From the NCBI GenBank assembly GCA_030605415.1, contig JAUWIJ010000001.1, forward strand, positions 91,514-155,513: a stretch of 64,000 bases of DNA, given 5' to 3'. The notes beneath the pieces were generated by a model. The model had not been told where the DNA came from. It was given only the letters and a program-made list of their open reading frames with translations, and ran no database searches. This document shows, piece by piece, positions 1-64,000 of the stretch (its first letter is position 1; each line of letters starts with the position of its first letter). The DNA comes from an archaeon (GTDB lineage Archaea; Nanobdellota; Nanobdellia; Pacearchaeales; GW2011-AR1). Both the position numbers and the translations under genes were made by a program.

Positions 1-7
1 CTTAACT

Positions 8-271
8 TTGCAATGGAAATTATTAATAACTTTTATGTTCGTGCTTTCGTTTATCGCAATTCATGAAATAGGAGAATATTTAATGGATCAACTTTGGGAT
101 GTAAAACTTCAAGGAGTTTATATGGGAGATGGCATAGAATTTAGAAAACTTAATTTAATAATGTCTAAAATAGATGATACAATGATGGACATGATTCTTG
201 GTGTGGTGGGAGCATTTTTATTTGTTACAGGTAAAACAGCCGGCTGGTTTCTTAGAAGAAATAAAAATTAA
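8..271 (+). CDS. membrane protein, DUF2238-like; probably 5'-truncated by the window edge
   Basis: Hydrophobic helices with HEIGEY...LQG...DDTMMDMILGVVGA, resembling the DUF2238 pattern. The ORF begins at a TTG 8 nt from the edge. Confidence 0.45.
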   Translation: MQWKLLITFMFVLSFIAIHEIGEYLMDQLWDVKLQGVYMGDGIEFRKLNLIMSKIDDTMMDMILGVVGAFLFVTGKTAGWFLRRNKN

Positions 272-354
272 AAATGTGAAGTTCGCCTCAGATATTTAAA
301 ATCATCCCATCCCAAAACACAAATATTTATAATGGATGTTTAATTTTTTTGTTA

Positions 355-1857
355 ATGGAAAAGGGATTTGATACGGAAAAATATCTTAAGATTCAATCAA
401 AAGAAATTCTGAACAGAGTTAATAATTTTGAAAAACTTTATCTTGAGTTTGGGGGAAAAATTTGCGACGATTTTCATGCGGCAAGGGTTTTACCGGGTTA
501 CGATGCTAACGCCAAAATCAAGATGTTGCAAATAATAAAGGATGATTCCGATATTATATTTTGTATCAGCGCCAAAGATATTGAAAAAAGCAAAATGCAG
601 GGAAATTTTGGTTTGACTTATGAATCTATGACTTTAAAATCCATAAATGATTTAAGAAGTTTTGGTTTGGATGTTTCTGCAATTGTGATAAACAGATTTT
701 CAGGGGAGAAAAAAGTTTTGAAATTTAAAAAGTATTTGGAGAATATTGGAATTAAAACTTATTTGCAAAAGGAAATTGAAGGATATCCTGCCGATATTGA
801 TAAAATTGTAAGCGATGAGGGATATGGGCAAAATCCTTATGTGGAAACCGAAAAGTCCATTGTTGTGGTTAGCGGAGTGGGACCCGGCAGTGGCAAAATG
901 TCGTTTTGTCTCTCTCAAATATATCACGATAATATCAGAGGAATAGAATCCGGGTTTTCAAAATTTGAAACATTTCCAGTTTGGGATTTGCCCATAGACC
1001 ATCCAATCAATATTGCTTATGAGGCAGCGACGGCAGATATAGGTGATAAAAATATGATAGACTCATTTCATTTGCAAACCCACAACGTGGTCGCTGTAAA
1101 TTATAATAGAGATATTGAGAATTTTCCGATTTTAAAAAGAATTCTTAAAAAGATTGGAAAGGATATTTATTCGTCGCCTACTGAGATGGGTGTGAACAAA
1201 GTTAGTCAGGGTATAATTAATGATGAGATTGTGAGAGAAGCATCAAAACAGGAAATTATTAGAAGATATTTTCGACATAAAAAGGAAAATGTTTTGGGCA
1301 TTGTGAATAAGGAGGTCGTGGGAAAGATTGAAAAATTAATGCAGGAGCTGGAGATAACTGAGGATTGCAGGAAGATGATAGTTTGTGCGAGGCAATCGGT
1401 GGTAGATGCGACGAAGCAGGAGGACAAAGGTAATGGAGGATTTTATTGCGGTTCTGCTATACAAATAAGAGATAAGATAATCACGGGTAAAAATTCGGAG
1501 TTGCTTCATTCGGAATCTGCATGCATCATAAATGCTCTAAAATATATTTCAGGTGTTCCGGATGATATTGACCTTCTCCCAGAATATTTAATTAATAGCA
1601 TTAAAAAACTGAAAGAAAAAATTGTAAAAAGTTCCAAGCCGAGTTTGGATGTAGGCGAAATATTAATTGCTTTGGCAGTTTCTTCTTCGTCAAATCCGAC
1701 GGTTAAAAAATGTATAGATAATATCTCACTTTTGAGAAATTGCGAAATGCACACAACCCATCTGCCGTCGAAGGGAGATGAATTGGGACTGAGAGATTTA
1801 GGAATTAATTTGACAACTGATGCAGAGTTTAGTTCCAAGATTTATTTCAGGGGATGA
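355..1857 (+). CDS. DUF1846 (UPF0371) family protein
   Basis: N-terminal KGFDTEKYL...KLYLEFGGK..DDFHAARVLPG, GPGSGK P-loop-like motif, YEAATAD and VNYNRD motifs. ATG at 355 preferred over the ORF-track start at 349. Confidence 0.88.
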   Translation: MEKGFDTEKYLKIQSKEILNRVNNFEKLYLEFGGKICDDFHAARVLPGYDANAKIKMLQIIKDDSDIIFCISAKDIEKSKMQGNFGLTYESMTLKSINDLRSFGLDVSAIVINRFSGEKKVLKFKKYLENIGIKTYLQKEIEGYPADIDKIVSDEGYGQNPYVETEKSIVVVSGVGPGSGKMSFCLSQIYHDNIRGIESGFSKFETFPVWDLPIDHPINIAYEAATADIGDKNMIDSFHLQTHNVVAVNYNRDIENFPILKRILKKIGKDIYSSPTEMGVNKVSQGIINDEIVREASKQEIIRRYFRHKKENVLGIVNKEVVGKIEKLMQELEITEDCRKMIVCARQSVVDATKQEDKGNGGFYCGSAIQIRDKIITGKNSELLHSESACIINALKYISGVPDDIDLLPEYLINSIKKLKEKIVKSSKPSLDVGEILIALAVSSSSNPTVKKCIDNISLLRNCEMHTTHLPSKGDELGLRDLGINLTTDAEFSSKIYFRG

Positions 1858-1910
1858 AGTGAGAGGTTTATTTCCCCAACACTTTTAAATAACATTTCAT
1901 AAAATATTAC

Positions 1911-2987
1911 ATGAAAAAAATATTATTCGTATTGATGTTTTTATTTTTAACATTTAACGTTTGCGCCGAAAGTATTCCCGTTACGAATGTTTATTATTTT
2001 TATTCTACTGGATGTTCGCATTGTGCCAAGGTTACAGAGTCAGGAATTTTAGACGAAGTTGCCTTGATGGAAAATGTTAATTTAGAGAGATTAAATCTTT
2101 ATAGCAGTCAAGAGAACCGGGATTTGTTTAATAATTTTTGCGATGAGTTTGGTATTACTAATAGGGGTTGGCCGTTTGTTGTTGTTGAATGCGAAAAAAA
2201 ATATGATTATTTAATGGGGGATTCTCAAATAATCGAAAAACTAAAAAAAATAGTTGTAGATTGTAAGGGAATTGATATTGATGTTGGAATTTCAGATACA
2301 GATAAACAAATTACCTTGGGCTCTATTTTAATTGCGGCTTTGATTGATTCTATTAATCCATGTGCTTTCGGAGTTTTGATTTTTCTGATGGCGAGCTTGT
2401 TAAAAATGGGTTCTTCCCGAAGAGCATTACGAGCGGGTCTGATTTATAGTTTTGTTGTTTTCTTAGTTTATTTTTTTATCGGCTGGGGACTTTATAGCGT
2501 AATCGACAACTTTTCTTCATCTTCTTCTTTCTATTATTTTTATTTATTCGTTGCAATTCTTATTTTTATATTAGGACTTTTACAACTGAAAGATGTTTTT
2601 TGGTATGGCAGAGGTGTTACTCTTAAAATCTCCTCAAAAGCAAAACCTATTATTGAAAAATTTATAAACAAAGGAACTTTAATTTCAATTATTATTTTGG
2701 GTGTTATCGTTTCACTTTTCGAGTTACCTTGCACGGGCGAAGTTTACATTGGAATTCTCACACTGATGTCAATTCACCAAACTTTCGGATTAACTTATTT
2801 ATTTATTTACAATTTAATTTTTGTTCTACCGTTAATAATTCTGACTTATCTTGTTTACCGAGGTACATCAACAGATAAAATGCAAAATTGGACGGTCTCA
2901 AATAGAAAATACATGAAACTAGTTTCCGGGCTGTTACTTGTCGGTCTTGCAACCTATATTTTTATAAGGGCAATTGGTTTTGTTTAG
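1911..2987 (+). CDS. thioredoxin-like (CxxC) domain fused to CcdA/DsbD-type transmembrane domain
   Basis: Signal peptide, CSHC motif, then about 6 TM helices with DSINPCAF and ELPCTG Cys motifs typical of CcdA/DsbD-beta. Confidence 0.85.
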   Translation: MKKILFVLMFLFLTFNVCAESIPVTNVYYFYSTGCSHCAKVTESGILDEVALMENVNLERLNLYSSQENRDLFNNFCDEFGITNRGWPFVVVECEKKYDYLMGDSQIIEKLKKIVVDCKGIDIDVGISDTDKQITLGSILIAALIDSINPCAFGVLIFLMASLLKMGSSRRALRAGLIYSFVVFLVYFFIGWGLYSVIDNFSSSSSFYYFYLFVAILIFILGLLQLKDVFWYGRGVTLKISSKAKPIIEKFINKGTLISIIILGVIVSLFELPCTGEVYIGILTLMSIHQTFGLTYLFIYNLIFVLPLIILTYLVYRGTSTDKMQNWTVSNRKYMKLVSGLLLVGLATYIFIRAIGFV

Positions 2988-2989
2988 AC

Positions 2990-3727
2990 ATGAGATTATT
3001 TGATTGGTTGAAAGGCGAAAAAATTTTGTATTATCCAGGATGCTTAACAAAGGGAGTCTTGAAAGAACAATTTGAAAATTATAAAGAAATTTTTAATCAA
3101 CTTAGGATTGATTTTATTTTATTATCCGAGAAAGAAGTTTGCTGTGGTTCACCAGTTTTGAATGCTGGTTATAAAAAAGATGCGCGAAAATTGGCCACAA
3201 AAAATTTGAAACTCTTTAACGAAAAAGGCATTACAAAAATTGTAACAAATTGCCCAGCATGCTACCATGTATTTAAAGAAGTATACCCCGAATTAATACG
3301 AGATTGGAACATTTCGACCGAACATGCAACAGTCACAATTTTGAATGTGCTAAAGCGAAAAAGAATTAGATGGAAGGGAACCGAAGAAAATAGAGAGATA
3401 GTCGCCTATCATGACCCGTGTCATCTTGGTAGATATAGCGGAATTTATGAGGAACCACGAGAAGTGATTAAACTACTAGGAGGAAAAATTATAGAAATAA
3501 AAAACAATCGGGGAAACGCAATTTGTTGTGGTGGTGGTGGTGGAGTTCGCGCAAATTTTCCCGAGATTGCAAAAACGAGTGCAAAGAAAAAAGTTGCAGA
3601 GATTGGGGATGAAGTCGGCAAAATTATTTCGCCATGTGGATTATGTTATGCCAATATTAAATCAGCGACGGACAAAAGTACAGAGTTCTCAGATTTTGTG
3701 CTTGGAAAGTTAAAGGGAATGAAATGA
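2990..3727 (+). CDS. CCG-domain (Fe-S)-binding protein, GlcF/HdrB-like
   Basis: YYPGC...EVCCGSP...VTNCPAC and YHDPCHLGR...CCGGGGG...SPCGLC: two CCG domains. Confidence 0.88.
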   Translation: MRLFDWLKGEKILYYPGCLTKGVLKEQFENYKEIFNQLRIDFILLSEKEVCCGSPVLNAGYKKDARKLATKNLKLFNEKGITKIVTNCPACYHVFKEVYPELIRDWNISTEHATVTILNVLKRKRIRWKGTEENREIVAYHDPCHLGRYSGIYEEPREVIKLLGGKIIEIKNNRGNAICCGGGGGVRANFPEIAKTSAKKKVAEIGDEVGKIISPCGLCYANIKSATDKSTEFSDFVLGKLKGMK

Positions 3728-4848
3728 AAATAAATAAAAATATTATGAAAGTTTATGAAAGTGACGCCTCTCAATTAAAAGGAAATGCGTTAGATGTCGT
3801 TTTCCCAAAGAGTGTTGCGGAAGTTCGTGGAATTGTCGCTAAAGCAAATAGAATTGTCGTTCGTGGAGCTGGAACAGGTTTGGCTGGAGGCTGTGTTCCG
3901 CAAAATGGTTTAGATGTTGTTTTAGATGTATCCAAAATGGACAAAATTTCAGAATTTGATATTGAACGAAAAACCGTTGAAGTTGAAGCAGGAGTAATTT
4001 TGGACGACCTGCAAGATTATATTTCGGAACATAATTTGGAATTTCCAGTTAGTCCCTTTAGTCATGCCGTCTGTACCATTGGGGGAATGATTGCCACTGA
4101 CGCTGTTGGAAGTCGCGCGATTAAATACGGAAAGACTTCAAATTGGATTAAATGGATTGAAATTGTTGACGATGAGGGAAGGTTGCACAAAAAAGGAATT
4201 ACTGAGTTAAGTGACTATTTCGGAATGGAAGGAATTACCGGAGTTATTGTTCAGGCTTGTTTAAAATTATCGCCGAAAAAAGAGAGAACCGCAACTTTGA
4301 TTAGTATTGATAATTATGAGGAGGTTATTTCAATTGTCAGAAACTTGAAAAGAAACTCGGCAATTTCAATGATTGAATTTTTAGGAAAAATAGTTTCTGA
4401 AAAGATTGATCTTGGAAATAATTATCATTTGATTGTTGAATATGAAGATGGCTCAGGAAAATTGTCTGACGGGGAATATAGAAAACTTTTAGCATTGAGA
4501 GGAAAAATGGGAAGCATGATGATTGAAGCGAGACATATTTATTTGGAGGACCCGAAAGTTTTACTTGATAGGTCAGATAAACTGATTGAGTGGTTGGAGA
4601 AAAAAGGGATTCCTGTTTTTGGACATATTGGCGTTGGAATTTTTCATCCAAGATTTAACGAAGAACAAAAGAAATATATTCCAGAAATGATGAAGTTAGT
4701 AAAAAGACTTGGGGGACAAATTTCGGGAGAACATGGTATTGGAATTTTAAAAAAAGAATTTGTTGAAATAAATGATAAGAAGATTTTGATTAATATAAAA
4801 AAACGAACAGACCCCTTAAATAAATTTAATGTTGGGAAGGTAATATGA
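3724..4848 (+). CDS. FAD-binding oxidoreductase, GlcD/D-lactate dehydrogenase family
   Basis: VRGAGTGLAGG, CTIGGMIATDAVG, GHIGVGIFHP, SGEHGIG and DPLNKFNVGK motifs. ATGA overlap with the upstream gene. Confidence 0.88.
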   Translation: MKINKNIMKVYESDASQLKGNALDVVFPKSVAEVRGIVAKANRIVVRGAGTGLAGGCVPQNGLDVVLDVSKMDKISEFDIERKTVEVEAGVILDDLQDYISEHNLEFPVSPFSHAVCTIGGMIATDAVGSRAIKYGKTSNWIKWIEIVDDEGRLHKKGITELSDYFGMEGITGVIVQACLKLSPKKERTATLISIDNYEEVISIVRNLKRNSAISMIEFLGKIVSEKIDLGNNYHLIVEYEDGSGKLSDGEYRKLLALRGKMGSMMIEARHIYLEDPKVLLDRSDKLIEWLEKKGIPVFGHIGVGIFHPRFNEEQKKYIPEMMKLVKRLGGQISGEHGIGILKKEFVEINDKKILINIKKRTDPLNKFNVGKVI

Positions 4849-5048
4849 AAATCTTTGATTTTCAGTTAGTAGTTTGTAGTTCGAAAAACTTTGTTTTTCT
4901 GGTAGTTGGTAGTGGCAAATGTTGCGCAGTTTTTCCGCGATTGGGAGGCAAGGAATGATGAAAAAATTTAAATATATTGGAGAATTAAAATAAGCATAAC
5001 TTCCCCAGTATGACGCAAGGAATGTCGGGAGTCTTTATTTTTTTTAAA

Positions 5049-5459
5049 ATGGTTAACAATAAGAAAAAACCAAGTGAAGCTGACAAAATTGAATCGGCAA
5101 ATTTAATGGAGGAGGCAAGTGAAATTTTTGATTCGTGTGTCCAGTGCGGAATGTGCAAAGCACTTTGTCCTGTTTTTAAAGTCTTAAAAGAGGAACGGGT
5201 TTCAGCGAGGGGAAAGGGAATTATTCTTTCGGATAAGGTAATGGATAAAGTTGTGTTTGAGTGTACTTTATGTAAGGGGTGTGAGCAAAAATGCCCGTTG
5301 GATATAAAGATTTGTGATGCAATCAGGAAAGCTCGGGAAGCGATGGTTTTGAAGTGGAAGGGTTTGAAGTCAAATGAGAAAATGATTGAGAATATTCGGA
5401 AATTCGGAAACCCTTTTGGGAAGGGATATGTTGATGAAAAGAAATTGTATTGTTGCTGA
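5049..5459 (+). CDS. 4Fe-4S dicluster protein (GlcF N-terminal-like)
   Basis: CVQCGMCKALCP and CTLCKGCEQKCP ferredoxin motifs plus GNPFG. ATG at 5049 preferred over 5010. Confidence 0.85.
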   Translation: MVNNKKKPSEADKIESANLMEEASEIFDSCVQCGMCKALCPVFKVLKEERVSARGKGIILSDKVMDKVVFECTLCKGCEQKCPLDIKICDAIRKAREAMVLKWKGLKSNEKMIENIRKFGNPFGKGYVDEKKLYCC

Positions 5460-5461
5460 GC

Positions 5462-5633
5462 CAGAACTGAGAATTCAGAGTTCAGAACTTAGAAGGGACA
5501 ACCGACTATCAATGGAAACAGGGGAAGCGGGGGGATGGCTCTAAGAGCGAATGAAATGAGCGGTCTGAGTTCTCAGAGTGAAACGACCTGAGATCTGGGC
5601 ACAAGAGTGAAACGACCTGAGTTCTGAGTTCTC
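5462..5633. repeat. dispersed heptamer-based repeat element, copy 1 (intergenic), with inverted arms
   Basis: Left arm has AGAACT(G/T/C)AG-type units, then a purine-rich spacer; right arm has CTGAGTTCT units and two GAGTGAAACGACCTGAG copies. Shares motifs with 33173, 39650 and 46905. Confidence 0.75.
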
Positions 5634-5699
5634 ATCAAATTCTAAAATAAGATGACAATCAAGAGATAATTTTATAAGTTGGTTTTTGGTTTGAATATT

Positions 5700-6878
5700 A
5701 TGACAATTTACTCGCACTCTAGAATATCAACTTTTGAGAACTGCCCTTATCAGTATAAACTCAGATACATTGACAAAATTAAAGTAGATGTTCCGACGAC
5801 AATAGAATGTTTTATGGGAGATTTAGTTCACCGAACTCTCGAAAAACTTTACAAAGATAAAAAATTTATGAAAGAGGATTCCAAAAAAGAACTCTTAAAA
5901 TTCTATAAAGATTTATGGAAGAAAGAATATTCTGACGATATTTTAATTGCAAAAGCTGACCAAGGATTGACTTCTGAAAATTATAGGAAAATGGGCTTAA
6001 AGTTTATAGAGGATTATTATGACAAACACAAACCTTTCGACCAGCTAACAATTTTAGGATTAGAAACAATGGACAGAATGACTTTGCCAGACGGGAATCA
6101 ATGGCATGTAAGAATTGATAAACTCGCTTGTGACGACGACGGAAATTATTATGTTTGCGATTACAAGACGAATGCCCGAATGAAAGACCAGGAAGAGGCG
6201 GACGCCGACAGACAGCTTGCTCTTTATTCTATTTGGGTTAAGGATAAATTCAAGGATGCCAAATCAGTTAAGTTGGTCTGGCACATGTTAGCTTTCAATA
6301 AAGATGCGGTTTCAGAAAGAACTGACGAGCAATTAAAAAAATTACAACAGGATGTTTGCGATAAGATAAAAGAGATTGAATCAGCGACGGAATTTCCGAG
6401 AAATCAAAGTGGGCTTTGCAATTATTGTGTTTATAAAAGTATATGTCCGTCGTTTAGGCACGAGTTTGAACTTGAGGAAAAAACTGTTGAGGAATTTAAA
6501 AAAGATGATGGAGTGGTTTTAGTTGATGAGTATTCTGAAATTAAGATGAAGTTGGGGGAACTGAAAAAGAAAGACGAAGAGTTGAAGGTGAAATTGGTAG
6601 AATATGGAAAGCAGTTTGATGTTGATGCTATTTATGGAAGTAATAAGATTGCGAGGCTGAAAGAGTTTGAGAAGATTGTGATGCCTGAAGATAGGGAGAA
6701 ATTTATTGGGTTGTTAAAAGAAAAGGGTTTGTGGGAGGAATATTCTATGGTTTGTTATGGAAGGCTGAATAGTTCTGTAATTGGCGGGAAAGTTGATGAT
6801 TGGGTTAGGGATGCGATTGATGTTGTTAGGGATGTTAGAGTAAGTTTGGGTAAAAGGAAGGATGTTGAGGATGAATGA
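5700..6878 (+). CDS. PD-(D/E)XK nuclease, Cas4/RecB/AddB-like with Fe-S Cys motif and C-terminal coiled coil
   Basis: CPYQY near the N-terminus; H, RIDKL, DYKT, QLALY; C-terminal CNYCVYKSIC (1+3 Cys). ATG at 5700. Confidence 0.85.
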   Translation: MTIYSHSRISTFENCPYQYKLRYIDKIKVDVPTTIECFMGDLVHRTLEKLYKDKKFMKEDSKKELLKFYKDLWKKEYSDDILIAKADQGLTSENYRKMGLKFIEDYYDKHKPFDQLTILGLETMDRMTLPDGNQWHVRIDKLACDDDGNYYVCDYKTNARMKDQEEADADRQLALYSIWVKDKFKDAKSVKLVWHMLAFNKDAVSERTDEQLKKLQQDVCDKIKEIESATEFPRNQSGLCNYCVYKSICPSFRHEFELEEKTVEEFKKDDGVVLVDEYSEIKMKLGELKKKDEELKVKLVEYGKQFDVDAIYGSNKIARLKEFEKIVMPEDREKFIGLLKEKGLWEEYSMVCYGRLNSSVIGGKVDDWVRDAIDVVRDVRVSLGKRKDVEDE

Positions 6879-6913
6879 GATATCTTTTTATACAATAATT
6901 CCTTAAAATATCA

Positions 6914-9283
6914 ATGGACAAGAAGCAACTAACAGAAGCAGACATTAGAACTAAGTTTATACTTCCAGCTATTGAGAAGGCAGGTTGGAATAAAAATAAG
7001 CAAATTCGTGAAGAAAAATATTTTACTGCAGGAAGATTTTATATTTATGGAAAGATTACAAAAAGGGGAATCCCAAAGAAAGCCGACTACATTCTTTATT
7101 ACAAAAACAACATCCCTATTGCTGTTGTGGAAGCAAAAGACAATAAGCACTCGGTAGGTGATGGTTTACAGCAAGCTGTCGATTATGCTGAAATTTTAGA
7201 CCTTCCTTTTGCATTTAGTTCTAACGGAGACGGATTTATTTTACAGGATTTAAAATCCGGAGAGAATAAAGAATATTCTTTAAATGAATTTCCTTCTCCA
7301 AAAGAGCTTTGGGAAAAATACAAGGAATATAATGGAATTACAGAAAATATTGAGGATTTAATTACTACAGATTATTATTTTGAAGCGGATTGGAAAGAGC
7401 CAAGATATTATCAGAGGATTGCTGTTAATAGAATAATTGAAGCAATTGCTAAGGAAAAAAAGAAAATTCTTTTGGTTATGGCGACGGGAACAGGAAAAAC
7501 CTATACTGCTTTTCAGACAATTTGGAGATTAAGAAATCAGTGGAAACCAAAAGGACACAACCCAAGAGTTTTGTATCTTGCAGATAGAAATATTTTAGTA
7601 GATGACCCGATGAACAAAGATTTGAAGCCCCTGAAAAAAGTTATGACTAAAGTTAAAAATAGAAAAGCGGACAAATCTTACGAAGTTTACATGTCCCTTT
7701 ATCAGGGAATCACGGGAAATGAAGAAGAAAAGAATATTTACAAACAATTTTCAAGAGAATTTTTTGATTTAATAATTGTTGATGAATGTCATCGGGGAAG
7801 TGCCAGAGCTGATTCTGCGTGGCGTAAAATTTTAGAATATTTTTCTGGTGCAGTTCAGATAGGGATGACCGCAACACCAAAAGAAACAAATAAAATTTCA
7901 AACATAGATTATTTTGGCGAGCCAATTTACACATACTCCTTGAAGCAAGGAATTGACGATGGGTTTTTAGCTCCTTATAGAGTTATTAAAGTTGCAATAA
8001 ATAAAGATGTTCATGGATACAGACCAAGGAAAGGAGAGTTAGATAAGTATGGAAACGAAATTCCGGACTATGTTTATACGAATAGAGAATTTGACAGAAC
8101 TTTAGTTATTGATGAAAGGACAAAAGTTATTGCAAAGAAAATAACAGAATTTTTGAAAAATACAGACAGAATGAGCAAGACTATTATTTTTTGTGTGGAC
8201 ATAGAACACGCCGAAAGAATGACGAGGGCTTTAATAAATGAAAATAAAGATTTGTATTCTAAAAATAAAAAGTATGTTATGAGAATAACTGGAGACAACA
8301 ATATAGGAAAATCCCAATTGGGTAATTTTATTGACCCCTCTATGAAATATCCTGTTATCGCGACAACTTCAAAATTAATGACCACTGGCGTTGATGCTCA
8401 AACTTGTAAATTAATTGTGCTTGATTCTGTTATTAATTCAATGACCGAGTTTAAACAAATTATTGGAAGAGGAACAAGGATAAACGAAGATTACGGAAAA
8501 ACACATTTTACAATTATGGATTTTAGAAATGTTACAAACCATTTCGCAGACCCCGACTTTGATGGGGAACCTGTCCAGTTAATGACTTTTAATTCGGATG
8601 AGGAAATAAAACCTGAAGAAATATATGAAAAGGAAATCTTAGAAATTGAAAAACTGCAAAAGCCAGATGTTAATATTTATGACGTTGAGGGGAAAATAAG
8701 AAAATTTTATGTTAGAGAAACAGATGTTTCTGTTTTAAATCAGTCAGAACAATATCTTGATTCTTCTGGGAAATTAATTGCAGATAAAATGATTGATTAC
8801 ACTAAAAAAGAAATAAATGGCGAATATAAAACCCTGAACGATTTCTTGAATAAGTGGAATATCCTTGAACAGAAGGGTGCCCTGATTGAAGAGCTTTCGC
8901 AAAAGGGAATAATATTTGATTGTCTAAGAGAACAAATCCCAAATGGGAAAAAATACGACCCTTTTGATTTAATTCTTCATGTTGCATACGGACAAAAACC
9001 TCTTACAAGAAGCGAGAGAGCAAAGAAGGTTAAGAAGGATAATTATTTTGATAAGTATGGCACTCAGGCAAGAGAAGTTATTGATGCCTTGCTTAAAAAA
9101 TATAGCGACGAGGGAATAGAAAATTTAGAGGATGCCGAAGTTTTGAGAGTTGAGCCATTGAATAAATTTGGTCGTCCGATTGAGATTATGAAATTGTTTG
9201 GTGGGCAGAAAGGATATAGAGAAATGGTGAAGGAAATTGAGGCGAGGTTGTATCAGATAAACGGAACAGCGATGGGAAAATAA
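6914..9283 (+). CDS. hsdR: type I restriction enzyme R subunit (EcoAI/EcoEI-like)
   Basis: TEADIRTKFI N-terminus, ADYIL/VVEAK nuclease motif, MATGTGKT, DECHRG, TATPK, QIIGRGTR, EcoEI_R_C-like C-terminus. Confidence 0.95.
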   Translation: MDKKQLTEADIRTKFILPAIEKAGWNKNKQIREEKYFTAGRFYIYGKITKRGIPKKADYILYYKNNIPIAVVEAKDNKHSVGDGLQQAVDYAEILDLPFAFSSNGDGFILQDLKSGENKEYSLNEFPSPKELWEKYKEYNGITENIEDLITTDYYFEADWKEPRYYQRIAVNRIIEAIAKEKKKILLVMATGTGKTYTAFQTIWRLRNQWKPKGHNPRVLYLADRNILVDDPMNKDLKPLKKVMTKVKNRKADKSYEVYMSLYQGITGNEEEKNIYKQFSREFFDLIIVDECHRGSARADSAWRKILEYFSGAVQIGMTATPKETNKISNIDYFGEPIYTYSLKQGIDDGFLAPYRVIKVAINKDVHGYRPRKGELDKYGNEIPDYVYTNREFDRTLVIDERTKVIAKKITEFLKNTDRMSKTIIFCVDIEHAERMTRALINENKDLYSKNKKYVMRITGDNNIGKSQLGNFIDPSMKYPVIATTSKLMTTGVDAQTCKLIVLDSVINSMTEFKQIIGRGTRINEDYGKTHFTIMDFRNVTNHFADPDFDGEPVQLMTFNSDEEIKPEEIYEKEILEIEKLQKPDVNIYDVEGKIRKFYVRETDVSVLNQSEQYLDSSGKLIADKMIDYTKKEINGEYKTLNDFLNKWNILEQKGALIEELSQKGIIFDCLREQIPNGKKYDPFDLILHVAYGQKPLTRSERAKKVKKDNYFDKYGTQAREVIDALLKKYSDEGIENLEDAEVLRVEPLNKFGRPIEIMKLFGGQKGYREMVKEIEARLYQINGTAMGK

Positions 9284-9298
9284 AAGAGTTTATTTCAA

Positions 9299-9955
9299 CT
9301 AATTTGTAAACATTAAATTAAGTAATTCAGGAAATTTGTATTTGTCTTTTGCATAATTAATTTCAAAATGTTCTTTAAGAAATTCATAACCATTTGGATC
9401 CAAGTCTTGCCCGTCTGCTGTTACAAATAAAAAAATATTCATTTCTTCCTGTAATTGTAATGCACTCGCAAGAATTTTACAATCTGCATGATTTGGAATT
9501 ATTTCATAAATTTTATTAACAAGATTCTTATCTATTTGATTAATAGGAACAACTTTTTCATCTACCATTTTTTCAAAAAATACTTCAATCTTTATATCTA
9601 AATTAGTCTCTTCTTCTAAAAAAGCATTAGCAAGAATCTCAATAGAAATATGTTTTTTTAACTCATATGTTTTTGTTGCATAGGCAATATCTTTAGGTTT
9701 AAGAAAAGATGATTCAGTTGAAATCCCAATTTTATAATTTCTATCTTTAACTTTTTCAACTATTTCCTTATGAATTATTTTATTTTTCTTTACAATGTTC
9801 TTAAGTTCCTGTTCTAAAAAATAACAAATTATAAATTTCCCTTTTTTGTTTTTTATATACTCATAGCACTTTTTTATTATTTCTAGTTTTGTATTTTTTG
9901 TAAATTTGCAATAATTAAAAATAACATTTGTATCAAAAAAATTATCTTTTTCCAT
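9299..9955 (-). CDS. PIN-domain ribonuclease-like protein
   Basis: FFDTNVIF first strand, E in LEQE, DCKILASA and FVTAD..D: the PIN acidic tetrad pattern. Confidence 0.7.
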   Translation of the reverse strand: MEKDNFFDTNVIFNYCKFTKNTKLEIIKKCYEYIKNKKGKFIICYFLEQELKNIVKKNKIIHKEIVEKVKDRNYKIGISTESSFLKPKDIAYATKTYELKKHISIEILANAFLEEETNLDIKIEVFFEKMVDEKVVPINQIDKNLVNKIYEIIPNHADCKILASALQLQEEMNIFLFVTADGQDLDPNGYEFLKEHFEINYAKDKYKFPELLNLMFTN

Positions 9956-10978
9956 TTAATCTTCCCCTGTCCAATCTTCCATTATGTCTCTGATTTCCTG
10001 AGCTTCTTTAGATAATTTCAAAGTATCTATGTCAAAATCATCAAGGTTTGAAAAATAAATTGACTCTAAATTTAATATGCCTTCTTTTGCCATGTATTTT
10101 TTTGTTTCGACAACAGGATTAAAGTAAAATTGCATTAACTCATTTTTTTTATATCTCTTGTCTTTAGCTAAAGAATGTATCATTTGATTGAGTGCCATAT
10201 ACTTCCAGAGAGAGTCCAAAGCAAGAGCAATATTTATCACATTCTCTTCCAAAAGTTTTAACAATTTTAATTTCTGAACAACTACACATAATCTATCTGT
10301 TAAGAAAAACATTTCTTCATCTTGTCCTATGGGACATTCTATGTAAAATTTATTAAATAAATCTAATATCTTTTTTGTATCTTTATCTTTTAACGCGGAA
10401 AGTAATCCCTCTTTTATAGTATAAAGCTTTTTGTTATATTTTTCATAATGGTCTAATTTTAATTCTTTAGTGTTAAGATAATTTTGATTATTTACAATTT
10501 TCTCAGATATTTTTTCAATTTCTTTATAGTTGTCTGGTTTAAATTGTGTGGAATAATCTTTTTGAGGATCTGCAATCATTAATGGAATCTGCCCATAGAG
10601 ATACCAAACAACAGGGAGATTAGTGTTAGTTTCATGAATTACATCCACTGCTGATTTTGTAAATTCTGTTCTATTTGGAGTTTTTCCTTTTTTCTTATAT
10701 TCATTTAGCAAAGTTGAAAAAATAAATTTAAACATTTCCTTGTCCTCTTTTTTTAACGGAAGATTGTAATAAGTATCTGTATCTACTTTTTGATATAAAG
10801 TTAATTTATCTGTAGAAATAACTTCCTTAATTTTTCCTTCTTGTTTTAGTTCCTCTGTAAATTTTTCTACTGTAATCCAATTAGAATCAATTTCTTTGCT
10901 TATTTGCTGGATAGTAAAAGGTTTTAGCCATAAGGAATCAAGAATTCTTTCCTTTACATCTTCACCTTTTTGTCTCAT
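9956..10978 (-). CDS. winged-HTH protein with possible SocA/Panacea (DUF4065)-like domain
   Basis: N-terminal HTH (TIQQISKEIDSNWITVEKFTEEL..EGKI) and a WYLYGQ motif resembling the Panacea W-x-x-G-P motif. Its stop abuts the PIN start. Confidence 0.5.
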   Translation of the reverse strand: MRQKGEDVKERILDSLWLKPFTIQQISKEIDSNWITVEKFTEELKQEGKIKEVISTDKLTLYQKVDTDTYYNLPLKKEDKEMFKFIFSTLLNEYKKKGKTPNRTEFTKSAVDVIHETNTNLPVVWYLYGQIPLMIADPQKDYSTQFKPDNYKEIEKISEKIVNNQNYLNTKELKLDHYEKYNKKLYTIKEGLLSALKDKDTKKILDLFNKFYIECPIGQDEEMFFLTDRLCVVVQKLKLLKLLEENVINIALALDSLWKYMALNQMIHSLAKDKRYKKNELMQFYFNPVVETKKYMAKEGILNLESIYFSNLDDFDIDTLKLSKEAQEIRDIMEDWTGED

Positions 10979-11113
10979 ATCTAAACTAAATAAAAAAGGT
11001 ATTTAAATGTTGCGATTATCATTATAAGATGTAATGATTTGTTTGTTTTTTTATAACGAAACATTTAAAAATAAGTAAATCTTACGAGATTCAATTAAAT
11101 TTCGAAAAATAAA

Positions 11114-11365
11114 ATGACAATAAGAAGAAAAGTCAAACGAGTAATAGATAAAGACACCTTCGAAACGCATAGAAAAATTCAGGGAACTAATAGAGTTAGA
11201 ATTGCCGGAATGGATGGAGCGGAATTAAATACAGTGTTAGGGAAAAGGCAAAGAGACCAAATGAAAAGGAAAATTCAGGGGAAGGTTGTAACTCTCAAGC
11301 CCGTCGGAAGAAGTTATGGAAGGGTCGTTGCGAAGGTAAGACATAAGAGGAAGTTGGTGAGATGA
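11114..11365 (+). CDS. small thermonuclease (SNase-like OB-fold) protein
   Basis: VKRVIDKDTF...VRIAGMDGAE...SYGRVVAKV mirrors the SNase motifs VIDGDT, RLxGIDAPE, DxYGRxLA. Only 83 aa. Confidence 0.65.
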   Translation: MTIRRKVKRVIDKDTFETHRKIQGTNRVRIAGMDGAELNTVLGKRQRDQMKRKIQGKVVTLKPVGRSYGRVVAKVRHKRKLVR

Positions 11366-11403
11366 TGATCATAAATAATTAAATAAATGGAGGAAAAATA
11401 AAA

Positions 11404-11535
11404 ATGGTAACAACAGGAGAAAAACCCGGAAAAGGAACATATACTTGTAGGAATTGTGGGCAAAGAATTACGCTTGATGACACGACGGACACAATGCCCC
11501 CTTGCCCGAAATGTGGAAAGACAGAATTTAATTAA
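11404..11535 (+). CDS. 43-aa zinc-ribbon protein (DUF1451-like), absent from the ORF track
   Basis: Translated by hand: MVTTGEKPGKGTYTCRNCGQRITLDDTTDTMPPCPKCGKTEFN*. Two CxxC pairs and an upstream GGAGG SD. Confidence 0.8.
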   Translation: MVTTGEKPGKGTYTCRNCGQRITLDDTTDTMPPCPKCGKTEFN

Positions 11536-11556
11536 AATTTACTTTAATTCTGTAAT

Positions 11557-12633
11557 TTATATTTTTCTATCTATTTTGCATCTTTTCATTTTTTCTTCTA
11601 ATAATTCACAAAGTTTTATATTACGCCTAACAAAAAGACTTTGTTTTCCCTTGCCACAAATAAGGAAGCTGAATTCTAATTTTTCAAGAATACCTTTTCC
11701 AGATGAAACTAATAAAGAATTATTTGTTCCATCCCAATTTTTAACTTCTTTAATTTGGGACAAATCTTTATCTTTTGAATATTTAGAAAAAAATTCTTTA
11801 GACAATTTATTAATTACTTTTTTACTCTCCTCACTTTTATAATAAATATTCAATAAAGATTTATGAAACTGAAGTTTGTTTATATTAAAAATATCTTGTT
11901 CATTTTTTAAATTAAAAGAATTATCTTCATCGCACTTGATATTGTAATATTCGGGATCATACAAAAAAATACAATGTTTTGGAGAGATGGGACAAAAAAC
12001 TAAAAGTCCTGGAGATTGGATGCCTTCAAATGAATGACTAGGATCCCTATAAATTAAATTATAAAAAACAATTGGATTATCACTAAAAATAAATTCTTCT
12101 TTAGTTTTATTCAAAATTAGAATGGGAACCAAATCAGTTAGTAAGATATTTGATTCTAAAGCATAAATAATCCCAAGGAGAAATCCTGCTGGATAAATAA
12201 GTCTCGTTTTGTCTACATCTTCTTCGGAAACTTTACTCATCAATTCTTTATTAGATTTCATTAAAGGTTTTATTGCATTATCATAAAATTTATCTATAAA
12301 ATCATTTGCCCGTTTCTTAGAATATTCCGTCCTACTATATTGAAAAGAAATAAACCTTAACATTTCCAAATAATCTAAATCTTTCATCCCTAAAAAACTA
12401 TCTGTTTCAATAATTTTCTTCAATACGGCGTTAAATCTTCCTTCAATGGGTGAGAAGCTTTTTTCTATTTCAGTATTCTGGCTATAAAAATAATTCTTTG
12501 AAGCTTGATTAGAAAAATGTCCTTTGTAATGTTTTTTGGATTTTAGAAAATATCCCCTGATTGTTTCATCATCTTCGGAAAAAAATTTGAAATAAAATTC
12601 TGGAACAAAATGTTGATTTTTATTTTCAGCCAT
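11557..12633 (-). CDS. DUF4238 domain protein
   Basis: N-terminal NQHFVPEFYFKFF and internal FIFSDNPIV, FCPISPKHCIFL motifs. ATG at 12633 overlaps the hsdS stop by 8 nt. Confidence 0.8.
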   Translation of the reverse strand: MAENKNQHFVPEFYFKFFSEDDETIRGYFLKSKKHYKGHFSNQASKNYFYSQNTEIEKSFSPIEGRFNAVLKKIIETDSFLGMKDLDYLEMLRFISFQYSRTEYSKKRANDFIDKFYDNAIKPLMKSNKELMSKVSEEDVDKTRLIYPAGFLLGIIYALESNILLTDLVPILILNKTKEEFIFSDNPIVFYNLIYRDPSHSFEGIQSPGLLVFCPISPKHCIFLYDPEYYNIKCDEDNSFNLKNEQDIFNINKLQFHKSLLNIYYKSEESKKVINKLSKEFFSKYSKDKDLSQIKEVKNWDGTNNSLLVSSGKGILEKLEFSFLICGKGKQSLFVRRNIKLCELLEEKMKRCKIDRKI

Positions 12634-14116
12634 TCCCAAAAACCTCCCCCAACACAGCCCCCATCAACCTCTCACTACCTTCCCTATTCTCCTTAATCCT
12701 CAACTCCAACTCATCACAAAACTTCATAAGAGCATCAACCTTTTCAACAATCCGACGCTGTTCGACGAGAGGGGGGAGGGGAAAAAGAGCCATCTTCCCA
12801 TCAGTAGTTCCTAATCGAGGCATCTTAACCCCATAAGTTAAGGAATTTACATAGTCCAAAAAGTCAGGACTTTTTAAAAAATATCTAAAATATTTATTAA
12901 TAATTAAATTTTTATAAATTCTCAAAGGAATTATTTCGGTTGTGCAAACCCCATTTTCATCAGCAATTATAACCTTGTCTAAATAAGGTCTTAATTTCCC
13001 ATAAAGAACATCTCCTTTTGAGAAAATATTTTTTGTGCTTTTCGATCTGTAATCTTTAAATCTCTTTTTAATTAATAATTTTGAGGTTGTCTTTTCTATA
13101 TCTTCTAAATCTAAAATCCATGTTTCAGGAGAAATATTTTTTGATTCAATTTTTTCTGATGAACCATATTCACAAACATCCCCCAACCTACACCAAACCC
13201 AACCCTTCGGCAACTCATAAGGAATTTCATCGTCGGAAATCGCAGGCAAATCTTTTCCCTTCCTAATCTTTCCTTCTTTAATCAATTTCTCTTTTTCTTT
13301 CTTAATTTTTTTCAATAATTCAACAGCAGATTCATCCGACGGATTTTGCGGAACAAGTTTTCCCTGAACCGCTTCGGAAAGGATTGCTTGTTTGAGTTTT
13401 GTTAAGAGAGTTTTATTATCTTTTGAATTTTCTAAAACTTGAAACAAATTTTCTCCCAGGTCTTGTAATTTTAAAATTTTCTTTTCTGTTTTGCTATCAA
13501 AATTTTTTTGATTATCTAAACAATTATCCCTAAGACCTTCTAAAAAATTAATAATTTTTTCCTGAGTTTTTTTGTCTGGGATTGGAAACTCTAATTCTTC
13601 AATCTGTTTTCCACTAATATTGGGCTGAGCTCCACCATAGCCAAAACTTTTAACTCTCTCCTGAACTCCCCTTGCCAACCAATAAACATACCTATTAAAA
13701 AATTCTTCCGGTTTTAAAATATGAAATTTCCCAACTCTTTGATTTAAGTAAAGTTTTCCTAATCCTTCTTGAACAATGCCTAATTTTCCGATTGTTCCTC
13801 CCGTCATCGCAATTAAGATATCTCCTTCAAGTAGTTGGTATTTATCATATTCGGATTTTTCCTCATAACATCTAACCCCCGACAAATCTATTTTTTCATT
13901 TTGAAAATCTGAAATTCTTATCACCGGAATTCCCTCTTTTTGATATTGAGAACTTTTGAAAGCATAACCCCCAAAAATTTTTATATGCTTTCCTAATTTT
14001 CCTGTTTTAATTTTTTTAGATAAATAATTATTAATTAATTCCAAATAAATTGAAAGATTATTATAGAATACTCTCTGTTTTTGATTTTCTCCAATTGTTA
14101 TCTGTTTGCCTTTCAT
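12626..14116 (-). CDS. hsdS: type I R-M specificity subunit
   Basis: Two TRDs (GYAFKS...GGAQPNIS...IP; KGDVLYGKLRPYL...PLPPLVEQRRIV) joined by LKQAILSEAVQGKLVPQ...YELPKGWVWCRLG. Confidence 0.93.
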   Translation of the reverse strand: MKGKQITIGENQKQRVFYNNLSIYLELINNYLSKKIKTGKLGKHIKIFGGYAFKSSQYQKEGIPVIRISDFQNEKIDLSGVRCYEEKSEYDKYQLLEGDILIAMTGGTIGKLGIVQEGLGKLYLNQRVGKFHILKPEEFFNRYVYWLARGVQERVKSFGYGGAQPNISGKQIEELEFPIPDKKTQEKIINFLEGLRDNCLDNQKNFDSKTEKKILKLQDLGENLFQVLENSKDNKTLLTKLKQAILSEAVQGKLVPQNPSDESAVELLKKIKKEKEKLIKEGKIRKGKDLPAISDDEIPYELPKGWVWCRLGDVCEYGSSEKIESKNISPETWILDLEDIEKTTSKLLIKKRFKDYRSKSTKNIFSKGDVLYGKLRPYLDKVIIADENGVCTTEIIPLRIYKNLIINKYFRYFLKSPDFLDYVNSLTYGVKMPRLGTTDGKMALFPLPPLVEQRRIVEKVDALMKFCDELELRIKENREGSERLMGAVLGEVFGNG

Positions 14117-14253
14117 CTCCCGCCCCCAATAAAAACATCCATCAACTCTTTATGCTCTCCCAAATCAAATCCGAAATAATGTCTGGGCTTAAACTCAACA
14201 TACCAATCAAAACCATTTTCTCTCTCAATCTCATCAGTACTTTTTCCTATCAT
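14113..14253 (-). CDS. 46-aa hypothetical protein, absent from the ORF track, coupled to hsdS
   Basis: Hand translation MIGKSTDEIERENGFDWYVEFKPRHYFGFDLGEHKELMDVFIGGGR*. Its TGA overlaps the hsdS ATG (ATGA). Confidence 0.45.
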   Translation of the reverse strand: MIGKSTDEIERENGFDWYVEFKPRHYFGFDLGEHKELMDVFIGGGR

Positions 14254-14286
14254 TTTTTTCCCTCTGAAATTTCCCCTTTCCTCATC

Positions 14287-14856
14287 TCACTCAAAATCCT
14301 CCTTAACTAATCTTTCCCATCGAGAAGCGACCTTCAATAACTGATTTGATGTAGAAAATTTTGAATCTCTCTTCCTGTCAAAATAAGTATAAATAATAAC
14401 TTCAAAACCTTTTTGTTTCATTCTTTCAATAACCGGAACAAAGTCAGAATCCGAAGCAATTAGAATTATTTTCTTAATATTTTGATAATTCTCTTTAATA
14501 TCAAACATATCCATAATAATCAAAGCATCAACCCCTTTCTGTTTATAATCTTCATGCCCCTTTTCATTAATTATTTTTTGACATCTTCCCTCTCTCAGGG
14601 TAATCCACTTTTTTCTCCTTAACATCTTTGTCATACTTTGATATCTACTCATCAAGAAATCTTCTTTTTCAGTAGGTTTCGGACTTTGGAAGGGCGGGGC
14701 AGTATAAATATAAAGATGTTTCAAATTAAGATTTTCCTTCTTGCAAATATTCCTAAATGTCTGAAGATATTTTTTTGGTTTCCCATCTTCTTTTGAAAAA
14801 TGTTTCTTGACTAATCCAAAGAACCCATCATCAATAAATAGTAAGGCATCATCCAT
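14287..14856 (-). CDS. NYN domain (LabA/DUF88, PIN-fold) ribonuclease
   Basis: LFIDDG, QKGVDALIIMDM and LIASDSDFVP motifs. Confidence 0.9.
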   Translation of the reverse strand: MDDALLFIDDGFFGLVKKHFSKEDGKPKKYLQTFRNICKKENLNLKHLYIYTAPPFQSPKPTEKEDFLMSRYQSMTKMLRRKKWITLREGRCQKIINEKGHEDYKQKGVDALIIMDMFDIKENYQNIKKIILIASDSDFVPVIERMKQKGFEVIIYTYFDRKRDSKFSTSNQLLKVASRWERLVKEDFE

Positions 14857-14956
14857 TAGAAACTACCTCAAAAAAATAAAAACATCTGGCAACCCTAAGA
14901 TCACCAGGGATCATACTCACAATCCGAAGATTGCTATTACTACTACTACTTTTTAA

Positions 14957-14964
14957 TTTATAAA
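14957..14964 (-). promoter_or_regulatory. archaeal TATA box upstream of the NYN gene leader
   Basis: TTTATAAA preceded on the minus strand by purine-rich AGAAAG (BRE-like), about 100 nt upstream of the NYN start. Confidence 0.5.
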
Positions 14965-14977
14965 CTTTCTGGTTCAT

Positions 14978-16402
14978 CTAAACCTCCCCCTTAATCTTCT
15001 CGATTAACTCTTTTGATTTCTCAAAACTATTTTCTAACTTCTCCAAAATCTCCTTAGAACTCAAACTTTCTTCCTCGACTTTTCCGTTTGGATTATTTAT
15101 ATCAAGATTAAAATTTCTTTTCTCTATTTCTTCAATAGAAACTTTCCAGCAATTATTTTTAAATTTTTTATTGTCCCTATCATTCCACCATTCTTTCTCA
15201 AAATCAAATTCCTTTATCCTAATAGGTTTTCCCTTATTGTAAGTTTTATATCCTTCGGGAAGAGGATGCTCAAAATACCAAATATCTTTAGTTGGTTTTC
15301 CCTTTTCAAAAAATAATAGATTCGTCCTAATCCCCGTATAAGGATTAAAGACTCCATTAGGCAAACGGACAATTGTGTGCAAATTAAATTCAGATAATAA
15401 TTTTTCTTTTATTCTTGTCTTGACACCCTCGCCAAATAAAAATCCGTCAGGCAAAACAATTCCACACCTTCCTTCATCTCTTAATAATTTGGTAATTAAA
15501 ATTAAAAATAAATCTGCTGTTTCTCTCGTCTGGAATTCAGTCGGGAAATTTTTTTCTATCCCGTCTTCTTCTGCTCCGCCAAAGGGGGGATTCGTCACAA
15601 CGCAATCAACCATATCTTTTGAAAAATATTCCCTTAAGGGCTTAGATAAAGAATTATCGTGTTTAATATTTGGTTCCTCTATATCATGCAAAATTAAATT
15701 AGTCATACAAAGCAAATGAGGCAAGGGCTTTTTCTCAATCCCACGAATATTCTTTGCTAACGTTTGTAATTCCTCGACATTATCAACTTCTTTTCTCATA
15801 TTTTCCAAGGATGAGATTAAAAAACCTCCAGTGCCACAAGCGGGGTCTAAAACAATTTCCCCCAACTTGGGATTAACCATATCAACAATAAATTGAGTAA
15901 CTGCCCTCGGTGTATAAAACTCCCCTGCACTTCCGGCACTTTGCAATTCTTTTAAAATTGTCTCGTAGATATCATTGAATAAATGCCTGTCTTTTGAAGA
16001 AGTAAAATCAATCTTATTTATCTCATTAATAACTTGTCTCATCAAAACTCCATTTTTCATATAATTGTAGGTGTCCTCAAAAACCTGACGAACAATCATT
16101 GCCTTCCTGCTTCCCTCAATATCAAGAGCCTTAATTTTATCAAAAACTTCTTCGTTAATAAAATCCAATAATTCATCTCCTGTAATACCTTCATCATCTG
16201 ATGCCCAGTTTCTCCATCTAATTTCTTCTGGCAAGGGAGATTTATACTTAGAATCTTCCGCTTCTTTTTCCTCTTCCATAGCATCAAAAACTTTTAAGAA
16301 AATCATCCAAGTCATTTGAGAAATTCTTTGTGCATCGCCATCTACTCCCGGGTCTTTTCTCATTATGTTTCTTATAGAGTGAATTATATTTCCTACTGCC
16401 AT
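14978..16402 (-). CDS. hsdM: type I R-M methyltransferase (m6A) subunit
   Basis: MRKDPGVDGDAQRISQ N-terminus, GEFYTPR, LDPACGTGGFL and TNPPFGG. ATG at 16402 preferred over 16441. Confidence 0.95.
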   Translation of the reverse strand: MAVGNIIHSIRNIMRKDPGVDGDAQRISQMTWMIFLKVFDAMEEEKEAEDSKYKSPLPEEIRWRNWASDDEGITGDELLDFINEEVFDKIKALDIEGSRKAMIVRQVFEDTYNYMKNGVLMRQVINEINKIDFTSSKDRHLFNDIYETILKELQSAGSAGEFYTPRAVTQFIVDMVNPKLGEIVLDPACGTGGFLISSLENMRKEVDNVEELQTLAKNIRGIEKKPLPHLLCMTNLILHDIEEPNIKHDNSLSKPLREYFSKDMVDCVVTNPPFGGAEEDGIEKNFPTEFQTRETADLFLILITKLLRDEGRCGIVLPDGFLFGEGVKTRIKEKLLSEFNLHTIVRLPNGVFNPYTGIRTNLLFFEKGKPTKDIWYFEHPLPEGYKTYNKGKPIRIKEFDFEKEWWNDRDNKKFKNNCWKVSIEEIEKRNFNLDINNPNGKVEEESLSSKEILEKLENSFEKSKELIEKIKGEV

Positions 16403-16503
16403 GAAATCAGAAAACTTAAGAGATATATAAAGATTGTCCATTTCAACTTCATTCTTTACGTATACATATTATGTCGAACGATTTGGGTGAATATTCTGAA
16501 AAT

Positions 16504-17166
16504 CTAACCCTTCTCAGCCCAACTCCAAAACTTCCCATCTCCAATAATTACATGGTCCAAAACCTTAATTCCCAATTCTTCCCCATTTTTTACCAGCCTT
16601 TCGGTTATCTTCAAATCCTCGTCGCTCGGTGTTGGGTTACCACTAGGATGATTATGAACTAAAATAATTTTGGAAGCAGAGTTCCTTATTGCAGGTCTAA
16701 AAATTTCCCTCGGATGAATGATAGAGGCATCTAAAATTCCCTTACTAATAAATTGTTCCCCGACAATATTATTTTGCGTATTCAGCATCAAAACATAAAA
16801 GCACTCTTCCCTTTTGTCTCTCAATTTTTCGTGAAATAAATTGAAAATATCTTCGGCACAGCTAATTTTTTTTATCAGTTTTTCAGACTGAATTCGCCTT
16901 TTGCTAATTTCGGCAATTGATAAAATTTGCATCGCTTTCGCAGGACCAATTCCCTTGATTTGCTGAAGTTCTTTTAGCGAGCATTCAAAAAGTTTGTTTA
17001 ATCCATATTCGCTGATTAATCTGTTTGACATATCAACCACATTTTCACCAGAAAAACCCGTCCTCAATAAAATCGCAAAAAGTTCGGCGTCACTTAATCT
17101 TTCTGGTCCATGTTTTAGAAATTTTTCTCTCGGTCGCGAATCCGGGAGGAGCTCTTTTATTTTCAT
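16504..17166 (-). CDS. radC: RadC family JAB-domain protein
   Basis: RPREKFLKHG..LSDAELFAILLRTG, GIGPAKA HhH, HPREIF, HNHPSG..TPS.ED, LDHVIIG. Confidence 0.95.
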   Translation of the reverse strand: MKIKELLPDSRPREKFLKHGPERLSDAELFAILLRTGFSGENVVDMSNRLISEYGLNKLFECSLKELQQIKGIGPAKAMQILSIAEISKRRIQSEKLIKKISCAEDIFNLFHEKLRDKREECFYVLMLNTQNNIVGEQFISKGILDASIIHPREIFRPAIRNSASKIILVHNHPSGNPTPSDEDLKITERLVKNGEELGIKVLDHVIIGDGKFWSWAEKG

Positions 17167-17196
17167 AAGAATTAAAGATTTTGTGAAGTTATAAAA

Positions 17197-18909
17197 TCAT
17201 CTATGCGCAAACCAAAATTCTAATTTCATTTCATTTTTATCATATAATTTCATTTCATTTTTATCATATAATTTAACAAAACCAAATCTCTCAAATTGTA
17301 TAACAGTTCCAACTTTTAATTTTGATAATTCGGGCTCACCAAGCCCTCTCACGACAGTTCCGTCAGGCATTGTAATCTTCACATCAATATTTTTTGTATT
17401 AGCCGGAAGCCACTGAAGAAATTTTGTTTCCAATTTATTGTCCGGCTCTTCAGATATAAAAGAGAGAGTCCTTGGTTTTGTTATTTGAAGATTGTCTGAC
17501 TTAAAATTGAGAAGATGCATTAGCCGATAATTGCCACTTTTCATCATATCAAGGTCCCAATTTGAAATCAAAAAATCTTGAGTTGTCTTGTATTTTCGCA
17601 CACCCAACTTTCCACTTGGATGAAATGGAATTTTCGCAATCAGTTCAGGACATCCTTTGATTGTAATTTTTTTCGGATTCTCCACAAAGAAATATCGCGG
17701 AACATCTTCAAGAATTTTTTTATTTAAAACATAAAGAGCTTCAACCGGAACAGTTATACTTGTTTTCCGCATTCCAAGACTTAAGACGAATTGCCTAATC
17801 GCTTCCGGCTGAATACCTCGGTCCCGGAGAGATTGTAACGACCATGTTCGCGGATCATTCCAACCGGTATAATTTCCCGTTTTGACTTTTCGGGCATCTC
17901 TAGATTTTGATATTTTTACAGTTTCAACTGCAAAGTGACCATTGTAAATACTTTCAGGATTTGCCCAGCCGAAGATTTTACGGATAAAATTCTGAACTCG
18001 CGTCGACATATAATGGTCAACTCCCCTTAAAACATGAGTAACTCCAAGAAGATGGTCATCAATTGCCCAGGAAAATTCCATTGAAGGATATACCCTGAAT
18101 TTTGTTTTTGTTTTCGGATGAGGTCGGTCAGAAATCTTAAACATTACTCTATCCCGAAAAGCCGGGTCTGGGTCTTGCATATTTGTTTTTAGCCGAACCG
18201 TCATCGCACCCTCTTTTGCCCTGAACATTTCTTTCCATTTTTCTATCTGCTTCGAGGCAGAAAGTTGCCGACACGAACATTCAACACCTTTAACTTTTAA
18301 TTTGTGCATTTTTTCTTGGTTACAATTACAAACATAAAGGTATCCCTTTTTTAACATCTCTTCCGCATAAGCGTAATATTTTTCGGTTCGGTCAGATTTA
18401 TATATTATTTTTTTATCATAGTTGATGCCGAGCCATTTGATTCCTTCTTCGATGAGTTTGTAAGCTGCGGGTTCTATCTGTTTTATTTCAGAGCCAATCG
18501 TGTCGTCCATAACAATCAAAAGTTTGCCCCCATACATTCGAACATATTCATCGTTAAGAATCACCGTTCTGGCATTCCCAATATGCAAGGGTCCCGAGGG
18601 AAATGGCGCCATCCGCATCACCACCTGTCCCCTTTTTGCATTCGGCAATTTTTTCAGTCCTTTTCTAATTTTCCTCTTAGAAGTTTTAGTATCCAGCTTC
18701 GAAAATTGCTCCTCCTGCTTCTTTTGAGAAAGTGCATTCACCTCTTTGAGAACTTTTTGAATTAACGGCATAACATCTTTTATTTCCGACTTTTCCAAAC
18801 CCTCTGCAAACAATCCCGCCAAAACCGCACCCTGATTTGCCTTACCCTTATGTTTAATTGCGTTCTCGAGAGCATAAGCCCTTATCACATCTTTCGATAT
18901 TTCTGTCAT
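17197..18909 (-). CDS. gltX: glutamate--tRNA ligase, archaeal type
   Basis: RMAPFPSGPLHIGN (HIGH), THVLRGVDH, KISKS (KMSKS), QFERFGF; archaeal N-terminal extension. Confidence 0.95.
   Translation of the reverse strand: MTEISKDVIRAYALENAIKHKGKANQGAVLAGLFAEGLEKSEIKDVMPLIQKVLKEVNALSQKKQEEQFSKLDTKTSKRKIRKGLKKLPNAKRGQVVMRMAPFPSGPLHIGNARTVILNDEYVRMYGGKLLIVMDDTIGSEIKQIEPAAYKLIEEGIKWLGINYDKKIIYKSDRTEKYYAYAEEMLKKGYLYVCNCNQEKMHKLKVKGVECSCRQLSASKQIEKWKEMFRAKEGAMTVRLKTNMQDPDPAFRDRVMFKISDRPHPKTKTKFRVYPSMEFSWAIDDHLLGVTHVLRGVDHYMSTRVQNFIRKIFGWANPESIYNGHFAVETVKISKSRDARKVKTGNYTGWNDPRTWSLQSLRDRGIQPEAIRQFVLSLGMRKTSITVPVEALYVLNKKILEDVPRYFFVENPKKITIKGCPELIAKIPFHPSGKLGVRKYKTTQDFLISNWDLDMMKSGNYRLMHLLNFKSDNLQITKPRTLSFISEEPDNKLETKFLQWLPANTKNIDVKITMPDGTVVRGLGEPELSKLKVGTVIQFERFGFVKLYDKNEMKLYDKNEMKLEFWFAHR
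17221..17274. repeat. 24-bp in-frame tandem duplication in the gltX 3' end
   Basis: TAATTTCATTTCATTTTTATCATA x2 plus a partial third copy; gives KLYDKNEM-KLYDKNEM-KL. Confidence 0.9.
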
Positions 18910-18939
18910 AGTATTATAAGGAAGACTGGGTTTTAAATG

Positions 18940-19338
18940 TTACCAGCCCATAACTCCGACAGGCGCGTCAGGCGATTGGTCAATGTTAAGCTTTTTTTCT
19001 AAGACTTCAATTCGATTTTCAAGTTTGTAAATTTTATTATCAAGTCCTGTTATTTTTTCATCTACCTCTCTTTTATTGTAACCATTAGATTCAGGAGAAA
19101 AAGAATTTTCAGACGAAGTCGAAGTTGTTGGAGACGCCGTGTCTACAAAACCAAAGAACTCTGTATTGGAGTTGACCGGTGTTTGATTGTCTGCCGTCGA
19201 CGATTTTTGATTATTACCAATTTCCACAAAACCTTCCCGATTTGTCGGAACTACAATGTCACTCTTCGGAATCCGCACCACTCCTCTCCGCTGAAGTTCC
19301 CGCACATCAATCATTCTTTTTTTCTTTTTAAAAAACAT
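18940..19338 (-). CDS. hypothetical protein with S/T-rich linker and C-terminal coiled coil
   Basis: Open ORF with upstream TATA-like TATATAAA; heptad pattern ITGLDNKIYKLENRIEVLEKKL. Confidence 0.6.
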   Translation of the reverse strand: MFFKKKKRMIDVRELQRRGVVRIPKSDIVVPTNREGFVEIGNNQKSSTADNQTPVNSNTEFFGFVDTASPTTSTSSENSFSPESNGYNKREVDEKITGLDNKIYKLENRIEVLEKKLNIDQSPDAPVGVMGW

Positions 19339-19562
19339 AATTAACTAAAGAATTTGGAGTATATAAAATATTTGATTAGATGTCACAATAGATAATTAAT
19401 TACTCTGTGTAAACTTATTTTTTACTTGTGGATGATAAGATTTAAAGCTTTCACTATTCTGTCTTGAACATCCTTTTCAATTAACTATATAAAACACAAA
19501 ATAATTATACTAACATGAAAAACAAAAAAGCAAGACTCAACAATCTTCCATGTTTTCCTCAG

Positions 19563-21020
19563 ATGAATTTTCGGAAAAGAGGATGGATATTAATTTTGGA
19601 AGCGACGATTGCAATTTTAATTGTGAGCGGAGCGTTGCTGGTAGTTTATTCTCAACAGGCAGACGAAGTAGTTTCACCAGAAGAATATTTTGAAAGTTTA
19701 CAGGGGCAAATACTGGCGGACGTTTCAGCAAGTAGCGATTTGCGGTTGAATGTTTTAAACGTCGAAGAGGAAAATTTTGGCGATGCCAATTTTAATATAT
19801 TAAATAATTTCATCGGCACAAAAATTCCGAGTGGGTTTGGGTATTCAATCAGAGTGTGTGAACTTAACGACACGACAGATTATTGCAGAATGGACACACC
19901 GACCTATATCGCGACGGTAGATAAAGATATTTACACCGAAGAAATTATAGTTGCCTCCGAGATAGGTGACGGAACCGACGCAATCTACAATCCCACAAAA
20001 TTAAAGTTATTCGTCTGGGAAGGCGAATCTTTCGGAACAGATTGCAACAATACCTGCTCACCAGCGGGCACGGTTTATAATTGCTCCAACGATTTATCAC
20101 AAGTCCTAAAAAGAACATGCGGAAATTTCGACGAAGACTATTGTCTGGAATGGGAAGGCGTGGCAGAAGTATTTGAAACTTGTGAAGAGGGATGGGAATG
20201 TGTCGAGGGTTTGGGAATATGCACTGAAGTTTCCGAATTTTTTAATTTGACTTGTGAAAAAACAACGGTAAGTGAAACGGGATGTGTGCATAATTTTGAT
20301 GACGAGTGTGATGAGTGGAATGGAGGAGGGGTGGAAACGGGAGGTTGTGGTTTTTTGGATTCTAAAGATGAGTATGTCTGTTATAATATTGAAACCATCG
20401 AGACAGATTGTCTCGAAGATCCAGAGTGTCCCGACGGTTATACCGAGGTAGAAAAAAGAGGTTGCAGTGTTTTCGTCGAAGAGTGCGAGGATGATTGCTC
20501 GCCGGCGGGACCAGTTTATAGTTGTAGTGGAGATGATGCGAAAATTTTAATAAGAACATGCGGGGACTTTGACGACGACGATTGTTTGGAGTGGGATGGA
20601 AATTTTAAGGTGTTTAAGGCATGTGGTGTGAAAGAGCAATGTGAAGAGGGGAATAGTGAGTGCGTGTCGACGTGGGCTGAGTTGAGTTTGGATTTTAGCT
20701 TACAGTCTATAATAGACGATGACCCATACACACGTTATATACATACGAGGACGTTCGAGGAAACTAACGGGGTTGGGGTGACCTTGACGGAGGGGCAGTT
20801 GTGTTATCAGGTAGAAGGAAGTTGTAATTCGGCTTCTGTAAACTATAGAATTGAGGGAGATGATGAACTGATAAGAACAAATGAATGGTTTAATACACTT
20901 CATGATTGGGAAAAATTTACTCTTAAATACTGGGGTACCGACGATAATGGGAATTCTGTTTATGTAGAGCAGACAGTGTGCGTAGAAAAAGGAACTTTTT
21001 TGTTTGATGTTGATTGTTGA
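19563..21020 (+). CDS. membrane-anchored Cys-rich surface protein with class III (pilin)-like signal
   Basis: RKRG|WILILEATIAILIVSG N-terminus and two ~60-aa Cys-rich repeats. ATG at 19563 preferred over 19515. Confidence 0.65.
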   Translation: MNFRKRGWILILEATIAILIVSGALLVVYSQQADEVVSPEEYFESLQGQILADVSASSDLRLNVLNVEEENFGDANFNILNNFIGTKIPSGFGYSIRVCELNDTTDYCRMDTPTYIATVDKDIYTEEIIVASEIGDGTDAIYNPTKLKLFVWEGESFGTDCNNTCSPAGTVYNCSNDLSQVLKRTCGNFDEDYCLEWEGVAEVFETCEEGWECVEGLGICTEVSEFFNLTCEKTTVSETGCVHNFDDECDEWNGGGVETGGCGFLDSKDEYVCYNIETIETDCLEDPECPDGYTEVEKRGCSVFVEECEDDCSPAGPVYSCSGDDAKILIRTCGDFDDDDCLEWDGNFKVFKACGVKEQCEEGNSECVSTWAELSLDFSLQSIIDDDPYTRYIHTRTFEETNGVGVTLTEGQLCYQVEGSCNSASVNYRIEGDDELIRTNEWFNTLHDWEKFTLKYWGTDDNGNSVYVEQTVCVEKGTFLFDVDC

Positions 21021-21141
21021 AATATCCCAAATGTTTTGTTATTTTTAAATATTTTTTGTTAGTTGTGCGACACAGCATGTTTTGAAGTTTATCAGCTTCG
21101 ATATAGGCAGATTTATAAACTTGGGCAACTCATATTTATTA

Positions 21142-21159
21142 TGAGGTGTTAGCACCTCA
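21142..21159. promoter_or_regulatory. perfect 7-bp inverted repeat (operator or leader hairpin) upstream of the GT2 cluster
   Basis: TGAGGTG-TTAG-CACCTCA, between a TTTATAAA box (about 21112-21119) and the ATG at 21187. Confidence 0.45.
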
Positions 21160-21186
21160 AGATGCTTAATTCTTGGAAAGATAAAA

Positions 21187-22125
21187 ATGAAAATACCAAA
21201 AATAAGTATCGGAATACCAATCTATAATGAAAAAGATACGCTAAAGCAAACGCTGATTTCTGTGTCTCTTGCTCTGAAAAAAATCAGCTTAAAATATGAA
21301 ATATTACTCTGTTTTAATGGAACTACTGATAATGGAATACAAGTTGCAAAAGAAATGAAAAATCATGAACCTAACATTAAAATTCTTGAAAGTGAGAATG
21401 GAAGAACTAAAGCAATGAAAAAGATAATTAATACGGCTAAAGGAGAGATGATTATTTTTTGCGATGCGGATATTATTGTAGACGAATATTGTTATTTCAA
21501 CATATTAAAAAAATTTCAAAATGAGAAAATTATAGCAGTTGTAGGTAACCCTATCCCCATAGAGAAAAAAGGAGTTTTATATCATATCTTAAATGCTCGT
21601 ATGATGAATTTTGGTTCAGAAATTTCTAGAAAACCCATTGATGGTTTCAAACATAAACCATTTGTCCATGGAAGAATTTTTATAATTAAAAGAGAATTCT
21701 TTATTAACAATTACTTATTTGAAGAAAGATTTGAAAATGCAATTAATGACGATATGTTTATAACACATTTAATAATATTGCAACATGGCAGAAAAGCAAT
21801 TACACATGAAGAGAATGCTAAAGTTAAATATTTACCTGTTCAATCCATAAATTCTTGGTGGCAAAAATGGGTTAGATTATGGGGAGATTTGGATTACCTA
21901 TACATTCAAAATCCAGAATTTAAGAAATTGAAATCCTTGATGAAAACAAAAATAGATTGGAATCTTATATCTAATAAACCCATATCATCCAGATTTTATT
22001 TTATAGCAGAAAGGTGTCTTCATTATTCAGGAAGATTTTATTTTAATATAACTAAAAAAGTTTATAGGAGGAAAAGATGTCTAAGGTTAAACGAGACAAA
22101 GAAGGAATTCCAGATAATGCAATAA
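21187..22125 (+). CDS. glycosyltransferase family 2
   Basis: IGIPIYNE, FNGTTDNG, IIFCDADI (DxD) and NDDMFI: GT-A fold motifs. Confidence 0.88.
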   Translation: MKIPKISIGIPIYNEKDTLKQTLISVSLALKKISLKYEILLCFNGTTDNGIQVAKEMKNHEPNIKILESENGRTKAMKKIINTAKGEMIIFCDADIIVDEYCYFNILKKFQNEKIIAVVGNPIPIEKKGVLYHILNARMMNFGSEISRKPIDGFKHKPFVHGRIFIIKREFFINNYLFEERFENAINDDMFITHLIILQHGRKAITHEENAKVKYLPVQSINSWWQKWVRLWGDLDYLYIQNPEFKKLKSLMKTKIDWNLISNKPISSRFYFIAERCLHYSGRFYFNITKKVYRRKRCLRLNETKKEFQIMQ

Positions 22126-23237
22126 AAATGACTGCTGGTCTTTCTTTGACAGAAAAATGCAATCTAAAATGTAAGCATTGCTACATTGGAGAGAAAGATT
22201 TATGGTTTGAAAAAGGATATAAGCCAAAAGAAATTACTATAGAACAAATAGAAAAATTAATACCAAAACTTCACCAAGTCAATGTTAAAAGAATTAATTT
22301 TGGCGGAGGGGAAGTTCCATTACATAAAGATTTTATTTTAATAGCAAAGAAATTGAATAATGCAGGTTTTGATATAGGACTAACAACCAACGGAACGACA
22401 TTCGAGATATACCGAGATTATTTACATTTATTTAATGACATTGGGGTAAGTATAGATTTTCCCGACGAAAGACATTCAAAATGGAGAGGCAGAAAAAATG
22501 TATTCAAAAGAGCGGTCAAAACATTAGAAAAACTTGTTGAAAGTAATATTAGAACTGAAATGAATACTTGTATTATGAATGTTAATTATGAAACTTTGCC
22601 TCAGTTGTACAAGCTTGCAAAAGATATTGGGGTAGATATGTGGAGGCTGAATAGGTTTCATTCATCAAAAAACGACGCACTAAGGTTTGGTGCAGATAAT
22701 TTGCCTAAAACAAAGGGATGTAGAATTAATAATAACTTGTCTTGTAGCATAGAGCAACTTAAAGAAACATTTGAATATTTGGCGAGCGTAACTCCAAGAA
22801 ATCAAAACTACGCTATCCCTGACCCACTATTTAGAACTTATGTAAATGGCAAAGGTGTTGTTAGGGGCAGTCCTTCTGGTAAAATTGCATTTAGAATTAT
22901 GTCTGATGGAGGAATAACCCCTAATGTATTCACTGATCAAATCGCAGGAAATATATTTTCAGATGAGCTTTCAGAAATAGTTCAAGGAGAAGTGTTTTCG
23001 CAATATCAAAAAAGAACTCCATCAGGCAAGTGTATAGGCTGTGCAAGTTATAATAATTGTGAAGGTGGAGATAAAACGGATTCATATTTAATTAAAGGAA
23101 ATATGAATTCTCCAGACCCGTATTGTTTTTTAGATACAAAAAAAAGAAATGACTTTAAATCAATTAAATTCGAGGATACAAAGTTTGTTCATGAAACATA
23201 TCTTGGAACAATTTATGTCCCAATTAAAAATGGTTAA
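22077..23237 (+). CDS. radical SAM protein with atypical SPASM domain
   Basis: CNLKCKHC, FGGGEVPL, TTNGT, VSIDF; C-terminal CIGCASYNNCEGGD...PDPYC. AGGAGG SD before ATG 22077. Confidence 0.9.
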   Translation: MSKVKRDKEGIPDNAIKMTAGLSLTEKCNLKCKHCYIGEKDLWFEKGYKPKEITIEQIEKLIPKLHQVNVKRINFGGGEVPLHKDFILIAKKLNNAGFDIGLTTNGTTFEIYRDYLHLFNDIGVSIDFPDERHSKWRGRKNVFKRAVKTLEKLVESNIRTEMNTCIMNVNYETLPQLYKLAKDIGVDMWRLNRFHSSKNDALRFGADNLPKTKGCRINNNLSCSIEQLKETFEYLASVTPRNQNYAIPDPLFRTYVNGKGVVRGSPSGKIAFRIMSDGGITPNVFTDQIAGNIFSDELSEIVQGEVFSQYQKRTPSGKCIGCASYNNCEGGDKTDSYLIKGNMNSPDPYCFLDTKKRNDFKSIKFEDTKFVHETYLGTIYVPIKNG

Positions 23238-23838
23238 AATAATTACTTTTGAAGGCTCAGATTATTCAGGAAAAACCGCTACGTTAAACCATTTAGCGAA
23301 AAAATTTAAAGAAGATAACAAATATTATTTTAATGAAGGAGCAGTCTATCCAACTGGGTTGTCCGCAAGGTTATCCTCAATCTCAAATCAATGTAATTCG
23401 TTTGAGAAAGAGTTTATTTATACTATGGGATATGTTTTAGATAGCGTTCAATCAGCCACAAATCATCCTCAAGATGAAAGGGTATTTTTTCAAGATAGAT
23501 ATTGGCCAAGTGTCGTTGCATATGGGAGGTTTTTTCATGATAGCAATTCTATACATAATAAGCAAGATTTCAGACCATTATTTTTATATCCTACTTCAAC
23601 AATTCTTCTTAGTTGTTCTTATCAAGAAAAGATTAATAGAAGTAATACTAGAGGGAGAAAATCTATTATAGATAAGTTTTTACTTAAAGACCCTTCAAAA
23701 TTAATTCAACTGGAAGATCAAATCGAAAAGTCTCTTGAAGGGCTTCCAAATATTTGCAGAATAGATACAACTGGAATACCAATCGAGGATGTAGCTTCAA
23801 AGATTAAACTTTATCTAAAAGATAATAAAATAATATGA
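23230..23838 (+). CDS. thymidylate (dNMP) kinase-like P-loop protein
   Basis: ITFEGSDYSGKT P-loop and FQDRYWPSVVAYG (TMPK DR motif). ATG at 23230 overlaps the upstream stop; ORF-track start 23149. Confidence 0.75.
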   Translation: MVKIITFEGSDYSGKTATLNHLAKKFKEDNKYYFNEGAVYPTGLSARLSSISNQCNSFEKEFIYTMGYVLDSVQSATNHPQDERVFFQDRYWPSVVAYGRFFHDSNSIHNKQDFRPLFLYPTSTILLSCSYQEKINRSNTRGRKSIIDKFLLKDPSKLIQLEDQIEKSLEGLPNICRIDTTGIPIEDVASKIKLYLKDNKII

Positions 23839-23875
23839 GAGAAACCTTTAATAAACAAGATAAATATAAAATCAT

Positions 23876-24346
23876 ATGGAAAAAAGAACGACAATTAGAA
23901 TTGGCGTAGTAATTTTGGATGGCTCTAGAATTCTAATTACAAAAATGCACAGGGAAAATTCAGAAGACATATATGTTTTGCCTGGCGGTGGAGTGGAACA
24001 TGGAGAAAGTTTGATTGATGCAGCTATTAGAGAAGTAAAGGAAGAAACTTGTTTAGATATTGAGGTTGAAAAAATTTTATACTTAAAAAATTTATATACT
24101 GATGAGGGACATTTTACCGAAGTGATAGTATTAGGTAAAATTATTGGTGGAAAGTTAGAAAAAGGAGTTGACCCAGAAGAAAAAGGAGTTGAAAAATTAA
24201 AAGCTGTTGAATATATCGATTTAAAGGATTTGGAAAATATAAATTTTCATCCAAGACAACTTAAAACACTTTTAAAAAAACATCATGAAGATAGCTTTAA
24301 TGGAGATGCCCAATATCTCGGTATATTCAAATATCCGGAGGATTGA
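23876..24346 (+). CDS. NUDIX hydrolase
   Basis: Nudix box GGVEHGESLIDAAIREVKEETCL. Confidence 0.92.
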   Translation: MEKRTTIRIGVVILDGSRILITKMHRENSEDIYVLPGGGVEHGESLIDAAIREVKEETCLDIEVEKILYLKNLYTDEGHFTEVIVLGKIIGGKLEKGVDPEEKGVEKLKAVEYIDLKDLENINFHPRQLKTLLKKHHEDSFNGDAQYLGIFKYPED

Positions 24347-25362
24347 TATTATTTAAAATGAAACATATAGTTACCGACAAAGAAAAATGCTTTACTTCTA
24401 CTGGAGAAAAATTACTATATCATACGGAAGAAATGAAAAAATTTCAAAATGAAGCGAAAGCGACTCCCATCGTTCTTCATATTATGCCTACAAGCGTTTG
24501 CAACCTTAAATGTGAATTTTGTTCAGTAAAAGATAGAAAAGTTTGTGAAATATTAAACCTAAAGACACAAATAATTCCCTTAATAAAAGAACTAAAAAGT
24601 AGAGGACTAAAAGCAGTTATTATTAGCGGAGGGGGAGAACCTTTACTTTATGAACATTTTGAGAAATTAATAGAATTTCTTTATAATAATAACCTCGATA
24701 TAGGACTAATTACAAATGGAACATTGTTATACAAATATGATAAAGAATTATTTGAAAAACTTACATGGATACGTGTTTCTATTAATTCAATTGAATATGG
24801 TGGGAAAGTGAATATTCCCAAATTAAGAAATCCGACTATGGGACTTAGCTATATTGTAACAAAAAAAACAACCAATCAAATGTTAAATAAAATTAAAAAT
24901 TTAGCTTTAGAAAATAATCTTGAATATGTAAGATTACTCCCAGATTGTGTACAACCACAAGATAAGATTATTGAATGGCATAAAAAAATTGAGAAAATTG
25001 TGAAGGAATTTGGCTCACCATTTTTTCATCAATACAAAGTTCCATCTTGCCCGAAAAATTGTTTTTTAGGATATTTTCACCCAGTTCTTTATTGTGATGG
25101 GAATATTTATCCTTGTGATTCTTTAGTTTTGAATGATCATGACAATCAGCAATTTAAAGAAAGTTTCATGATTTGTAATGCAAAAGATATAGGGAAAGTT
25201 TACGATAATTTAGCAAACAAGAGTTTAGTAGAAACGAAGACTCAATGTCCTAATTGTGTATTTGAAAGACAAAACAATCTTTTGGTTGATATAAAAAATA
25301 AGAAAATAAAAATTTCAAAAAAGAATGAATTAAAAGATATGAAACATATTAATTTTATATAA
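24343..25362 (+). CDS. radical SAM protein with Twitch/SPASM-like C-terminus
   Basis: CNLKCEFC, ISGGGEPLL, LITNGTLL, WIRVSIN; C-terminal CFLG...DGNIYPCD...CPNC. Confidence 0.9.
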   Translation: MILFKMKHIVTDKEKCFTSTGEKLLYHTEEMKKFQNEAKATPIVLHIMPTSVCNLKCEFCSVKDRKVCEILNLKTQIIPLIKELKSRGLKAVIISGGGEPLLYEHFEKLIEFLYNNNLDIGLITNGTLLYKYDKELFEKLTWIRVSINSIEYGGKVNIPKLRNPTMGLSYIVTKKTTNQMLNKIKNLALENNLEYVRLLPDCVQPQDKIIEWHKKIEKIVKEFGSPFFHQYKVPSCPKNCFLGYFHPVLYCDGNIYPCDSLVLNDHDNQQFKESFMICNAKDIGKVYDNLANKSLVETKTQCPNCVFERQNNLLVDIKNKKIKISKKNELKDMKHINFI

Positions 25363-26013
25363 ATGAAATCTCAAAAAATTACTGATAATTGTGAAGATTA
25401 TGATGAAGACTATTTCGAAAGAGGTTTATCCTCTGGGAAATCTGGATATGATAATTATAGATGGTTGCCGGAATTAACTATTAAGTTTGCATATAAAATA
25501 ATAAAAAAATTAAATTTGAGAGAAGGTGATAAGGTTCTTGATTATGGGTGTGCAAAGGGATTTCTTGTTAAGGCTCTTAGGATATTAGATATTGATGCGT
25601 ATGGTTGCGATATTTCTAATTATGCAATTAGAAATTCAGATATGGAAGTTAGAGAATATTGCAAACTAATAAGAAATAAAATTCCGTTTGCAGACGAGTT
25701 TAAGTGGGTTATAGCTAAGGATGTTTTTGAACATTTACATGAAAAAGAATTGGAGACTATATTAAAAAATATTTTAAAAACCAATAAGAATCTATTTGTT
25801 ATTGTTCCATTTGGAAAAAATAATAAATTTATTGTTCCAGCATATGATTTAGACATTACTCATAAGCTGGCTAAACCTTTGGATTGGTGGGAAAAGAAAT
25901 TCGAGAGCTGTGGTTGGAAGGTCGATAAATTTTCATATTTAATAGATGGAATGAAGGATAATTGGAAAAAATACAGTGAGGGGAATGGATTCTTTTTTTT
26001 GAAGAAAAGTTAA
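25363..26013 (+). CDS. class I SAM-dependent methyltransferase
   Basis: YDEDYF, VLDYGCAKG (motif I), YGCDIS, DVFEHL. Confidence 0.88.
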   Translation: MKSQKITDNCEDYDEDYFERGLSSGKSGYDNYRWLPELTIKFAYKIIKKLNLREGDKVLDYGCAKGFLVKALRILDIDAYGCDISNYAIRNSDMEVREYCKLIRNKIPFADEFKWVIAKDVFEHLHEKELETILKNILKTNKNLFVIVPFGKNNKFIVPAYDLDITHKLAKPLDWWEKKFESCGWKVDKFSYLIDGMKDNWKKYSEGNGFFFLKKS

Positions 26014-26138
26014 TTTCTCCAGAAACAGTCTAAAGTGCCAACCACCTCTGAACATATATTAAAATTAAAGTTTATAAGTTTTATTGCGATTGAATTTTTA
26101 TGTAACTCTGTTAACTATTCTACAAATCAATCAAAATC

Positions 26139-26588
26139 TTAAATACTTCCACTACTACCAGGTCCAACTGGCGCAGGTGCCGGTTCACTCGTCGCTGGCG
26201 CACTCGTCGCCGGCGCACTCGGGCTATCAGAACCACCACTACTTCGAGTAAGTCCATAAATAGCTCCACCAAGTAAAATTACACCGCCAATTGTTAAATA
26301 AGGATGTCTCTTTACCCAAGAATCCTCGCCCTTTTCCTCAGATGATTGTTCAGCTCCTTGATTTCGATTAACAGGAACTCCATTAACACTGCCCAAGCTT
26401 GCGCATCCACCCGCTGAAACCATCGAAAGTAATGCTAAACCAGCAACCCCGCCAGTGACATATTTTCCAGGTCTTGTATTTCTAACATAATTAAATAATC
26501 CACCTGCCTTGTAACCTCTGCCATCGACGTCATCCAAAACTCGCGACGTTCCATCGCTTGCCATCGTTTCTAAATATTCTTTTCTCAT
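26139..26588 (-). CDS. hypothetical membrane/lipoprotein-like protein with Pro/Ala/Ser-rich tail
   Basis: Hydrophobic segment ending AGGC (lipobox-like), a second TM helix, and an SAPAT repeat encoded by a 15-bp tandem at about 26186-26220. Confidence 0.55.
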   Translation of the reverse strand: MRKEYLETMASDGTSRVLDDVDGRGYKAGGLFNYVRNTRPGKYVTGGVAGLALLSMVSAGGCASLGSVNGVPVNRNQGAEQSSEEKGEDSWVKRHPYLTIGGVILLGGAIYGLTRSSGGSDSPSAPATSAPATSEPAPAPVGPGSSGSI

Positions 26589-26670
26589 GTCATCTACTAA
26601 TAATTTAACTATTTAAATCTTTCGGTTGTCGTATTTTTAGAGGGACGACGGGGAGGGGGAAGGATTAAAA

Positions 26671-27288
26671 CTAGACTATAATTAAATCGTGATCCATTAA
26701 GCAGAGATTCCACGCTTTCTGAAATCTACTTTTTGAAATTTTTTTATTTAGTCCTGCCTTATAGGGACCACTGTCATGATAAATTATTTCATCATTCCTA
26801 AATTCAGTTAAAATAATGTAGTGTCCAGAAAATTTATTAGGTTTTTTATTAAATACATCCCAATTAACTAAACATATAGGAATTTTTTCTTGTTGGATTT
26901 TTCTTTCAAGGGTTTCTATTGGTAGCTTATCTTTAATCGCAATTATTCCCGAAGAATTTTGGACTTCTTTGATAGATTTATTTAAAGCAATAAAATTCAT
27001 ATTTGAAGTTACTTTAGAACCATAAGCCTTTTGTGTGTAATTTTGTATATTCGGAGACTGAGCAAAAGTTAATCCCTCAGGTTTAATATAATACTCAAAA
27101 GGAACTTGTAACTGATGGAAACCATAAGCTATTTGAATTGGAAGAGTAATTTGTGGATCTTGATGTAGTGTCAAATTATCTAATTCCTCAAAAGTAAAAT
27201 TTCTATTTGGCAATCTTACTTTTAAGACAGATTTCATTGTAGCTTGAGCACATCTATGCCCATAGTTTTTATGTAAAGGGGTAATCAT
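26671..27288 (-). CDS. C39-like (papain-fold) cysteine peptidase
   Basis: Cys in GHRCAQATMKSVL, His in SGHYIIL, Asp in IYHDSG: the Cys-His-Asp order of C39-type peptidases. TAATG overlap with the upstream peptide gene. Confidence 0.75.
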   Translation of the reverse strand: MITPLHKNYGHRCAQATMKSVLKVRLPNRNFTFEELDNLTLHQDPQITLPIQIAYGFHQLQVPFEYYIKPEGLTFAQSPNIQNYTQKAYGSKVTSNMNFIALNKSIKEVQNSSGIIAIKDKLPIETLERKIQQEKIPICLVNWDVFNKKPNKFSGHYIILTEFRNDEIIYHDSGPYKAGLNKKISKSRFQKAWNLCLMDHDLIIV

Positions 27289-27626
27289 TATTTAGGCCCA
27301 AAATCTTTATGGCCTCCATAATATCTATCTCCCCATCCTCCTCCACCCGTATCGCTATAATCGCTATGTTTTGTATGATCCACATGTCTTCTTGGTGCTG
27401 ATTTAGTGCAGTCGCTATGACTACTTCTTTCAGAATAATTCTCTCCAGTATAATAATCGCTATGTTTTGTTCCACTATCACTATATGTCTTATTATCACT
27501 ATAGTTAAATATAAAACCGCCTCTCTCTTTCACAGCTCTTAGAATATGTGGATTTTTAATTTTATCAAATTCAATTTTATGTCCCATTATTTCACATTTT
27601 TTTGGTAACCCGTTTTTTTCTTTCAT
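27288..27626 (-). CDS. putative RiPP precursor peptide with [Y/H]-x-[D/E] repeats
   Basis: 112 aa; leader ends ..KNPHILRAVKERGG, followed by nine YSD/HSD/YSE/HVD/HKD motifs. GGAG SD; TAATG overlaps on both sides. Confidence 0.75.
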   Translation of the reverse strand: MKEKNGLPKKCEIMGHKIEFDKIKNPHILRAVKERGGFIFNYSDNKTYSDSGTKHSDYYTGENYSERSSHSDCTKSAPRRHVDHTKHSDYSDTGGGGWGDRYYGGHKDFGPK

Positions 27627-28723
27627 TATTTCTTGTCTCCTTTTATTTCGGCCTTTGTTAATTCTGTATGTACTTTTGATTCAATGTGCTTAAACATCAT
27701 TTTATATCCCACACAATAAGGATCTTTCCCCATTATATCTCCGCCAATTAAGGCATTATGTTGACATCCGCTATTACAAATCGGACCATACTCGCATTGT
27801 TTACATTCTGTTATTTTTTCCAATCCTCTTTCCTTGAGTTTCTTTCGTATATCTGATTCAAGTGCCTTTGCCATATCATTTTTCTCATTTACATTTCCCA
27901 TCCAATAATTTTTTAGTCCATCAAATCTTCCACAAGGATAAATGTCTCCTTGGGGTCCTACTGAAATAAAACTATCTTGACAAGATTTTGAGTAATTACA
28001 TCCATTCGGTCTGCCAGACATTAAATTTCCCATAATCTGACTAAATGGGTCCACTTCAATTGCATCATAATCATCTATCCATCTATCAAATAACGTATTC
28101 ATTGCTTTCGCATATTCTATTGGAGAGATTCCGAAGTTTGTATCTTTTGTATCAATTATATGATTTAATTTTAATCCTATTTCGTTTTTATTAAAAAATT
28201 CATAAATTTGGTCAAGGTGTGGTAAGTTATGTTTGTTAACTACAGCTATTGCACCACTTCCCACAAAAGCTTTTCTATCTTGTGCCATTTTTATTCCTCG
28301 AAAAATATCTCTAAATGCCCCATCTCCATTTGCGTAAATTCTGGTTTTGTTGCTTATATCTTCAGGTCCATCAAGACTAAATCCTAAATAAAAATCTTTT
28401 TCTTTTTCTATAAAATCCAATAATTCCTTAGATACAAGAGTTCCGTTGGTTTGTATGCTGTTTGAGAAACCCTTATTTTGTTTTTTAAACTCATGCGAGA
28501 GTAAAGATATTTCTTTGAAAAAATTTAATCCTGCCAATAATGGCTCTCCTCCATGCCATATAAAATGCGCTTCTTCTTTATTTGAATTTTCTACAACTTG
28601 GTCTATTGTATTATGAAGAGTCTCTTTTGACATCATACCTTTCTCTGCACCTTTTTCTATGTAGCAATATTTACATCTAAGGTTACAATTATGAGTAGGT
28701 TTTACAATTGCTGTTAATCCCAT
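27626..28723 (-). CDS. radical SAM/SPASM peptide maturase (anSME-like subfamily)
   Basis: IVKPTHNCNLRCKYCY, WHGGEPLL, IQTNGTL, SLDGP; SPASM CNYSKSC...GDIYPC...CKQCEYGPICNSGC...DPYC (8 Cys). Confidence 0.92.
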   Translation of the reverse strand: MGLTAIVKPTHNCNLRCKYCYIEKGAEKGMMSKETLHNTIDQVVENSNKEEAHFIWHGGEPLLAGLNFFKEISLLSHEFKKQNKGFSNSIQTNGTLVSKELLDFIEKEKDFYLGFSLDGPEDISNKTRIYANGDGAFRDIFRGIKMAQDRKAFVGSGAIAVVNKHNLPHLDQIYEFFNKNEIGLKLNHIIDTKDTNFGISPIEYAKAMNTLFDRWIDDYDAIEVDPFSQIMGNLMSGRPNGCNYSKSCQDSFISVGPQGDIYPCGRFDGLKNYWMGNVNEKNDMAKALESDIRKKLKERGLEKITECKQCEYGPICNSGCQHNALIGGDIMGKDPYCVGYKMMFKHIESKVHTELTKAEIKGDKK

Positions 28724-28806
28724 TGTAACTTTATAATTACGACAGACTATATAAGTTTTACGGTGATTTGCGTTAATATTAAATACTCTTTGAGATAAAT
28801 ATTTTT

Positions 28807-30477
28807 ATGAATAAGAAAGAAGATGAAAAGAAAAAAGAGAAAGATGAAAAGAAAAAAGTAAAAAAGTATTCTTTTTTAGATAAAAGTGCTGAGAAGCAAG
28901 ATATAAATTATACCATCAAGGAAGTCATGACCAAGGCTCACAAACCAGGAGAATTAGCAGCTATGGGAATGTGGGAATGGCTTTATGATGATAAAGATGA
29001 CAAGATAGGAAAATTTAAGCCAATCTCCTCGCACAGATTGGGTTTTGATTCACAACAGAACCAGTTGGAGCCAACATATTATTGGCTATTAGACTGGTTG
29101 GGCGAGAGAGGCTGGGATTTAAAAAAGATTATTGATAATTTTATGGCATCACCTGGGTCAGGACAATTTTCCGAAATGAATATGAAAGCAACAAAAATGC
29201 AAGAGGAAGGAATGAAAATTCTTGGAGGTATGAATCAGGTTGTGAAATCCGTTCTGAATTTGATTTATGATTTGAAAGAGTTTGAGTTGAGATTGGAGCA
29301 TTACGATGATGCTAACAATAAGGACGATAAACAAAAGAGAGAGGAAGGGATGTTAGCATTAAAACAAATATGGCTGGATAATGTTGACCTAAAGAGAGGC
29401 CGAGGCTCAGTTCATCAGATGGCGGCAGAGCTTGGTTTTACGACGCTAAGAGAAGCGTTTATGATGGCTAATTCTATTGAAGATTTGAAAAAAATGAATA
29501 AGGATGAAGAAGGCGGAATGATTAATGACCAGGTCATGAGAATTTTGATTCCAAGAATTAGCGAATTTTTAAAATGGACAGACTATTCAGAAAAAGAATT
29601 AAGAAAAAGATTCAGCATAGAAAAAAATTATTTAAAGTCTCAGGTTGAAACGATTAAATTATATTCTGCATGGATGAAGCCATACTTAGTTGCGGCGGAA
29701 AAATTGAGACAAAAAGGTTTTGACAACCATTCAGCTTTGGTTAACGCATTTTCGACCTCGATGTTTGAGTTGCAATTATTCGGGAAACAACCTGTAAAAC
29801 TCACAGATGTTTATGACGGAAACTATAATATAAAAAGAGAATATAATGCAGTTCTAATTATCGGGCTCGAATTTCGCGGACATGTTTCACAAAGGGTAAC
29901 GCAAAAAGGAGACTACGGATTTGCGATGGGAGGAAAAGTTGATATGACTTTCGATTGTTACGCTTTGAATGATGAAGAATTAGCGACGGCAAATAAATTG
30001 TTGGAAGATACAGATGTTGAAAAAAGTCTGGAGTTTTCGGCAGATATCGCAGGAGATGCTTTGACAGATTTGAAAGAAGATTTGGATTATTTTTTGACAA
30101 GCAAAGAAGATAAAGATAAGATAGATGCCAAAGACAAAAAGAAAGAGAAAAAATCCCAAGATATTAATCCGTTTGCGGCGTTATTTGGATTAGATAAGAA
30201 AAAGAACAAGAAAACGAAAAATGAAGAGGAAGTTATAATTTTAGCGCCAGAAGATATTAAGAAAGATAATTTCGTTGAAAAAATGATGAGGGGTGCAGCG
30301 GCTAAAAGTGCTGCAGATTGGTTATACTTGGCTTATGATATATATAAGAAAGCCCACAAAATGGCCTCAGCACCTGGTGAAGGATTTGATAAGCTCGACG
30401 AAGAAGCTGTAGAACGTTATGAAGAGGGTGGCAATGTAGGATTCACCGGAGCTTTCAAAAGCAAAAAAAGTAATTAG
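28807..30477 (+). CDS. hypothetical protein (largely helical, Lys-rich ends)
   Basis: Long 556-aa ORF with normal coding composition; no recognisable motif. Confidence 0.7.
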   Translation: MNKKEDEKKKEKDEKKKVKKYSFLDKSAEKQDINYTIKEVMTKAHKPGELAAMGMWEWLYDDKDDKIGKFKPISSHRLGFDSQQNQLEPTYYWLLDWLGERGWDLKKIIDNFMASPGSGQFSEMNMKATKMQEEGMKILGGMNQVVKSVLNLIYDLKEFELRLEHYDDANNKDDKQKREEGMLALKQIWLDNVDLKRGRGSVHQMAAELGFTTLREAFMMANSIEDLKKMNKDEEGGMINDQVMRILIPRISEFLKWTDYSEKELRKRFSIEKNYLKSQVETIKLYSAWMKPYLVAAEKLRQKGFDNHSALVNAFSTSMFELQLFGKQPVKLTDVYDGNYNIKREYNAVLIIGLEFRGHVSQRVTQKGDYGFAMGGKVDMTFDCYALNDEELATANKLLEDTDVEKSLEFSADIAGDALTDLKEDLDYFLTSKEDKDKIDAKDKKKEKKSQDINPFAALFGLDKKKNKKTKNEEEVIILAPEDIKKDNFVEKMMRGAAAKSAADWLYLAYDIYKKAHKMASAPGEGFDKLDEEAVERYEEGGNVGFTGAFKSKKSN

Positions 30478-30510
30478 TAAAGTAGATAAAGTTTGTTTCT
30501 ATTGAATTAT

Positions 30511-31125
30511 ATGACAAAAAAGAAATCGGAAACCAAAAAAGACACCAAAACCAACGAAGAGAAAAACATCTTAATAGAAGAAAGTGTCAAGGAGAAAGAT
30601 GCCGACAAAAACAGTAACTCAGAAGAAGCCGGAATTTTTGATGAAGATTTAAATGATATTGACGAAACTGTCGACGACGTTAGTGATTTTTCTATTGGAA
30701 ACACAATTTTATCGTCGGCGCCATTGGCACATGGGCAACACGGACGAAGGGGACATAATTTAGAAGAACTTGCCGAGAGGAAAAAAACTGAAGATTCTAA
30801 GTGGAATGATTCTGGCGAATTTGACAAAAAAGAAAATTTAGGAAGAGATTTTTACGGAACAACTCAAAAAGTAAACGACTTATATAAAAATGGAAACAAT
30901 AACCAGGATTTGTACAACGAAAGAAACGGCGATTTATATTCCGGCGAAAACAATAAGACCGATGTTTACGATGTTAAAAAAAGTAACATTAAAAATTATG
31001 GGGCACTGGTGGACAATCGACATTCGGGTCGTTCAATGTTAGAAGTTGCCGGATTTGAAGACAAGGAAAAACAAAAACAAAGAAACATGCGAGGACTCGT
31101 CAAATATGAAGGAAAGGAAGAATAG
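30511..31125 (+). CDS. hypothetical acidic, low-complexity protein
   Basis: Open ORF rich in D/E/N; ATG at 30511. Confidence 0.6.
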   Translation: MTKKKSETKKDTKTNEEKNILIEESVKEKDADKNSNSEEAGIFDEDLNDIDETVDDVSDFSIGNTILSSAPLAHGQHGRRGHNLEELAERKKTEDSKWNDSGEFDKKENLGRDFYGTTQKVNDLYKNGNNNQDLYNERNGDLYSGENNKTDVYDVKKSNIKNYGALVDNRHSGRSMLEVAGFEDKEKQKQRNMRGLVKYEGKEE

Positions 31126-31168
31126 AGTTATATTTAAATAATAAGTTTCATTTATTTCTTGAGGTGAT

Positions 31169-33145
31169 ATGGCATACAATACTACGAATTACGAATCTTT
31201 TTACGGCGGAGGAACAAGTTCGCTCAGTCCCGATTATGGAAATTTTACCGGCTATCGAATGAGCGCTGCGCAATTGGGTTTTCCGGGTTCGCCACAAACG
31301 GCAAATCAATTAGGGGAAACGGTCAATGCAATAAAACAAGGCGTAAAAGCATTTGAGGTTACAATGCTTATGCCAGAAACAGCTGAAGTAATTCCCACAC
31401 AACATTTTCAAGAAATGAGAGCACTAATGAAACTTAGCGGAGTTAAACCGTCGGTGCACGGTCCTTTGATTGATGCGGCGGGCTTTAATGATAAAGGATG
31501 GGGAGGCGAAGAAGGGCAGGCAGACAATGAACGAAGAATGTTTGACGCAATTGAGAAAGCGCATATATTAGATCCCAAAGGAAACATCCCCATTGTTTTT
31601 CATTCTTCCAACGGAACACCTGGCGCTGAATGGAAACCGGGCGATAAATCTCTTGGAGAAGATAAATTTGTAATGGAAAAAGGCTCCGCAATTAATCGAG
31701 AAACCGGGCAAATGATTGCGATTAAAAGAGAATATAAATTTCGACTGGACCAACCTGAATATTTAGAAAAGGGACAAGTTAAGGGAGGACCAAAAGGTGT
31801 TTTGTTTGATGCCGAAGGAACTGTCGGCTCCGCGAATTTGGGCGAGTGGGAAAACAAAATGACCGAGATTGCGCAAATGAATAAACACGCAGAGGAAATT
31901 ATTGGAGCTGCACCTATAAATTTGGAAGGATACGAAAATGCTGCGATTAGAAAAGATGGTGAAGTTATTGTTGATATGAGGACAGGAAAGACATTAGCTC
32001 CTTTTAATAGTGAAGGAAGAGAAAATCAGGTTGAGGCATATAATAAAATGAGGAAGGCGGGGCTTTTTCTTGAAAATTCAGAGCTGTCTTTTAATACGGC
32101 ATTTCATCAGGCATATAAATATGGCACCGATAAACAGAAAAAAGAATTGAAAGAATTGTCCAAGGAGTATACTACAGCGATGTATGGAGATAAAAAAACT
32201 TTAGGGGCAAAGCAGGTTGATGAAAAATTTATTTCTATTTATGGACCACAGAAGAGAATACATATTTTGAATGCGACATTGGAAAAGATGGGAGAAATTA
32301 CTGAAAATAAAATGGTCGTTAAAGATGGAGAATATGTTCTTAAAAATGGAAAGAGGTTTAAAGATAAAGATTACGGGACACCACAAATTTTTCAAGAAAC
32401 TGAAAAATTTGCTATGGGAAAAGCATCTCAGACTTTTGGGAATTTGGCTATGAAATCTTATGATAAGTTTGAGGAAAATGCTCCGGTAATTGCAATTGAA
32501 AACATGTTTCAGGGAATGGCATTTTCGCGAGCAGAAGATATGAAGAAATTAGTTGAGATGTCGAGGAAGAATTTTATTAAGCAATTAATTTCTAAGAAAG
32601 GAATAGACGAAAAAAAAGCCAAGAGTATTGCGGATAAACATTTGGGTGTGACTTGGGACGTCGGACATATTAATGTGATGAAAAAGAAAGGATTTACAGA
32701 TAAAGATGTTATTGAACAAACGAAAAAGATTGCACCGATGGTTAAACATATTCACCTGACGGATAATTTCGGCTATGCAGATACACACTTGGCACCAGGA
32801 ATGGGAAATGTTCCGATTAAGGGAATTTTGGAAGAGTTAGAAAAGACTGGGCGATTTGACGAAATGAGAAAAATTACAGAAGCCGGAGGTTTTGTTCAGC
32901 AATTTAAAAAGTCTCCCCACCCAATGACAATGGCCGCGTTTGGCTCACCAATTTACGGAATGAAATCTGCTCCTTACTGGAATCAGGTGATGGATATTCA
33001 GGGCTCGTATTTTGGAGGCTACGGAACAGTTAGTCCTTCTCAACATCATTCAATGTATGGCTCGGGGTTTACAACAATGCCGGTTGAGTTAGGCGGACAG
33101 ATGCCTGGTGGGCAGTCGCGGTTTGGCGGAACACCGATGGCGTAG
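31169..33145 (+). CDS. xylose isomerase/AP endonuclease 2-like TIM-barrel protein with large insertion
   Basis: Metal-binding motifs SVHGP, IAIENM, TWDVGH, HIHLTDN..DTHLAPGMG. GAGGTGA SD. Confidence 0.75.
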   Translation: MAYNTTNYESFYGGGTSSLSPDYGNFTGYRMSAAQLGFPGSPQTANQLGETVNAIKQGVKAFEVTMLMPETAEVIPTQHFQEMRALMKLSGVKPSVHGPLIDAAGFNDKGWGGEEGQADNERRMFDAIEKAHILDPKGNIPIVFHSSNGTPGAEWKPGDKSLGEDKFVMEKGSAINRETGQMIAIKREYKFRLDQPEYLEKGQVKGGPKGVLFDAEGTVGSANLGEWENKMTEIAQMNKHAEEIIGAAPINLEGYENAAIRKDGEVIVDMRTGKTLAPFNSEGRENQVEAYNKMRKAGLFLENSELSFNTAFHQAYKYGTDKQKKELKELSKEYTTAMYGDKKTLGAKQVDEKFISIYGPQKRIHILNATLEKMGEITENKMVVKDGEYVLKNGKRFKDKDYGTPQIFQETEKFAMGKASQTFGNLAMKSYDKFEENAPVIAIENMFQGMAFSRAEDMKKLVEMSRKNFIKQLISKKGIDEKKAKSIADKHLGVTWDVGHINVMKKKGFTDKDVIEQTKKIAPMVKHIHLTDNFGYADTHLAPGMGNVPIKGILEELEKTGRFDEMRKITEAGGFVQQFKKSPHPMTMAAFGSPIYGMKSAPYWNQVMDIQGSYFGGYGTVSPSQHHSMYGSGFTTMPVELGGQMPGGQSRFGGTPMA

Positions 33146-33148
33146 GGA

Positions 33149-33236
33149 AATAAAACGACCTTGTTTTATTACCAGAGCTTAGAACTCAGAACTTAGAGGG
33201 GAAGGGGATTTGATGAGTCGGTTACAAACTGTAACC
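33149..33236. repeat. convergent intergenic hairpins plus short copy 2 of the heptamer repeat element
   Basis: AATAAAAC-GACCTT-GTTTTATT (33149-33170), AGAGCTTAGAACTCAGAACTTAGAGGGG (from about 33174), GGTTACA-AAC-TGTAACC (33220-33236). Confidence 0.65.
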
Positions 33237-33279
33237 AGTTGAAATTTTAATCCAATAATCCAAATCATCAAATAAGTTT

Positions 33280-33800
33280 TTATGTCTCCAATATCTCTCT
33301 CATTAATTCAAAAAACTCTTTTGCTCTATTTAAAGATGTTTGAGCTTTTGATTCTTTTATATTTTCAGTAGTTTCATATTGAAAACTTGCTCTTTTGGCT
33401 TTTTCTCTTTCGTAATTATCTAAATAATTATCTACTACAATTAATGCCTTTTGTTTTTCTTCAGAATAATTTTCTAAAAGATGATTTTTTATTTTATGTC
33501 TTCCCTGAACAATCAACGATTCATTCACAACTTGGTGAACAATTTCATTTCCTGGCTTATAGCCTAATTTGTAAAGATATGCGCAAGCCATATAAAACAT
33601 AGAATAATAACTTGTTACAACAACCCACAACGAAGAAGTTTTGTTTTGAGATAATTGAGTCGCAGAGTTCAAACTTCTCTTGCATTCCTTAGATAAGTAT
33701 TGTATATCAATTCATTAAACTTATCTATTTTCTTAATTTTATTATCTCTTATGTAATTTATAAAATTATTCTCCGCCTGTTTTATTCTTTTGTTGTCCAT
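33280..33800 (-). pseudogene. HEPN-domain protein interrupted by a 1-nt deletion frameshift near 33675
   Basis: The frame from ATG 33800 reads MDNKRIKQAENNF...YLRNAREV*. Restoring one A (GAA[A]GT TTG AAC) gives ..RESLNSA.. and joins the 33280-33672 frame containing WVVVTSYYSMFY, the HEPN YY-x-M-F-Y motif. Confidence 0.8.
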
Positions 33801-34378
33801 TTTGATATGAGATTATAATAATTCTCTATTCCATAAAGAATAATATTGCTTTTAATTATTTCGTGACCCAAATTATTTCGCTTTTTTTCTATCATTGAAA
33901 CGAATTCTTTAGTGGTGAATTCCTGAACTTCAATTTTTAGACTGAATAAGTTTAACATTTCCATTAGTTTGCCTATTTTTATTTTATTATCAGAGATTAT
34001 ACAAATATCTAAATCTGATGTCCGGGTATTTTTTCTATTTGCAAAAGAGCCAAAGATAAGGACAATCATAAACGGATAATTAATTTCATTAATATCTTTA
34101 ACTATTAATTTTATTTTAGGATTTTTAGATAAAAATTCTTTTGTTCTTTTTTCTTCAATGGAGAGAGTTTCAATATTATTACCCTGATTAAATTCAATCA
34201 AGCAGGTATTTCCCTGTTTTTTCTTAGAATGTGTCTCGGGATTTAAATTTCCAAGTGCCTGAGAGGTATTTTTATAATCAGCTTTTAATTTTTGAGAGAT
34301 TTCTCTTATGGAATGTGGGGAATCTTTGTTTTCAATTAAAAATTTTAGTATTTTTTCCTTTAGGGTATATGCTACCAT
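33782..34378 (-). CDS. HTH-fused minimal nucleotidyltransferase (MNT antitoxin-like)
   Basis: N-terminal HTH (SIREISQKLKADY), LIFGSFA...SDLDICIIS (GS..DxD) and IILYGIE. Overlaps the HEPN start. Confidence 0.88.
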   Translation of the reverse strand: MVAYTLKEKILKFLIENKDSPHSIREISQKLKADYKNTSQALGNLNPETHSKKKQGNTCLIEFNQGNNIETLSIEEKRTKEFLSKNPKIKLIVKDINEINYPFMIVLIFGSFANRKNTRTSDLDICIISDNKIKIGKLMEMLNLFSLKIEVQEFTTKEFVSMIEKKRNNLGHEIIKSNIILYGIENYYNLISKWTTKE

Positions 34379-34390
34379 AGTATTATGGTA
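34373..34390. promoter_or_regulatory. inverted repeat over the MNT start codon (putative autoregulatory operator)
   Basis: TACCATA-GTAT-TATGGTA, perfect 7-bp arms, covering the ATG at 34378. Confidence 0.5.
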
Positions 34391-34676
34391 TTAATAGCCA
34401 TATTTAAATGTTTTGATGGTTGTGATTGGTTTCTACCGCAAACTAATAATACTCAATCTTTTCCCACCCAAAAATAGACATTAAATCCATTTCAATTATT
34501 TCTTTTACAAATTTGTCTCTTATTTTTGAGATTAATTATTTTTTATACTAAATTAACTTCTTTATGTTTTATATTGTTTTTTAGTGAATTTTCCTGACAT
34601 ATTTATTAATTAACTTTAAAATCCCTAATCTTTTAAATAAAATAAGGTGACTATTTTTATTGTCAATTATATTAAT

Positions 34677-36473
34677 ATGGAAAATAAAAAAACAACAAAC
34701 CCTTTATGGAATGTTCTCAAAACAGAGTGGAAATATTTGGGCGACCGGAAGAAAATTTTCGTTTTGTATATGTCTATGTTCGTGATAGCTGGCGGAATAA
34801 GTTTACTTAATCCCTTAGTTATCGGACTTATTTTTAATTCAATCCAACAAACTATTAGCTCGGAAGCAGAATTAATGAATTTAATTTTTATGATATTTTT
34901 ACTTTTAGCACTTACGATTGGATTTCGGATTTTTCATGGAATAGGAAGAATTCTTGAGGGGCTAACCGGATTTAAGGTCCAAAGAAACTATACTAATTCA
35001 AAAATTAAAAGAGTTTTAGAATTGCCCGTGAAATGGCATAAGTATCATCATTCGGGAGACACAATTGATAAAGTTAACAGGGGAAGAGAATCCATCGGTT
35101 CTTTTGCGGAATCTGCAACCTATTCAATTGTTTATACAATTTTAAATATTTTTGGAGCTTTAATAATTTTATTTTTTATAGATAAAAAAATAGCTGCTTT
35201 TGCAATGATATTTTCTTTTTCAGTTTTATTTATAATAATGAAAATTGACAAAAGATTGTCTGAATATTATAAGCAACTGAACAAATATAGTAACAATCTT
35301 TCTTCTGCAGTTTTTGATTATTTGAGTAATATTCTAACAGTCATCACTTTGCGTCTGAAAAAAATAGTATCACGGGAAATTGATGAGAAGTTTACGGCAG
35401 CATGCGAAATAAATAAAAAAAGTGTGTTACTAAATGAATTCAAATGGGGATTTGCGAGCATTGCAATATCACTTATGACAGTTTTAGCTTTGAGCTATAG
35501 AGCATATTCTGACTATTATGCAACGGGAATTATTTTAATTGGAACTCTTTATATGCTGTATGGTTATTTAAAAATGGTAGGTCAAACCTTCTACGAATTT
35601 GCTTATTCATATGGAAAAATTATTAGGTATGATGCGAGAATTCAGGGAGCATATCCTATCGATGAAGCGTTTGAAGAAATAGAGAAAAAAATTAAAGGAA
35701 AATTGCCCCGTGACTGGAAAGATATTGAATTGAAAAATTTGAATTTCAAGTATGATTTTTCTATCGAGAGAAGTAATCTTGTCGATGTTAATGTTAAGTT
35801 CAAGAAGGGAAAGAAAATTGCTTTAGTCGGAGAGAGTGGCTCAGGGAAGAGTACTATTTTGTCAATTATCAGAGGACTCTATACTCTCAGCGAGGGGAAA
35901 ATTTATTGTGACGGAATAAAAGTAAAAAACGGCATTGATGGACTTAAGCAGAGTGTTAGTTTAATTCCGCAGGACCCTGAAATTTTTAATAATACACTTA
36001 GGTATAATATGACAATGGATTTGAAAACCAGTCGAGAAGAATTAATTAAAGCAATTAAGATGGCGCAATTTGGTGACGTAGTTAATAGATTAGAAAAAGG
36101 ATTAGATACCAATGTCTTAGAAAAGGGAGTTTCTTTAAGTGGCGGAGAGAAACAAAGACTCGCATTGGTTCGGGGTTTGCTCGCTGCGAAAAAGAGCGAC
36201 ATTGTTTTGTTAGACGAACCGACCAGTAGCGTCGACAGTTTAAACGAAATGAAAATTCACGATAATATATTCGAGGAGTTCAAAGATAAGACAATTATTT
36301 CTTCAATTCACAGACTACATCTTCTTGACAGATTTGATTATATTTATATGTTCGAAAACGGACGAATCGTTGCAGAGGGAAATCTGGAAGAAATTAAAAA
36401 GAATTTTAAATTCAAACATATTTGGAGAAAGTACGGAGAGAGAAGAAAATCAAATTCACAACAACCTTTATAA
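34677..36473 (+). CDS. ABC transporter, fused permease/ATP-binding (exporter type)
   Basis: Six TM helices, GESGSGKST, LSGGEKQR, LLDEPTSSVD, SSIHRL. ATG at 34677. Confidence 0.93.
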   Translation: MENKKTTNPLWNVLKTEWKYLGDRKKIFVLYMSMFVIAGGISLLNPLVIGLIFNSIQQTISSEAELMNLIFMIFLLLALTIGFRIFHGIGRILEGLTGFKVQRNYTNSKIKRVLELPVKWHKYHHSGDTIDKVNRGRESIGSFAESATYSIVYTILNIFGALIILFFIDKKIAAFAMIFSFSVLFIIMKIDKRLSEYYKQLNKYSNNLSSAVFDYLSNILTVITLRLKKIVSREIDEKFTAACEINKKSVLLNEFKWGFASIAISLMTVLALSYRAYSDYYATGIILIGTLYMLYGYLKMVGQTFYEFAYSYGKIIRYDARIQGAYPIDEAFEEIEKKIKGKLPRDWKDIELKNLNFKYDFSIERSNLVDVNVKFKKGKKIALVGESGSGKSTILSIIRGLYTLSEGKIYCDGIKVKNGIDGLKQSVSLIPQDPEIFNNTLRYNMTMDLKTSREELIKAIKMAQFGDVVNRLEKGLDTNVLEKGVSLSGGEKQRLALVRGLLAAKKSDIVLLDEPTSSVDSLNEMKIHDNIFEEFKDKTIISSIHRLHLLDRFDYIYMFENGRIVAEGNLEEIKKNFKFKHIWRKYGERRKSNSQQPL

Positions 36474-36502
36474 AATATAATCGCTACTAATTATCAGTAA
36501 AG

Positions 36503-37402
36503 ATGGTGAAAAAAAAATCTAAGAAAAGGAAAGTTAGCAGTTCTGTGCATCCCAAAGTAAAAGAGGAATGTCCAAAGCAAATAACAAAAAACATGAAAAA
36601 ATTGTCGCCAACCTTAATGATTGCGGGCGAGCGTGAGATTGCTTCGGATTTTGCGACGAAAGTTTATGATAAATTTGACCAAATGATTAAGTCAATTGTC
36701 CTGTTCGGGTCGTCAGCGAAACAGGTTGCAACTGCGGATTCCGATATTGATATTATTATTATTATCGACGATGTCTCGATTAAATGGGACCAGGAATTAA
36801 TTGCCTGGTATCGCGAGGAACTTGGAAAGATAGTTAAGACTAATCCTTATGCGAAGGCGTTGCATATTAATACAGTTAAATTGTCGACGTGGTGGGACGA
36901 TATGATGAGAGGCGACCCCGTCGTAATTAATATTTTGAGATACGGCGATGCACTAATTGACTTTGGTGGATTCTTTAACCCGCTGAGAATTTTATTAAAA
37001 GAAGGAAAAATTCGCTCGACACCAGAATCAATTTACACCTTATTGCAAAGAGCACCCGGACATCTCACTAGGGCAAAACAATCTATGCTCGCGGTTGTCG
37101 ACGGACTTTATTGGACAATGGTTGACTCGGCACATGCTGCTTTAATTGCTGCAAATATTATGCCTTCTTCTCCTGAAGCAATTCCCGATGTTTTAACTAA
37201 TCAATTTGTCAGGACAAAAAAGTTAAATAAAAAATATGTTAATTATTATTCTGAAATTCACGAGGTTGCTAAAGAAATTATCCATGGGAAACGGACTTCT
37301 GTTAAAGGTGAGGATTTAGATGATTGGTTTGAAAAAGCAGACGAATTTTTAGGTGAGATGGCTAAGCTAATTGACGATTTGATTGATAGTAAAGGAAAGT
37401 AG
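36503..37402 (+). CDS. nucleotidyltransferase domain fused to HEPN-like helical domain
   Basis: IVLFGSSAK...DSDIDIIIIIDD; C-terminal LYWTMVDSAHAAL helix. Paralog of part of 53071-54921. Confidence 0.8.
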   Translation: MVKKKSKKRKVSSSVHPKVKEECPKQITKNMKKLSPTLMIAGEREIASDFATKVYDKFDQMIKSIVLFGSSAKQVATADSDIDIIIIIDDVSIKWDQELIAWYREELGKIVKTNPYAKALHINTVKLSTWWDDMMRGDPVVINILRYGDALIDFGGFFNPLRILLKEGKIRSTPESIYTLLQRAPGHLTRAKQSMLAVVDGLYWTMVDSAHAALIAANIMPSSPEAIPDVLTNQFVRTKKLNKKYVNYYSEIHEVAKEIIHGKRTSVKGEDLDDWFEKADEFLGEMAKLIDDLIDSKGK

Positions 37403-37522
37403 GACTGGATTATTTTTTAATATTTTTTAAACTCTCGCTTTTTATACACTCGTCCGATTGGGTATATACCTACATTTTAACAAAAACGATAAATTTATAA
37501 ATATGTAGATACATTAGTTCTT

Positions 37523-38413
37523 ATGGTAGAAATTAAAGAAATTGAAAAAGGTAGTAAGAGATATTTTTATCTTGTGCATAGTTATAGGGAAGGAAAATCT
37601 GTAAAAAAGAAACAACTTTATTTGGGAGAGAAACTCCCTAAAGATATTGAAGCAAAGAAAAAAAAGTTCATGCAGGAATTTTACAAAGAGAAATTTTTAG
37701 TAGATATTGATAATCTAAGGAAGAATTTTAATAAAGAGTATAACGCAATGCCTGTTTCTGCTAAGAAAAAATCCAAAAATAATTTTGCAGTTAAGTTTAC
37801 TTATAATACTCAGAAGATTGAAGGAAGTACGCTTTCGTTAAAGGATACCGCCAGACTGCTCGATGAAGGGATAACTCCTTCGTCAAAACCGATTAGGGAT
37901 ATAAAAGAAGCAGAGACACATAAAAAAGTTTTTTTTGAAATGATAGATTATGATAAAAATTTAAACTTACAGGTTGTTCTGAAATGGCATAATGAACTTA
38001 TGAGCCAGACCGCAAAAGATATTGCAGGAAAAACCAGAAATCACAATGTCGCAATTTCTCAATCAAAATTTAAACCACCGATGCATATTGAAATAGATTT
38101 TTTACTAAAAGAATTTTTTGATTGGTATCACAAAGAAAAGAAAATCACGCATCCAGTTGAGTTAGCCGCTTTGGTTCATTTGAAATTTGTGACTATTCAT
38201 CCTTTCACCGACGGAAACGGCAGAATCTCAAGATTAATGATGAACTTTGTTTTAAAGAAATTTAATTTTCCTATGTTAAATATACCTTATACGAAGAAAA
38301 ATAGTTATTATAACGCCTTAGAAAGATCACAAGTCAATGAAGATGAAAATATTTTTATCCAATGGTTTTTTAGGAGATATTTAGCAGAATATAAAAGGTA
38401 TTTTAAAAAATGA
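37523..38413 (+). CDS. Fic family protein (AMPylase motif)
   Basis: HPFTDGNGRISR canonical Fic motif; FTYNTQKIEGSTL N-terminal Fic helix. Confidence 0.92.
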   Translation: MVEIKEIEKGSKRYFYLVHSYREGKSVKKKQLYLGEKLPKDIEAKKKKFMQEFYKEKFLVDIDNLRKNFNKEYNAMPVSAKKKSKNNFAVKFTYNTQKIEGSTLSLKDTARLLDEGITPSSKPIRDIKEAETHKKVFFEMIDYDKNLNLQVVLKWHNELMSQTAKDIAGKTRNHNVAISQSKFKPPMHIEIDFLLKEFFDWYHKEKKITHPVELAALVHLKFVTIHPFTDGNGRISRLMMNFVLKKFNFPMLNIPYTKKNSYYNALERSQVNEDENIFIQWFFRRYLAEYKRYFKK

Positions 38414-38515
38414 GAATGGAAGATAGGTTAAACTCCTAAACAGCCTCCCTACGTTCTTCTTCCACAGAATCTTCTCGCGTAGGAAAATTTATAACTTGTC
38501 CATTCTTGTCAGATT

Positions 38516-39367
38516 TTATTTCTTCTCTCTTTCTCGAATTGCACCAACTGCTTCTTTAACAACCGTATCTGCTATTCCAGAAAGCATCTTGATTTGCTCT
38601 GCTCTTTTTGTGAGTTCAACCTTTTTCATTTTGATTCCTGCAAAATATTCCACCGATTCGTCTGTATCTAAACTGTCCGGAATAATTTTCTTTTCTAATT
38701 CTTTTTCTTCTTTAGACAGAGCTTCCATATCTACACGATATGCAGATTGCAACGTCTCCAGAGATTTATGTGTCTCAGTTATAAATTTAGCAGAACCATA
38801 CTTACTAATCGCCCCAAGTGTTTTCCCTTGTGCATATCTTATATCAATATCACAAACTTCTTTGGGAAACATTGCAATAACTCCCCTCATCCATTCCGGA
38901 GCCTTTTTTATTTGTTCGCTCACATAAGCCATTGGGTTTTCTTGAATTTTTTCAACTGTTTTTTTCGCCGTGTTAATTTTATCCATTACAATATTGTAGT
39001 CGTCTGAGCCTTTATGTTTCGACTCCGCCGTCGGGCAAAAACTATATACTATATTCGACATTTTAGTTTCTCCTAACTCTTTCGCTATCGGTTCAAGATG
39101 TTCAATTGCATATTCCCTTAATCCCTCGGCTACCTGCGCATATGCTCCTTTGTGACCAAGCGCTGTCATCTTGGGATGCACACCCTTCGTTGGAAACCCC
39201 GTAATATCCCTATATTTCTTAAGTCCCTCTTGAGTTTCAATATCCACTTCTCCTAAATCGTCAAGATATTCATCTACAGAAGTAAGTACTTTAGAATTAT
39301 ATTTAGGATTAACTTTCCCATTCTCTCCTATAACCCCCAGCCCCTTTACAATATTTTCTAATGTCAT
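38516..39367 (-). CDS. hypothetical protein
   Basis: 283-aa ORF with upstream TTTATAAA; no recognised motif. Confidence 0.6.
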   Translation of the reverse strand: MTLENIVKGLGVIGENGKVNPKYNSKVLTSVDEYLDDLGEVDIETQEGLKKYRDITGFPTKGVHPKMTALGHKGAYAQVAEGLREYAIEHLEPIAKELGETKMSNIVYSFCPTAESKHKGSDDYNIVMDKINTAKKTVEKIQENPMAYVSEQIKKAPEWMRGVIAMFPKEVCDIDIRYAQGKTLGAISKYGSAKFITETHKSLETLQSAYRVDMEALSKEEKELEKKIIPDSLDTDESVEYFAGIKMKKVELTKRAEQIKMLSGIADTVVKEAVGAIREREKK

Positions 39368-39440
39368 GATTTACATAGGCATTCAAAGTTTATAAAGCTT
39401 TCTCTCTGTTGTATCTTCCAAGAGGTAACAAAGTAAGCAA

Positions 39441-42080
39441 CTAATCAAAAATATTTTCTTTCTTCGGCTCTTCTGCAACCTCAATATTATCTTCTGAATT
39501 TTCCATCAAAACCTCTTCAACCACTTCAGGGTTTTCTAATTTATCTTTCGTTCCCTCGTCAGCATTCTTTATCTCTTCAATTTTCTTTTCAATCTCCTTC
39601 TTATTATCAAACGACTCAATTTGCAATTTTTCTGAGATTTGGGAGTTAGGTCCTGAGTCCTGAGTTCCTGCCTCGTCGGTAGTCGGTAGTCGGTTGCTCC
39701 CATTTCCCCTCTGAGTTCTGAGAGCGAAGCGGTCTGAGTTCTGAGTCGGCGTGCCCCAACCTGTCTCCCTTTTGTATTTGTGAGGGTATCTTATTGGAGT
39801 TCTGAGTTCTGAGTTCTGAGAGGATGAATCCTCACTCTCCAATTCACGAACCAATTCAGAAATTTCTTTCGCAACATCCGCATTCACAGAAATCGAATCA
39901 ATTCCACATTTAACTAAAAATTTTACCATCTCTTTTTTAGAACCCGCCTGCCCGCAGATTGAAGTTTCAACACCTTGCTTTTTACACTCTCGAATTACCC
40001 GCGAAATTTGTTTCAAAACCGCCCAATTCATTTCATCGTAAATATTTTGGACACCCTCATTACCTCTATCAATCGCCAACGTATATTGCGTTAAATCGTT
40101 CGTTCCAAAAGATATAAAATCAATTCCCTCGGCACATATATCTTTAATCATAATCGTTGCCGCTGGCGTTTCTATCATGACACCAAATTGGACATTATCA
40201 ATTTTCAGCTCATTAAATACTGCTCTTGTTTTCTTGACCTCATCAACCGAAATAATTTGCGGAAACATTATCCCGAATTTGTGTCCCTTATCTGCAAGTT
40301 CTTTAACCGCTAACAACTCGGCTTTCAAAATATCAGGATGCTTCAGTGAAAAACGAATTCCATGGTCGCCAAGCATCGGATTTTTTTCAATTTCTTTAGG
40401 TGCACCTTCCAGGTTCGCATACTCATCACTTCGAATATCAGAAGTTCTAACCCAGATTGGTTTACCGACAAAAGTCTCTGCTATTTTACCAAGTCCATCT
40501 TTTAACATTTTCTTATATTCATCTATCTTTTTTTCTTTTTCATAAGCAATCGGATGCTTGCCTGCCGATGCAATTAATCCTTCAATTCTTACCAATCCTA
40601 TCCCATCAGCCTTTGTTTTTGCAGCTCGCTCAGCAAACTGTGGAAGGTCAACCATAACCTTAATTTTTGTTTTTGTTTCAACAATTGGCAAAATCTCGAC
40701 CGATTTGTTTTCGGCTTTTCCTGCAAACACCTTTCCGTGAAACCCGTCTACCGTGATTTCATCACCTTCATGTAAAACATCAAGTGCATTTTGCGCACCA
40801 ACAATTGCTGGTATACCCATTTCTCTGGACACAATTGCCGCATGCGCCGTTACTCCGCCCTCCGATGTTACAATTGCCGCAGCTCTCTGCATCGTAACGA
40901 CCATATCAGGATTCGTCATTGTTGTCACCAAAATATCTCCCTGTTTAATTTTCCCAAGATCATCCATCGACTGAATTATTTTTACAACACCCGATGCAAC
41001 CCCCGGCGACGCCGCAACTCCTTCGGTCAATATTTGCCCATCCAAATCCGCCTCCTTTTCGCCAGATACCGATTTCTTAAGAGTCGTAATTGGCCTCGTT
41101 TGCAAAATATAAATATTCTCATCTTCAATTGAAAACTCTATATCCTGCGGTTTATCATAATGCTCTTCAAGTTTAATCGCATATTCAGCCAACTGTTTTA
41201 GCTCGTAAGTTTTCAAAACCCGACTGTTTGATTTCTCTGGCGTCAGTTGAATTGTCTTTGTTTGTCCCCCTGCGGTTCTGACAATCGCTAACTTTTTATC
41301 GGAAATTTTTTCATCTGTAATTTCCAAGTCCCTCGTTAGCACATACTGATCCGGTTTTATTTTCCCCGACACAATTCCCTCGCCCTGTCCGAAAACAGCT
41401 TCCATCAAAATTTCGTCATTATTCTTAATTGGATTCCGAGAAAATATTACACCCGACTTGTCAGAATTAATCATTTTTTGAATTATCACCGCAATACCAA
41501 CTAAATCATCGAAACCCTTTTTCCTTCGGTAAAAGATTGAACGTGCAGTAAAAATCGAGGCGAAACATTGCTTTACTTTTTGAATTAATTCAGAGTTCCC
41601 TTTTACATTAATAAAAGAATCTTGTTGCCCTGCGAAAGATGCATCGCCGAGGTCTTCTGCCGTCGCCGACGAACGAACCGAGACAAAAACTGGCTCCCGT
41701 GAAGATTTCAAAATTGCCAATGCTCCCGGCGAATTCTCAAGTCCGGTAAGGTCTATATTAAAATGGTCGTATGCTTCAAGAATCGCACCCTTCAAATCCT
41801 TCGACATGTCCGCACTAATTATTACCTCGCGAATTTCTCCAGCTTTTTTAGTAAGACCATCTGTATCATCAACATCTATTTTATTTAAAATCAATTTTAT
41901 TTCATCTTCAATTTTCGCTTCTTTAAGAAAATGATAAAACGCATCAGTTGTTATCACGAACGCCTGAGGCACCGGAAATTTCGAGTTAAACATCTCGCCC
42001 AAATTCGCCCCCTTGCCCCCCGCAAGATTCAGGTCTTTTTTAGAAAGATTCGAAAGCCACGCAATATATTTATCACTCAT
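39441..42080 (-). CDS. ppsA: phosphoenolpyruvate synthase with low-complexity C-terminal extension
   Basis: GGKGANLGEM, VRSSATAEDL..SFAGQQ, GGVTAHAAIVSREMG phospho-His, VRTSD, NPMLG, SFGTNDLTQY, ICGQ. Confidence 0.95.
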   Translation of the reverse strand: MSDKYIAWLSNLSKKDLNLAGGKGANLGEMFNSKFPVPQAFVITTDAFYHFLKEAKIEDEIKLILNKIDVDDTDGLTKKAGEIREVIISADMSKDLKGAILEAYDHFNIDLTGLENSPGALAILKSSREPVFVSVRSSATAEDLGDASFAGQQDSFINVKGNSELIQKVKQCFASIFTARSIFYRRKKGFDDLVGIAVIIQKMINSDKSGVIFSRNPIKNNDEILMEAVFGQGEGIVSGKIKPDQYVLTRDLEITDEKISDKKLAIVRTAGGQTKTIQLTPEKSNSRVLKTYELKQLAEYAIKLEEHYDKPQDIEFSIEDENIYILQTRPITTLKKSVSGEKEADLDGQILTEGVAASPGVASGVVKIIQSMDDLGKIKQGDILVTTMTNPDMVVTMQRAAAIVTSEGGVTAHAAIVSREMGIPAIVGAQNALDVLHEGDEITVDGFHGKVFAGKAENKSVEILPIVETKTKIKVMVDLPQFAERAAKTKADGIGLVRIEGLIASAGKHPIAYEKEKKIDEYKKMLKDGLGKIAETFVGKPIWVRTSDIRSDEYANLEGAPKEIEKNPMLGDHGIRFSLKHPDILKAELLAVKELADKGHKFGIMFPQIISVDEVKKTRAVFNELKIDNVQFGVMIETPAATIMIKDICAEGIDFISFGTNDLTQYTLAIDRGNEGVQNIYDEMNWAVLKQISRVIRECKKQGVETSICGQAGSKKEMVKFLVKCGIDSISVNADVAKEISELVRELESEDSSSQNSELRTPIRYPHKYKRETGWGTPTQNSDRFALRTQRGNGSNRLPTTDEAGTQDSGPNSQISEKLQIESFDNKKEIEKKIEEIKNADEGTKDKLENPEVVEEVLMENSEDNIEVAEEPKKENIFD
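39650..39822 (-). repeat. heptamer repeat element copy 3, in-frame inside ppsA
   Basis: (CAGAACT)n runs, GAGCGAAGCGGTC, CAGAACTCAGAGGGG and (CCGACTA)n; translated as SQNSELRT...TQNSDRFALRTQRG...TQDSG. Confidence 0.75.
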
Positions 42081-42244
42081 ATATTTTTTTAGAAGAAAGA
42101 ATATATAAAGATTTGTGTTGATTTGTTTAACTTGTGCAACTATAATTTTAAGAAATAAAAAAGAAGTGTAATATATATGTTTAAATATAGTATGTCAGAG
42201 TATATAGATTGGAACAAATAAAAAAAGTGGTTGGAATTTTTTGG

Positions 42245-42282
42245 AAAAGAGCCCCTGTGGAAGCGAGCTCTTTTTTGGTTGA
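42245..42282 (-). terminator. intrinsic-terminator-like hairpin, copy 1
   Basis: AAAAGAGC-CCCTGTGGAAGCGA-GCTCTTTTTT-GGTTGA, just downstream of the 42297 stop; near-identical to 42667-42706. Confidence 0.6.
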
Positions 42283-42296
42283 ATAGATTAAAAGAA

Positions 42297-42641
42297 TTAC
42301 CTTCTTCTTTTGTGAGCATTCCACATTCTGCCAAACATTTCCCATGAGATAACATCACATAAATATAATGCATTAAATGCGTCAAATGGAAATTTGGACC
42401 GATCTGCCATCCTGAAAAGTTCATCATCAGAAAAATCTTCAGTGCGAATAATTGTTTTTAAAAGAAGAATTGATCCACATTCTAAAAACATTTTCCTCAA
42501 GGTATCTTTATCGATTGAGTTTGCTTCTTCCTGAGAGATTTCTTGACAGAGGTTGTCTAACTCCTTTTGTTCCCCCGCCAAAACTTCCTGTCCAAAACTT
42601 CCTATAAGTAAAATTATCAAGACAATAATAACATTTTTCAT
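42297..42641 (-). CDS. hypothetical secreted protein
   Basis: MKNVIIVLIILLIGSFGQEVLA signal peptide; AAGGGG SD before ATG 42641 (ORF-track start 42668). Confidence 0.6.
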   Translation of the reverse strand: MKNVIIVLIILLIGSFGQEVLAGEQKELDNLCQEISQEEANSIDKDTLRKMFLECGSILLLKTIIRTEDFSDDELFRMADRSKFPFDAFNALYLCDVISWEMFGRMWNAHKRRR

Positions 42642-42666
42642 AATATCCCCTTTTATTTTTGATTTC

Positions 42667-42706
42667 AAAAAGAGCCCCTATGGGAGCGAGCTCTTTTTTT
42701 GGTTGA
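42667..42706 (-). terminator. intrinsic-terminator-like hairpin, copy 2
   Basis: AAAAAGAGC-CCCTATGGGAGCGA-GCTCTTTTTTT-GGTTGA, just downstream of the 42718 stop. Confidence 0.6.
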
Positions 42707-42717
42707 GTCAATCGGAT

Positions 42718-43077
42718 TTATTTTTCTGTCTTGGTTTTCAATTCGTTCAAAATTTCTTGTTTTATTTCTTTTCGCATATCTGCTATTTCTTGTTTTTTCT
42801 TCTCCTTTTCTCGTTTCTCCTTTTCAATTCTTTTTGCTTCTGAAGAATTTATCCCCTTGCCGGACATAAATGCAATCAATGCAGTTATAAAAAAGGAAAT
42901 AGCGATTACCCTACCAATCAATATACTGATTCCATTACTATGACTGTCTCCAATCCATAAATTTACTGCTATAATAAACAATATTATAGATGCAACAATC
43001 AATTTATTGCCAGTCTTCGTAAGCATCACCATTAATTTATTGCCAGTCTTCTTAAGCATATTATTTATCTCCATCAT
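42718..43077 (-). CDS. small membrane protein with C-terminal coiled coil
   Basis: Two TM helices, a KTGNKL repeat at the N-terminus and a charged helical tail. Confidence 0.6.
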   Translation of the reverse strand: MMEINNMLKKTGNKLMVMLTKTGNKLIVASIILFIIAVNLWIGDSHSNGISILIGRVIAISFFITALIAFMSGKGINSSEAKRIEKEKREKEKKKQEIADMRKEIKQEILNELKTKTEK

Positions 43078-43123
43078 AAAATTAATTAAAGATTAAGCTA
43101 AATATTTTTTTATCTACTTTACT

Positions 43124-43981
43124 TTATTTTCCTTCCCTCGGGATGAGACTCCTAATCATCCCGACAATAATCAACAGATAGCAACTGATAAAAAGTATCC
43201 GTGGATTTCCCATAATCATGTGTGCAAATTCAGGGAAAAAAATATAGTCAATCATTTCATATTCAATCAACTGGACAATAAATAATCCCAAAAAAATTCC
43301 CGCCCAAATAAACTTGGAAAACTTAAATTTAAGACGACAGAGTCCTGTTATAAATATAAGTAGCAGAACAACGGTATAGATTGGACAAACTACAAAGGGC
43401 AGTCCGTGATGTAAATAAGGACTAAAATCATCAACGTAGTTTTCAAGAAAAGTTGTTCCCAGTCGTTTATTGGAATTAACCCTATCTCTTGTTATAATCT
43501 TTCGAAAGTTTTCTTTCGCATTAATACTTGCAAAAGATAAATAAGATTTTTCAATTACGATTTTGTATGCTATGGTGGCGGTCTCGTATTTTCCCATTTT
43601 CTCTAATTTCTGGGCATGGGATAAAACCTTTTGGGCATTTATTTCGTAAATGCTCATTGTAACGACTAAAAATATAAACGTCAATCCTAACCCAATTCTA
43701 AGCCATGGGATTTTTCTTTTTGTGACATTTTTCTTCTTGGGAATTTTTTCTTTTTTCTCTTCTTTTAGAACGAGCCATTTATCGCAATGAGGACACTGCT
43801 TGACCCATGCCATAATTTCATTGTGACAATACGGACATTTTTTTGCTTCATTCAGTCTTTTTATAATCGGTTCATTAATTTCTTCCTTATCCTTGAGCCA
43901 CTCACCACAATGACAACATTTTTTTGCTACTTCTAAAATCTCTTCGCCACAAAATGGACAAGTTTTCGTATTTTCTGACAT
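43124..43981 (-). CDS. double zinc-ribbon membrane protein
   Basis: CPFCGEEILEVAKKCCHCGEWL and CPYCHNEIMAWVKQCPHCDKWL, a TM helix, a TPR-like segment and C-terminal TMs. GGAGGTGA SD. Confidence 0.75.
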   Translation of the reverse strand: MSENTKTCPFCGEEILEVAKKCCHCGEWLKDKEEINEPIIKRLNEAKKCPYCHNEIMAWVKQCPHCDKWLVLKEEKKEKIPKKKNVTKRKIPWLRIGLGLTFIFLVVTMSIYEINAQKVLSHAQKLEKMGKYETATIAYKIVIEKSYLSFASINAKENFRKIITRDRVNSNKRLGTTFLENYVDDFSPYLHHGLPFVVCPIYTVVLLLIFITGLCRLKFKFSKFIWAGIFLGLFIVQLIEYEMIDYIFFPEFAHMIMGNPRILFISCYLLIIVGMIRSLIPREGK

Positions 43982-43992
43982 AAAATCACCTC

Positions 43993-44613
43993 CTATCTGT
44001 TAGCTATATCAATGGTATTAAAGATATTAATCATTGCATCGCCTATATCGTCAGCAAAAGCAGTACCTTCTATTGCCCCAGAAATTTTCAAATATTCAAT
44101 TATTTTAGAAGCATTAAAAGGAGAACTCTCTTTGATGGCACTATATACTGACATATTTCTTCCATCTTTCTTAATAATTTTAATTTTATTTAGGAAATAT
44201 TTATAGTTATAGCACATGAAAGCTATGGCCATAACTGTAGTATTATTGAATAGAGTGGTATCTTTTAACTTAGGAAATTTTTTAAAAAGAAGGGAATTTG
44301 CAATATCCTCAAGTCTATTTCCATCAACGTGAAGCGAAGCTAGAGAATTAATTTTTGCATGCAAATTTTTATATTTTCTTTCTTCAATTTTCCGTTGTAT
44401 TTTTATGATTTTTGTAATAATATCTCCATTTCGTTTTCTCCAAGAGGTTTTCTTTTTCTCCTTCTCTTTATTGTTTTTCTTTTGGGCACGCATAATTCTT
44501 TCATTTGTGCCATCAAATTTATTTTTGAATTTTTCTATTTCCCAAAATATACCAGCATCAACATTCCCCACCGAAAATAGAATTATAACTACTGCGATAA
44601 TGAAATTTTTCAT
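43993..44613 (-). CDS. secreted protein, paralog of 44623-45468
   Basis: Signal peptide; C-terminal ~100 aa align by eye with the neighbour (KFP.L..T.LF...SVY.AI..SS.FNASK.I.YL.I.GA.EG.A.ADD.G.AMI.IFN.ID.A.R). Confidence 0.7.
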   Translation of the reverse strand: MKNFIIAVVIILFSVGNVDAGIFWEIEKFKNKFDGTNERIMRAQKKNNKEKEKKKTSWRKRNGDIITKIIKIQRKIEERKYKNLHAKINSLASLHVDGNRLEDIANSLLFKKFPKLKDTTLFNNTTVMAIAFMCYNYKYFLNKIKIIKKDGRNMSVYSAIKESSPFNASKIIEYLKISGAIEGTAFADDIGDAMINIFNTIDIANR

Positions 44614-44622
44614 AACCCCCCC

Positions 44623-45468
44623 CTATCTACTCGCTGCATCTATAGCATTAAATATACCAATCATCGCTCCGCCAACATCATCTGCAGAAGCAATTCCTTC
44701 CGTCGCCCCAGCAATCTGTAAATATTTAATTGTCTTAGAGGCATTAAAAGAAGAGCTACTTTCAATGGCACCATATACAGACATTCTCTTTCCGTTTTTT
44801 TGAATAATATTAACTTCACTTAAGAAAAATTTGGAGTCGTGACAGACTAATGCTGTTGCAGCTTCAGCAGGATCATCGAACAAACCAGTTCTTCCGAGTT
44901 CAGGAAATTTTCTAGAAAGTTTTTCGCTGGCAAGTTCGCCGAGCGTGATTCCGCCAATAGGGATTTTTGCAAGTGAATCAAATCCTGCGTTAACTCCTTT
45001 TTTCTTGGTGTCCCTAATTTTTTTACGAATTTCAATAATTGTAGATATAGTCTCGGTTGCTTTTCTGCGGGTCTCGGGATCCCGGATTCTGTTAAGAGTT
45101 TTGTTATAATTTTTCTTAACAGAATTATATATCTCCCTTCTTTTGTCGCGACCATTATCCCATTTTGTCTTCGCGCTAGAGGTTTTCTTTTTCACACTTT
45201 CACTAAATTTCCTACCTTTTTCTTTCACAATCTTGGCTTGACATCTAGCGCACTTAGTGCCAACATGAATAATTTTACCGCATTCAGAACACGTTCTCTC
45301 TCTCTGTTTCCAGTTCTCTTTTGCTCTTTGAGTTCCACTTCTCACTTTCTCCGTAGTATTTTTTACTCCATCTCTAAAGTTATTTAATTTATCTCGCCAG
45401 TCTGCATCGGCATTACTGGCGACGAGAGCGAATATAATTACTACGATTAGAAACCATTTTTTTAGCAT
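44623..45468 (-). CDS. secreted protein with CxxC...CxxC motif, paralog of 43993-44613
   Basis: Signal peptide, CSECGKIIHVGTKCARC, Lys/Arg-rich helix and the shared C-terminal domain. Confidence 0.7.
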   Translation of the reverse strand: MLKKWFLIVVIIFALVASNADADWRDKLNNFRDGVKNTTEKVRSGTQRAKENWKQRERTCSECGKIIHVGTKCARCQAKIVKEKGRKFSESVKKKTSSAKTKWDNGRDKRREIYNSVKKNYNKTLNRIRDPETRRKATETISTIIEIRKKIRDTKKKGVNAGFDSLAKIPIGGITLGELASEKLSRKFPELGRTGLFDDPAEAATALVCHDSKFFLSEVNIIQKNGKRMSVYGAIESSSSFNASKTIKYLQIAGATEGIASADDVGGAMIGIFNAIDAASR

Positions 45469-45689
45469 GCTCCCTCCCGCTCATATAGAGGTTGGTCTTG
45501 TGTGAATAACAAAATACTTCCGATTACTACCAAGAGCACTCCGATTACCACTCCTATGTCTGTCAGATGAGCAACTGCTCCCAGTATTATGATAAGAAAA
45601 CCCATTAGTTTTTTTAAGGGTTTCATAGTAATGGCTATAATAGATAAAGCCATCCCGATTATTACATATGCGTAGAATTCTGAAGCCAT
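45462..45689 (-). CDS. small hydrophobic membrane protein
   Basis: Three short hydrophobic segments; overlaps the downstream start; GGAAAACGAG precedes the ATG. Confidence 0.5.
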   Translation of the reverse strand: MASEFYAYVIIGMALSIIAITMKPLKKLMGFLIIILGAVAHLTDIGVVIGVLLVVIGSILLFTQDQPLYEREGAC

Positions 45690-45932
45690 CTCGTTTTCCT
45701 TTCATTTTTGAAGTTAAGGTCATTAATTATTTTTTTCGATTATTTCTTTTCCCTCCTTCGCAATCCTTACATAACTTTTTTCCGGGATTCTTTTCTCTTC
45801 CGCATCTACAAAAATTTCCTTTAAAATTCCCCGACGGCTTTGGTATCCGTGACATACTTCCTCCTTTCCGAAATAAATTTGTAAATTATTTTCTTTATTT
45901 TGAAAATACAGCAAGTTTTTCCGAGGTGAACA

Positions 45933-46181
45933 TTATTTATCCTTTCGCAAGCCTTTCTTTTTCAGAGATTTCTTACTCCTTTTTGTCTTGTCTATACCCC
46001 CAATTATGATATTTTCCCTTTTTTCTTTTCGTATACAGAGCCGACCGTTCGAACTATTTCTTTTACTCATGACGGATTTTCTCCTTTCAAAATAAATAAA
46101 TTTATTTTCCCCTGTATGCCTTGGTTTTATTAACAAATCTTTTACTATCTCTTTTCCTCTCCTTCCTCTTTTTTGTGCCAC
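45933..46181 (-). CDS. small basic hypothetical protein
   Basis: GTG start after AAAGGGGG; very K/R-rich. Confidence 0.35.
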   Translation of the reverse strand: MAQKRGRRGKEIVKDLLIKPRHTGENKFIYFERRKSVMSKRNSSNGRLCIRKEKRENIIIGGIDKTKRSKKSLKKKGLRKDK

Positions 46182-46467
46182 GATTTCCCCCTTTGTTTGA
46201 GTTATTCCATCAAATTCATATTTGAAATACCTCTCAATTAAGATATTTCAGTTTATATTCAAGAATTTTACACAGTTTTCTCTATTATTTTTTTCTTTTA
46301 AACTACCTATTCCGTGGAAAATTTTAGGTTTTCCGCTAGGTATTTTTCTTTTATCCACAATGTTTGTAATCTTTGGAGTGTCGTTAAATTCAGCATTTCT
46401 GTAAAAAATGACGAATTGTAGTCAGTTGTTATATATGGATTTTTGTTTTGTTTTTGTGTAAATGTGA

Positions 46468-48495
46468 TTAGTTGGATAGTTTGATTAATTTCTTCCAACC
46501 TTTGCTGTATTTAATTTCTTCAATTCTAATTAATCCTTTTTCTTCCAAATTTTTCTTTATACCCGTTCCCTTTCTTGCCGAAAGCCCAATTTGTTGGTAT
46601 ACCTCAGTTGTGCTTAAATTATGCCCTGGATTTTTTTGCAAGAATTCCATAAAGACTTGCTCATCTGACTCTAAATCATCATACTTAACAGTTTTTAAAT
46701 TTTTAGGTGTCGCCAATTGATTTTCAAAAATTGAATTAATAACTAATATTATATCTGATGTTGTATAATCTCCCTGAGTTTTGCTTTTCTCTAAAATTTT
46801 TTCAATCTCCCCCAACTCTACACCCGCATCCAAATGCGATATAACAAAATCATATATTGTTTGCTGAACTTCCGTTAAATTGTCAGAGGAAAACAAGTGC
46901 TCCTTCCGAGTTCCCAGGTCGCTTCGCTCTAAGACCGCTTCGCTCTCAGATCTCAGCTCCCCTCCCCTGCCCCCGTTCCCCTTTCCCGCTCCCCTCTGAG
47001 TTCTAAGCTCTGAGCTCTGAGCTCTCGTCGAGTTCTGAGTTTCTAAAACCGGAACGGTGGCTACTCCAGGATTTTCAATCGCTTCATTAAATTCCAGATC
47101 GATTTTATTTTCATAACTCTGACCTAACATTATCGCTTGCATTCTCACCTTGATATATTCATCCGTTATGTTTTTGTTCCTCATCTCGATATACTGAGCC
47201 TCAACCAAAAATGGCATTGCATATCGTTCTGCAAGTTTTACAATCGCACTTCCTACGGATAGTTGAGAAAAATAATGTCTATTTTCCCTAAGATTCATAA
47301 TCTCGCTTACATCATAAATATCCTGAGGCAACTGTTGCTGGAATGCAATGTGACATGCGCTATTACCCTTAACCGTGTCAGAAATTTTCGAGATATGCTG
47401 GTCAAGACAGATAAGACTCGTTCCGTATTCTCGCATTTCCCTATATATCATATCCGTTGTGGACTCGTTGGTAAAATTTGTAGGCTTTTTTAAAAAAATA
47501 TTATGTGCCTCGTCGACAATAATCGCATGATCAAATTTGCCATTCGCTTCGTTTTGCCTTGCCTTTTTTAACTTGTAAATATATGTCAAAATGAATTCAC
47601 AGAAAAAACTTTTCTCTACACTACCCAACGAATTTAATTCCATAACTACCCTCTTGTCCAATAATTCCTCGACTGTAAAACTATTATCACCCTTATAATT
47701 TACCGTTTTACCAAATTCTCCAAATGTCATCACAGTCGCAATTCTTAACGCAGATTCCAACCAGCCTGCCTCTCGACCATGAATCTTATCTAGCTTTTCT
47801 TCCAATCTCCATTTAATATGATTCCATGTTGGATAATTATTTGAGTCACTGTAAATTCCCCATTCTTTAAATGCCTCATCAAGTGTTTCTAGAATTACTT
47901 TATGGACGCCGAACGATGCGGAAAAACATTCAGTTAAAAGGTCAGACAAAACATTAATCCATTCTTTTGGAGCCACACCTTTGGGCGGCTGATTTATATT
48001 TGTCTTAAATAAATTGCTTACTTTCTCATCACCAACAGTAAAGGTCATAATTGAATTATCTTCTGCCGAAAGTGGCCGGAAAGATTTCTTCCAATCAAAA
48101 ATTAAATAGGGTTTATTGTGTTTATTTAATGCTTCAATTATTTTAAATGCGAAAGTCGTTTTACCAGAACCAGACATGCCCGTGACACAAATATGCCGTG
48201 GCCAATCTTGCTCTCTCAATGTAAAATCAAAAAGTTTTTTCTTTGCATAACTAATCGTTGCAAGATTATATGTTCCATCAATTAGTTCCTTTCTCGGAGG
48301 TTCTAACAAAACACCCTTGTCCAGCAACTGATTCAAATATTTTTGATAAAGCGTATTTAAAACATGAGCAATTTCTTCCCGCTCTTCTCGCCCATCTGCT
48401 ACAGCATACTGAAAATAAATCTCATCAATCTTCTTTCCAAAAACCGGCCTAAGTTTATTACAAATTTCCTCTATAGCTAATGGTCTCTGTATCAT
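46468..48495 (-). CDS. HerA/FtsK-TraG/VirB4-superfamily ATPase (DUF87-like) with C-terminal HTH
   Basis: ICVTGMSGSGKTT Walker A, IIVDEAH Walker B, LDQHIS; C-terminal LSTTEVYQQIGLSARKG..LEEKGLI wHTH. Confidence 0.85.
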   Translation of the reverse strand: MIQRPLAIEEICNKLRPVFGKKIDEIYFQYAVADGREEREEIAHVLNTLYQKYLNQLLDKGVLLEPPRKELIDGTYNLATISYAKKKLFDFTLREQDWPRHICVTGMSGSGKTTFAFKIIEALNKHNKPYLIFDWKKSFRPLSAEDNSIMTFTVGDEKVSNLFKTNINQPPKGVAPKEWINVLSDLLTECFSASFGVHKVILETLDEAFKEWGIYSDSNNYPTWNHIKWRLEEKLDKIHGREAGWLESALRIATVMTFGEFGKTVNYKGDNSFTVEELLDKRVVMELNSLGSVEKSFFCEFILTYIYKLKKARQNEANGKFDHAIIVDEAHNIFLKKPTNFTNESTTDMIYREMREYGTSLICLDQHISKISDTVKGNSACHIAFQQQLPQDIYDVSEIMNLRENRHYFSQLSVGSAIVKLAERYAMPFLVEAQYIEMRNKNITDEYIKVRMQAIMLGQSYENKIDLEFNEAIENPGVATVPVLETQNSTRAQSSELRTQRGAGKGNGGRGGELRSESEAVLERSDLGTRKEHLFSSDNLTEVQQTIYDFVISHLDAGVELGEIEKILEKSKTQGDYTTSDIILVINSIFENQLATPKNLKTVKYDDLESDEQVFMEFLQKNPGHNLSTTEVYQQIGLSARKGTGIKKNLEEKGLIRIEEIKYSKGWKKLIKLSN
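46905..47045 (-). repeat. heptamer repeat element copy 4, in-frame inside the ATPase gene
   Basis: AGAGCTCAGAGCTTAGAACTCAGAGGGG and GAGCGAAGCGGTC/GAGCGAAGCGACC; translated as TQNSTRAQSSELRTQRG...LRSESEAVLERSDLGTR. Confidence 0.75.
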
Positions 48496-49079
48496 TTTAA
48501 ATTTCTCCCCATTATTTCATCTACTCTTTGTCCTTCCCAAGATTCAAAATCGTAAAAATAAAGTCTCTTTTTCTTTCCATCCCATCCGCAATTATGATAA
48601 AGATTTGTATCTATAGTTTGATATCCCAAATCGTAAATTACCCGCATCTGTTTATTATTATGATAAAGAGTTGTATCTATAGTTTGATATCCCAAATCGC
48701 GAATTACCCGCATCTGTTTATTAAATTGTTTTATTGCTTTTATTTTTTGATAATGTTTTGTTTCAACTAAATCTAATTTTTCCATTACCAAAAATGGCTT
48801 TTCATCTTCCTGCCCAATAGCTAACGCATACATTTGAGGAACATTGACACCATTAACCATTAAATCTATTCCAATAAAATATTCTTTTTTTAAATTATTC
48901 CTTCTTGTTTCCATGTGATATTCAAATTTAGGATACTTGATTGCATGGTTTCTATTATCAGAAAATATAATATTGTGTCTATGTCCTTCTTTATTGTTAA
49001 CAACTTCTTGTTCTACAAGGTTTCTATAATGTTCCATCAGCTTCGGTTCTAAATTTCTAATATAATCTTTTTGCATCAT
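48492..49079 (-). CDS. protein-kinase-like fold protein (APH/RIO/Kdo-like)
   Basis: AIKYP (beta3 Lys), KEY (helix C Glu), NVPQMY, FLVMEKL hinge, D..LYHN catalytic-loop-like segment (duplicated), YFYDFE. Confidence 0.5.
   Translation of the reverse strand: MMQKDYIRNLEPKLMEHYRNLVEQEVVNNKEGHRHNIIFSDNRNHAIKYPKFEYHMETRRNNLKKEYFIGIDLMVNGVNVPQMYALAIGQEDEKPFLVMEKLDLVETKHYQKIKAIKQFNKQMRVIRDLGYQTIDTTLYHNNKQMRVIYDLGYQTIDTNLYHNCGWDGKKKRLYFYDFESWEGQRVDEIMGRNLK
48591..48722. repeat. 66-bp in-frame tandem duplication, 3 mismatches
   Basis: Units 48591-48656 and 48657-48722; protein NKQMRVIRDLGYQTIDTTLYHN / NKQMRVIYDLGYQTIDTNLYHN. Confidence 0.92.
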
Positions 49080-49513
49080 TATTCCGTTAAGATTTTCCCA
49101 AGCATATCAGCTCGGCTTTCTTTTTCATTTAGCTCTTTAGTATTTTCCCTCAGCTCTTTTTTCAATAGAGAAATATCCCTCCAGCATCCTATTTTTTCGT
49201 TAAGTTGAAGTTCCGATATCTCAATCTGCTTTTTTCGAAGCTCTGCCCTTTCTCGTGTAAATTCAGAATCGTTCTCGCCCTTAGGCGCATTTTCCAAAAG
49301 AAAATTGTGAATTTTCACTTTCATATTTTCACCCTCCCTAATAAACTTCCTGCCAAGAGATTTCCGCTCTTCAATCATATCTTCAATTTCTAAAACAATA
49401 TCCTTAAGAGAATCTATCTTTGCTTTACCAACAGAACTGAATTCCTGAGAGGTATCCCACACATTTTCCGCCTCGGAAATTTGAGGTATTTCACTTTCAT
49501 TAGGGTTTTCCAT
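49079..49513 (-). CDS. hypothetical coiled-coil protein
   Basis: E/K-rich heptads; TAATG overlap with the kinase-like gene. Confidence 0.65.
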   Translation of the reverse strand: MENPNESEIPQISEAENVWDTSQEFSSVGKAKIDSLKDIVLEIEDMIEERKSLGRKFIREGENMKVKIHNFLLENAPKGENDSEFTRERAELRKKQIEISELQLNEKIGCWRDISLLKKELRENTKELNEKESRADMLGKILTE

Positions 49514-49615
49514 GCAGAAATATGTAAATTTCGGTATATAAAGCTTTCGATTTGTTGTATTTTATTAGGAGTAACAGGTAGAAAGGTTTAAAAATGGCAA
49601 GTAACAAGTTCTATT

Positions 49616-50158
49616 ATGAATGAAATGATTTTACAAGCTAATCAGATAATTGTTCCTAGAATTAGCGAGATAAGAAATTTACATATACTTGGAGTTTATT
49701 TTAATATATTTAAGAATGGTCATGGCGACGATTTGCCTCCGTGTGTTATAACTCATAAAGATAAAATTGAAAGAGGAGCATTAGGTAACTATGCAGACAA
49801 AGATAAAATTCGTAGTATTTATGAAAAATTGGAGAATTCTAAAGCGAAATATTTACTTTTAGACGGGAATCATAAATCGGTTGCCGGAACTTTGTGCCAT
49901 CATCCTGTAAATTATTTTGAGCTTTGCTCTAATAGAGATTTAGAAACCCTTTCCGTGATGGCAGAGCGGGGAGAAATATTTAATTTTCCACATAACGAGG
50001 ATAGTATTACTAAGATAGCAAATAAGTTTATAGATTACACTTTCGATAGTACTCCTACTGAAAATATTTTAACTCTTCAGGATATGGTTGATAGTCTTGT
50101 CTCAAATAAAATATTGCCTCAATATATGATTGATAGGCATCGTCAGAATATTTACTGA
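49616..50158 (+). CDS. hypothetical protein, weak ParB/sulfiredoxin-like motif
   Basis: YLLLDGNHKS resembles the ParB-N DGxHR motif; nothing else supports it. Confidence 0.4.
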   Translation: MNEMILQANQIIVPRISEIRNLHILGVYFNIFKNGHGDDLPPCVITHKDKIERGALGNYADKDKIRSIYEKLENSKAKYLLLDGNHKSVAGTLCHHPVNYFELCSNRDLETLSVMAERGEIFNFPHNEDSITKIANKFIDYTFDSTPTENILTLQDMVDSLVSNKILPQYMIDRHRQNIY

Positions 50159-51315
50159 AACACAACAATATCTCGTGAGATAAACTGGTCAGGGCGAGAT
50201 TCCAATATTGGACCGAGATAAATTTTTAACCCAGTTTTTTCAGCAATTTTTTGAACATTCACGCGAAATAATCGTATTGTCGGAAATGTTATCGCAATTT
50301 TCGCAAATGGTTTTTTAATCACTTTCAACCTTCTCAAAATCGGAATCATATAAGCTTCAAAATTCAAAATAATTTGTTTCACTTGCTTGTCACTTACTTT
50401 TTCTCTAAGAATTTCTCCGAGCGGTGTCTCAGTTGCAATTGCACTAAACTGTAAATCTGAAGCACGTCTGGAATCGCTGTTTTCAATTGTATACCTATTT
50501 CCAATTTTATATTGAGTTGCAAGCCATTTCAAGTTAGTTTCAGCACCAATCGTAGCCCGCTTATCTTTATCAATACCATGAACATTTATCCGTTTCAAAA
50601 GAGCTTCCTGAAGTATACCACCTATTCCACAGAAAGGATCTAACAATAAATCATGAGGTTTTGCCCCAGAAAGATTAATTAATATTTTCGAAAGTCGCGG
50701 AGAAATTGCAAGAAACTCTCTCCTGACAGGCTTATTCATATCCCGATTTTTAACTTCCGTATTATCATAACTTTGCGTTGCCGTGCCAAAATAAATTGTA
50801 CCATTATATTCGTAATAAAAAATATAAAAATCAACTTTTGGCAATTCGTGTTTTTCGCCACTTTGAAACTGAATTTGTTTTCGACCGTGTTTTATCATCG
50901 CTTTCTTCTTTTCTCCCTTAAACTTATCCTTTAAAACTTGCGCATCTTGATTTCCAAATACTGCATACGAAAATTTATCTGCTGGAACAATTTCATTTTG
51001 GTTAATATATTTCATGAATTTCTGCTGTGTTCCTTCAAAAGTAACTTGCCCAAGCCACATCACCCCGCCAAACTCTTGAATGTCAAATTTCTCGTTCTCA
51101 TTTACTTCTATAACTAAAAAGTTTTCTTCAAATAAAATTTCTTTGTGGGGTCTGTTTCGAGCTTTCAGAAATTCTAAAACTTCTGCCCTTGATAACTCCG
51201 GATTTCTGCCTAAGATAAAAAATACCCTCACTGATTTATTTTGATTATTGGTTGGGGCACGCTGTACCCTCACTGATTTATTATTATTATTGGTTGGGGC
51301 ACGCTGGGTTTTCAT
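50152..51315 (-). CDS. Trm11/TrmG10-like RNA (guanine-N2) methyltransferase
   Basis: FILGRNPELS.AE N-terminus, LLDPFCGIGGILQEA motif I, GIDKD, ATETPLG (NPPY-equivalent). Confidence 0.75.
   Translation of the reverse strand: MKTQRAPTNNNNKSVRVQRAPTNNQNKSVRVFFILGRNPELSRAEVLEFLKARNRPHKEILFEENFLVIEVNENEKFDIQEFGGVMWLGQVTFEGTQQKFMKYINQNEIVPADKFSYAVFGNQDAQVLKDKFKGEKKKAMIKHGRKQIQFQSGEKHELPKVDFYIFYYEYNGTIYFGTATQSYDNTEVKNRDMNKPVRREFLAISPRLSKILINLSGAKPHDLLLDPFCGIGGILQEALLKRINVHGIDKDKRATIGAETNLKWLATQYKIGNRYTIENSDSRRASDLQFSAIATETPLGEILREKVSDKQVKQIILNFEAYMIPILRRLKVIKKPFAKIAITFPTIRLFRVNVQKIAEKTGLKIYLGPILESRPDQFISRDIVVFQ
51223..51306. repeat. 42-bp in-frame tandem duplication at the methyltransferase N-terminus
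   Basis: Two 42-bp units with 2 mismatches; QRAPTNNNNKSVRV / QRAPTNNQNKSVRV. Confidence 0.9.
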
Positions 51316-51344
51316 AAAAATAAAATAGATTTTGAGTTAATAAA

Positions 51345-51878
51345 TTATACCCTAAGAGTCTTGGTCGCAACCTTACATGCTAATCTCGCTTTTACTGACT
51401 TGACCAATTTTCGTGCTTCAACTTCTGCTTTCGGAGTTTTTAAACCGAGAATGTAAAGTACCTGATTCGGTTTTACCAATGCCGCCCGTCCTATTGTTTT
51501 TCCGAACGCTCGGCTCATACCAGTTTGCATACGGTCAGCTCCCGCACCAGTAAGCATTTTATTTTCCCTTAAAATATGATGCGGATAAATTTTTACTTCG
51601 AGATAAAAATCTTTCCCAAGTTTGACCTGAAGAAAACGATTAAGAAATTGCCGAACCGCCTCAATTGAATTATCCCGGATTTGACAATTTTCTTTTGAAA
51701 TTATTTGAATTTGAATTGGATAATCGCCCGCGTCAAAACCCCTGATGTCGCCCATTTTAAACTTTACAATTTTAGAATTAGGAACTGTTTTGATATATGA
51801 TTTTGTTCGTTTTTTGGAAACTCTGGCGTAGGGTCGCGCGTAACGTTTACTATATGCGGATGCTTTTCTTAGTGCCAT
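51345..51878 (-). CDS. rpl10e: 50S ribosomal protein uL16 (L10e)
   Basis: QIRDNSIEAVR, YPHHILRENKMLTGAGADRMQTGMSRAFGK.IGRAA.V signature. Confidence 0.97.
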   Translation of the reverse strand: MALRKASAYSKRYARPYARVSKKRTKSYIKTVPNSKIVKFKMGDIRGFDAGDYPIQIQIISKENCQIRDNSIEAVRQFLNRFLQVKLGKDFYLEVKIYPHHILRENKMLTGAGADRMQTGMSRAFGKTIGRAALVKPNQVLYILGLKTPKAEVEARKLVKSVKARLACKVATKTLRV

Positions 51879-51955
51879 GATTTCTTTCTTTTAGAAAAAG
51901 AAATTTCTCGCAAGTAGAAAACTTGTATTGAGAAACTCCGTTTCTATATTTAATT

Positions 51956-52222
51956 TCATTTTATTTCCACCTCAGTGCCGATTGCCTGCCCTGGCAAACC
52001 TTTCTCAAAGATTGCTCGAACAATACCATTTCCACCATGCGCCGAAGAAATTTTACCTGTAATTATTTTTGGCTCTTTCCCCGGAGATTTCCATTTAACT
52101 ATTTTACCGACGAATTCTTTTGCTTTTTCTCGGGAATCAATTTCCGGAATCTCAATAAGGAAGTGTCTGGGGGTATAATTTTTTCGTCCTCTGCGAAATT
52201 GAATAACCTTTGCAATAACCAT
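51956..52222 (-). CDS. rpl35ae: 50S ribosomal protein eL33 (L35Ae)
   Basis: FRRGRK, GKI..AHG.NG.VRA.F.KGLPGQAIG signature. Confidence 0.95.
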   Translation of the reverse strand: MVIAKVIQFRRGRKNYTPRHFLIEIPEIDSREKAKEFVGKIVKWKSPGKEPKIITGKISSAHGGNGIVRAIFEKGLPGQAIGTEVEIK

Positions 52223-52293
52223 GTTAGTTATTTGAAAAATTGCTTTATAAAGATTTAGTTTTGAAATTTAAAAAAGTTATTTTATTAAAAGAG

Positions 52294-52998
52294 CTACCCT
52301 TTTTTACTTTCTTCTGTGTCTTTACATACCCCAAAAGCATAACCATCATCAATGTCGCCCCAGCCATCAATAAGCAACTTGCTCAAGCCCAAGTGGTCGT
52401 TCAATATCGACATCTTTGTTTTCCCATCCCTATCAAAAGATTCATCAACAAATTCAAAATTCCCGAGAAAAGGATTTTTTTTGTATTTACCAGCAACTTC
52501 AGCTATTTTTTCAGCTCCTTCTTCTCCATATCTTGCAATCATATAAGGATTTTTCCTTAATTCAGAATTTGTTTGTTCTCCTATTTTATATCCGAATGGA
52601 ACAAATTTCACTAAAGAATCATTATCTTGTAATCTTTCAATTAAAGATTTTCTATTCATGTTTAATCTTCCATTTGTAATTTTGGGATTAGTTTCTAAAA
52701 TAACTCCGTTGTTTATTTCTTCATTTGATTTTGGAAGATATAAATTTCCAGTAAATTCCCATAACCATCTATCTTTTAGAATTTTAATTATTTTTGACTC
52801 ATATTCCCCTTTTGGATTTTGAAAAGCATCATAAACTAATGAAGCTGTTTCTGGAGATGTTGGTCTTTGTAAACCATCTTTATCAATTTGCTCGGCAACT
52901 TTTCCATATCCTCCTCTAAATGCAGGATACTGAAAACTACGCGTTCCTTCTTCATGTGGAATTTCTGTTAAATATGGTTTTCCTATTTTTGATTTCAT
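52294..52998 (-). CDS. hypothetical protein
   Basis: 234-aa ORF with upstream TTTATAAA; no recognised motif. Confidence 0.6.
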   Translation of the reverse strand: MKSKIGKPYLTEIPHEEGTRSFQYPAFRGGYGKVAEQIDKDGLQRPTSPETASLVYDAFQNPKGEYESKIIKILKDRWLWEFTGNLYLPKSNEEINNGVILETNPKITNGRLNMNRKSLIERLQDNDSLVKFVPFGYKIGEQTNSELRKNPYMIARYGEEGAEKIAEVAGKYKKNPFLGNFEFVDESFDRDGKTKMSILNDHLGLSKLLIDGWGDIDDGYAFGVCKDTEESKKG

Positions 52999-53070
52999 AA
53001 AAGAATTAGAAATTTAGACTTTATAAATCTTTCTATTTTGTTACTTTTTAAAAATAGTTACAATCTATTC

Positions 53071-54921
53071 TCAATAAACCAAATCAAATTTACCAAATAC
53101 TTTTTTAAGAATTTTAAAAGAGCCAAGATCAATTTTCGTTTCTTTGCCTTTTCTGGCAACAAGTTGCTCCTGTAATTCTTTTGGATTTGACCTTACTAAT
53201 TTATTACCCGATATTTTTTGAATTTTTGAACCCTGAATTATAAAAGTATTTGCGAGAAAAAATATTTCGGCAGTTGTTTCTCTGGTTTTAACCAAAAACC
53301 GAGATTTCTCCATCGCTGCCAATTCGCATCGCTGAGTATATTCCGCTAACGCCGTTGTAATTTCGGTCGCCAATTTTCTCGCGTTATCAACATTCTGACT
53401 TTGCTTTAATGTTAAATTATCTTTTTTCTTGCTGTTTTTTGTTTTAACAACATTTTGTTTAGTTTTAGAAATTAATTTTAAATTATCTAAAAATCTTGGA
53501 GGAAATCGTCCTTCTTGAATTATCTTTTCATTAAATTCTTTCAAAATTGATGCTTCAGATTTTTTCTTCAATAGTGCTCCCAACATTCCAAAAACATCAT
53601 TATAAATTTGTTCAATTGATTTTTCCTGAATTCGTTTTTCAATCTGTTCTCTTAATTCTTTTAATCTCTGAATATAATCAACAGCATTTTTTGAAAGCCT
53701 ATCCAATTCCTTACCGCTAATATCCCCTGGCTTTAATTTCCCATGCTCGTATTTTTTCCAAACTTTAATAATAATTTCTTCAAGAATATCCGCATACTTT
53801 TGTTCAACTAACTTTTCTTTATTTACAAAGACTTCCTTGAACTGCTTTACAGTCTCATAAACATTTGGAGGAGCAAGCCCATAAAGCATCAGCACTCCCT
53901 GCGTCGGCGTTGAGATTCCCCAGAACAAATCAAGAGTTGCCACATCAAAAATTCGTTTCTCAACAGTTTCCTTAAGTTTATTTCCCGAAGACATAAACAT
54001 ATCAATTGCTTCCGGACTTGGCTTAATTTTCCCCATCCGCAATAAAGATTTCCACGGAAGAAAAGTGCCTCTGTCATAAAGCGGTATACCATCCCTAATA
54101 AATGTGAACATTACCGGATGAGCGTCCTTCACCGCCTCCCAAAACTCTGTCATTAAATAAACCTGAACATTCAGTGTATTTTTATTTACACCCGCAATTG
54201 CCTCAGCTTCCTGAATATAAGAATATATTATTCCCCTTAATTTTTCCTTCAACTCCAATCTCGGCATTCGTTTCACGTCGGTGTCATCTATAACTATAAA
54301 CACATCAACGTCTGAATCTTTTTTTGTCGTACCTGTTGTTAACGAACCACCGACAACATACGAAGTTACGTATTTTTCAAATTTCTTTAAAACGAGAGAC
54401 TTATGAATTTGGGCAACTCGTATATGACTCAGAATTCCCTTGTCTGCAATTGGATAAGACATTGCGATTGCCTCCATAACTTCAAATTTTGAATCAAGAC
54501 CCAGGTTCCAAAAATCAACCGGCGTCATCACGTGCAACCAAAACTTGTCATTGATTTTTTTTGCAATTGTAATCGCATCCAAACGAATTTGCCCAATGCT
54601 CTTGAATTGTTTCTCCGGAATAATCGCCAAAATATGAATTAATCCTTTTTTTGCATCTTCTTCAGAAATCTCGTATTCTTCTTCTATTTTTTTTGCAGCT
54701 TGCGCCGGAATAATTCCAATAGCTTCTATCGACTTATGTTTCTTTAAAAATTCCGTTTTAAATTTCTCAATTTCTTTTTGCGTTTTATCCATCTTTTTCT
54801 TCAACGCATCATCAATTTGATTGGGCATTGGTAAACTTCCGAGTTTGGATTTCGACACATAATCTTTTGCCAAATTTTGCTCTACCGACTTTTCTTCAGA
54901 ATTACTTTTGTGCTCTGCCAT
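53071..54921 (-). CDS. nucleotidyltransferase-domain protein with HEPN-like domain (long paralog of 36503-37402)
   Basis: VVGGSLTTG...DSDVDVFIVIDD, IRDGIPLYDRG..GKIKPSPEAI; a degenerate NTase-like repeat at the N-terminus. Confidence 0.78.
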   Translation of the reverse strand: MAEHKSNSEEKSVEQNLAKDYVSKSKLGSLPMPNQIDDALKKKMDKTQKEIEKFKTEFLKKHKSIEAIGIIPAQAAKKIEEEYEISEEDAKKGLIHILAIIPEKQFKSIGQIRLDAITIAKKINDKFWLHVMTPVDFWNLGLDSKFEVMEAIAMSYPIADKGILSHIRVAQIHKSLVLKKFEKYVTSYVVGGSLTTGTTKKDSDVDVFIVIDDTDVKRMPRLELKEKLRGIIYSYIQEAEAIAGVNKNTLNVQVYLMTEFWEAVKDAHPVMFTFIRDGIPLYDRGTFLPWKSLLRMGKIKPSPEAIDMFMSSGNKLKETVEKRIFDVATLDLFWGISTPTQGVLMLYGLAPPNVYETVKQFKEVFVNKEKLVEQKYADILEEIIIKVWKKYEHGKLKPGDISGKELDRLSKNAVDYIQRLKELREQIEKRIQEKSIEQIYNDVFGMLGALLKKKSEASILKEFNEKIIQEGRFPPRFLDNLKLISKTKQNVVKTKNSKKKDNLTLKQSQNVDNARKLATEITTALAEYTQRCELAAMEKSRFLVKTRETTAEIFFLANTFIIQGSKIQKISGNKLVRSNPKELQEQLVARKGKETKIDLGSFKILKKVFGKFDLVY

Positions 54922-55041
54922 AATTAAAGGTTGGGTTTTTCGTTTTTAAATGTTGTTACTTTTAATTAATAAGAAAATTAATCTCCGCCTGCACACTTCG
55001 TGAGTACCCTTCGGGTAAATCTCCTTGGTACCCAAGTTCTA

Positions 55042-55112
55042 TGATTCCGCCAGGAATCGGACCTGGGTATCCTCGGTGTAAACGAGGTGTTCTACCATTA
55101 GACTACGGAATC
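55042..55112 (-). tRNA. tRNA-Val(TAC), no intron, CCA not encoded
   Basis: Folded by hand: acceptor GATTCCG/CGGAATC+A73, anticodon stem CCTCG/CGAGG with loop TT-TAC-AC, T arm CCAGG-TCCGATT-CCTGG; 71 nt. Confidence 0.88.
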
Positions 55113-55203
55113 AATGAAACTTAAAGAAAAAATTTGTTTTTAAAACTTGCTAATGATAATTTACTATAACAATTTTTATAAAGTAGCTTAACAGTAAATA
55201 TTT

Positions 55204-55608
55204 ATGACTTTGAAAAAAATTATTAGGGAGAAAAATAAGATTATAGAAAAATATTCTATTGAAGCTCCATTCTTAAGTTCATGTAAAATTCCTGAGGGAT
55301 ATAAGGATATCACTGATGCGATTTCTTCAAAACTAAAAGATTACTGTGTATTCGATAAAACAGATAAAAAATTACGCTCTACGAGAAACATTATAGGAGG
55401 ACCTATTCCGAATAGTATATGGAATGGCATAATTGAAACCACAGACGGAAGAAATATTGACTTAGAAATTGTTCAAAGTTACGAACAACCTTATGCACAT
55501 TTATCCCGAGTCAATGTTGAAATGAAATATGCTGATAAAGTTTCTGAAGAAGATTTGAATATTATTAGAAAAGCTTTTACGAATTCTGGGTTGGAGAGGA
55601 TTGATTAA
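55204..55608 (+). CDS. hypothetical protein
   Basis: 134-aa ORF downstream of a TTTTATAA box. Confidence 0.55.
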   Translation: MTLKKIIREKNKIIEKYSIEAPFLSSCKIPEGYKDITDAISSKLKDYCVFDKTDKKLRSTRNIIGGPIPNSIWNGIIETTDGRNIDLEIVQSYEQPYAHLSRVNVEMKYADKVSEEDLNIIRKAFTNSGLERID

Positions 55609-55683
55609 AAAATTAATTTTGAATTTTGTAATCCAAAGGTTTATAAGGGAATTTTTGAATCTAATTACGTATAAGTTAGAGTC

Positions 55684-55715
55684 CTTGGACGTGAGTCGTG
55701 GGGATTCAGTCCGAG
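55684..55715 (+). promoter_or_regulatory. stable hairpin in the 5' UTR of the DEAD-box helicase gene
   Basis: CTTGGAC-G-TGAGTC-GTGGG-GATTCA-GTCCGAG: 13-bp stem with one bulge and two G-U pairs. TTTATAA box at 55640-55646. Confidence 0.5.
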
Positions 55716-55737
55716 ATTTTTCTTGGGATTTATTAAA

Positions 55738-57156
55738 ATGGAACAATTCAAAGATTTAGGTCTTTGCGAACATGTTTTGAAAGTAGTTTCAAATAAAAAG
55801 TTCGAAAAGCCTAGCGAGATTCAGAAGAAGACGATACCGTTAATTCTTGAAGGAAAGGATGTCATAGCTGGCTCAGCGACGGGTTCGGGTAAAACTTTGG
55901 CATTTGGTGCCGGAATAATTAAAAATGTAGAGAAGAATGAAATCATCAATGGATTAATTTTAACACCAACTCGTGAACTAGCTGAACAGGTTGCTGGTGC
56001 CATAGAAGAATTCGCTTATTATAAAAAACTGGAAGTTGTCTCGGTATACGGCGGTGTATCCATGGTAAACCAAATTAAAAAATTGGCTTATGCTGATATT
56101 GTTGTTGCAACACCCGGTCGTTTACTTGATCACATAAGAAACAATTCCATTAATTTAAACAAGGTTAAATTTTTAGTCTTAGATGAAGCAGACAGAATGT
56201 GGGATATGGGATTCAAAAATGATGTTTCTAAAATCGTAAACGCATGTCCAAAAAATAAACAAACCCTTTTGTTTTCAGCGACGATTAGTGGAGAGTTAGC
56301 AGATTTTGCAGAAAAACACATGAAGTCGCCGATTGAAATTTCAGTTGAAAATTATGTCGATACTTCAAAATTAAAGCAAATCTATTACGATGTTAGGGAC
56401 GATGAAAAATTTTCGCTATTGGTTCACTTGTTAAAAACCAAGAAGCCATATTTATCTATGATTTTTTGCAATACTCGTAGAAATGTTGATTTTGTTGCAA
56501 AAAACTTGAAAGAAAATGGAATCAATACGCAGGCGATTCATGGCGGAATGGAGCAAAATAAAAGGACCCGTGTCTTGAAGAGTTTTGATAGTGCGCAAAC
56601 CAACGTTTTAGTTTGCACCGACGTTGCCGCGAGAGGATTGGATATTCAGGGAGTTTCACATATTTATAATTATGACTTACCAAAAGATGCCAACGATTAC
56701 ATCCACAGAATCGGACGAACTGCACGAGCCGGTGCCGAAGGTATTGCAGTAAATATTTTAGCAAGCAGAGACTACAATAGCTTTTCAAATATTTTAAAAC
56801 ATAATGAGGGACTATCCGTCAAGAGAGAAATGACACCAAGGTTCGAGAAAATTTATGTTAAATTCGATACACCAAGAAGAGAGAGTGGATTTCGTGGCAG
56901 AGGAAGACCGGTAAGAAATGCTTCAAGAGGTGGACGAAATAACAGCAGAAGTCCAAGAAGAAACATTCCCGCCGGCGGAATTCGAAGACCTGCCGGAAGA
57001 GACACAAGAGGCCCAAATAGAAGACACATAAACAAAAGAAGCGATTCAAGTTCTCCGAAGAGTAGAGGTGGATATAGAGACAAGAGAGGTGCTTCAGATT
57101 CTCCGAGGAGTAGAAGTAGGGTTAGAAGTGATGGGCAAAGGGCGAGGAGAAGGTAG
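55738..57156 (+). CDS. DEAD-box RNA helicase (CshA/RhlE-like) with Arg/Gly-rich tail
   Basis: Q motif, ATGSGKT, PTRELA, TPGRL, DEAD, SAT, ARGLD, HRIGRTAR. ATG at 55738. Confidence 0.96.
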   Translation: MEQFKDLGLCEHVLKVVSNKKFEKPSEIQKKTIPLILEGKDVIAGSATGSGKTLAFGAGIIKNVEKNEIINGLILTPTRELAEQVAGAIEEFAYYKKLEVVSVYGGVSMVNQIKKLAYADIVVATPGRLLDHIRNNSINLNKVKFLVLDEADRMWDMGFKNDVSKIVNACPKNKQTLLFSATISGELADFAEKHMKSPIEISVENYVDTSKLKQIYYDVRDDEKFSLLVHLLKTKKPYLSMIFCNTRRNVDFVAKNLKENGINTQAIHGGMEQNKRTRVLKSFDSAQTNVLVCTDVAARGLDIQGVSHIYNYDLPKDANDYIHRIGRTARAGAEGIAVNILASRDYNSFSNILKHNEGLSVKREMTPRFEKIYVKFDTPRRESGFRGRGRPVRNASRGGRNNSRSPRRNIPAGGIRRPAGRDTRGPNRRHINKRSDSSSPKSRGGYRDKRGASDSPRSRSRVRSDGQRARRR

Positions 57157-57227
57157 TAGGTTTTGAAGAGATGTATTGGATTACAAAAAATAAGAAGATA
57201 TTTAAGGAAGCAAAGATTTGATTTTTT

Positions 57228-57842
57228 ATGGTAAGAATTTGTGTTTGGGGAGATAGTATAACTTATGGAGCCAGCGATAGCGAAAAGGGTGGATGGGTTA
57301 ATCGCTTGAATCTTTCTTTTGGAGGAAAAGACGAGGATATAAATGTTTACAATGTTGGGATTTCTGGAGATAGAACTTATGATTTAATTGAAAGATTTGA
57401 GATTGAATGCAAAAAGAGAAATCCGGATTTAATTTTGTTTGCTATTGGAACAAACGATTCTCAGTATACAGGAAATAGAGATAACCCTAGTACATCTTTA
57501 GAGAAATTCAGAGATAATTTACAATGGTTAATTGATAGTGCAAAAAAATATTCCGACAAAATTGGTTTTGTTGGATTAACCAGAGTAGATGAATCGAAAG
57601 TTATGCCGATTCCTTGGAGAGAAAATACATATTATGACAATGAGAATATAGAGAAATACGATTTGATAATAAAGGATGTTTGTATATCAAACAAAATTTT
57701 TTACCTGCATATGCTTGACTTACTAAATAATAGTTTACTTAATGATGGTTTACATCCAAATAGTTTGGGACACGAAAAAATGTTTTTGAAGATTAAAGAT
57801 TTCATTGTAGGTATGATGACAACCGACATTAAATCACAATAA
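57228..57842 (+). CDS. SGNH/GDSL hydrolase
   Basis: WGDSITYG, GISG, IGTND and DGLHP (blocks I, II, III, V). Confidence 0.92.
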   Translation: MVRICVWGDSITYGASDSEKGGWVNRLNLSFGGKDEDINVYNVGISGDRTYDLIERFEIECKKRNPDLILFAIGTNDSQYTGNRDNPSTSLEKFRDNLQWLIDSAKKYSDKIGFVGLTRVDESKVMPIPWRENTYYDNENIEKYDLIIKDVCISNKIFYLHMLDLLNNSLLNDGLHPNSLGHEKMFLKIKDFIVGMMTTDIKSQ

Positions 57843-57873
57843 TAATTATAAAGAAGTTTTCGCGTTTTGGTTT

Positions 57874-59604
57874 ATGAAAGAAAAGTTGATAAAATTTATT
57901 TTGGAAAATAATCTGTCGCCGTTCGGCTCTGGTAAATCCTTAATTAAAAGTAGTGGCAATTCTATTTACAAAACGCGGGATGCAAAAGCGATTCATGCAA
58001 AAGTTTTGTCTAAAATTTCCTCGAAGTTTGTTTTCAGCGAAACTGCCAATCTTTGGAATTGTTTTGATTTTACTGACAATATAAATACAATTCAGCAAAG
58101 ACAGGAATTTTTTAGGAGTTTGAATTTGAAAGATTCGGAATTTTTGAAAGAAATCGATAAACCAAGAGCAAGTTGGAAACCGCGTTATGATATCGTCGCT
58201 GTTACCGAGGACGAATCAACTTTCATCGCATTGAATAAATTAGGATGCGGAGCACAGTTATTAGTTTCAGAAAACGACGTAATGGATTTAGAACGGTACG
58301 ATATTATTCAGGTCGTCGATTGCAGTGATTTTAAAATTTTATTAGAACGATTACCTCAGAGCGTTTTTGTAGATTCAATTGAAAATATTTATCTTGAAAG
58401 ATACCTTGAAAAGTTGTCGGGATGGCGAGAGAATTTTGCCGTTTTAAATAGAAGCGATGTATCAGAAAATATACGAAGTTTGTTGAAAGAAATTGAACCG
58501 ATGTTTAACTTACTGGAAAATAAAGAAGGAAAAATTATTACAGAAAGTGAAGTTGAACGAATTGTAGAAGAAGTCAATGAAGTCGTTGCTGGAAAAATTA
58601 AAGAGATGACAATTTCGGGTGAGGGATTAATGAAGATATTGTCGGAAGGAAAAATGCCGCCTAATATTTTAGAGATTGTTCGTGGAGCGATTGAAGCATC
58701 GGGTTTGTCAGAGCATATTTTTAATTTGCAAATTCCGGTGACGATTGATTACAAAGAACTAGAAGAGCAAATTAAACGACAAAGTGCTTCGGAGTTTACA
58801 GATTTGGCTGAGAGGATAAAGCGAAGTGCGGAGGAGCTAAAAAAAGTATCTGGAATTTTAGATAGACTTTCAGCGTTGTTATTAGTTGAGGATTTTTGTA
58901 TGGAAGTTTCGCAATGGATTAATTCAGGCAGTGAAAATAAAGAAAAACAATATCCGACTCATTCGAAAAATTTACATTTTAGCGATGCATCAAATATGTT
59001 TCTGGATAACGCACAGTCAATTAGTTTTCAATTAGATAATTTTAATCGATGTTCAATTTTAACTGGAGCTAATTCCGGCGGGAAGACAACTTTGTTGGAA
59101 CACGTGCTACAAGACATCAGTTTATTTCAGTTGGGATTACCTGTTTGCGGAGAAATTCATTTACCGATGTTTACCGATGTTTATTATTTTGCGAAGAGTA
59201 AAGGCTCGACTTCGAAGGGAGCGTTTGAAACTTTATTGACGCAAATGTCTAAAATTCAACCTGGAAATAAAACACTAATCCTTGCAGACGAAATTGAGGC
59301 CGTGACTGAGCCGGGTGTTGCAGGAAAAATAATTTCAGCGACAGCAGAATTTTTTATTGAAAAAAATTGCTTTATGATTCTGGCAACGCACCTCGGAGCG
59401 GAAATCCAAAAAAACTTACCCAACGGAGCAAGAATTGATGGGATTGAAGCAAAAGGACTTGACGAAAATTTTAATCTAATTGTAAACCATAATCCTGTTC
59501 TCGGCAGATTGGCACATTCAACGCCCGAACTAATTGTCGAAAGAATGGCAAATAACTATCCCGAAGAATATTTTAAACATTTACATGAAAAGATGAAAAG
59601 TTAG
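57874..59604 (+). CDS. MutS-family ATPase lacking mismatch-binding domain (MutS2/MutS5-like)
   Basis: LTGANSGGKTT, KGAFE, LILADEIE and ILATHLG: MutS domain V motifs. No GxFYE motif seen. Confidence 0.8.
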   Translation: MKEKLIKFILENNLSPFGSGKSLIKSSGNSIYKTRDAKAIHAKVLSKISSKFVFSETANLWNCFDFTDNINTIQQRQEFFRSLNLKDSEFLKEIDKPRASWKPRYDIVAVTEDESTFIALNKLGCGAQLLVSENDVMDLERYDIIQVVDCSDFKILLERLPQSVFVDSIENIYLERYLEKLSGWRENFAVLNRSDVSENIRSLLKEIEPMFNLLENKEGKIITESEVERIVEEVNEVVAGKIKEMTISGEGLMKILSEGKMPPNILEIVRGAIEASGLSEHIFNLQIPVTIDYKELEEQIKRQSASEFTDLAERIKRSAEELKKVSGILDRLSALLLVEDFCMEVSQWINSGSENKEKQYPTHSKNLHFSDASNMFLDNAQSISFQLDNFNRCSILTGANSGGKTTLLEHVLQDISLFQLGLPVCGEIHLPMFTDVYYFAKSKGSTSKGAFETLLTQMSKIQPGNKTLILADEIEAVTEPGVAGKIISATAEFFIEKNCFMILATHLGAEIQKNLPNGARIDGIEAKGLDENFNLIVNHNPVLGRLAHSTPELIVERMANNYPEEYFKHLHEKMKS

Positions 59605-59616
59605 TTTGAAATAAAG

Positions 59617-60408
59617 TTACGCTTTCTTCTTTTTTGCCAATCTTCTTTCTACAAAAACTAAAACAGTCAAAATTCCTACTACTAAAACAAAGACTAAAGA
59701 AAGGGGCAGTTTACTTAGAGAGATGGGCTGGCTATCTTCATTTGCTGGGTCGCTCACTCCTGCGAATCCAGTATATCCCACTAAATCTCTATCTATTGCA
59801 CCTACAACATTCCCTGTTCCAAATAATTGCACGTTTTCTCTCTTGATTGTGGTTGTCCCGTCTGTAACTTCAATATTATAAATTCCGTCCGCAGAAATTA
59901 ACTTCAGAATTTTTTCATCCCCCGCTTTAATATTCTGAGCGTAAGTATTTGTTTTATCGCCAATCATAATTTGTATTGTTTTTACATAACGAACATTCCC
60001 TGTGTTTCTAATTATTAATTTGTCATTTTCAATTATGAATTGCACTTCCGATTTTTCTCCGACAAGAAAAGTTCTTTCAACTTTTGAATCAGAATAATTT
60101 GCCACGATTGTCCATAGCCCACTCAGAAAATCTTCTTCTACTTTTATTGATACATCCTCGTTGGAATTTGCCTTCCCGACAATTTCTTTTTTCCCTAATG
60201 CATCAGATATTTTGTAGTAGACTTGTTGACTTATCGGAACTCCCTCGTCTAAAAGAATTACTTTGAACACAATTTCTTCTCCTATATTATATTCCTCACT
60301 ATTTAAGCCCGAAATATCTATAGAATATTCTTGTGCGGATACTGTTGAGAAAGTCAAAAATAAAACAAAAAGCATTCCGGCCAAGAACCTTAAATTATCA
60401 CCCCTCAT
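59617..60408 (-). CDS. membrane-anchored surface protein (Ig-like beta domains)
   Basis: Signal peptide, beta-rich body, C-terminal TM helix followed by KKKA. Confidence 0.7.
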   Translation of the reverse strand: MRGDNLRFLAGMLFVLFLTFSTVSAQEYSIDISGLNSEEYNIGEEIVFKVILLDEGVPISQQVYYKISDALGKKEIVGKANSNEDVSIKVEEDFLSGLWTIVANYSDSKVERTFLVGEKSEVQFIIENDKLIIRNTGNVRYVKTIQIMIGDKTNTYAQNIKAGDEKILKLISADGIYNIEVTDGTTTIKRENVQLFGTGNVVGAIDRDLVGYTGFAGVSDPANEDSQPISLSKLPLSLVFVLVVGILTVLVFVERRLAKKKKA

Positions 60409-60483
60409 AAGAAATTAAAATAGAATATCTATTTAAATGTTTTGATAGAAAATATTTAAATAGTAATGGTATTACATTGATAT

Positions 60484-63400
60484 ATGAGGGATAAAAAATT
60501 TTTAGTGATAACTATGGGACTATTCATAGTCGGCATTTTCATTTTCTCGACAATGTATTCTGGTTTCGATTTTAAATTGACAGGACACGCTATTTTTGAA
60601 AATGATGAACAAGTCGAATTTGATTTGGGAACATACGATAATACCGAGTGGAATGGAAGTGCAGTTACCTTAGATTCTGGTCAGGTTTCTGGAACATACA
60701 CAAGTCGAATTTTTGATGCAGGCAGCAAGGCGGATTGGAATGAGTTAACTTGGGAAGGGGAAACATCCATAGACTCTGATTCTTTTTTAACATCTGCAAT
60801 ACATGAAGGAGATAATGCAACAGAAGTTTTTGTTTTAGATGAAATATATTATTTAGCAGACATGAAAGATTCTTTCAAAAATATTTATCTTAATTTTTCA
60901 GACAATTTGATTAACAACTCTGTTTTGAAAATATATGCCAAGAAAGATAATGGAGTAACAATCGGTGTATATTCATCGTCTGATTCTTCAGGAACTAATC
61001 CCCTTGAAACATTTACAATTTTATCTGAAACAGGAGAATGGTACAACATAACTCTAAATATAACTACTTTAACAAATTCTATTTGGATAGGCGAAGGTGC
61101 CGGGAGCGGAACAGACCCCAAAGATTATTTTGATTATATTTATGCAGAAATTCCTGGAACCAACTTATCTTTCCAAATAAAAAATTGTTCTTCTTCCGAC
61201 TGCAGTGACGGGACATGGCAAGATGCAGATTTGGCTAATTTAAATTTGCAGTCGAGATATTTTCAATATAGGGTCGATTTTACCACGCCCGACTCAAACA
61301 CAAGTCCAGCCTTAACGAGTGTCAATATCGATTACGATTTATTAGATTCATTTCCTCCGCAAATTTCTTTTTCGTCTTCAACAACTGCAACAGGAGAGTA
61401 TAATCAAGAAAATATTTTTATTGATGTTGAGGTTGCAGATGAAAACCAGATTTATAGTTTTATTAATTTTGATAACTCCCTTGTTGGTTTTTGGAAAATG
61501 AATGATACTGGAAATGTGGCTAAAGATTATTCGGGATATGGGAATGATGGAGCTATTAATGGCTCAGGTTCCACAGCTGGAAAGTTTGGCGGTGCCCTAA
61601 GTTTTGATGGGACTGAGGTAATAGAAATACAACATCATGCTTCTATCAGTATCAACACACCATATTCTATAAGTGCTTGGATAAAACCAAGTGATGTAAG
61701 TGGGATGAATATAATAACTTCTAAAGATGAAGCAGTTTGGGAAATGATGATGCTGATTTCTAATGGAGGACTTTATGTTGGTTTTGAAAATTGCGCGGAT
61801 GATAATTTCTTAGGTTTGGGGGGAATAATTACAGTTGATAATTGGCAACATATTGTTTATATTTATAATGGAAGCAGAGTATTGGGTTATATAAATGGAG
61901 TTGAAGTTATTAATGCTGATGGCTCTGGGACACCATGTGTTAGCGGGTATTCATTAGGAATTGGAGATTCTAAACATGGTATATCATACCCTTTTAACGG
62001 CGTAATTGACGAAGTTCTTATTTTTAATAGAGTTTTATCCTCTGCTGAAATTTCTGCTTTATATTCTTCAAGTTCTTATGCCAATAATTTTACCAGTTTA
62101 GAAGATGAAAGTTATGAGTTTTATTCTTATGTTCAAGATACTTCTGGAAATGAAAATCAGACAGAAACAAGGACGGTTAATTTAGTTAGCAATGTTGCTC
62201 CATCAATAACTTTGGTTGAGCCACAAAATATTTTATATGTGACAAATGAATCTCTTGCTTTAGATTTTTTTGCTTCAGATAGTGATGGCAACTTAGATTC
62301 ATGCTGGTATAATTTAGATAATGGAAAAAATATAACTCTAGAAAATTGCACAAATACAACTTTTAATGTTCCCATGGATGGGACTTATATAATTAATCTG
62401 TTTGCAAATGATAGCGAGGAATTAGAGAAAAGTGATAGTGTTAGTTTTAATGTTGATGTAACTGGAGTTTCAGTGGCTCTTTCTGAACCAACAGAAACAA
62501 AATCATCAAGAGTAAATATCCCATTAATTTTTACAGCGACTGGAAACAATTTAATTTGCTGGTATAATTTACAAACATCTATTGGAGGAAGTGTTATTGA
62601 AAATACAACTCTTGGGAATTGCTCAAATTCAAGTTTTGATGTTTCTGCTGACGGGGATTATGTTTTAAATTTATATGCGAATAATACTTTGGGTTCTTCT
62701 GATTTTGATAGTTCTGGATTTTCTGTTGATACATCTTCTGGGAATACCGTTGTGATTAGTAGTAGCGGCGGAGGAAGCAGCGGCGGAGGAAGTATTATTA
62801 TTCCTCGCGTTTCTAATCTTGCAACATTGGAAATTGAAAAAATTGATGTAGTTGCCTCAGTAGGAGAGGAAAAAAATTTATTGGTTAATGTAAAAAATGC
62901 GGGTGGTGTCTCAGCCAACAAATGTAGTTTAGTTGCTGGAGAGGGTTACGAAGAATATATTGATTCTAGTGATTTACTTAATATTGGCGTCGGTGAAATT
63001 GTAGAGTTTATGTTTGTACTTAATGTTTTGGACGAAGACGCCGAAGAATTAGGCTTGAGTGTTAAGTGTTTAGAAAATATTTCCGCAGAGGTTCCGATAG
63101 AAATAATTATTTGGAAACCAGATTTAGACGTTTCAATTGTTGAGATTTCTTTCAAATCTGACGACAAACTTTTAGTTGCGTATAACATTGAACCCACAGA
63201 TAATTCTACCCGTTCTTTACTTTTTAAGATTTTAAATTCAGATGGTGAAGTCGTTGCAGAAATTTCTAAAGATGTTGAATTAATTTTTGGCCAACTTTAT
63301 ACTGGCGAAATTCTAATTGATATTTCTGATGTCGAAGAGGGAATGTTAAAAGTTGCAATTACAGATAAGAATAAAGTTAATTTTATCGAAGAGAATTTTG

Positions 63401-63540
63401 TTTATGGCAGAAGCCCAGGCATAACCGGGTTTTCTTTAGCTAACTTGGACGCCGAATCTTCTTACATTGGAATTATTCTTGTCTTATTTTTGGTTTTAAC
63501 AATCTTTCTGGTAATCCGAATTTGGAAGTTAAGGAAATAA
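60484..63540 (+). CDS. large surface protein with LamG-like jellyroll and Ig-like domains
   Basis: N-terminal TM; LVGFWKMND...GKFGGALSFDG...WQHIV...FNGVIDEVLIFNRVLS.EI (LamG_3 pattern), SSSGGGSSGGGS linker, C-terminal TM anchor. Confidence 0.85.
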   Translation: MRDKKFLVITMGLFIVGIFIFSTMYSGFDFKLTGHAIFENDEQVEFDLGTYDNTEWNGSAVTLDSGQVSGTYTSRIFDAGSKADWNELTWEGETSIDSDSFLTSAIHEGDNATEVFVLDEIYYLADMKDSFKNIYLNFSDNLINNSVLKIYAKKDNGVTIGVYSSSDSSGTNPLETFTILSETGEWYNITLNITTLTNSIWIGEGAGSGTDPKDYFDYIYAEIPGTNLSFQIKNCSSSDCSDGTWQDADLANLNLQSRYFQYRVDFTTPDSNTSPALTSVNIDYDLLDSFPPQISFSSSTTATGEYNQENIFIDVEVADENQIYSFINFDNSLVGFWKMNDTGNVAKDYSGYGNDGAINGSGSTAGKFGGALSFDGTEVIEIQHHASISINTPYSISAWIKPSDVSGMNIITSKDEAVWEMMMLISNGGLYVGFENCADDNFLGLGGIITVDNWQHIVYIYNGSRVLGYINGVEVINADGSGTPCVSGYSLGIGDSKHGISYPFNGVIDEVLIFNRVLSSAEISALYSSSSYANNFTSLEDESYEFYSYVQDTSGNENQTETRTVNLVSNVAPSITLVEPQNILYVTNESLALDFFASDSDGNLDSCWYNLDNGKNITLENCTNTTFNVPMDGTYIINLFANDSEELEKSDSVSFNVDVTGVSVALSEPTETKSSRVNIPLIFTATGNNLICWYNLQTSIGGSVIENTTLGNCSNSSFDVSADGDYVLNLYANNTLGSSDFDSSGFSVDTSSGNTVVISSSGGGSSGGGSIIIPRVSNLATLEIEKIDVVASVGEEKNLLVNVKNAGGVSANKCSLVAGEGYEEYIDSSDLLNIGVGEIVEFMFVLNVLDEDAEELGLSVKCLENISAEVPIEIIIWKPDLDVSIVEISFKSDDKLLVAYNIEPTDNSTRSLLFKILNSDGEVVAEISKDVELIFGQLYTGEILIDISDVEEGMLKVAITDKNKVNFIEENFVYGRSPGITGFSLANLDAESSYIGIILVLFLVLTIFLVIRIWKLRK

Positions 63541-63628
63541 TAAATTTTTAAAGTCATTTTGTTTTGTTATTTTATGATTAGAGTAATATTAAAAATATTT
63601 CACGTACCCATTTTCGGAGGATTTAAAA

Positions 63629-64000
63629 ATGGTTAGAGTACGTTATAGTTTTGGTTGTCGGCATACCGGTCGAATTGAAAACATCAAGAAGCAGAGGGGA
63701 AAGTATCCCGACGTAATAAGGGATGTAGTTCGGATTTCGGATATTGTACTGGAGGTTTTGGACGCGCGATTTATTGAGGAGACGCGGAACCTGGAAATTG
63801 AAAAAGATATTTTAGATAAAAATAAAATTTTGGTTTATATTCTAAATAAGATAGATTTAGTCGATGCTGATAAAATTAAGAAAACTTTGCCGAAATGGAT
63901 GAAGCCGTATGTTTTGGTTTCGGCGACGAAGGGAGCCGGTTTGAAAGATTTGAAAGCGCGAATTAAAATGGAGGCGAAGCGGATTTTGGCTTTGCGGACT
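63629..64000 (+). CDS. circularly permuted GTPase (YlqF/RbgA/GNL family), 3'-truncated by the window edge; absent from the ORF track
   Basis: Hand translation: ...SDIVLEVLDARF..TRN...ILNKIDLV...VSAT.G.G (G4 NKxD first, then G5). GGAGG SD; no stop before 64000. Confidence 0.85.
   Translation, partial: MVRVRYSFGCRHTGRIENIKKQRGKYPDVIRDVVRISDIVLEVLDARFIEETRNLEIEKDILDKNKILVYILNKIDLVDADKIKKTLPKWMKPYVLVSATKGAGLKDLKARIKMEAKRILALRT

What the first reader, a model, noticed from the sequence alone, without database searches (positions are those of the whole stretch)
27288..27626. Precursor architecture: leader-GG-core with nine [Y/H]-x-[D/E] motifs
Seen: residues 1-37 (..KNPHILRAVKERGG) end in a Gly-Gly pair. 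The core then carries YSD42, YSD48, HSD55, YSE64, HSD70, HVD81, HSD87, YSD90 and HKD106 separated by 0-13 residue spacers, plus a GGGGWG stretch. The DNA shows recurrent ATCGCTAT-like units on the + strand. Established: double-glycine leaders are the canonical C39 cleavage site. Inference: cleavage after G37 releases a 75-aa core with up to nine His/Tyr-Asp crosslinks, or the core is cut into several short products. A His/Asp-rich product could alternatively bind metal.
Basis: partly seen in the sequence, partly recalled or inferred. Interest (0 to 1): 0.85.

Follow-up and report, generated by a model that had tools for sequence, protein, structure and literature searches.

The report
Archaeal His/Tyr-x-acid RiPP precursor peptide

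Summary
ORF 27288-27626 (minus strand, 112 aa) carries nine [Y/H]-x-[D/E] triplets at the stated residues, plus WGD98, against 2.0±1.2 in shuffles.

It lies between a radical SAM/SPASM enzyme and a C39-fold cysteine peptidase, joined by two TAATG overlaps.

An exhaustive HMMER search found 44 family members including the query; one more came from a fetched locus, giving 45. No Pfam or NCBIfam model matches them.
- They share a leader, (E-I-M-G-H)-x-[IV]-x-L-x-x-I-x-N-P-H-[IL]-R-R-A-[IV]-x-x-R, then F-[LIM]-F-x-Y-[GS]-[DE].
- Aromatic-x-acidic triplets number 436 against 154 expected (z=28.7, only at spacing i/i+2). Eight of the nine triplets sit in conserved columns.
- A homologous rSAM lies directly upstream of the precursor(s) in 13 loci (Nano-/Woese-/Pacearchaeota MAGs and one Kiritimatiellae MAG).

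Best reading: an unannotated, triceptide-like RiPP family with rSAM-made cross-links between the His/Tyr ring and the Asp/Glu side chain two residues on. YxdB (Tyr-Asp) and HaaB/YhhB/HtkB (His-based cross-links) are precedents.

The double-glycine idea fails. GG precedes the core in 6 of 45 members, and the window's is the only one of eleven precursors in six peptidase-bearing loci with GG there.

Chemistry, cut site and function remain untested. I class it as a new member of a known kind.

The parts
27626..28723 (-). Radical SAM/SPASM maturase, 365 aa. It has no N-terminal RRE: the CX3CX2C motif starts at C13.
   Evidence: Pfam Radical_SAM, Fer4_12 and SPASM. Best NCBIfam matches are DynA 280.8 bits (cut-off 450), AnSME 240.5 (349) and TIGR04083 205.7 (300), all below cut-off. 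PDB matches: AnSME 4K37 2.8e-40, CteB 5WGG, ChlB 9GM3. All 11 Cys (13, 17, 20, 242, 248, 264, 307, 310, 316, 320, 337) are invariant in 11 orthologues. Its stop overlaps the precursor start in TAATG.
27288..27626 (-). Precursor peptide gene, 112 aa (the finding itself).
   Evidence: ORF. 44 family members including the query in an exhaustive HMMER search. No Pfam, NCBIfam or PHROG match.
27516..27626 (-). Leader region, residues 1-37. Predicted β-hairpin (10-13/16-19, G15 at the turn) plus helix 26-35 (N-P-H-I-L-R-A-V-K-E), then a variable G/N/D/A linker that is GG in this copy.
   Evidence: Conserved columns G15 41/42, I23 40/45, N25 44/45, P26 44/45, R35 41/45. AF2 on the 45-sequence alignment gives pLDDT 84-89 for residues 11-30 with strands 10-13 and 16-19 and helix 26-35.
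27495..27515 (-). Junction block F38-I-F-N-Y-S-D44. It is the most conserved part of the family and contains the first aromatic-x-acidic triplet.
   Evidence: F38 43/45, F40 42/45, aromatic at 42 in 39/45, acidic at 44 in 41/45.
27291..27494 (-). Remainder of the core, residues 45-112. It carries triplets YSD48, HSD55, YSE64, HSD70, HVD81, HSD87, YSD90, WGD98 and HKD106, and is predicted disordered.
   Evidence: Positions. Column conservation of the triplets at 48, 55, 64, 70, 81, 87, 90 and 98. HKD106 lies in a tail unique to this copy. pLDDT 53-72 with no secondary structure.
26671..27288 (-). Stand-alone C39-fold cysteine peptidase, 205 aa. Probable triad is Cys13 / His156 / Asp172.
   Evidence: PF09778 at 35.2 bits, above its cut-off of 28.1. 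Precomputed PF13529 Peptidase_C39_2. AF2 pLDDT 91.1. Foldseek top hits are ComA peptidase domain 3K8U, PCAT1 and LahT 6MPZ. His156 is invariant; Cys13 is present in all full-length homologues. Its start overlaps the precursor stop in TAATG.
26139..26588 (-). Downstream 149-aa ORF with hydrophobic, membrane-like stretches and a low-complexity tail. Whether it belongs to the cassette is doubtful.
   Evidence: ORF. No family match. Not seen at the corresponding position in the other loci.

Best explanation
The ORF encodes the precursor of an unannotated RiPP family found mainly in DPANN-type (Nano-/Woese-/Pacearchaeota) archaea.

Proposed pathway:
1. The three genes rSAM-precursor-peptidase are co-translated.
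2. The radical SAM/SPASM enzyme recognises the folded leader (β-hairpin + N-P-H-[IL]-R-R-A helix) and the F-x-F strand. (Inferred.)
3. It then works along the disordered core. At each [His/Tyr]-x-[Asp/Glu] triplet, 5'-deoxyadenosyl radical abstracts a side-chain hydrogen of the acidic residue. The carbon radical adds to the ring two residues upstream (Tyr C3 or His C2). An auxiliary Fe-S cluster takes the electron. The result is a three-residue cyclophane (-2 Da each, up to about 9-10 in this peptide). (Inferred by analogy to triceptide synthases.)
4. The C39-fold peptidase then removes the leader at a site that is not a conserved Gly-Gly. (Inferred.)

Shown here: gene order and coupling, family-wide conservation of leader and triplets, enzyme class, peptidase fold. 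Inferred: the cross-link chemistry, the cut site and the biological role.
For: 1. Coupled operon: TAATG overlaps at 27626 and 27288.
2. The enzyme is a complete rSAM/SPASM with 3+8 invariant Cys. Its nearest curated relatives are the cross-linking maturase DynA and AnSME, and it also matches the triceptide synthase ChlB in the PDB.
3. A homologous rSAM sits directly upstream of one to three such precursors in 13 loci: the window, L001, L011, L014, L015, L016, L017, L018, L020, L022, L023, L027 and L028. rSAM identity runs down to about 41-44% and includes a bacterial MAG.
4. Triplet statistics over 45 precursors: 436 against 154 expected, z=28.7, at offset +2 only. 77% of all His, 71% of Tyr and 77% of Asp lie in such triplets. 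The triplets sit in conserved columns.
5. AF2 gives a structured leader and a disordered core, the usual RiPP precursor anatomy.
6. Experimental precedents: YxdB forms Tyr-C3 to Asp-Cβ, HaaB/YhhB/HtkB form His-C2 to Cβ of X3, and OscB links Trp-C7 to Asn/Asp-Cβ (PMC11002830, PMC11499958). Mixed Tyr and His motifs are handled by one enzyme in minviopeptin (PMC12912966).
7. The genome has no sulfatase, so the enzyme is not a working AnSME.
Against: - No chemistry was measured.
- The rSAM fails the curated cut-off of every cyclophane-synthase model (YhhB 142.9/445, GrrM/OscB 128.4/310, AmcB 112.2/425, FxsB 102.5/370). Pairwise, it is closer to AnSME than to ChlB.
- The middle residue is Ser/Thr in 46% of triplets, which leaves room for chemistry on X2.
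- His-x-Asp/Glu cross-links and cross-links to Glu are not, to my knowledge, characterised.
- The peptidase is absent from 7 of the 13 loci, and it occurs alone in a syntenic relative (L026), so its link to the peptide is not obligatory.
- One genome has an orphan precursor with no rSAM match anywhere in the assembly (G284).
- No exporter is encoded in the cassette.
Confidence: 0.62

Rival explanations
1. Same precursor/enzyme pair, but different bond chemistry. The rSAM would make C-N (His Nτ to Cβ) or C-O (Tyr-O to Cβ ether) links as dynobactin/darobactin-type enzymes do, or link the ring to Cγ of Glu, rather than the classical triceptide C-C to Cβ bond.
For: The best-scoring curated family is the dynobactin maturase (280.8 bits, full-length alignment 1-355/356). 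That enzyme makes both a C-C and a His-N to Cβ link (PMC11002830). 30% of X3 residues are Glu (130/436), for which no triceptide precedent was found in the papers read.
Against: The score is far below the DynA cut-off of 450. For Tyr-x-Asp a C-C link is the characterised outcome (YxdB). Nothing in the sequence distinguishes the bond types.
Confidence: 0.15
2. AnSME-like oxidation of the middle residue. The enzyme would convert the Ser/Thr (or Cys) at X2 of H-S-D / Y-S-E into formylglycine/keto residues (or further into aminomalonate), giving a reactive or metal-binding peptide without rings.
For: The second-best family and the best PDB match are anaerobic sulfatase-maturating enzyme. X2 is Ser or Thr in 200 of 436 triplets. 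From my own knowledge (Ma et al., Angew. Chem. 2021, cited as ref. 18 in PMC11499958), 3-CyFEs can produce formylglycine and aminomalonate in vitro.
Against: X2 is the least conserved of the three positions (G, R, K, D, N and others make up 54%), whereas positions 1 and 3 are the constrained ones. There is no C/S-x-P-x-R sulfatase motif. There is no sulfatase in the genome. The score is below the AnSME cut-off.
Confidence: 0.08
3. One reading: a canonical double-glycine leader cut after G37 by the C39 peptidase, releasing a 75-aa core.
For: GG is present at 36-37. The downstream gene has the fold of GG-motif peptidases (ComA, PCAT1, LahT). The leader/core boundary does lie near here according to conservation and the AF2 model.
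Against: GG occurs in 6/45 members. In peptidase-bearing loci the corresponding dipeptides are NN, RQ, GD, KD, KQ, QD, KS and AY/SY. The -4/-7 positions are not hydrophobic. The peptidase is not fused to an ABC exporter. G/N/D/A at these positions fit a helix C-cap/linker just as well.
Confidence: 0.1
4. Not a modified peptide at all. It would be a small acidic His/Tyr-rich disordered protein (metal-binding or structural) that merely neighbours an rSAM with another substrate.
For: The His/Asp/Glu/Tyr composition is typical of metal ligands. One genome has the peptide without the rSAM (G284).
Against: The rSAM is immediately adjacent in 13 loci across distant lineages, with 1-nt overlaps or gaps of a few bases in most. 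Loci carry one to three tandem paralogous precursors per rSAM. The leader is conserved and the core more variable. The spacing is strictly i/i+2.
Confidence: 0.05

Closest known systems
Triceptides made by three-residue cyclophane-forming rSAM/SPASM enzymes (3-CyFEs), especially YxdB (Tyr-C3 to Asp-Cβ) and the His-modifying HaaB, YhhB, HtkB and MicB
   Same: An rSAM/SPASM maturase sits next to a small precursor. The motif is aromatic(i)-x-X(i+2), repeated several times per core. Tyr and His act as ring donors. Asp as X3 has precedent (YxdB, OscB). One enzyme can handle mixed Tyr/His motifs (YhhB, MicB).
   Different: - The rSAM is below the curated cut-off of every NCBIfam cyclophane-synthase model, and the precursor matches no model.
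- The hosts are mostly DPANN-type archaea rather than bacteria.
- X3 is almost exclusively acidic, including Glu.
- There are 9-18 motifs per peptide.
- The core is a conserved ordered series of blocks.
- A stand-alone C39-fold peptidase is often attached.
- The product is uncharacterised.
Dynobactin/darobactin maturases (NCBIfam NF041298 DynA, NF038005 DarE)
   Same: DynA is the best-scoring curated family, aligned over its full length. Both are rSAM/SPASM enzymes without an RRE that cross-link ring residues to a Cβ a few residues away, including a His-based link.
   Different: The score is 280.8 against a cut-off of 450. The precursors are unrelated (no W-N-S-N-V-H-S-Y-R-F-like core). There is no Gram-negative producer or BamA context. 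Many sites are involved, not two.
Anaerobic sulfatase-maturating enzyme (AnSME, TIGR03942; PDB 4K36-4K39)
   Same: Same size and architecture, with the CX3CX2C motif at the very N-terminus and an 8-Cys SPASM domain. AnSME is the best PDB sequence match.
   Different: The score is below cut-off (240.5/349). The genome has no sulfatase. The gene is coupled to a dedicated small peptide lacking the C/S-x-P-x-R motif.
Double-glycine leader peptides processed by C39 peptidases (ComA, PCAT1, LahT)
   Same: The downstream protein has this fold and a Cys/His pair. This copy of the precursor happens to have GG at the leader/core junction.
   Different: GG is not conserved (6/45). The peptidase is stand-alone (205 aa, with a roughly 70-residue insertion relative to ComA PEP) and not fused to an ABC transporter. 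Its best Pfam model is PF09778, not PF03412.
His-Xaa-Ser system (HxsA repeat peptide with HxsB/HxsC rSAMs; TIGR03978/03977)
   Same: A His-x-small-residue repeat peptide is paired with radical SAM maturases.
   Different: HxsB scores only 103 bits against a cut-off of 370. There is a single rSAM, not a pair. The conserved third position is Asp/Glu, not Ser.

Membership tests
Triceptide / 3-CyFE RiPP | rSAM maturase with a SPASM domain (CX3CX2C plus two auxiliary-cluster Cys sets) | tested here: met
   Pfam Radical_SAM + SPASM. Cys 13/17/20 and eight SPASM Cys are invariant in 11 orthologues.
Triceptide / 3-CyFE RiPP | Adjacent precursor with conserved aromatic-X2-X3 motifs | tested here: met
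   Nine [YH]x[DE] here. Family-wide 436 against 154 expected, z=28.7 at i/i+2 only. Triplets fall in conserved columns. rSAM and precursor are adjacent in 13 loci.
Triceptide / 3-CyFE RiPP | Aromatic-carbon to Cβ C-C cross-link forming a three-residue cyclophane (-2 Da per motif) | not testable with these tools
   Needs co-expression plus MS/NMR. Precedents are only from the literature (PMC11002830, PMC11499958).
Triceptide / 3-CyFE RiPP | Maturase scores above the curated cut-off of a characterised cyclophane-synthase family (YhhB, GrrM/OscB, AmcB, FxsB) | tested here: not met
   142.9/445, 128.4/310, 112.2/425 and 102.5/370 bits.
Dynobactin maturase DynA (NF041298) | Score at or above 450 bits, with a dynobactin-type precursor | tested here: not met
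   280.8 bits. The precursor is unrelated.
Anaerobic sulfatase-maturating enzyme | Score at or above 349 bits on TIGR03942 and a sulfatase substrate in the genome | tested here: not met
   240.5 bits. PF00884 finds nothing in the 888-kb, 89%-complete genome, while the controls ring.
Double-glycine (C39-processed) leader peptides | Papain-like C39 peptidase with catalytic Cys/His encoded with the precursor | tested here: met
   AF2 pLDDT 91. Foldseek hits ComA PEP, PCAT1 and LahT. Cys13 and His156 are conserved. The peptidase is present in 6 of 13 loci.
Double-glycine (C39-processed) leader peptides | Conserved GG (or GA/GS) at the end of the leader, with hydrophobic -4/-7/-12 | tested here: not met
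   GG in 6/45 members. Of eleven precursors in six peptidase-bearing loci, only the window's has GG. In this copy -4 is E and -7 is A.
Double-glycine (C39-processed) leader peptides | Peptidase fused to or paired with an ABC exporter (PCAT) | tested here: not met
   The peptidase is a stand-alone 205-aa protein. The nearest ABC transporter (34647-36473, +) is about 6 kb from the cassette, beyond five unrelated genes (including a HEPN/nucleotidyltransferase pair), and has no C39 domain.
His-Xaa-Ser (Hxs) system | Paired HxsB/HxsC rSAMs with a His-x-Ser repeat peptide | tested here: not met
   HxsB scores 103.1/370 bits. There is a single rSAM in the cassette. The third motif position is Asp/Glu.

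The most novel reading that the evidence does not exclude
The enzyme installs a cross-link type not yet described: His or Tyr ring to the side chain of Asp and of Glu, at nine or more consecutive sites on one peptide. The product would be a rigid ladder of small rings that keeps free carboxylates and imidazole nitrogens, working as a ribosomal metal-chelating peptide (or a host-interaction factor) for a genome-reduced symbiotic archaeon. A stand-alone C39-fold enzyme would process it at a non-Gly-Gly site. This would be the first characterised RiPP of DPANN archaea.
Probability: 0.2. Interest if true: 0.75.

Novelty: new member of a known kind. Interest (0 to 1): 0.55.

Why it matters
- **No reported precedent in the host group.** My literature searches found no RiPP family described for DPANN archaea. 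These organisms are thought to have almost no secondary metabolism. A dedicated, horizontally scattered peptide-modification cassette in an 0.9-Mb genome suggests the product matters for their symbiotic or competitive life.
- **New substrates for a known enzyme class.** The family offers a natural set of substrates with many His-x-Asp/Glu and Tyr-x-Asp/Glu motifs. It would extend the known scope of cyclophane-forming radical SAM enzymes to acidic X3, Glu, and very high cross-link density. It also provides a compact RRE-less enzyme with a small folded leader.
- **Annotation.** The family gives database curators a clear definition (leader motif, F-x-F-x-Y-[GS]-[DE] junction, triplet statistics). 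At present it is labelled only 'radical SAM protein' plus uncalled or hypothetical small ORFs.

Tried and rejected
- **Word-indexed search with the precursor** found only itself. The exhaustive HMMER search was needed.
- **Pfam, NCBIfam and PHROGs** on the precursor and on all 45 family members gave no meaningful family.
- **DNA repeat element** behind the 'ATCGCTAT units': rejected. They are codon echoes of Y/H-S-D, with no tandem array over the triplet region.
- **Double-glycine leader:** rejected on conservation.
- **G15** (41/42 conserved, in I-M-G-H) as an alternative cut site: rejected. It sits at the turn of the predicted leader β-hairpin, and several members lack that N-terminal segment altogether.
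- **Genuine AnSME:** rejected, because there is no sulfatase and the score is sub-threshold.
- **Functional link to the divergent neighbour trio** (556 aa / 210 aa / 658 aa): considered because homologues neighbour the cassette in L022, L026 and L028. L026 keeps the trio and the peptidase without rSAM or precursor. L011 and L027 show the cassette next to the Glu/Gln-tRNA synthetase gene that also flanks L026. The simpler reading is a conserved core-genome neighbourhood into which the cassette is inserted.
- **ABC transporter at 34647-36473** as exporter: no C39 domain, and unrelated genes lie between it and the cassette, so it is not counted as part.
- **Tools and papers not available:** The JACS 2022 triceptide landscape paper and the dynobactin paper are not held. 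The supplement of PMC11499958 is not held. I therefore could not check whether this clade appears in published triceptide similarity networks.
Full report
**1. What is there**

On the minus strand, three ORFs are chained by two TAATG stop/start overlaps:
- a 365-aa radical SAM/SPASM protein (27626-28723);
- the 112-aa ORF of the finding (27288-27626);
- a 205-aa protein (26671-27288).

GG is at residues 36-37. The triplets are YSD42, YSD48, HSD55, YSE64, HSD70, HVD81, HSD87, YSD90 and HKD106. WGD98 and a GGGGWG stretch are also present. Composition-preserving shuffles of the core give 2.0±1.2 such triplets, and none of 20,000 reached 9.

The 'ATCGCTAT' DNA units are the reverse complement of Tyr/His-Ser-Asp codons. 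Five of the seven matches in the whole window lie in this ORF, and there is no tandem array over the triplet region.

**2. The organism**

The window lies in an 888-kb, 22-contig, 89%-complete genome. The closest rSAM homologue in named genomes (71% identity) is from 'MAG: archaeon SI037S2_bin81'. Other named homologues are from Candidatus Nanoarchaeia, Pacearchaeota, Nanoarchaeota and Woesearchaeota MAGs, plus one Kiritimatiellae bacterium. I infer a DPANN-type archaeon.

**3. A precursor family**

A word-indexed search found only the query itself. An exhaustive HMMER scan of 1.84 billion representatives found 44 proteins at E≤1e-3, eight of them at ≤1e-10. No Pfam, NCBIfam or PHROG model matches any of them.

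The aligned family (45 sequences) has a well-conserved leader:
- I13 32/41 and G15 41/42;
- I23 40/45, N25 44/45 and P26 44/45;
- H27 27/45, R30 34/45 and R35 41/45.

A junction block follows: F38 43/45, F40 42/45, aromatic at position 42 in 39/45, acidic at position 44 in 41/45.

The core is then an ordered series of aromatic-x-acidic triplets in conserved columns. In the query's numbering these are 48-50, 55-57, 64-66, 70-72, 81-83, 87-89, 90-92 and 98-100. Only HKD106 lies in a tail private to this copy.

Over all cores there are 436 aromatic(i)/acidic(i+2) pairs against 154 expected (z=28.7). The next largest deviation at any other offset from -6 to +6 is z=7.4, which arises from triplets abutting each other. 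77% of all His, 71% of Tyr and 77% of Asp belong to a triplet. X2 is Ser/Thr in 46% and otherwise varied.

AF2 on the alignment predicts a β-hairpin (10-13/16-19) and a helix (26-35) at pLDDT 84-89. The core is predicted disordered. This is the usual anatomy of a RiPP precursor.

**4. The enzyme**

The rSAM has CX3CX2C at residues 13-20, so it has no N-terminal RRE. It has eight SPASM cysteines. All eleven Cys are invariant in eleven orthologues.

| Curated NCBIfam model | Bits | Cut-off |
|---|---|---|
| DynA (dynobactin maturase) | 280.8 | 450 |
| AnSME | 240.5 | 349 |
| TIGR04083 | 205.7 | 300 |
| YhhB | 142.9 | 445 |
| GrrM/OscB | 128.4 | 310 |
| AmcB | 112.2 | 425 |
| HxsB | 103.1 | 370 |
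| FxsB | 102.5 | 370 |

All scores are below cut-off. In the PDB it matches AnSME (2.8e-40), CteB and the triceptide synthase ChlB. The genome has no sulfatase, so a housekeeping AnSME role is excluded.

The enzyme is therefore an uncurated clade in the AnSME / daropeptide / 3-CyFE neighbourhood. The literature treats that neighbourhood as one evolutionary group (PMC12912966).

**5. Co-occurrence**

In every locus where I could read the DNA next to a homologous rSAM (down to about 41-44% identity), one to three precursors of this family follow it directly.

| Locus | Precursors | Note |
|---|---|---|
| window | 1 | the finding |
| L001 | 2 | |
| L011 | 1 | |
| L014 | 1 | |
| L015 | 2 | |
| L016 | 1 | |
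| L017 | 1 | uncalled ORF in the Kiritimatiellae MAG |
| L018 | 1 | |
| L020 | 2 | |
| L022 | 3 | |
| L023 | 1 | |
| L027 | 3 | |
| L028 | 1 | |

A profile of the leader finds the family in only 6 of 401 genomes sampled across the phylum (one of the six is a weak match to a 47-aa frame), each in a different genus. It finds none in the five same-genus genomes or the 16 listed same-family genomes. The cassette is therefore accessory and patchy.

One genome (G284) has a precursor but no rSAM match anywhere in the assembly.

**6. The peptidase**

The 205-aa protein passes PF09778 and carries a precomputed Peptidase_C39_2 hit. Its AF2 model (pLDDT 91.1) is most similar to the ComA peptidase domain, PCAT1 and the double-glycine protease LahT. 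Cys13 and His156 are conserved.

It is present in 6 of the 13 loci: the window, L014, L015, L020, L027 and L028. In L026, a syntenic relative, it stands alone without rSAM or precursor. Other proteins with this fold among the hits are amide-forming or isopeptidase enzymes (CtaG, PeiR). Its role as the leader peptidase is therefore an inference.

**7. The Gly-Gly question**

- GG precedes F38 in 6 of 45 members. Elsewhere the dipeptide is AG, GD, SN, NS, RD, NN, DE and others.
- Of the eleven precursors in the six peptidase-bearing loci, only the window's has GG. The others have NN, RQ, GD, KD, KQ, QD, KS and AY/SY.
- The residues found at positions 36 and 37 (G, N, D, A) are those expected of a helix C-cap or linker after the predicted helix 26-35.
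- The strongest conservation begins right after this point.

There is no evidence that GG is the recognition or cut site, and the true cut site is unknown.

**8. Mechanism proposed**

By analogy to characterised triceptide synthases, the rSAM most likely abstracts a side-chain hydrogen from the Asp/Glu at X3. It then couples that carbon to Tyr-C3 or His-C2 at position i, giving three-residue cyclophanes. The precedents are:
- YxdB: Tyr-C3 to Asp-Cβ;
- HaaB, YhhB, HtkB and MicB: His-C2 to Cβ of X3;
- OscB: Trp-C7 to Asn/Asp-Cβ

(PMC11002830, PMC11499958, PMC12912966).

This peptide could carry up to about 9-10 such rings. Rival chemistries cannot be excluded from sequence. These are C-N or C-O links as in dynobactin/darobactin, Cγ of Glu, and oxidation of the X2 Ser/Thr. 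Function is unknown; the dense His/Asp/Glu/Tyr content makes metal binding a reasonable guess.

**9. Novelty**

The kind is known: an rSAM/SPASM-modified RiPP with aromatic-x-X motifs. This family is not captured by any curated model and is annotated only as 'radical SAM protein' or 'uncharacterized protein'. I did not find it in the literature I could search. I could not read the 2022 triceptide landscape paper, so prior inclusion in a similarity network cannot be ruled out. I rate it a new member of a known kind, of moderate interest.

**10. Limits**

- No complex modelling was possible.
- No sequences of YxdB, HaaB or HtkB were available for a tree.

Noticed in passing
window 28807-33145 (+); also L022:2005-3129, L026:1-3412 (-), L028:4211-7645: A trio of unannotated genes sits beside the cassette in four loci: about 550 aa with a conserved L-I-Y-D-L-K-E-F-E-L-R-L core, about 200 aa acidic and low-complexity, and about 650 aa with a C-terminal xylose-isomerase-like TIM barrel (PF01261). 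It has no Pfam, NCBIfam or PHROG assignment apart from the barrel. It is probably a conserved core-genome block of these archaea. Function unknown.
   Followed up: partly
L026:3501-4118: A 63%-identical copy of the C39-fold peptidase stands alone between the trio and a Glu/Gln-tRNA synthetase gene. There is no rSAM or precursor, and only 88 bp of intergenic DNA where they would be. Either the cassette decayed or the peptidase has a role of its own.
   Followed up: partly
L017:5110-5486 (frame 3 of the stretch read): An uncalled ORF lies downstream of the rSAM in a Kiritimatiellae bacterial MAG. It ends ...GVTVDFSRIGNRHVRRALAR...HSDHTDVPYEEHHEYSESPHHTDNTTHTEYDDHREWGDWTD and is a member of the same precursor family. 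The cassette therefore crosses the archaea/bacteria boundary.
   Followed up: partly
L016:1588-2994: Three tandem paralogous small Cys-rich proteins share the N-terminus MNINNLPKIPSLEE[IV]M.ETGLNE. They sit upstream of a 332-aa unknown protein and the rSAM in a Nanoarchaeia MAG. This may be a second peptide family.
   Followed up: no
window 21187-26013 (+): Six co-oriented, mostly overlapping genes: a GT2 glycosyltransferase, an rSAM/SPASM (best GeoRSP/NirJ-like, weak viperin hit), a thymidylate-kinase-like protein, a NUDIX protein, a second rSAM (weak viperin/MoaA-like) and a methyltransferase. It looks like a nucleotide- or sugar-modifying cluster and is unrelated to the RiPP cassette.
   Followed up: no
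window 33280-34378 (-): A HEPN-domain protein and a nucleotidyltransferase (Polbeta/NTP_transf_2) are joined by a further small ORF (33669-33800) whose ends overlap both. This is a typical HEPN/MNT toxin-antitoxin-like module between the trio and an ABC transporter.
   Followed up: no
window 26139-26588 (-): A 149-aa ORF lies downstream of the peptidase, with hydrophobic, membrane-like stretches and an Ala/Pro/Ser/Thr-rich tail. It has no homologue at this position in the other loci and no family match.
   Followed up: partly
L021:1339-1626 (-) in genome G284: An orphan precursor of the family (…IENERILKVLRNR…FLFNYDDGKGRHTDHTDTHSD…) occurs in a 93%-complete genome with no detectable rSAM or peptidase homologue.
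   Followed up: partly
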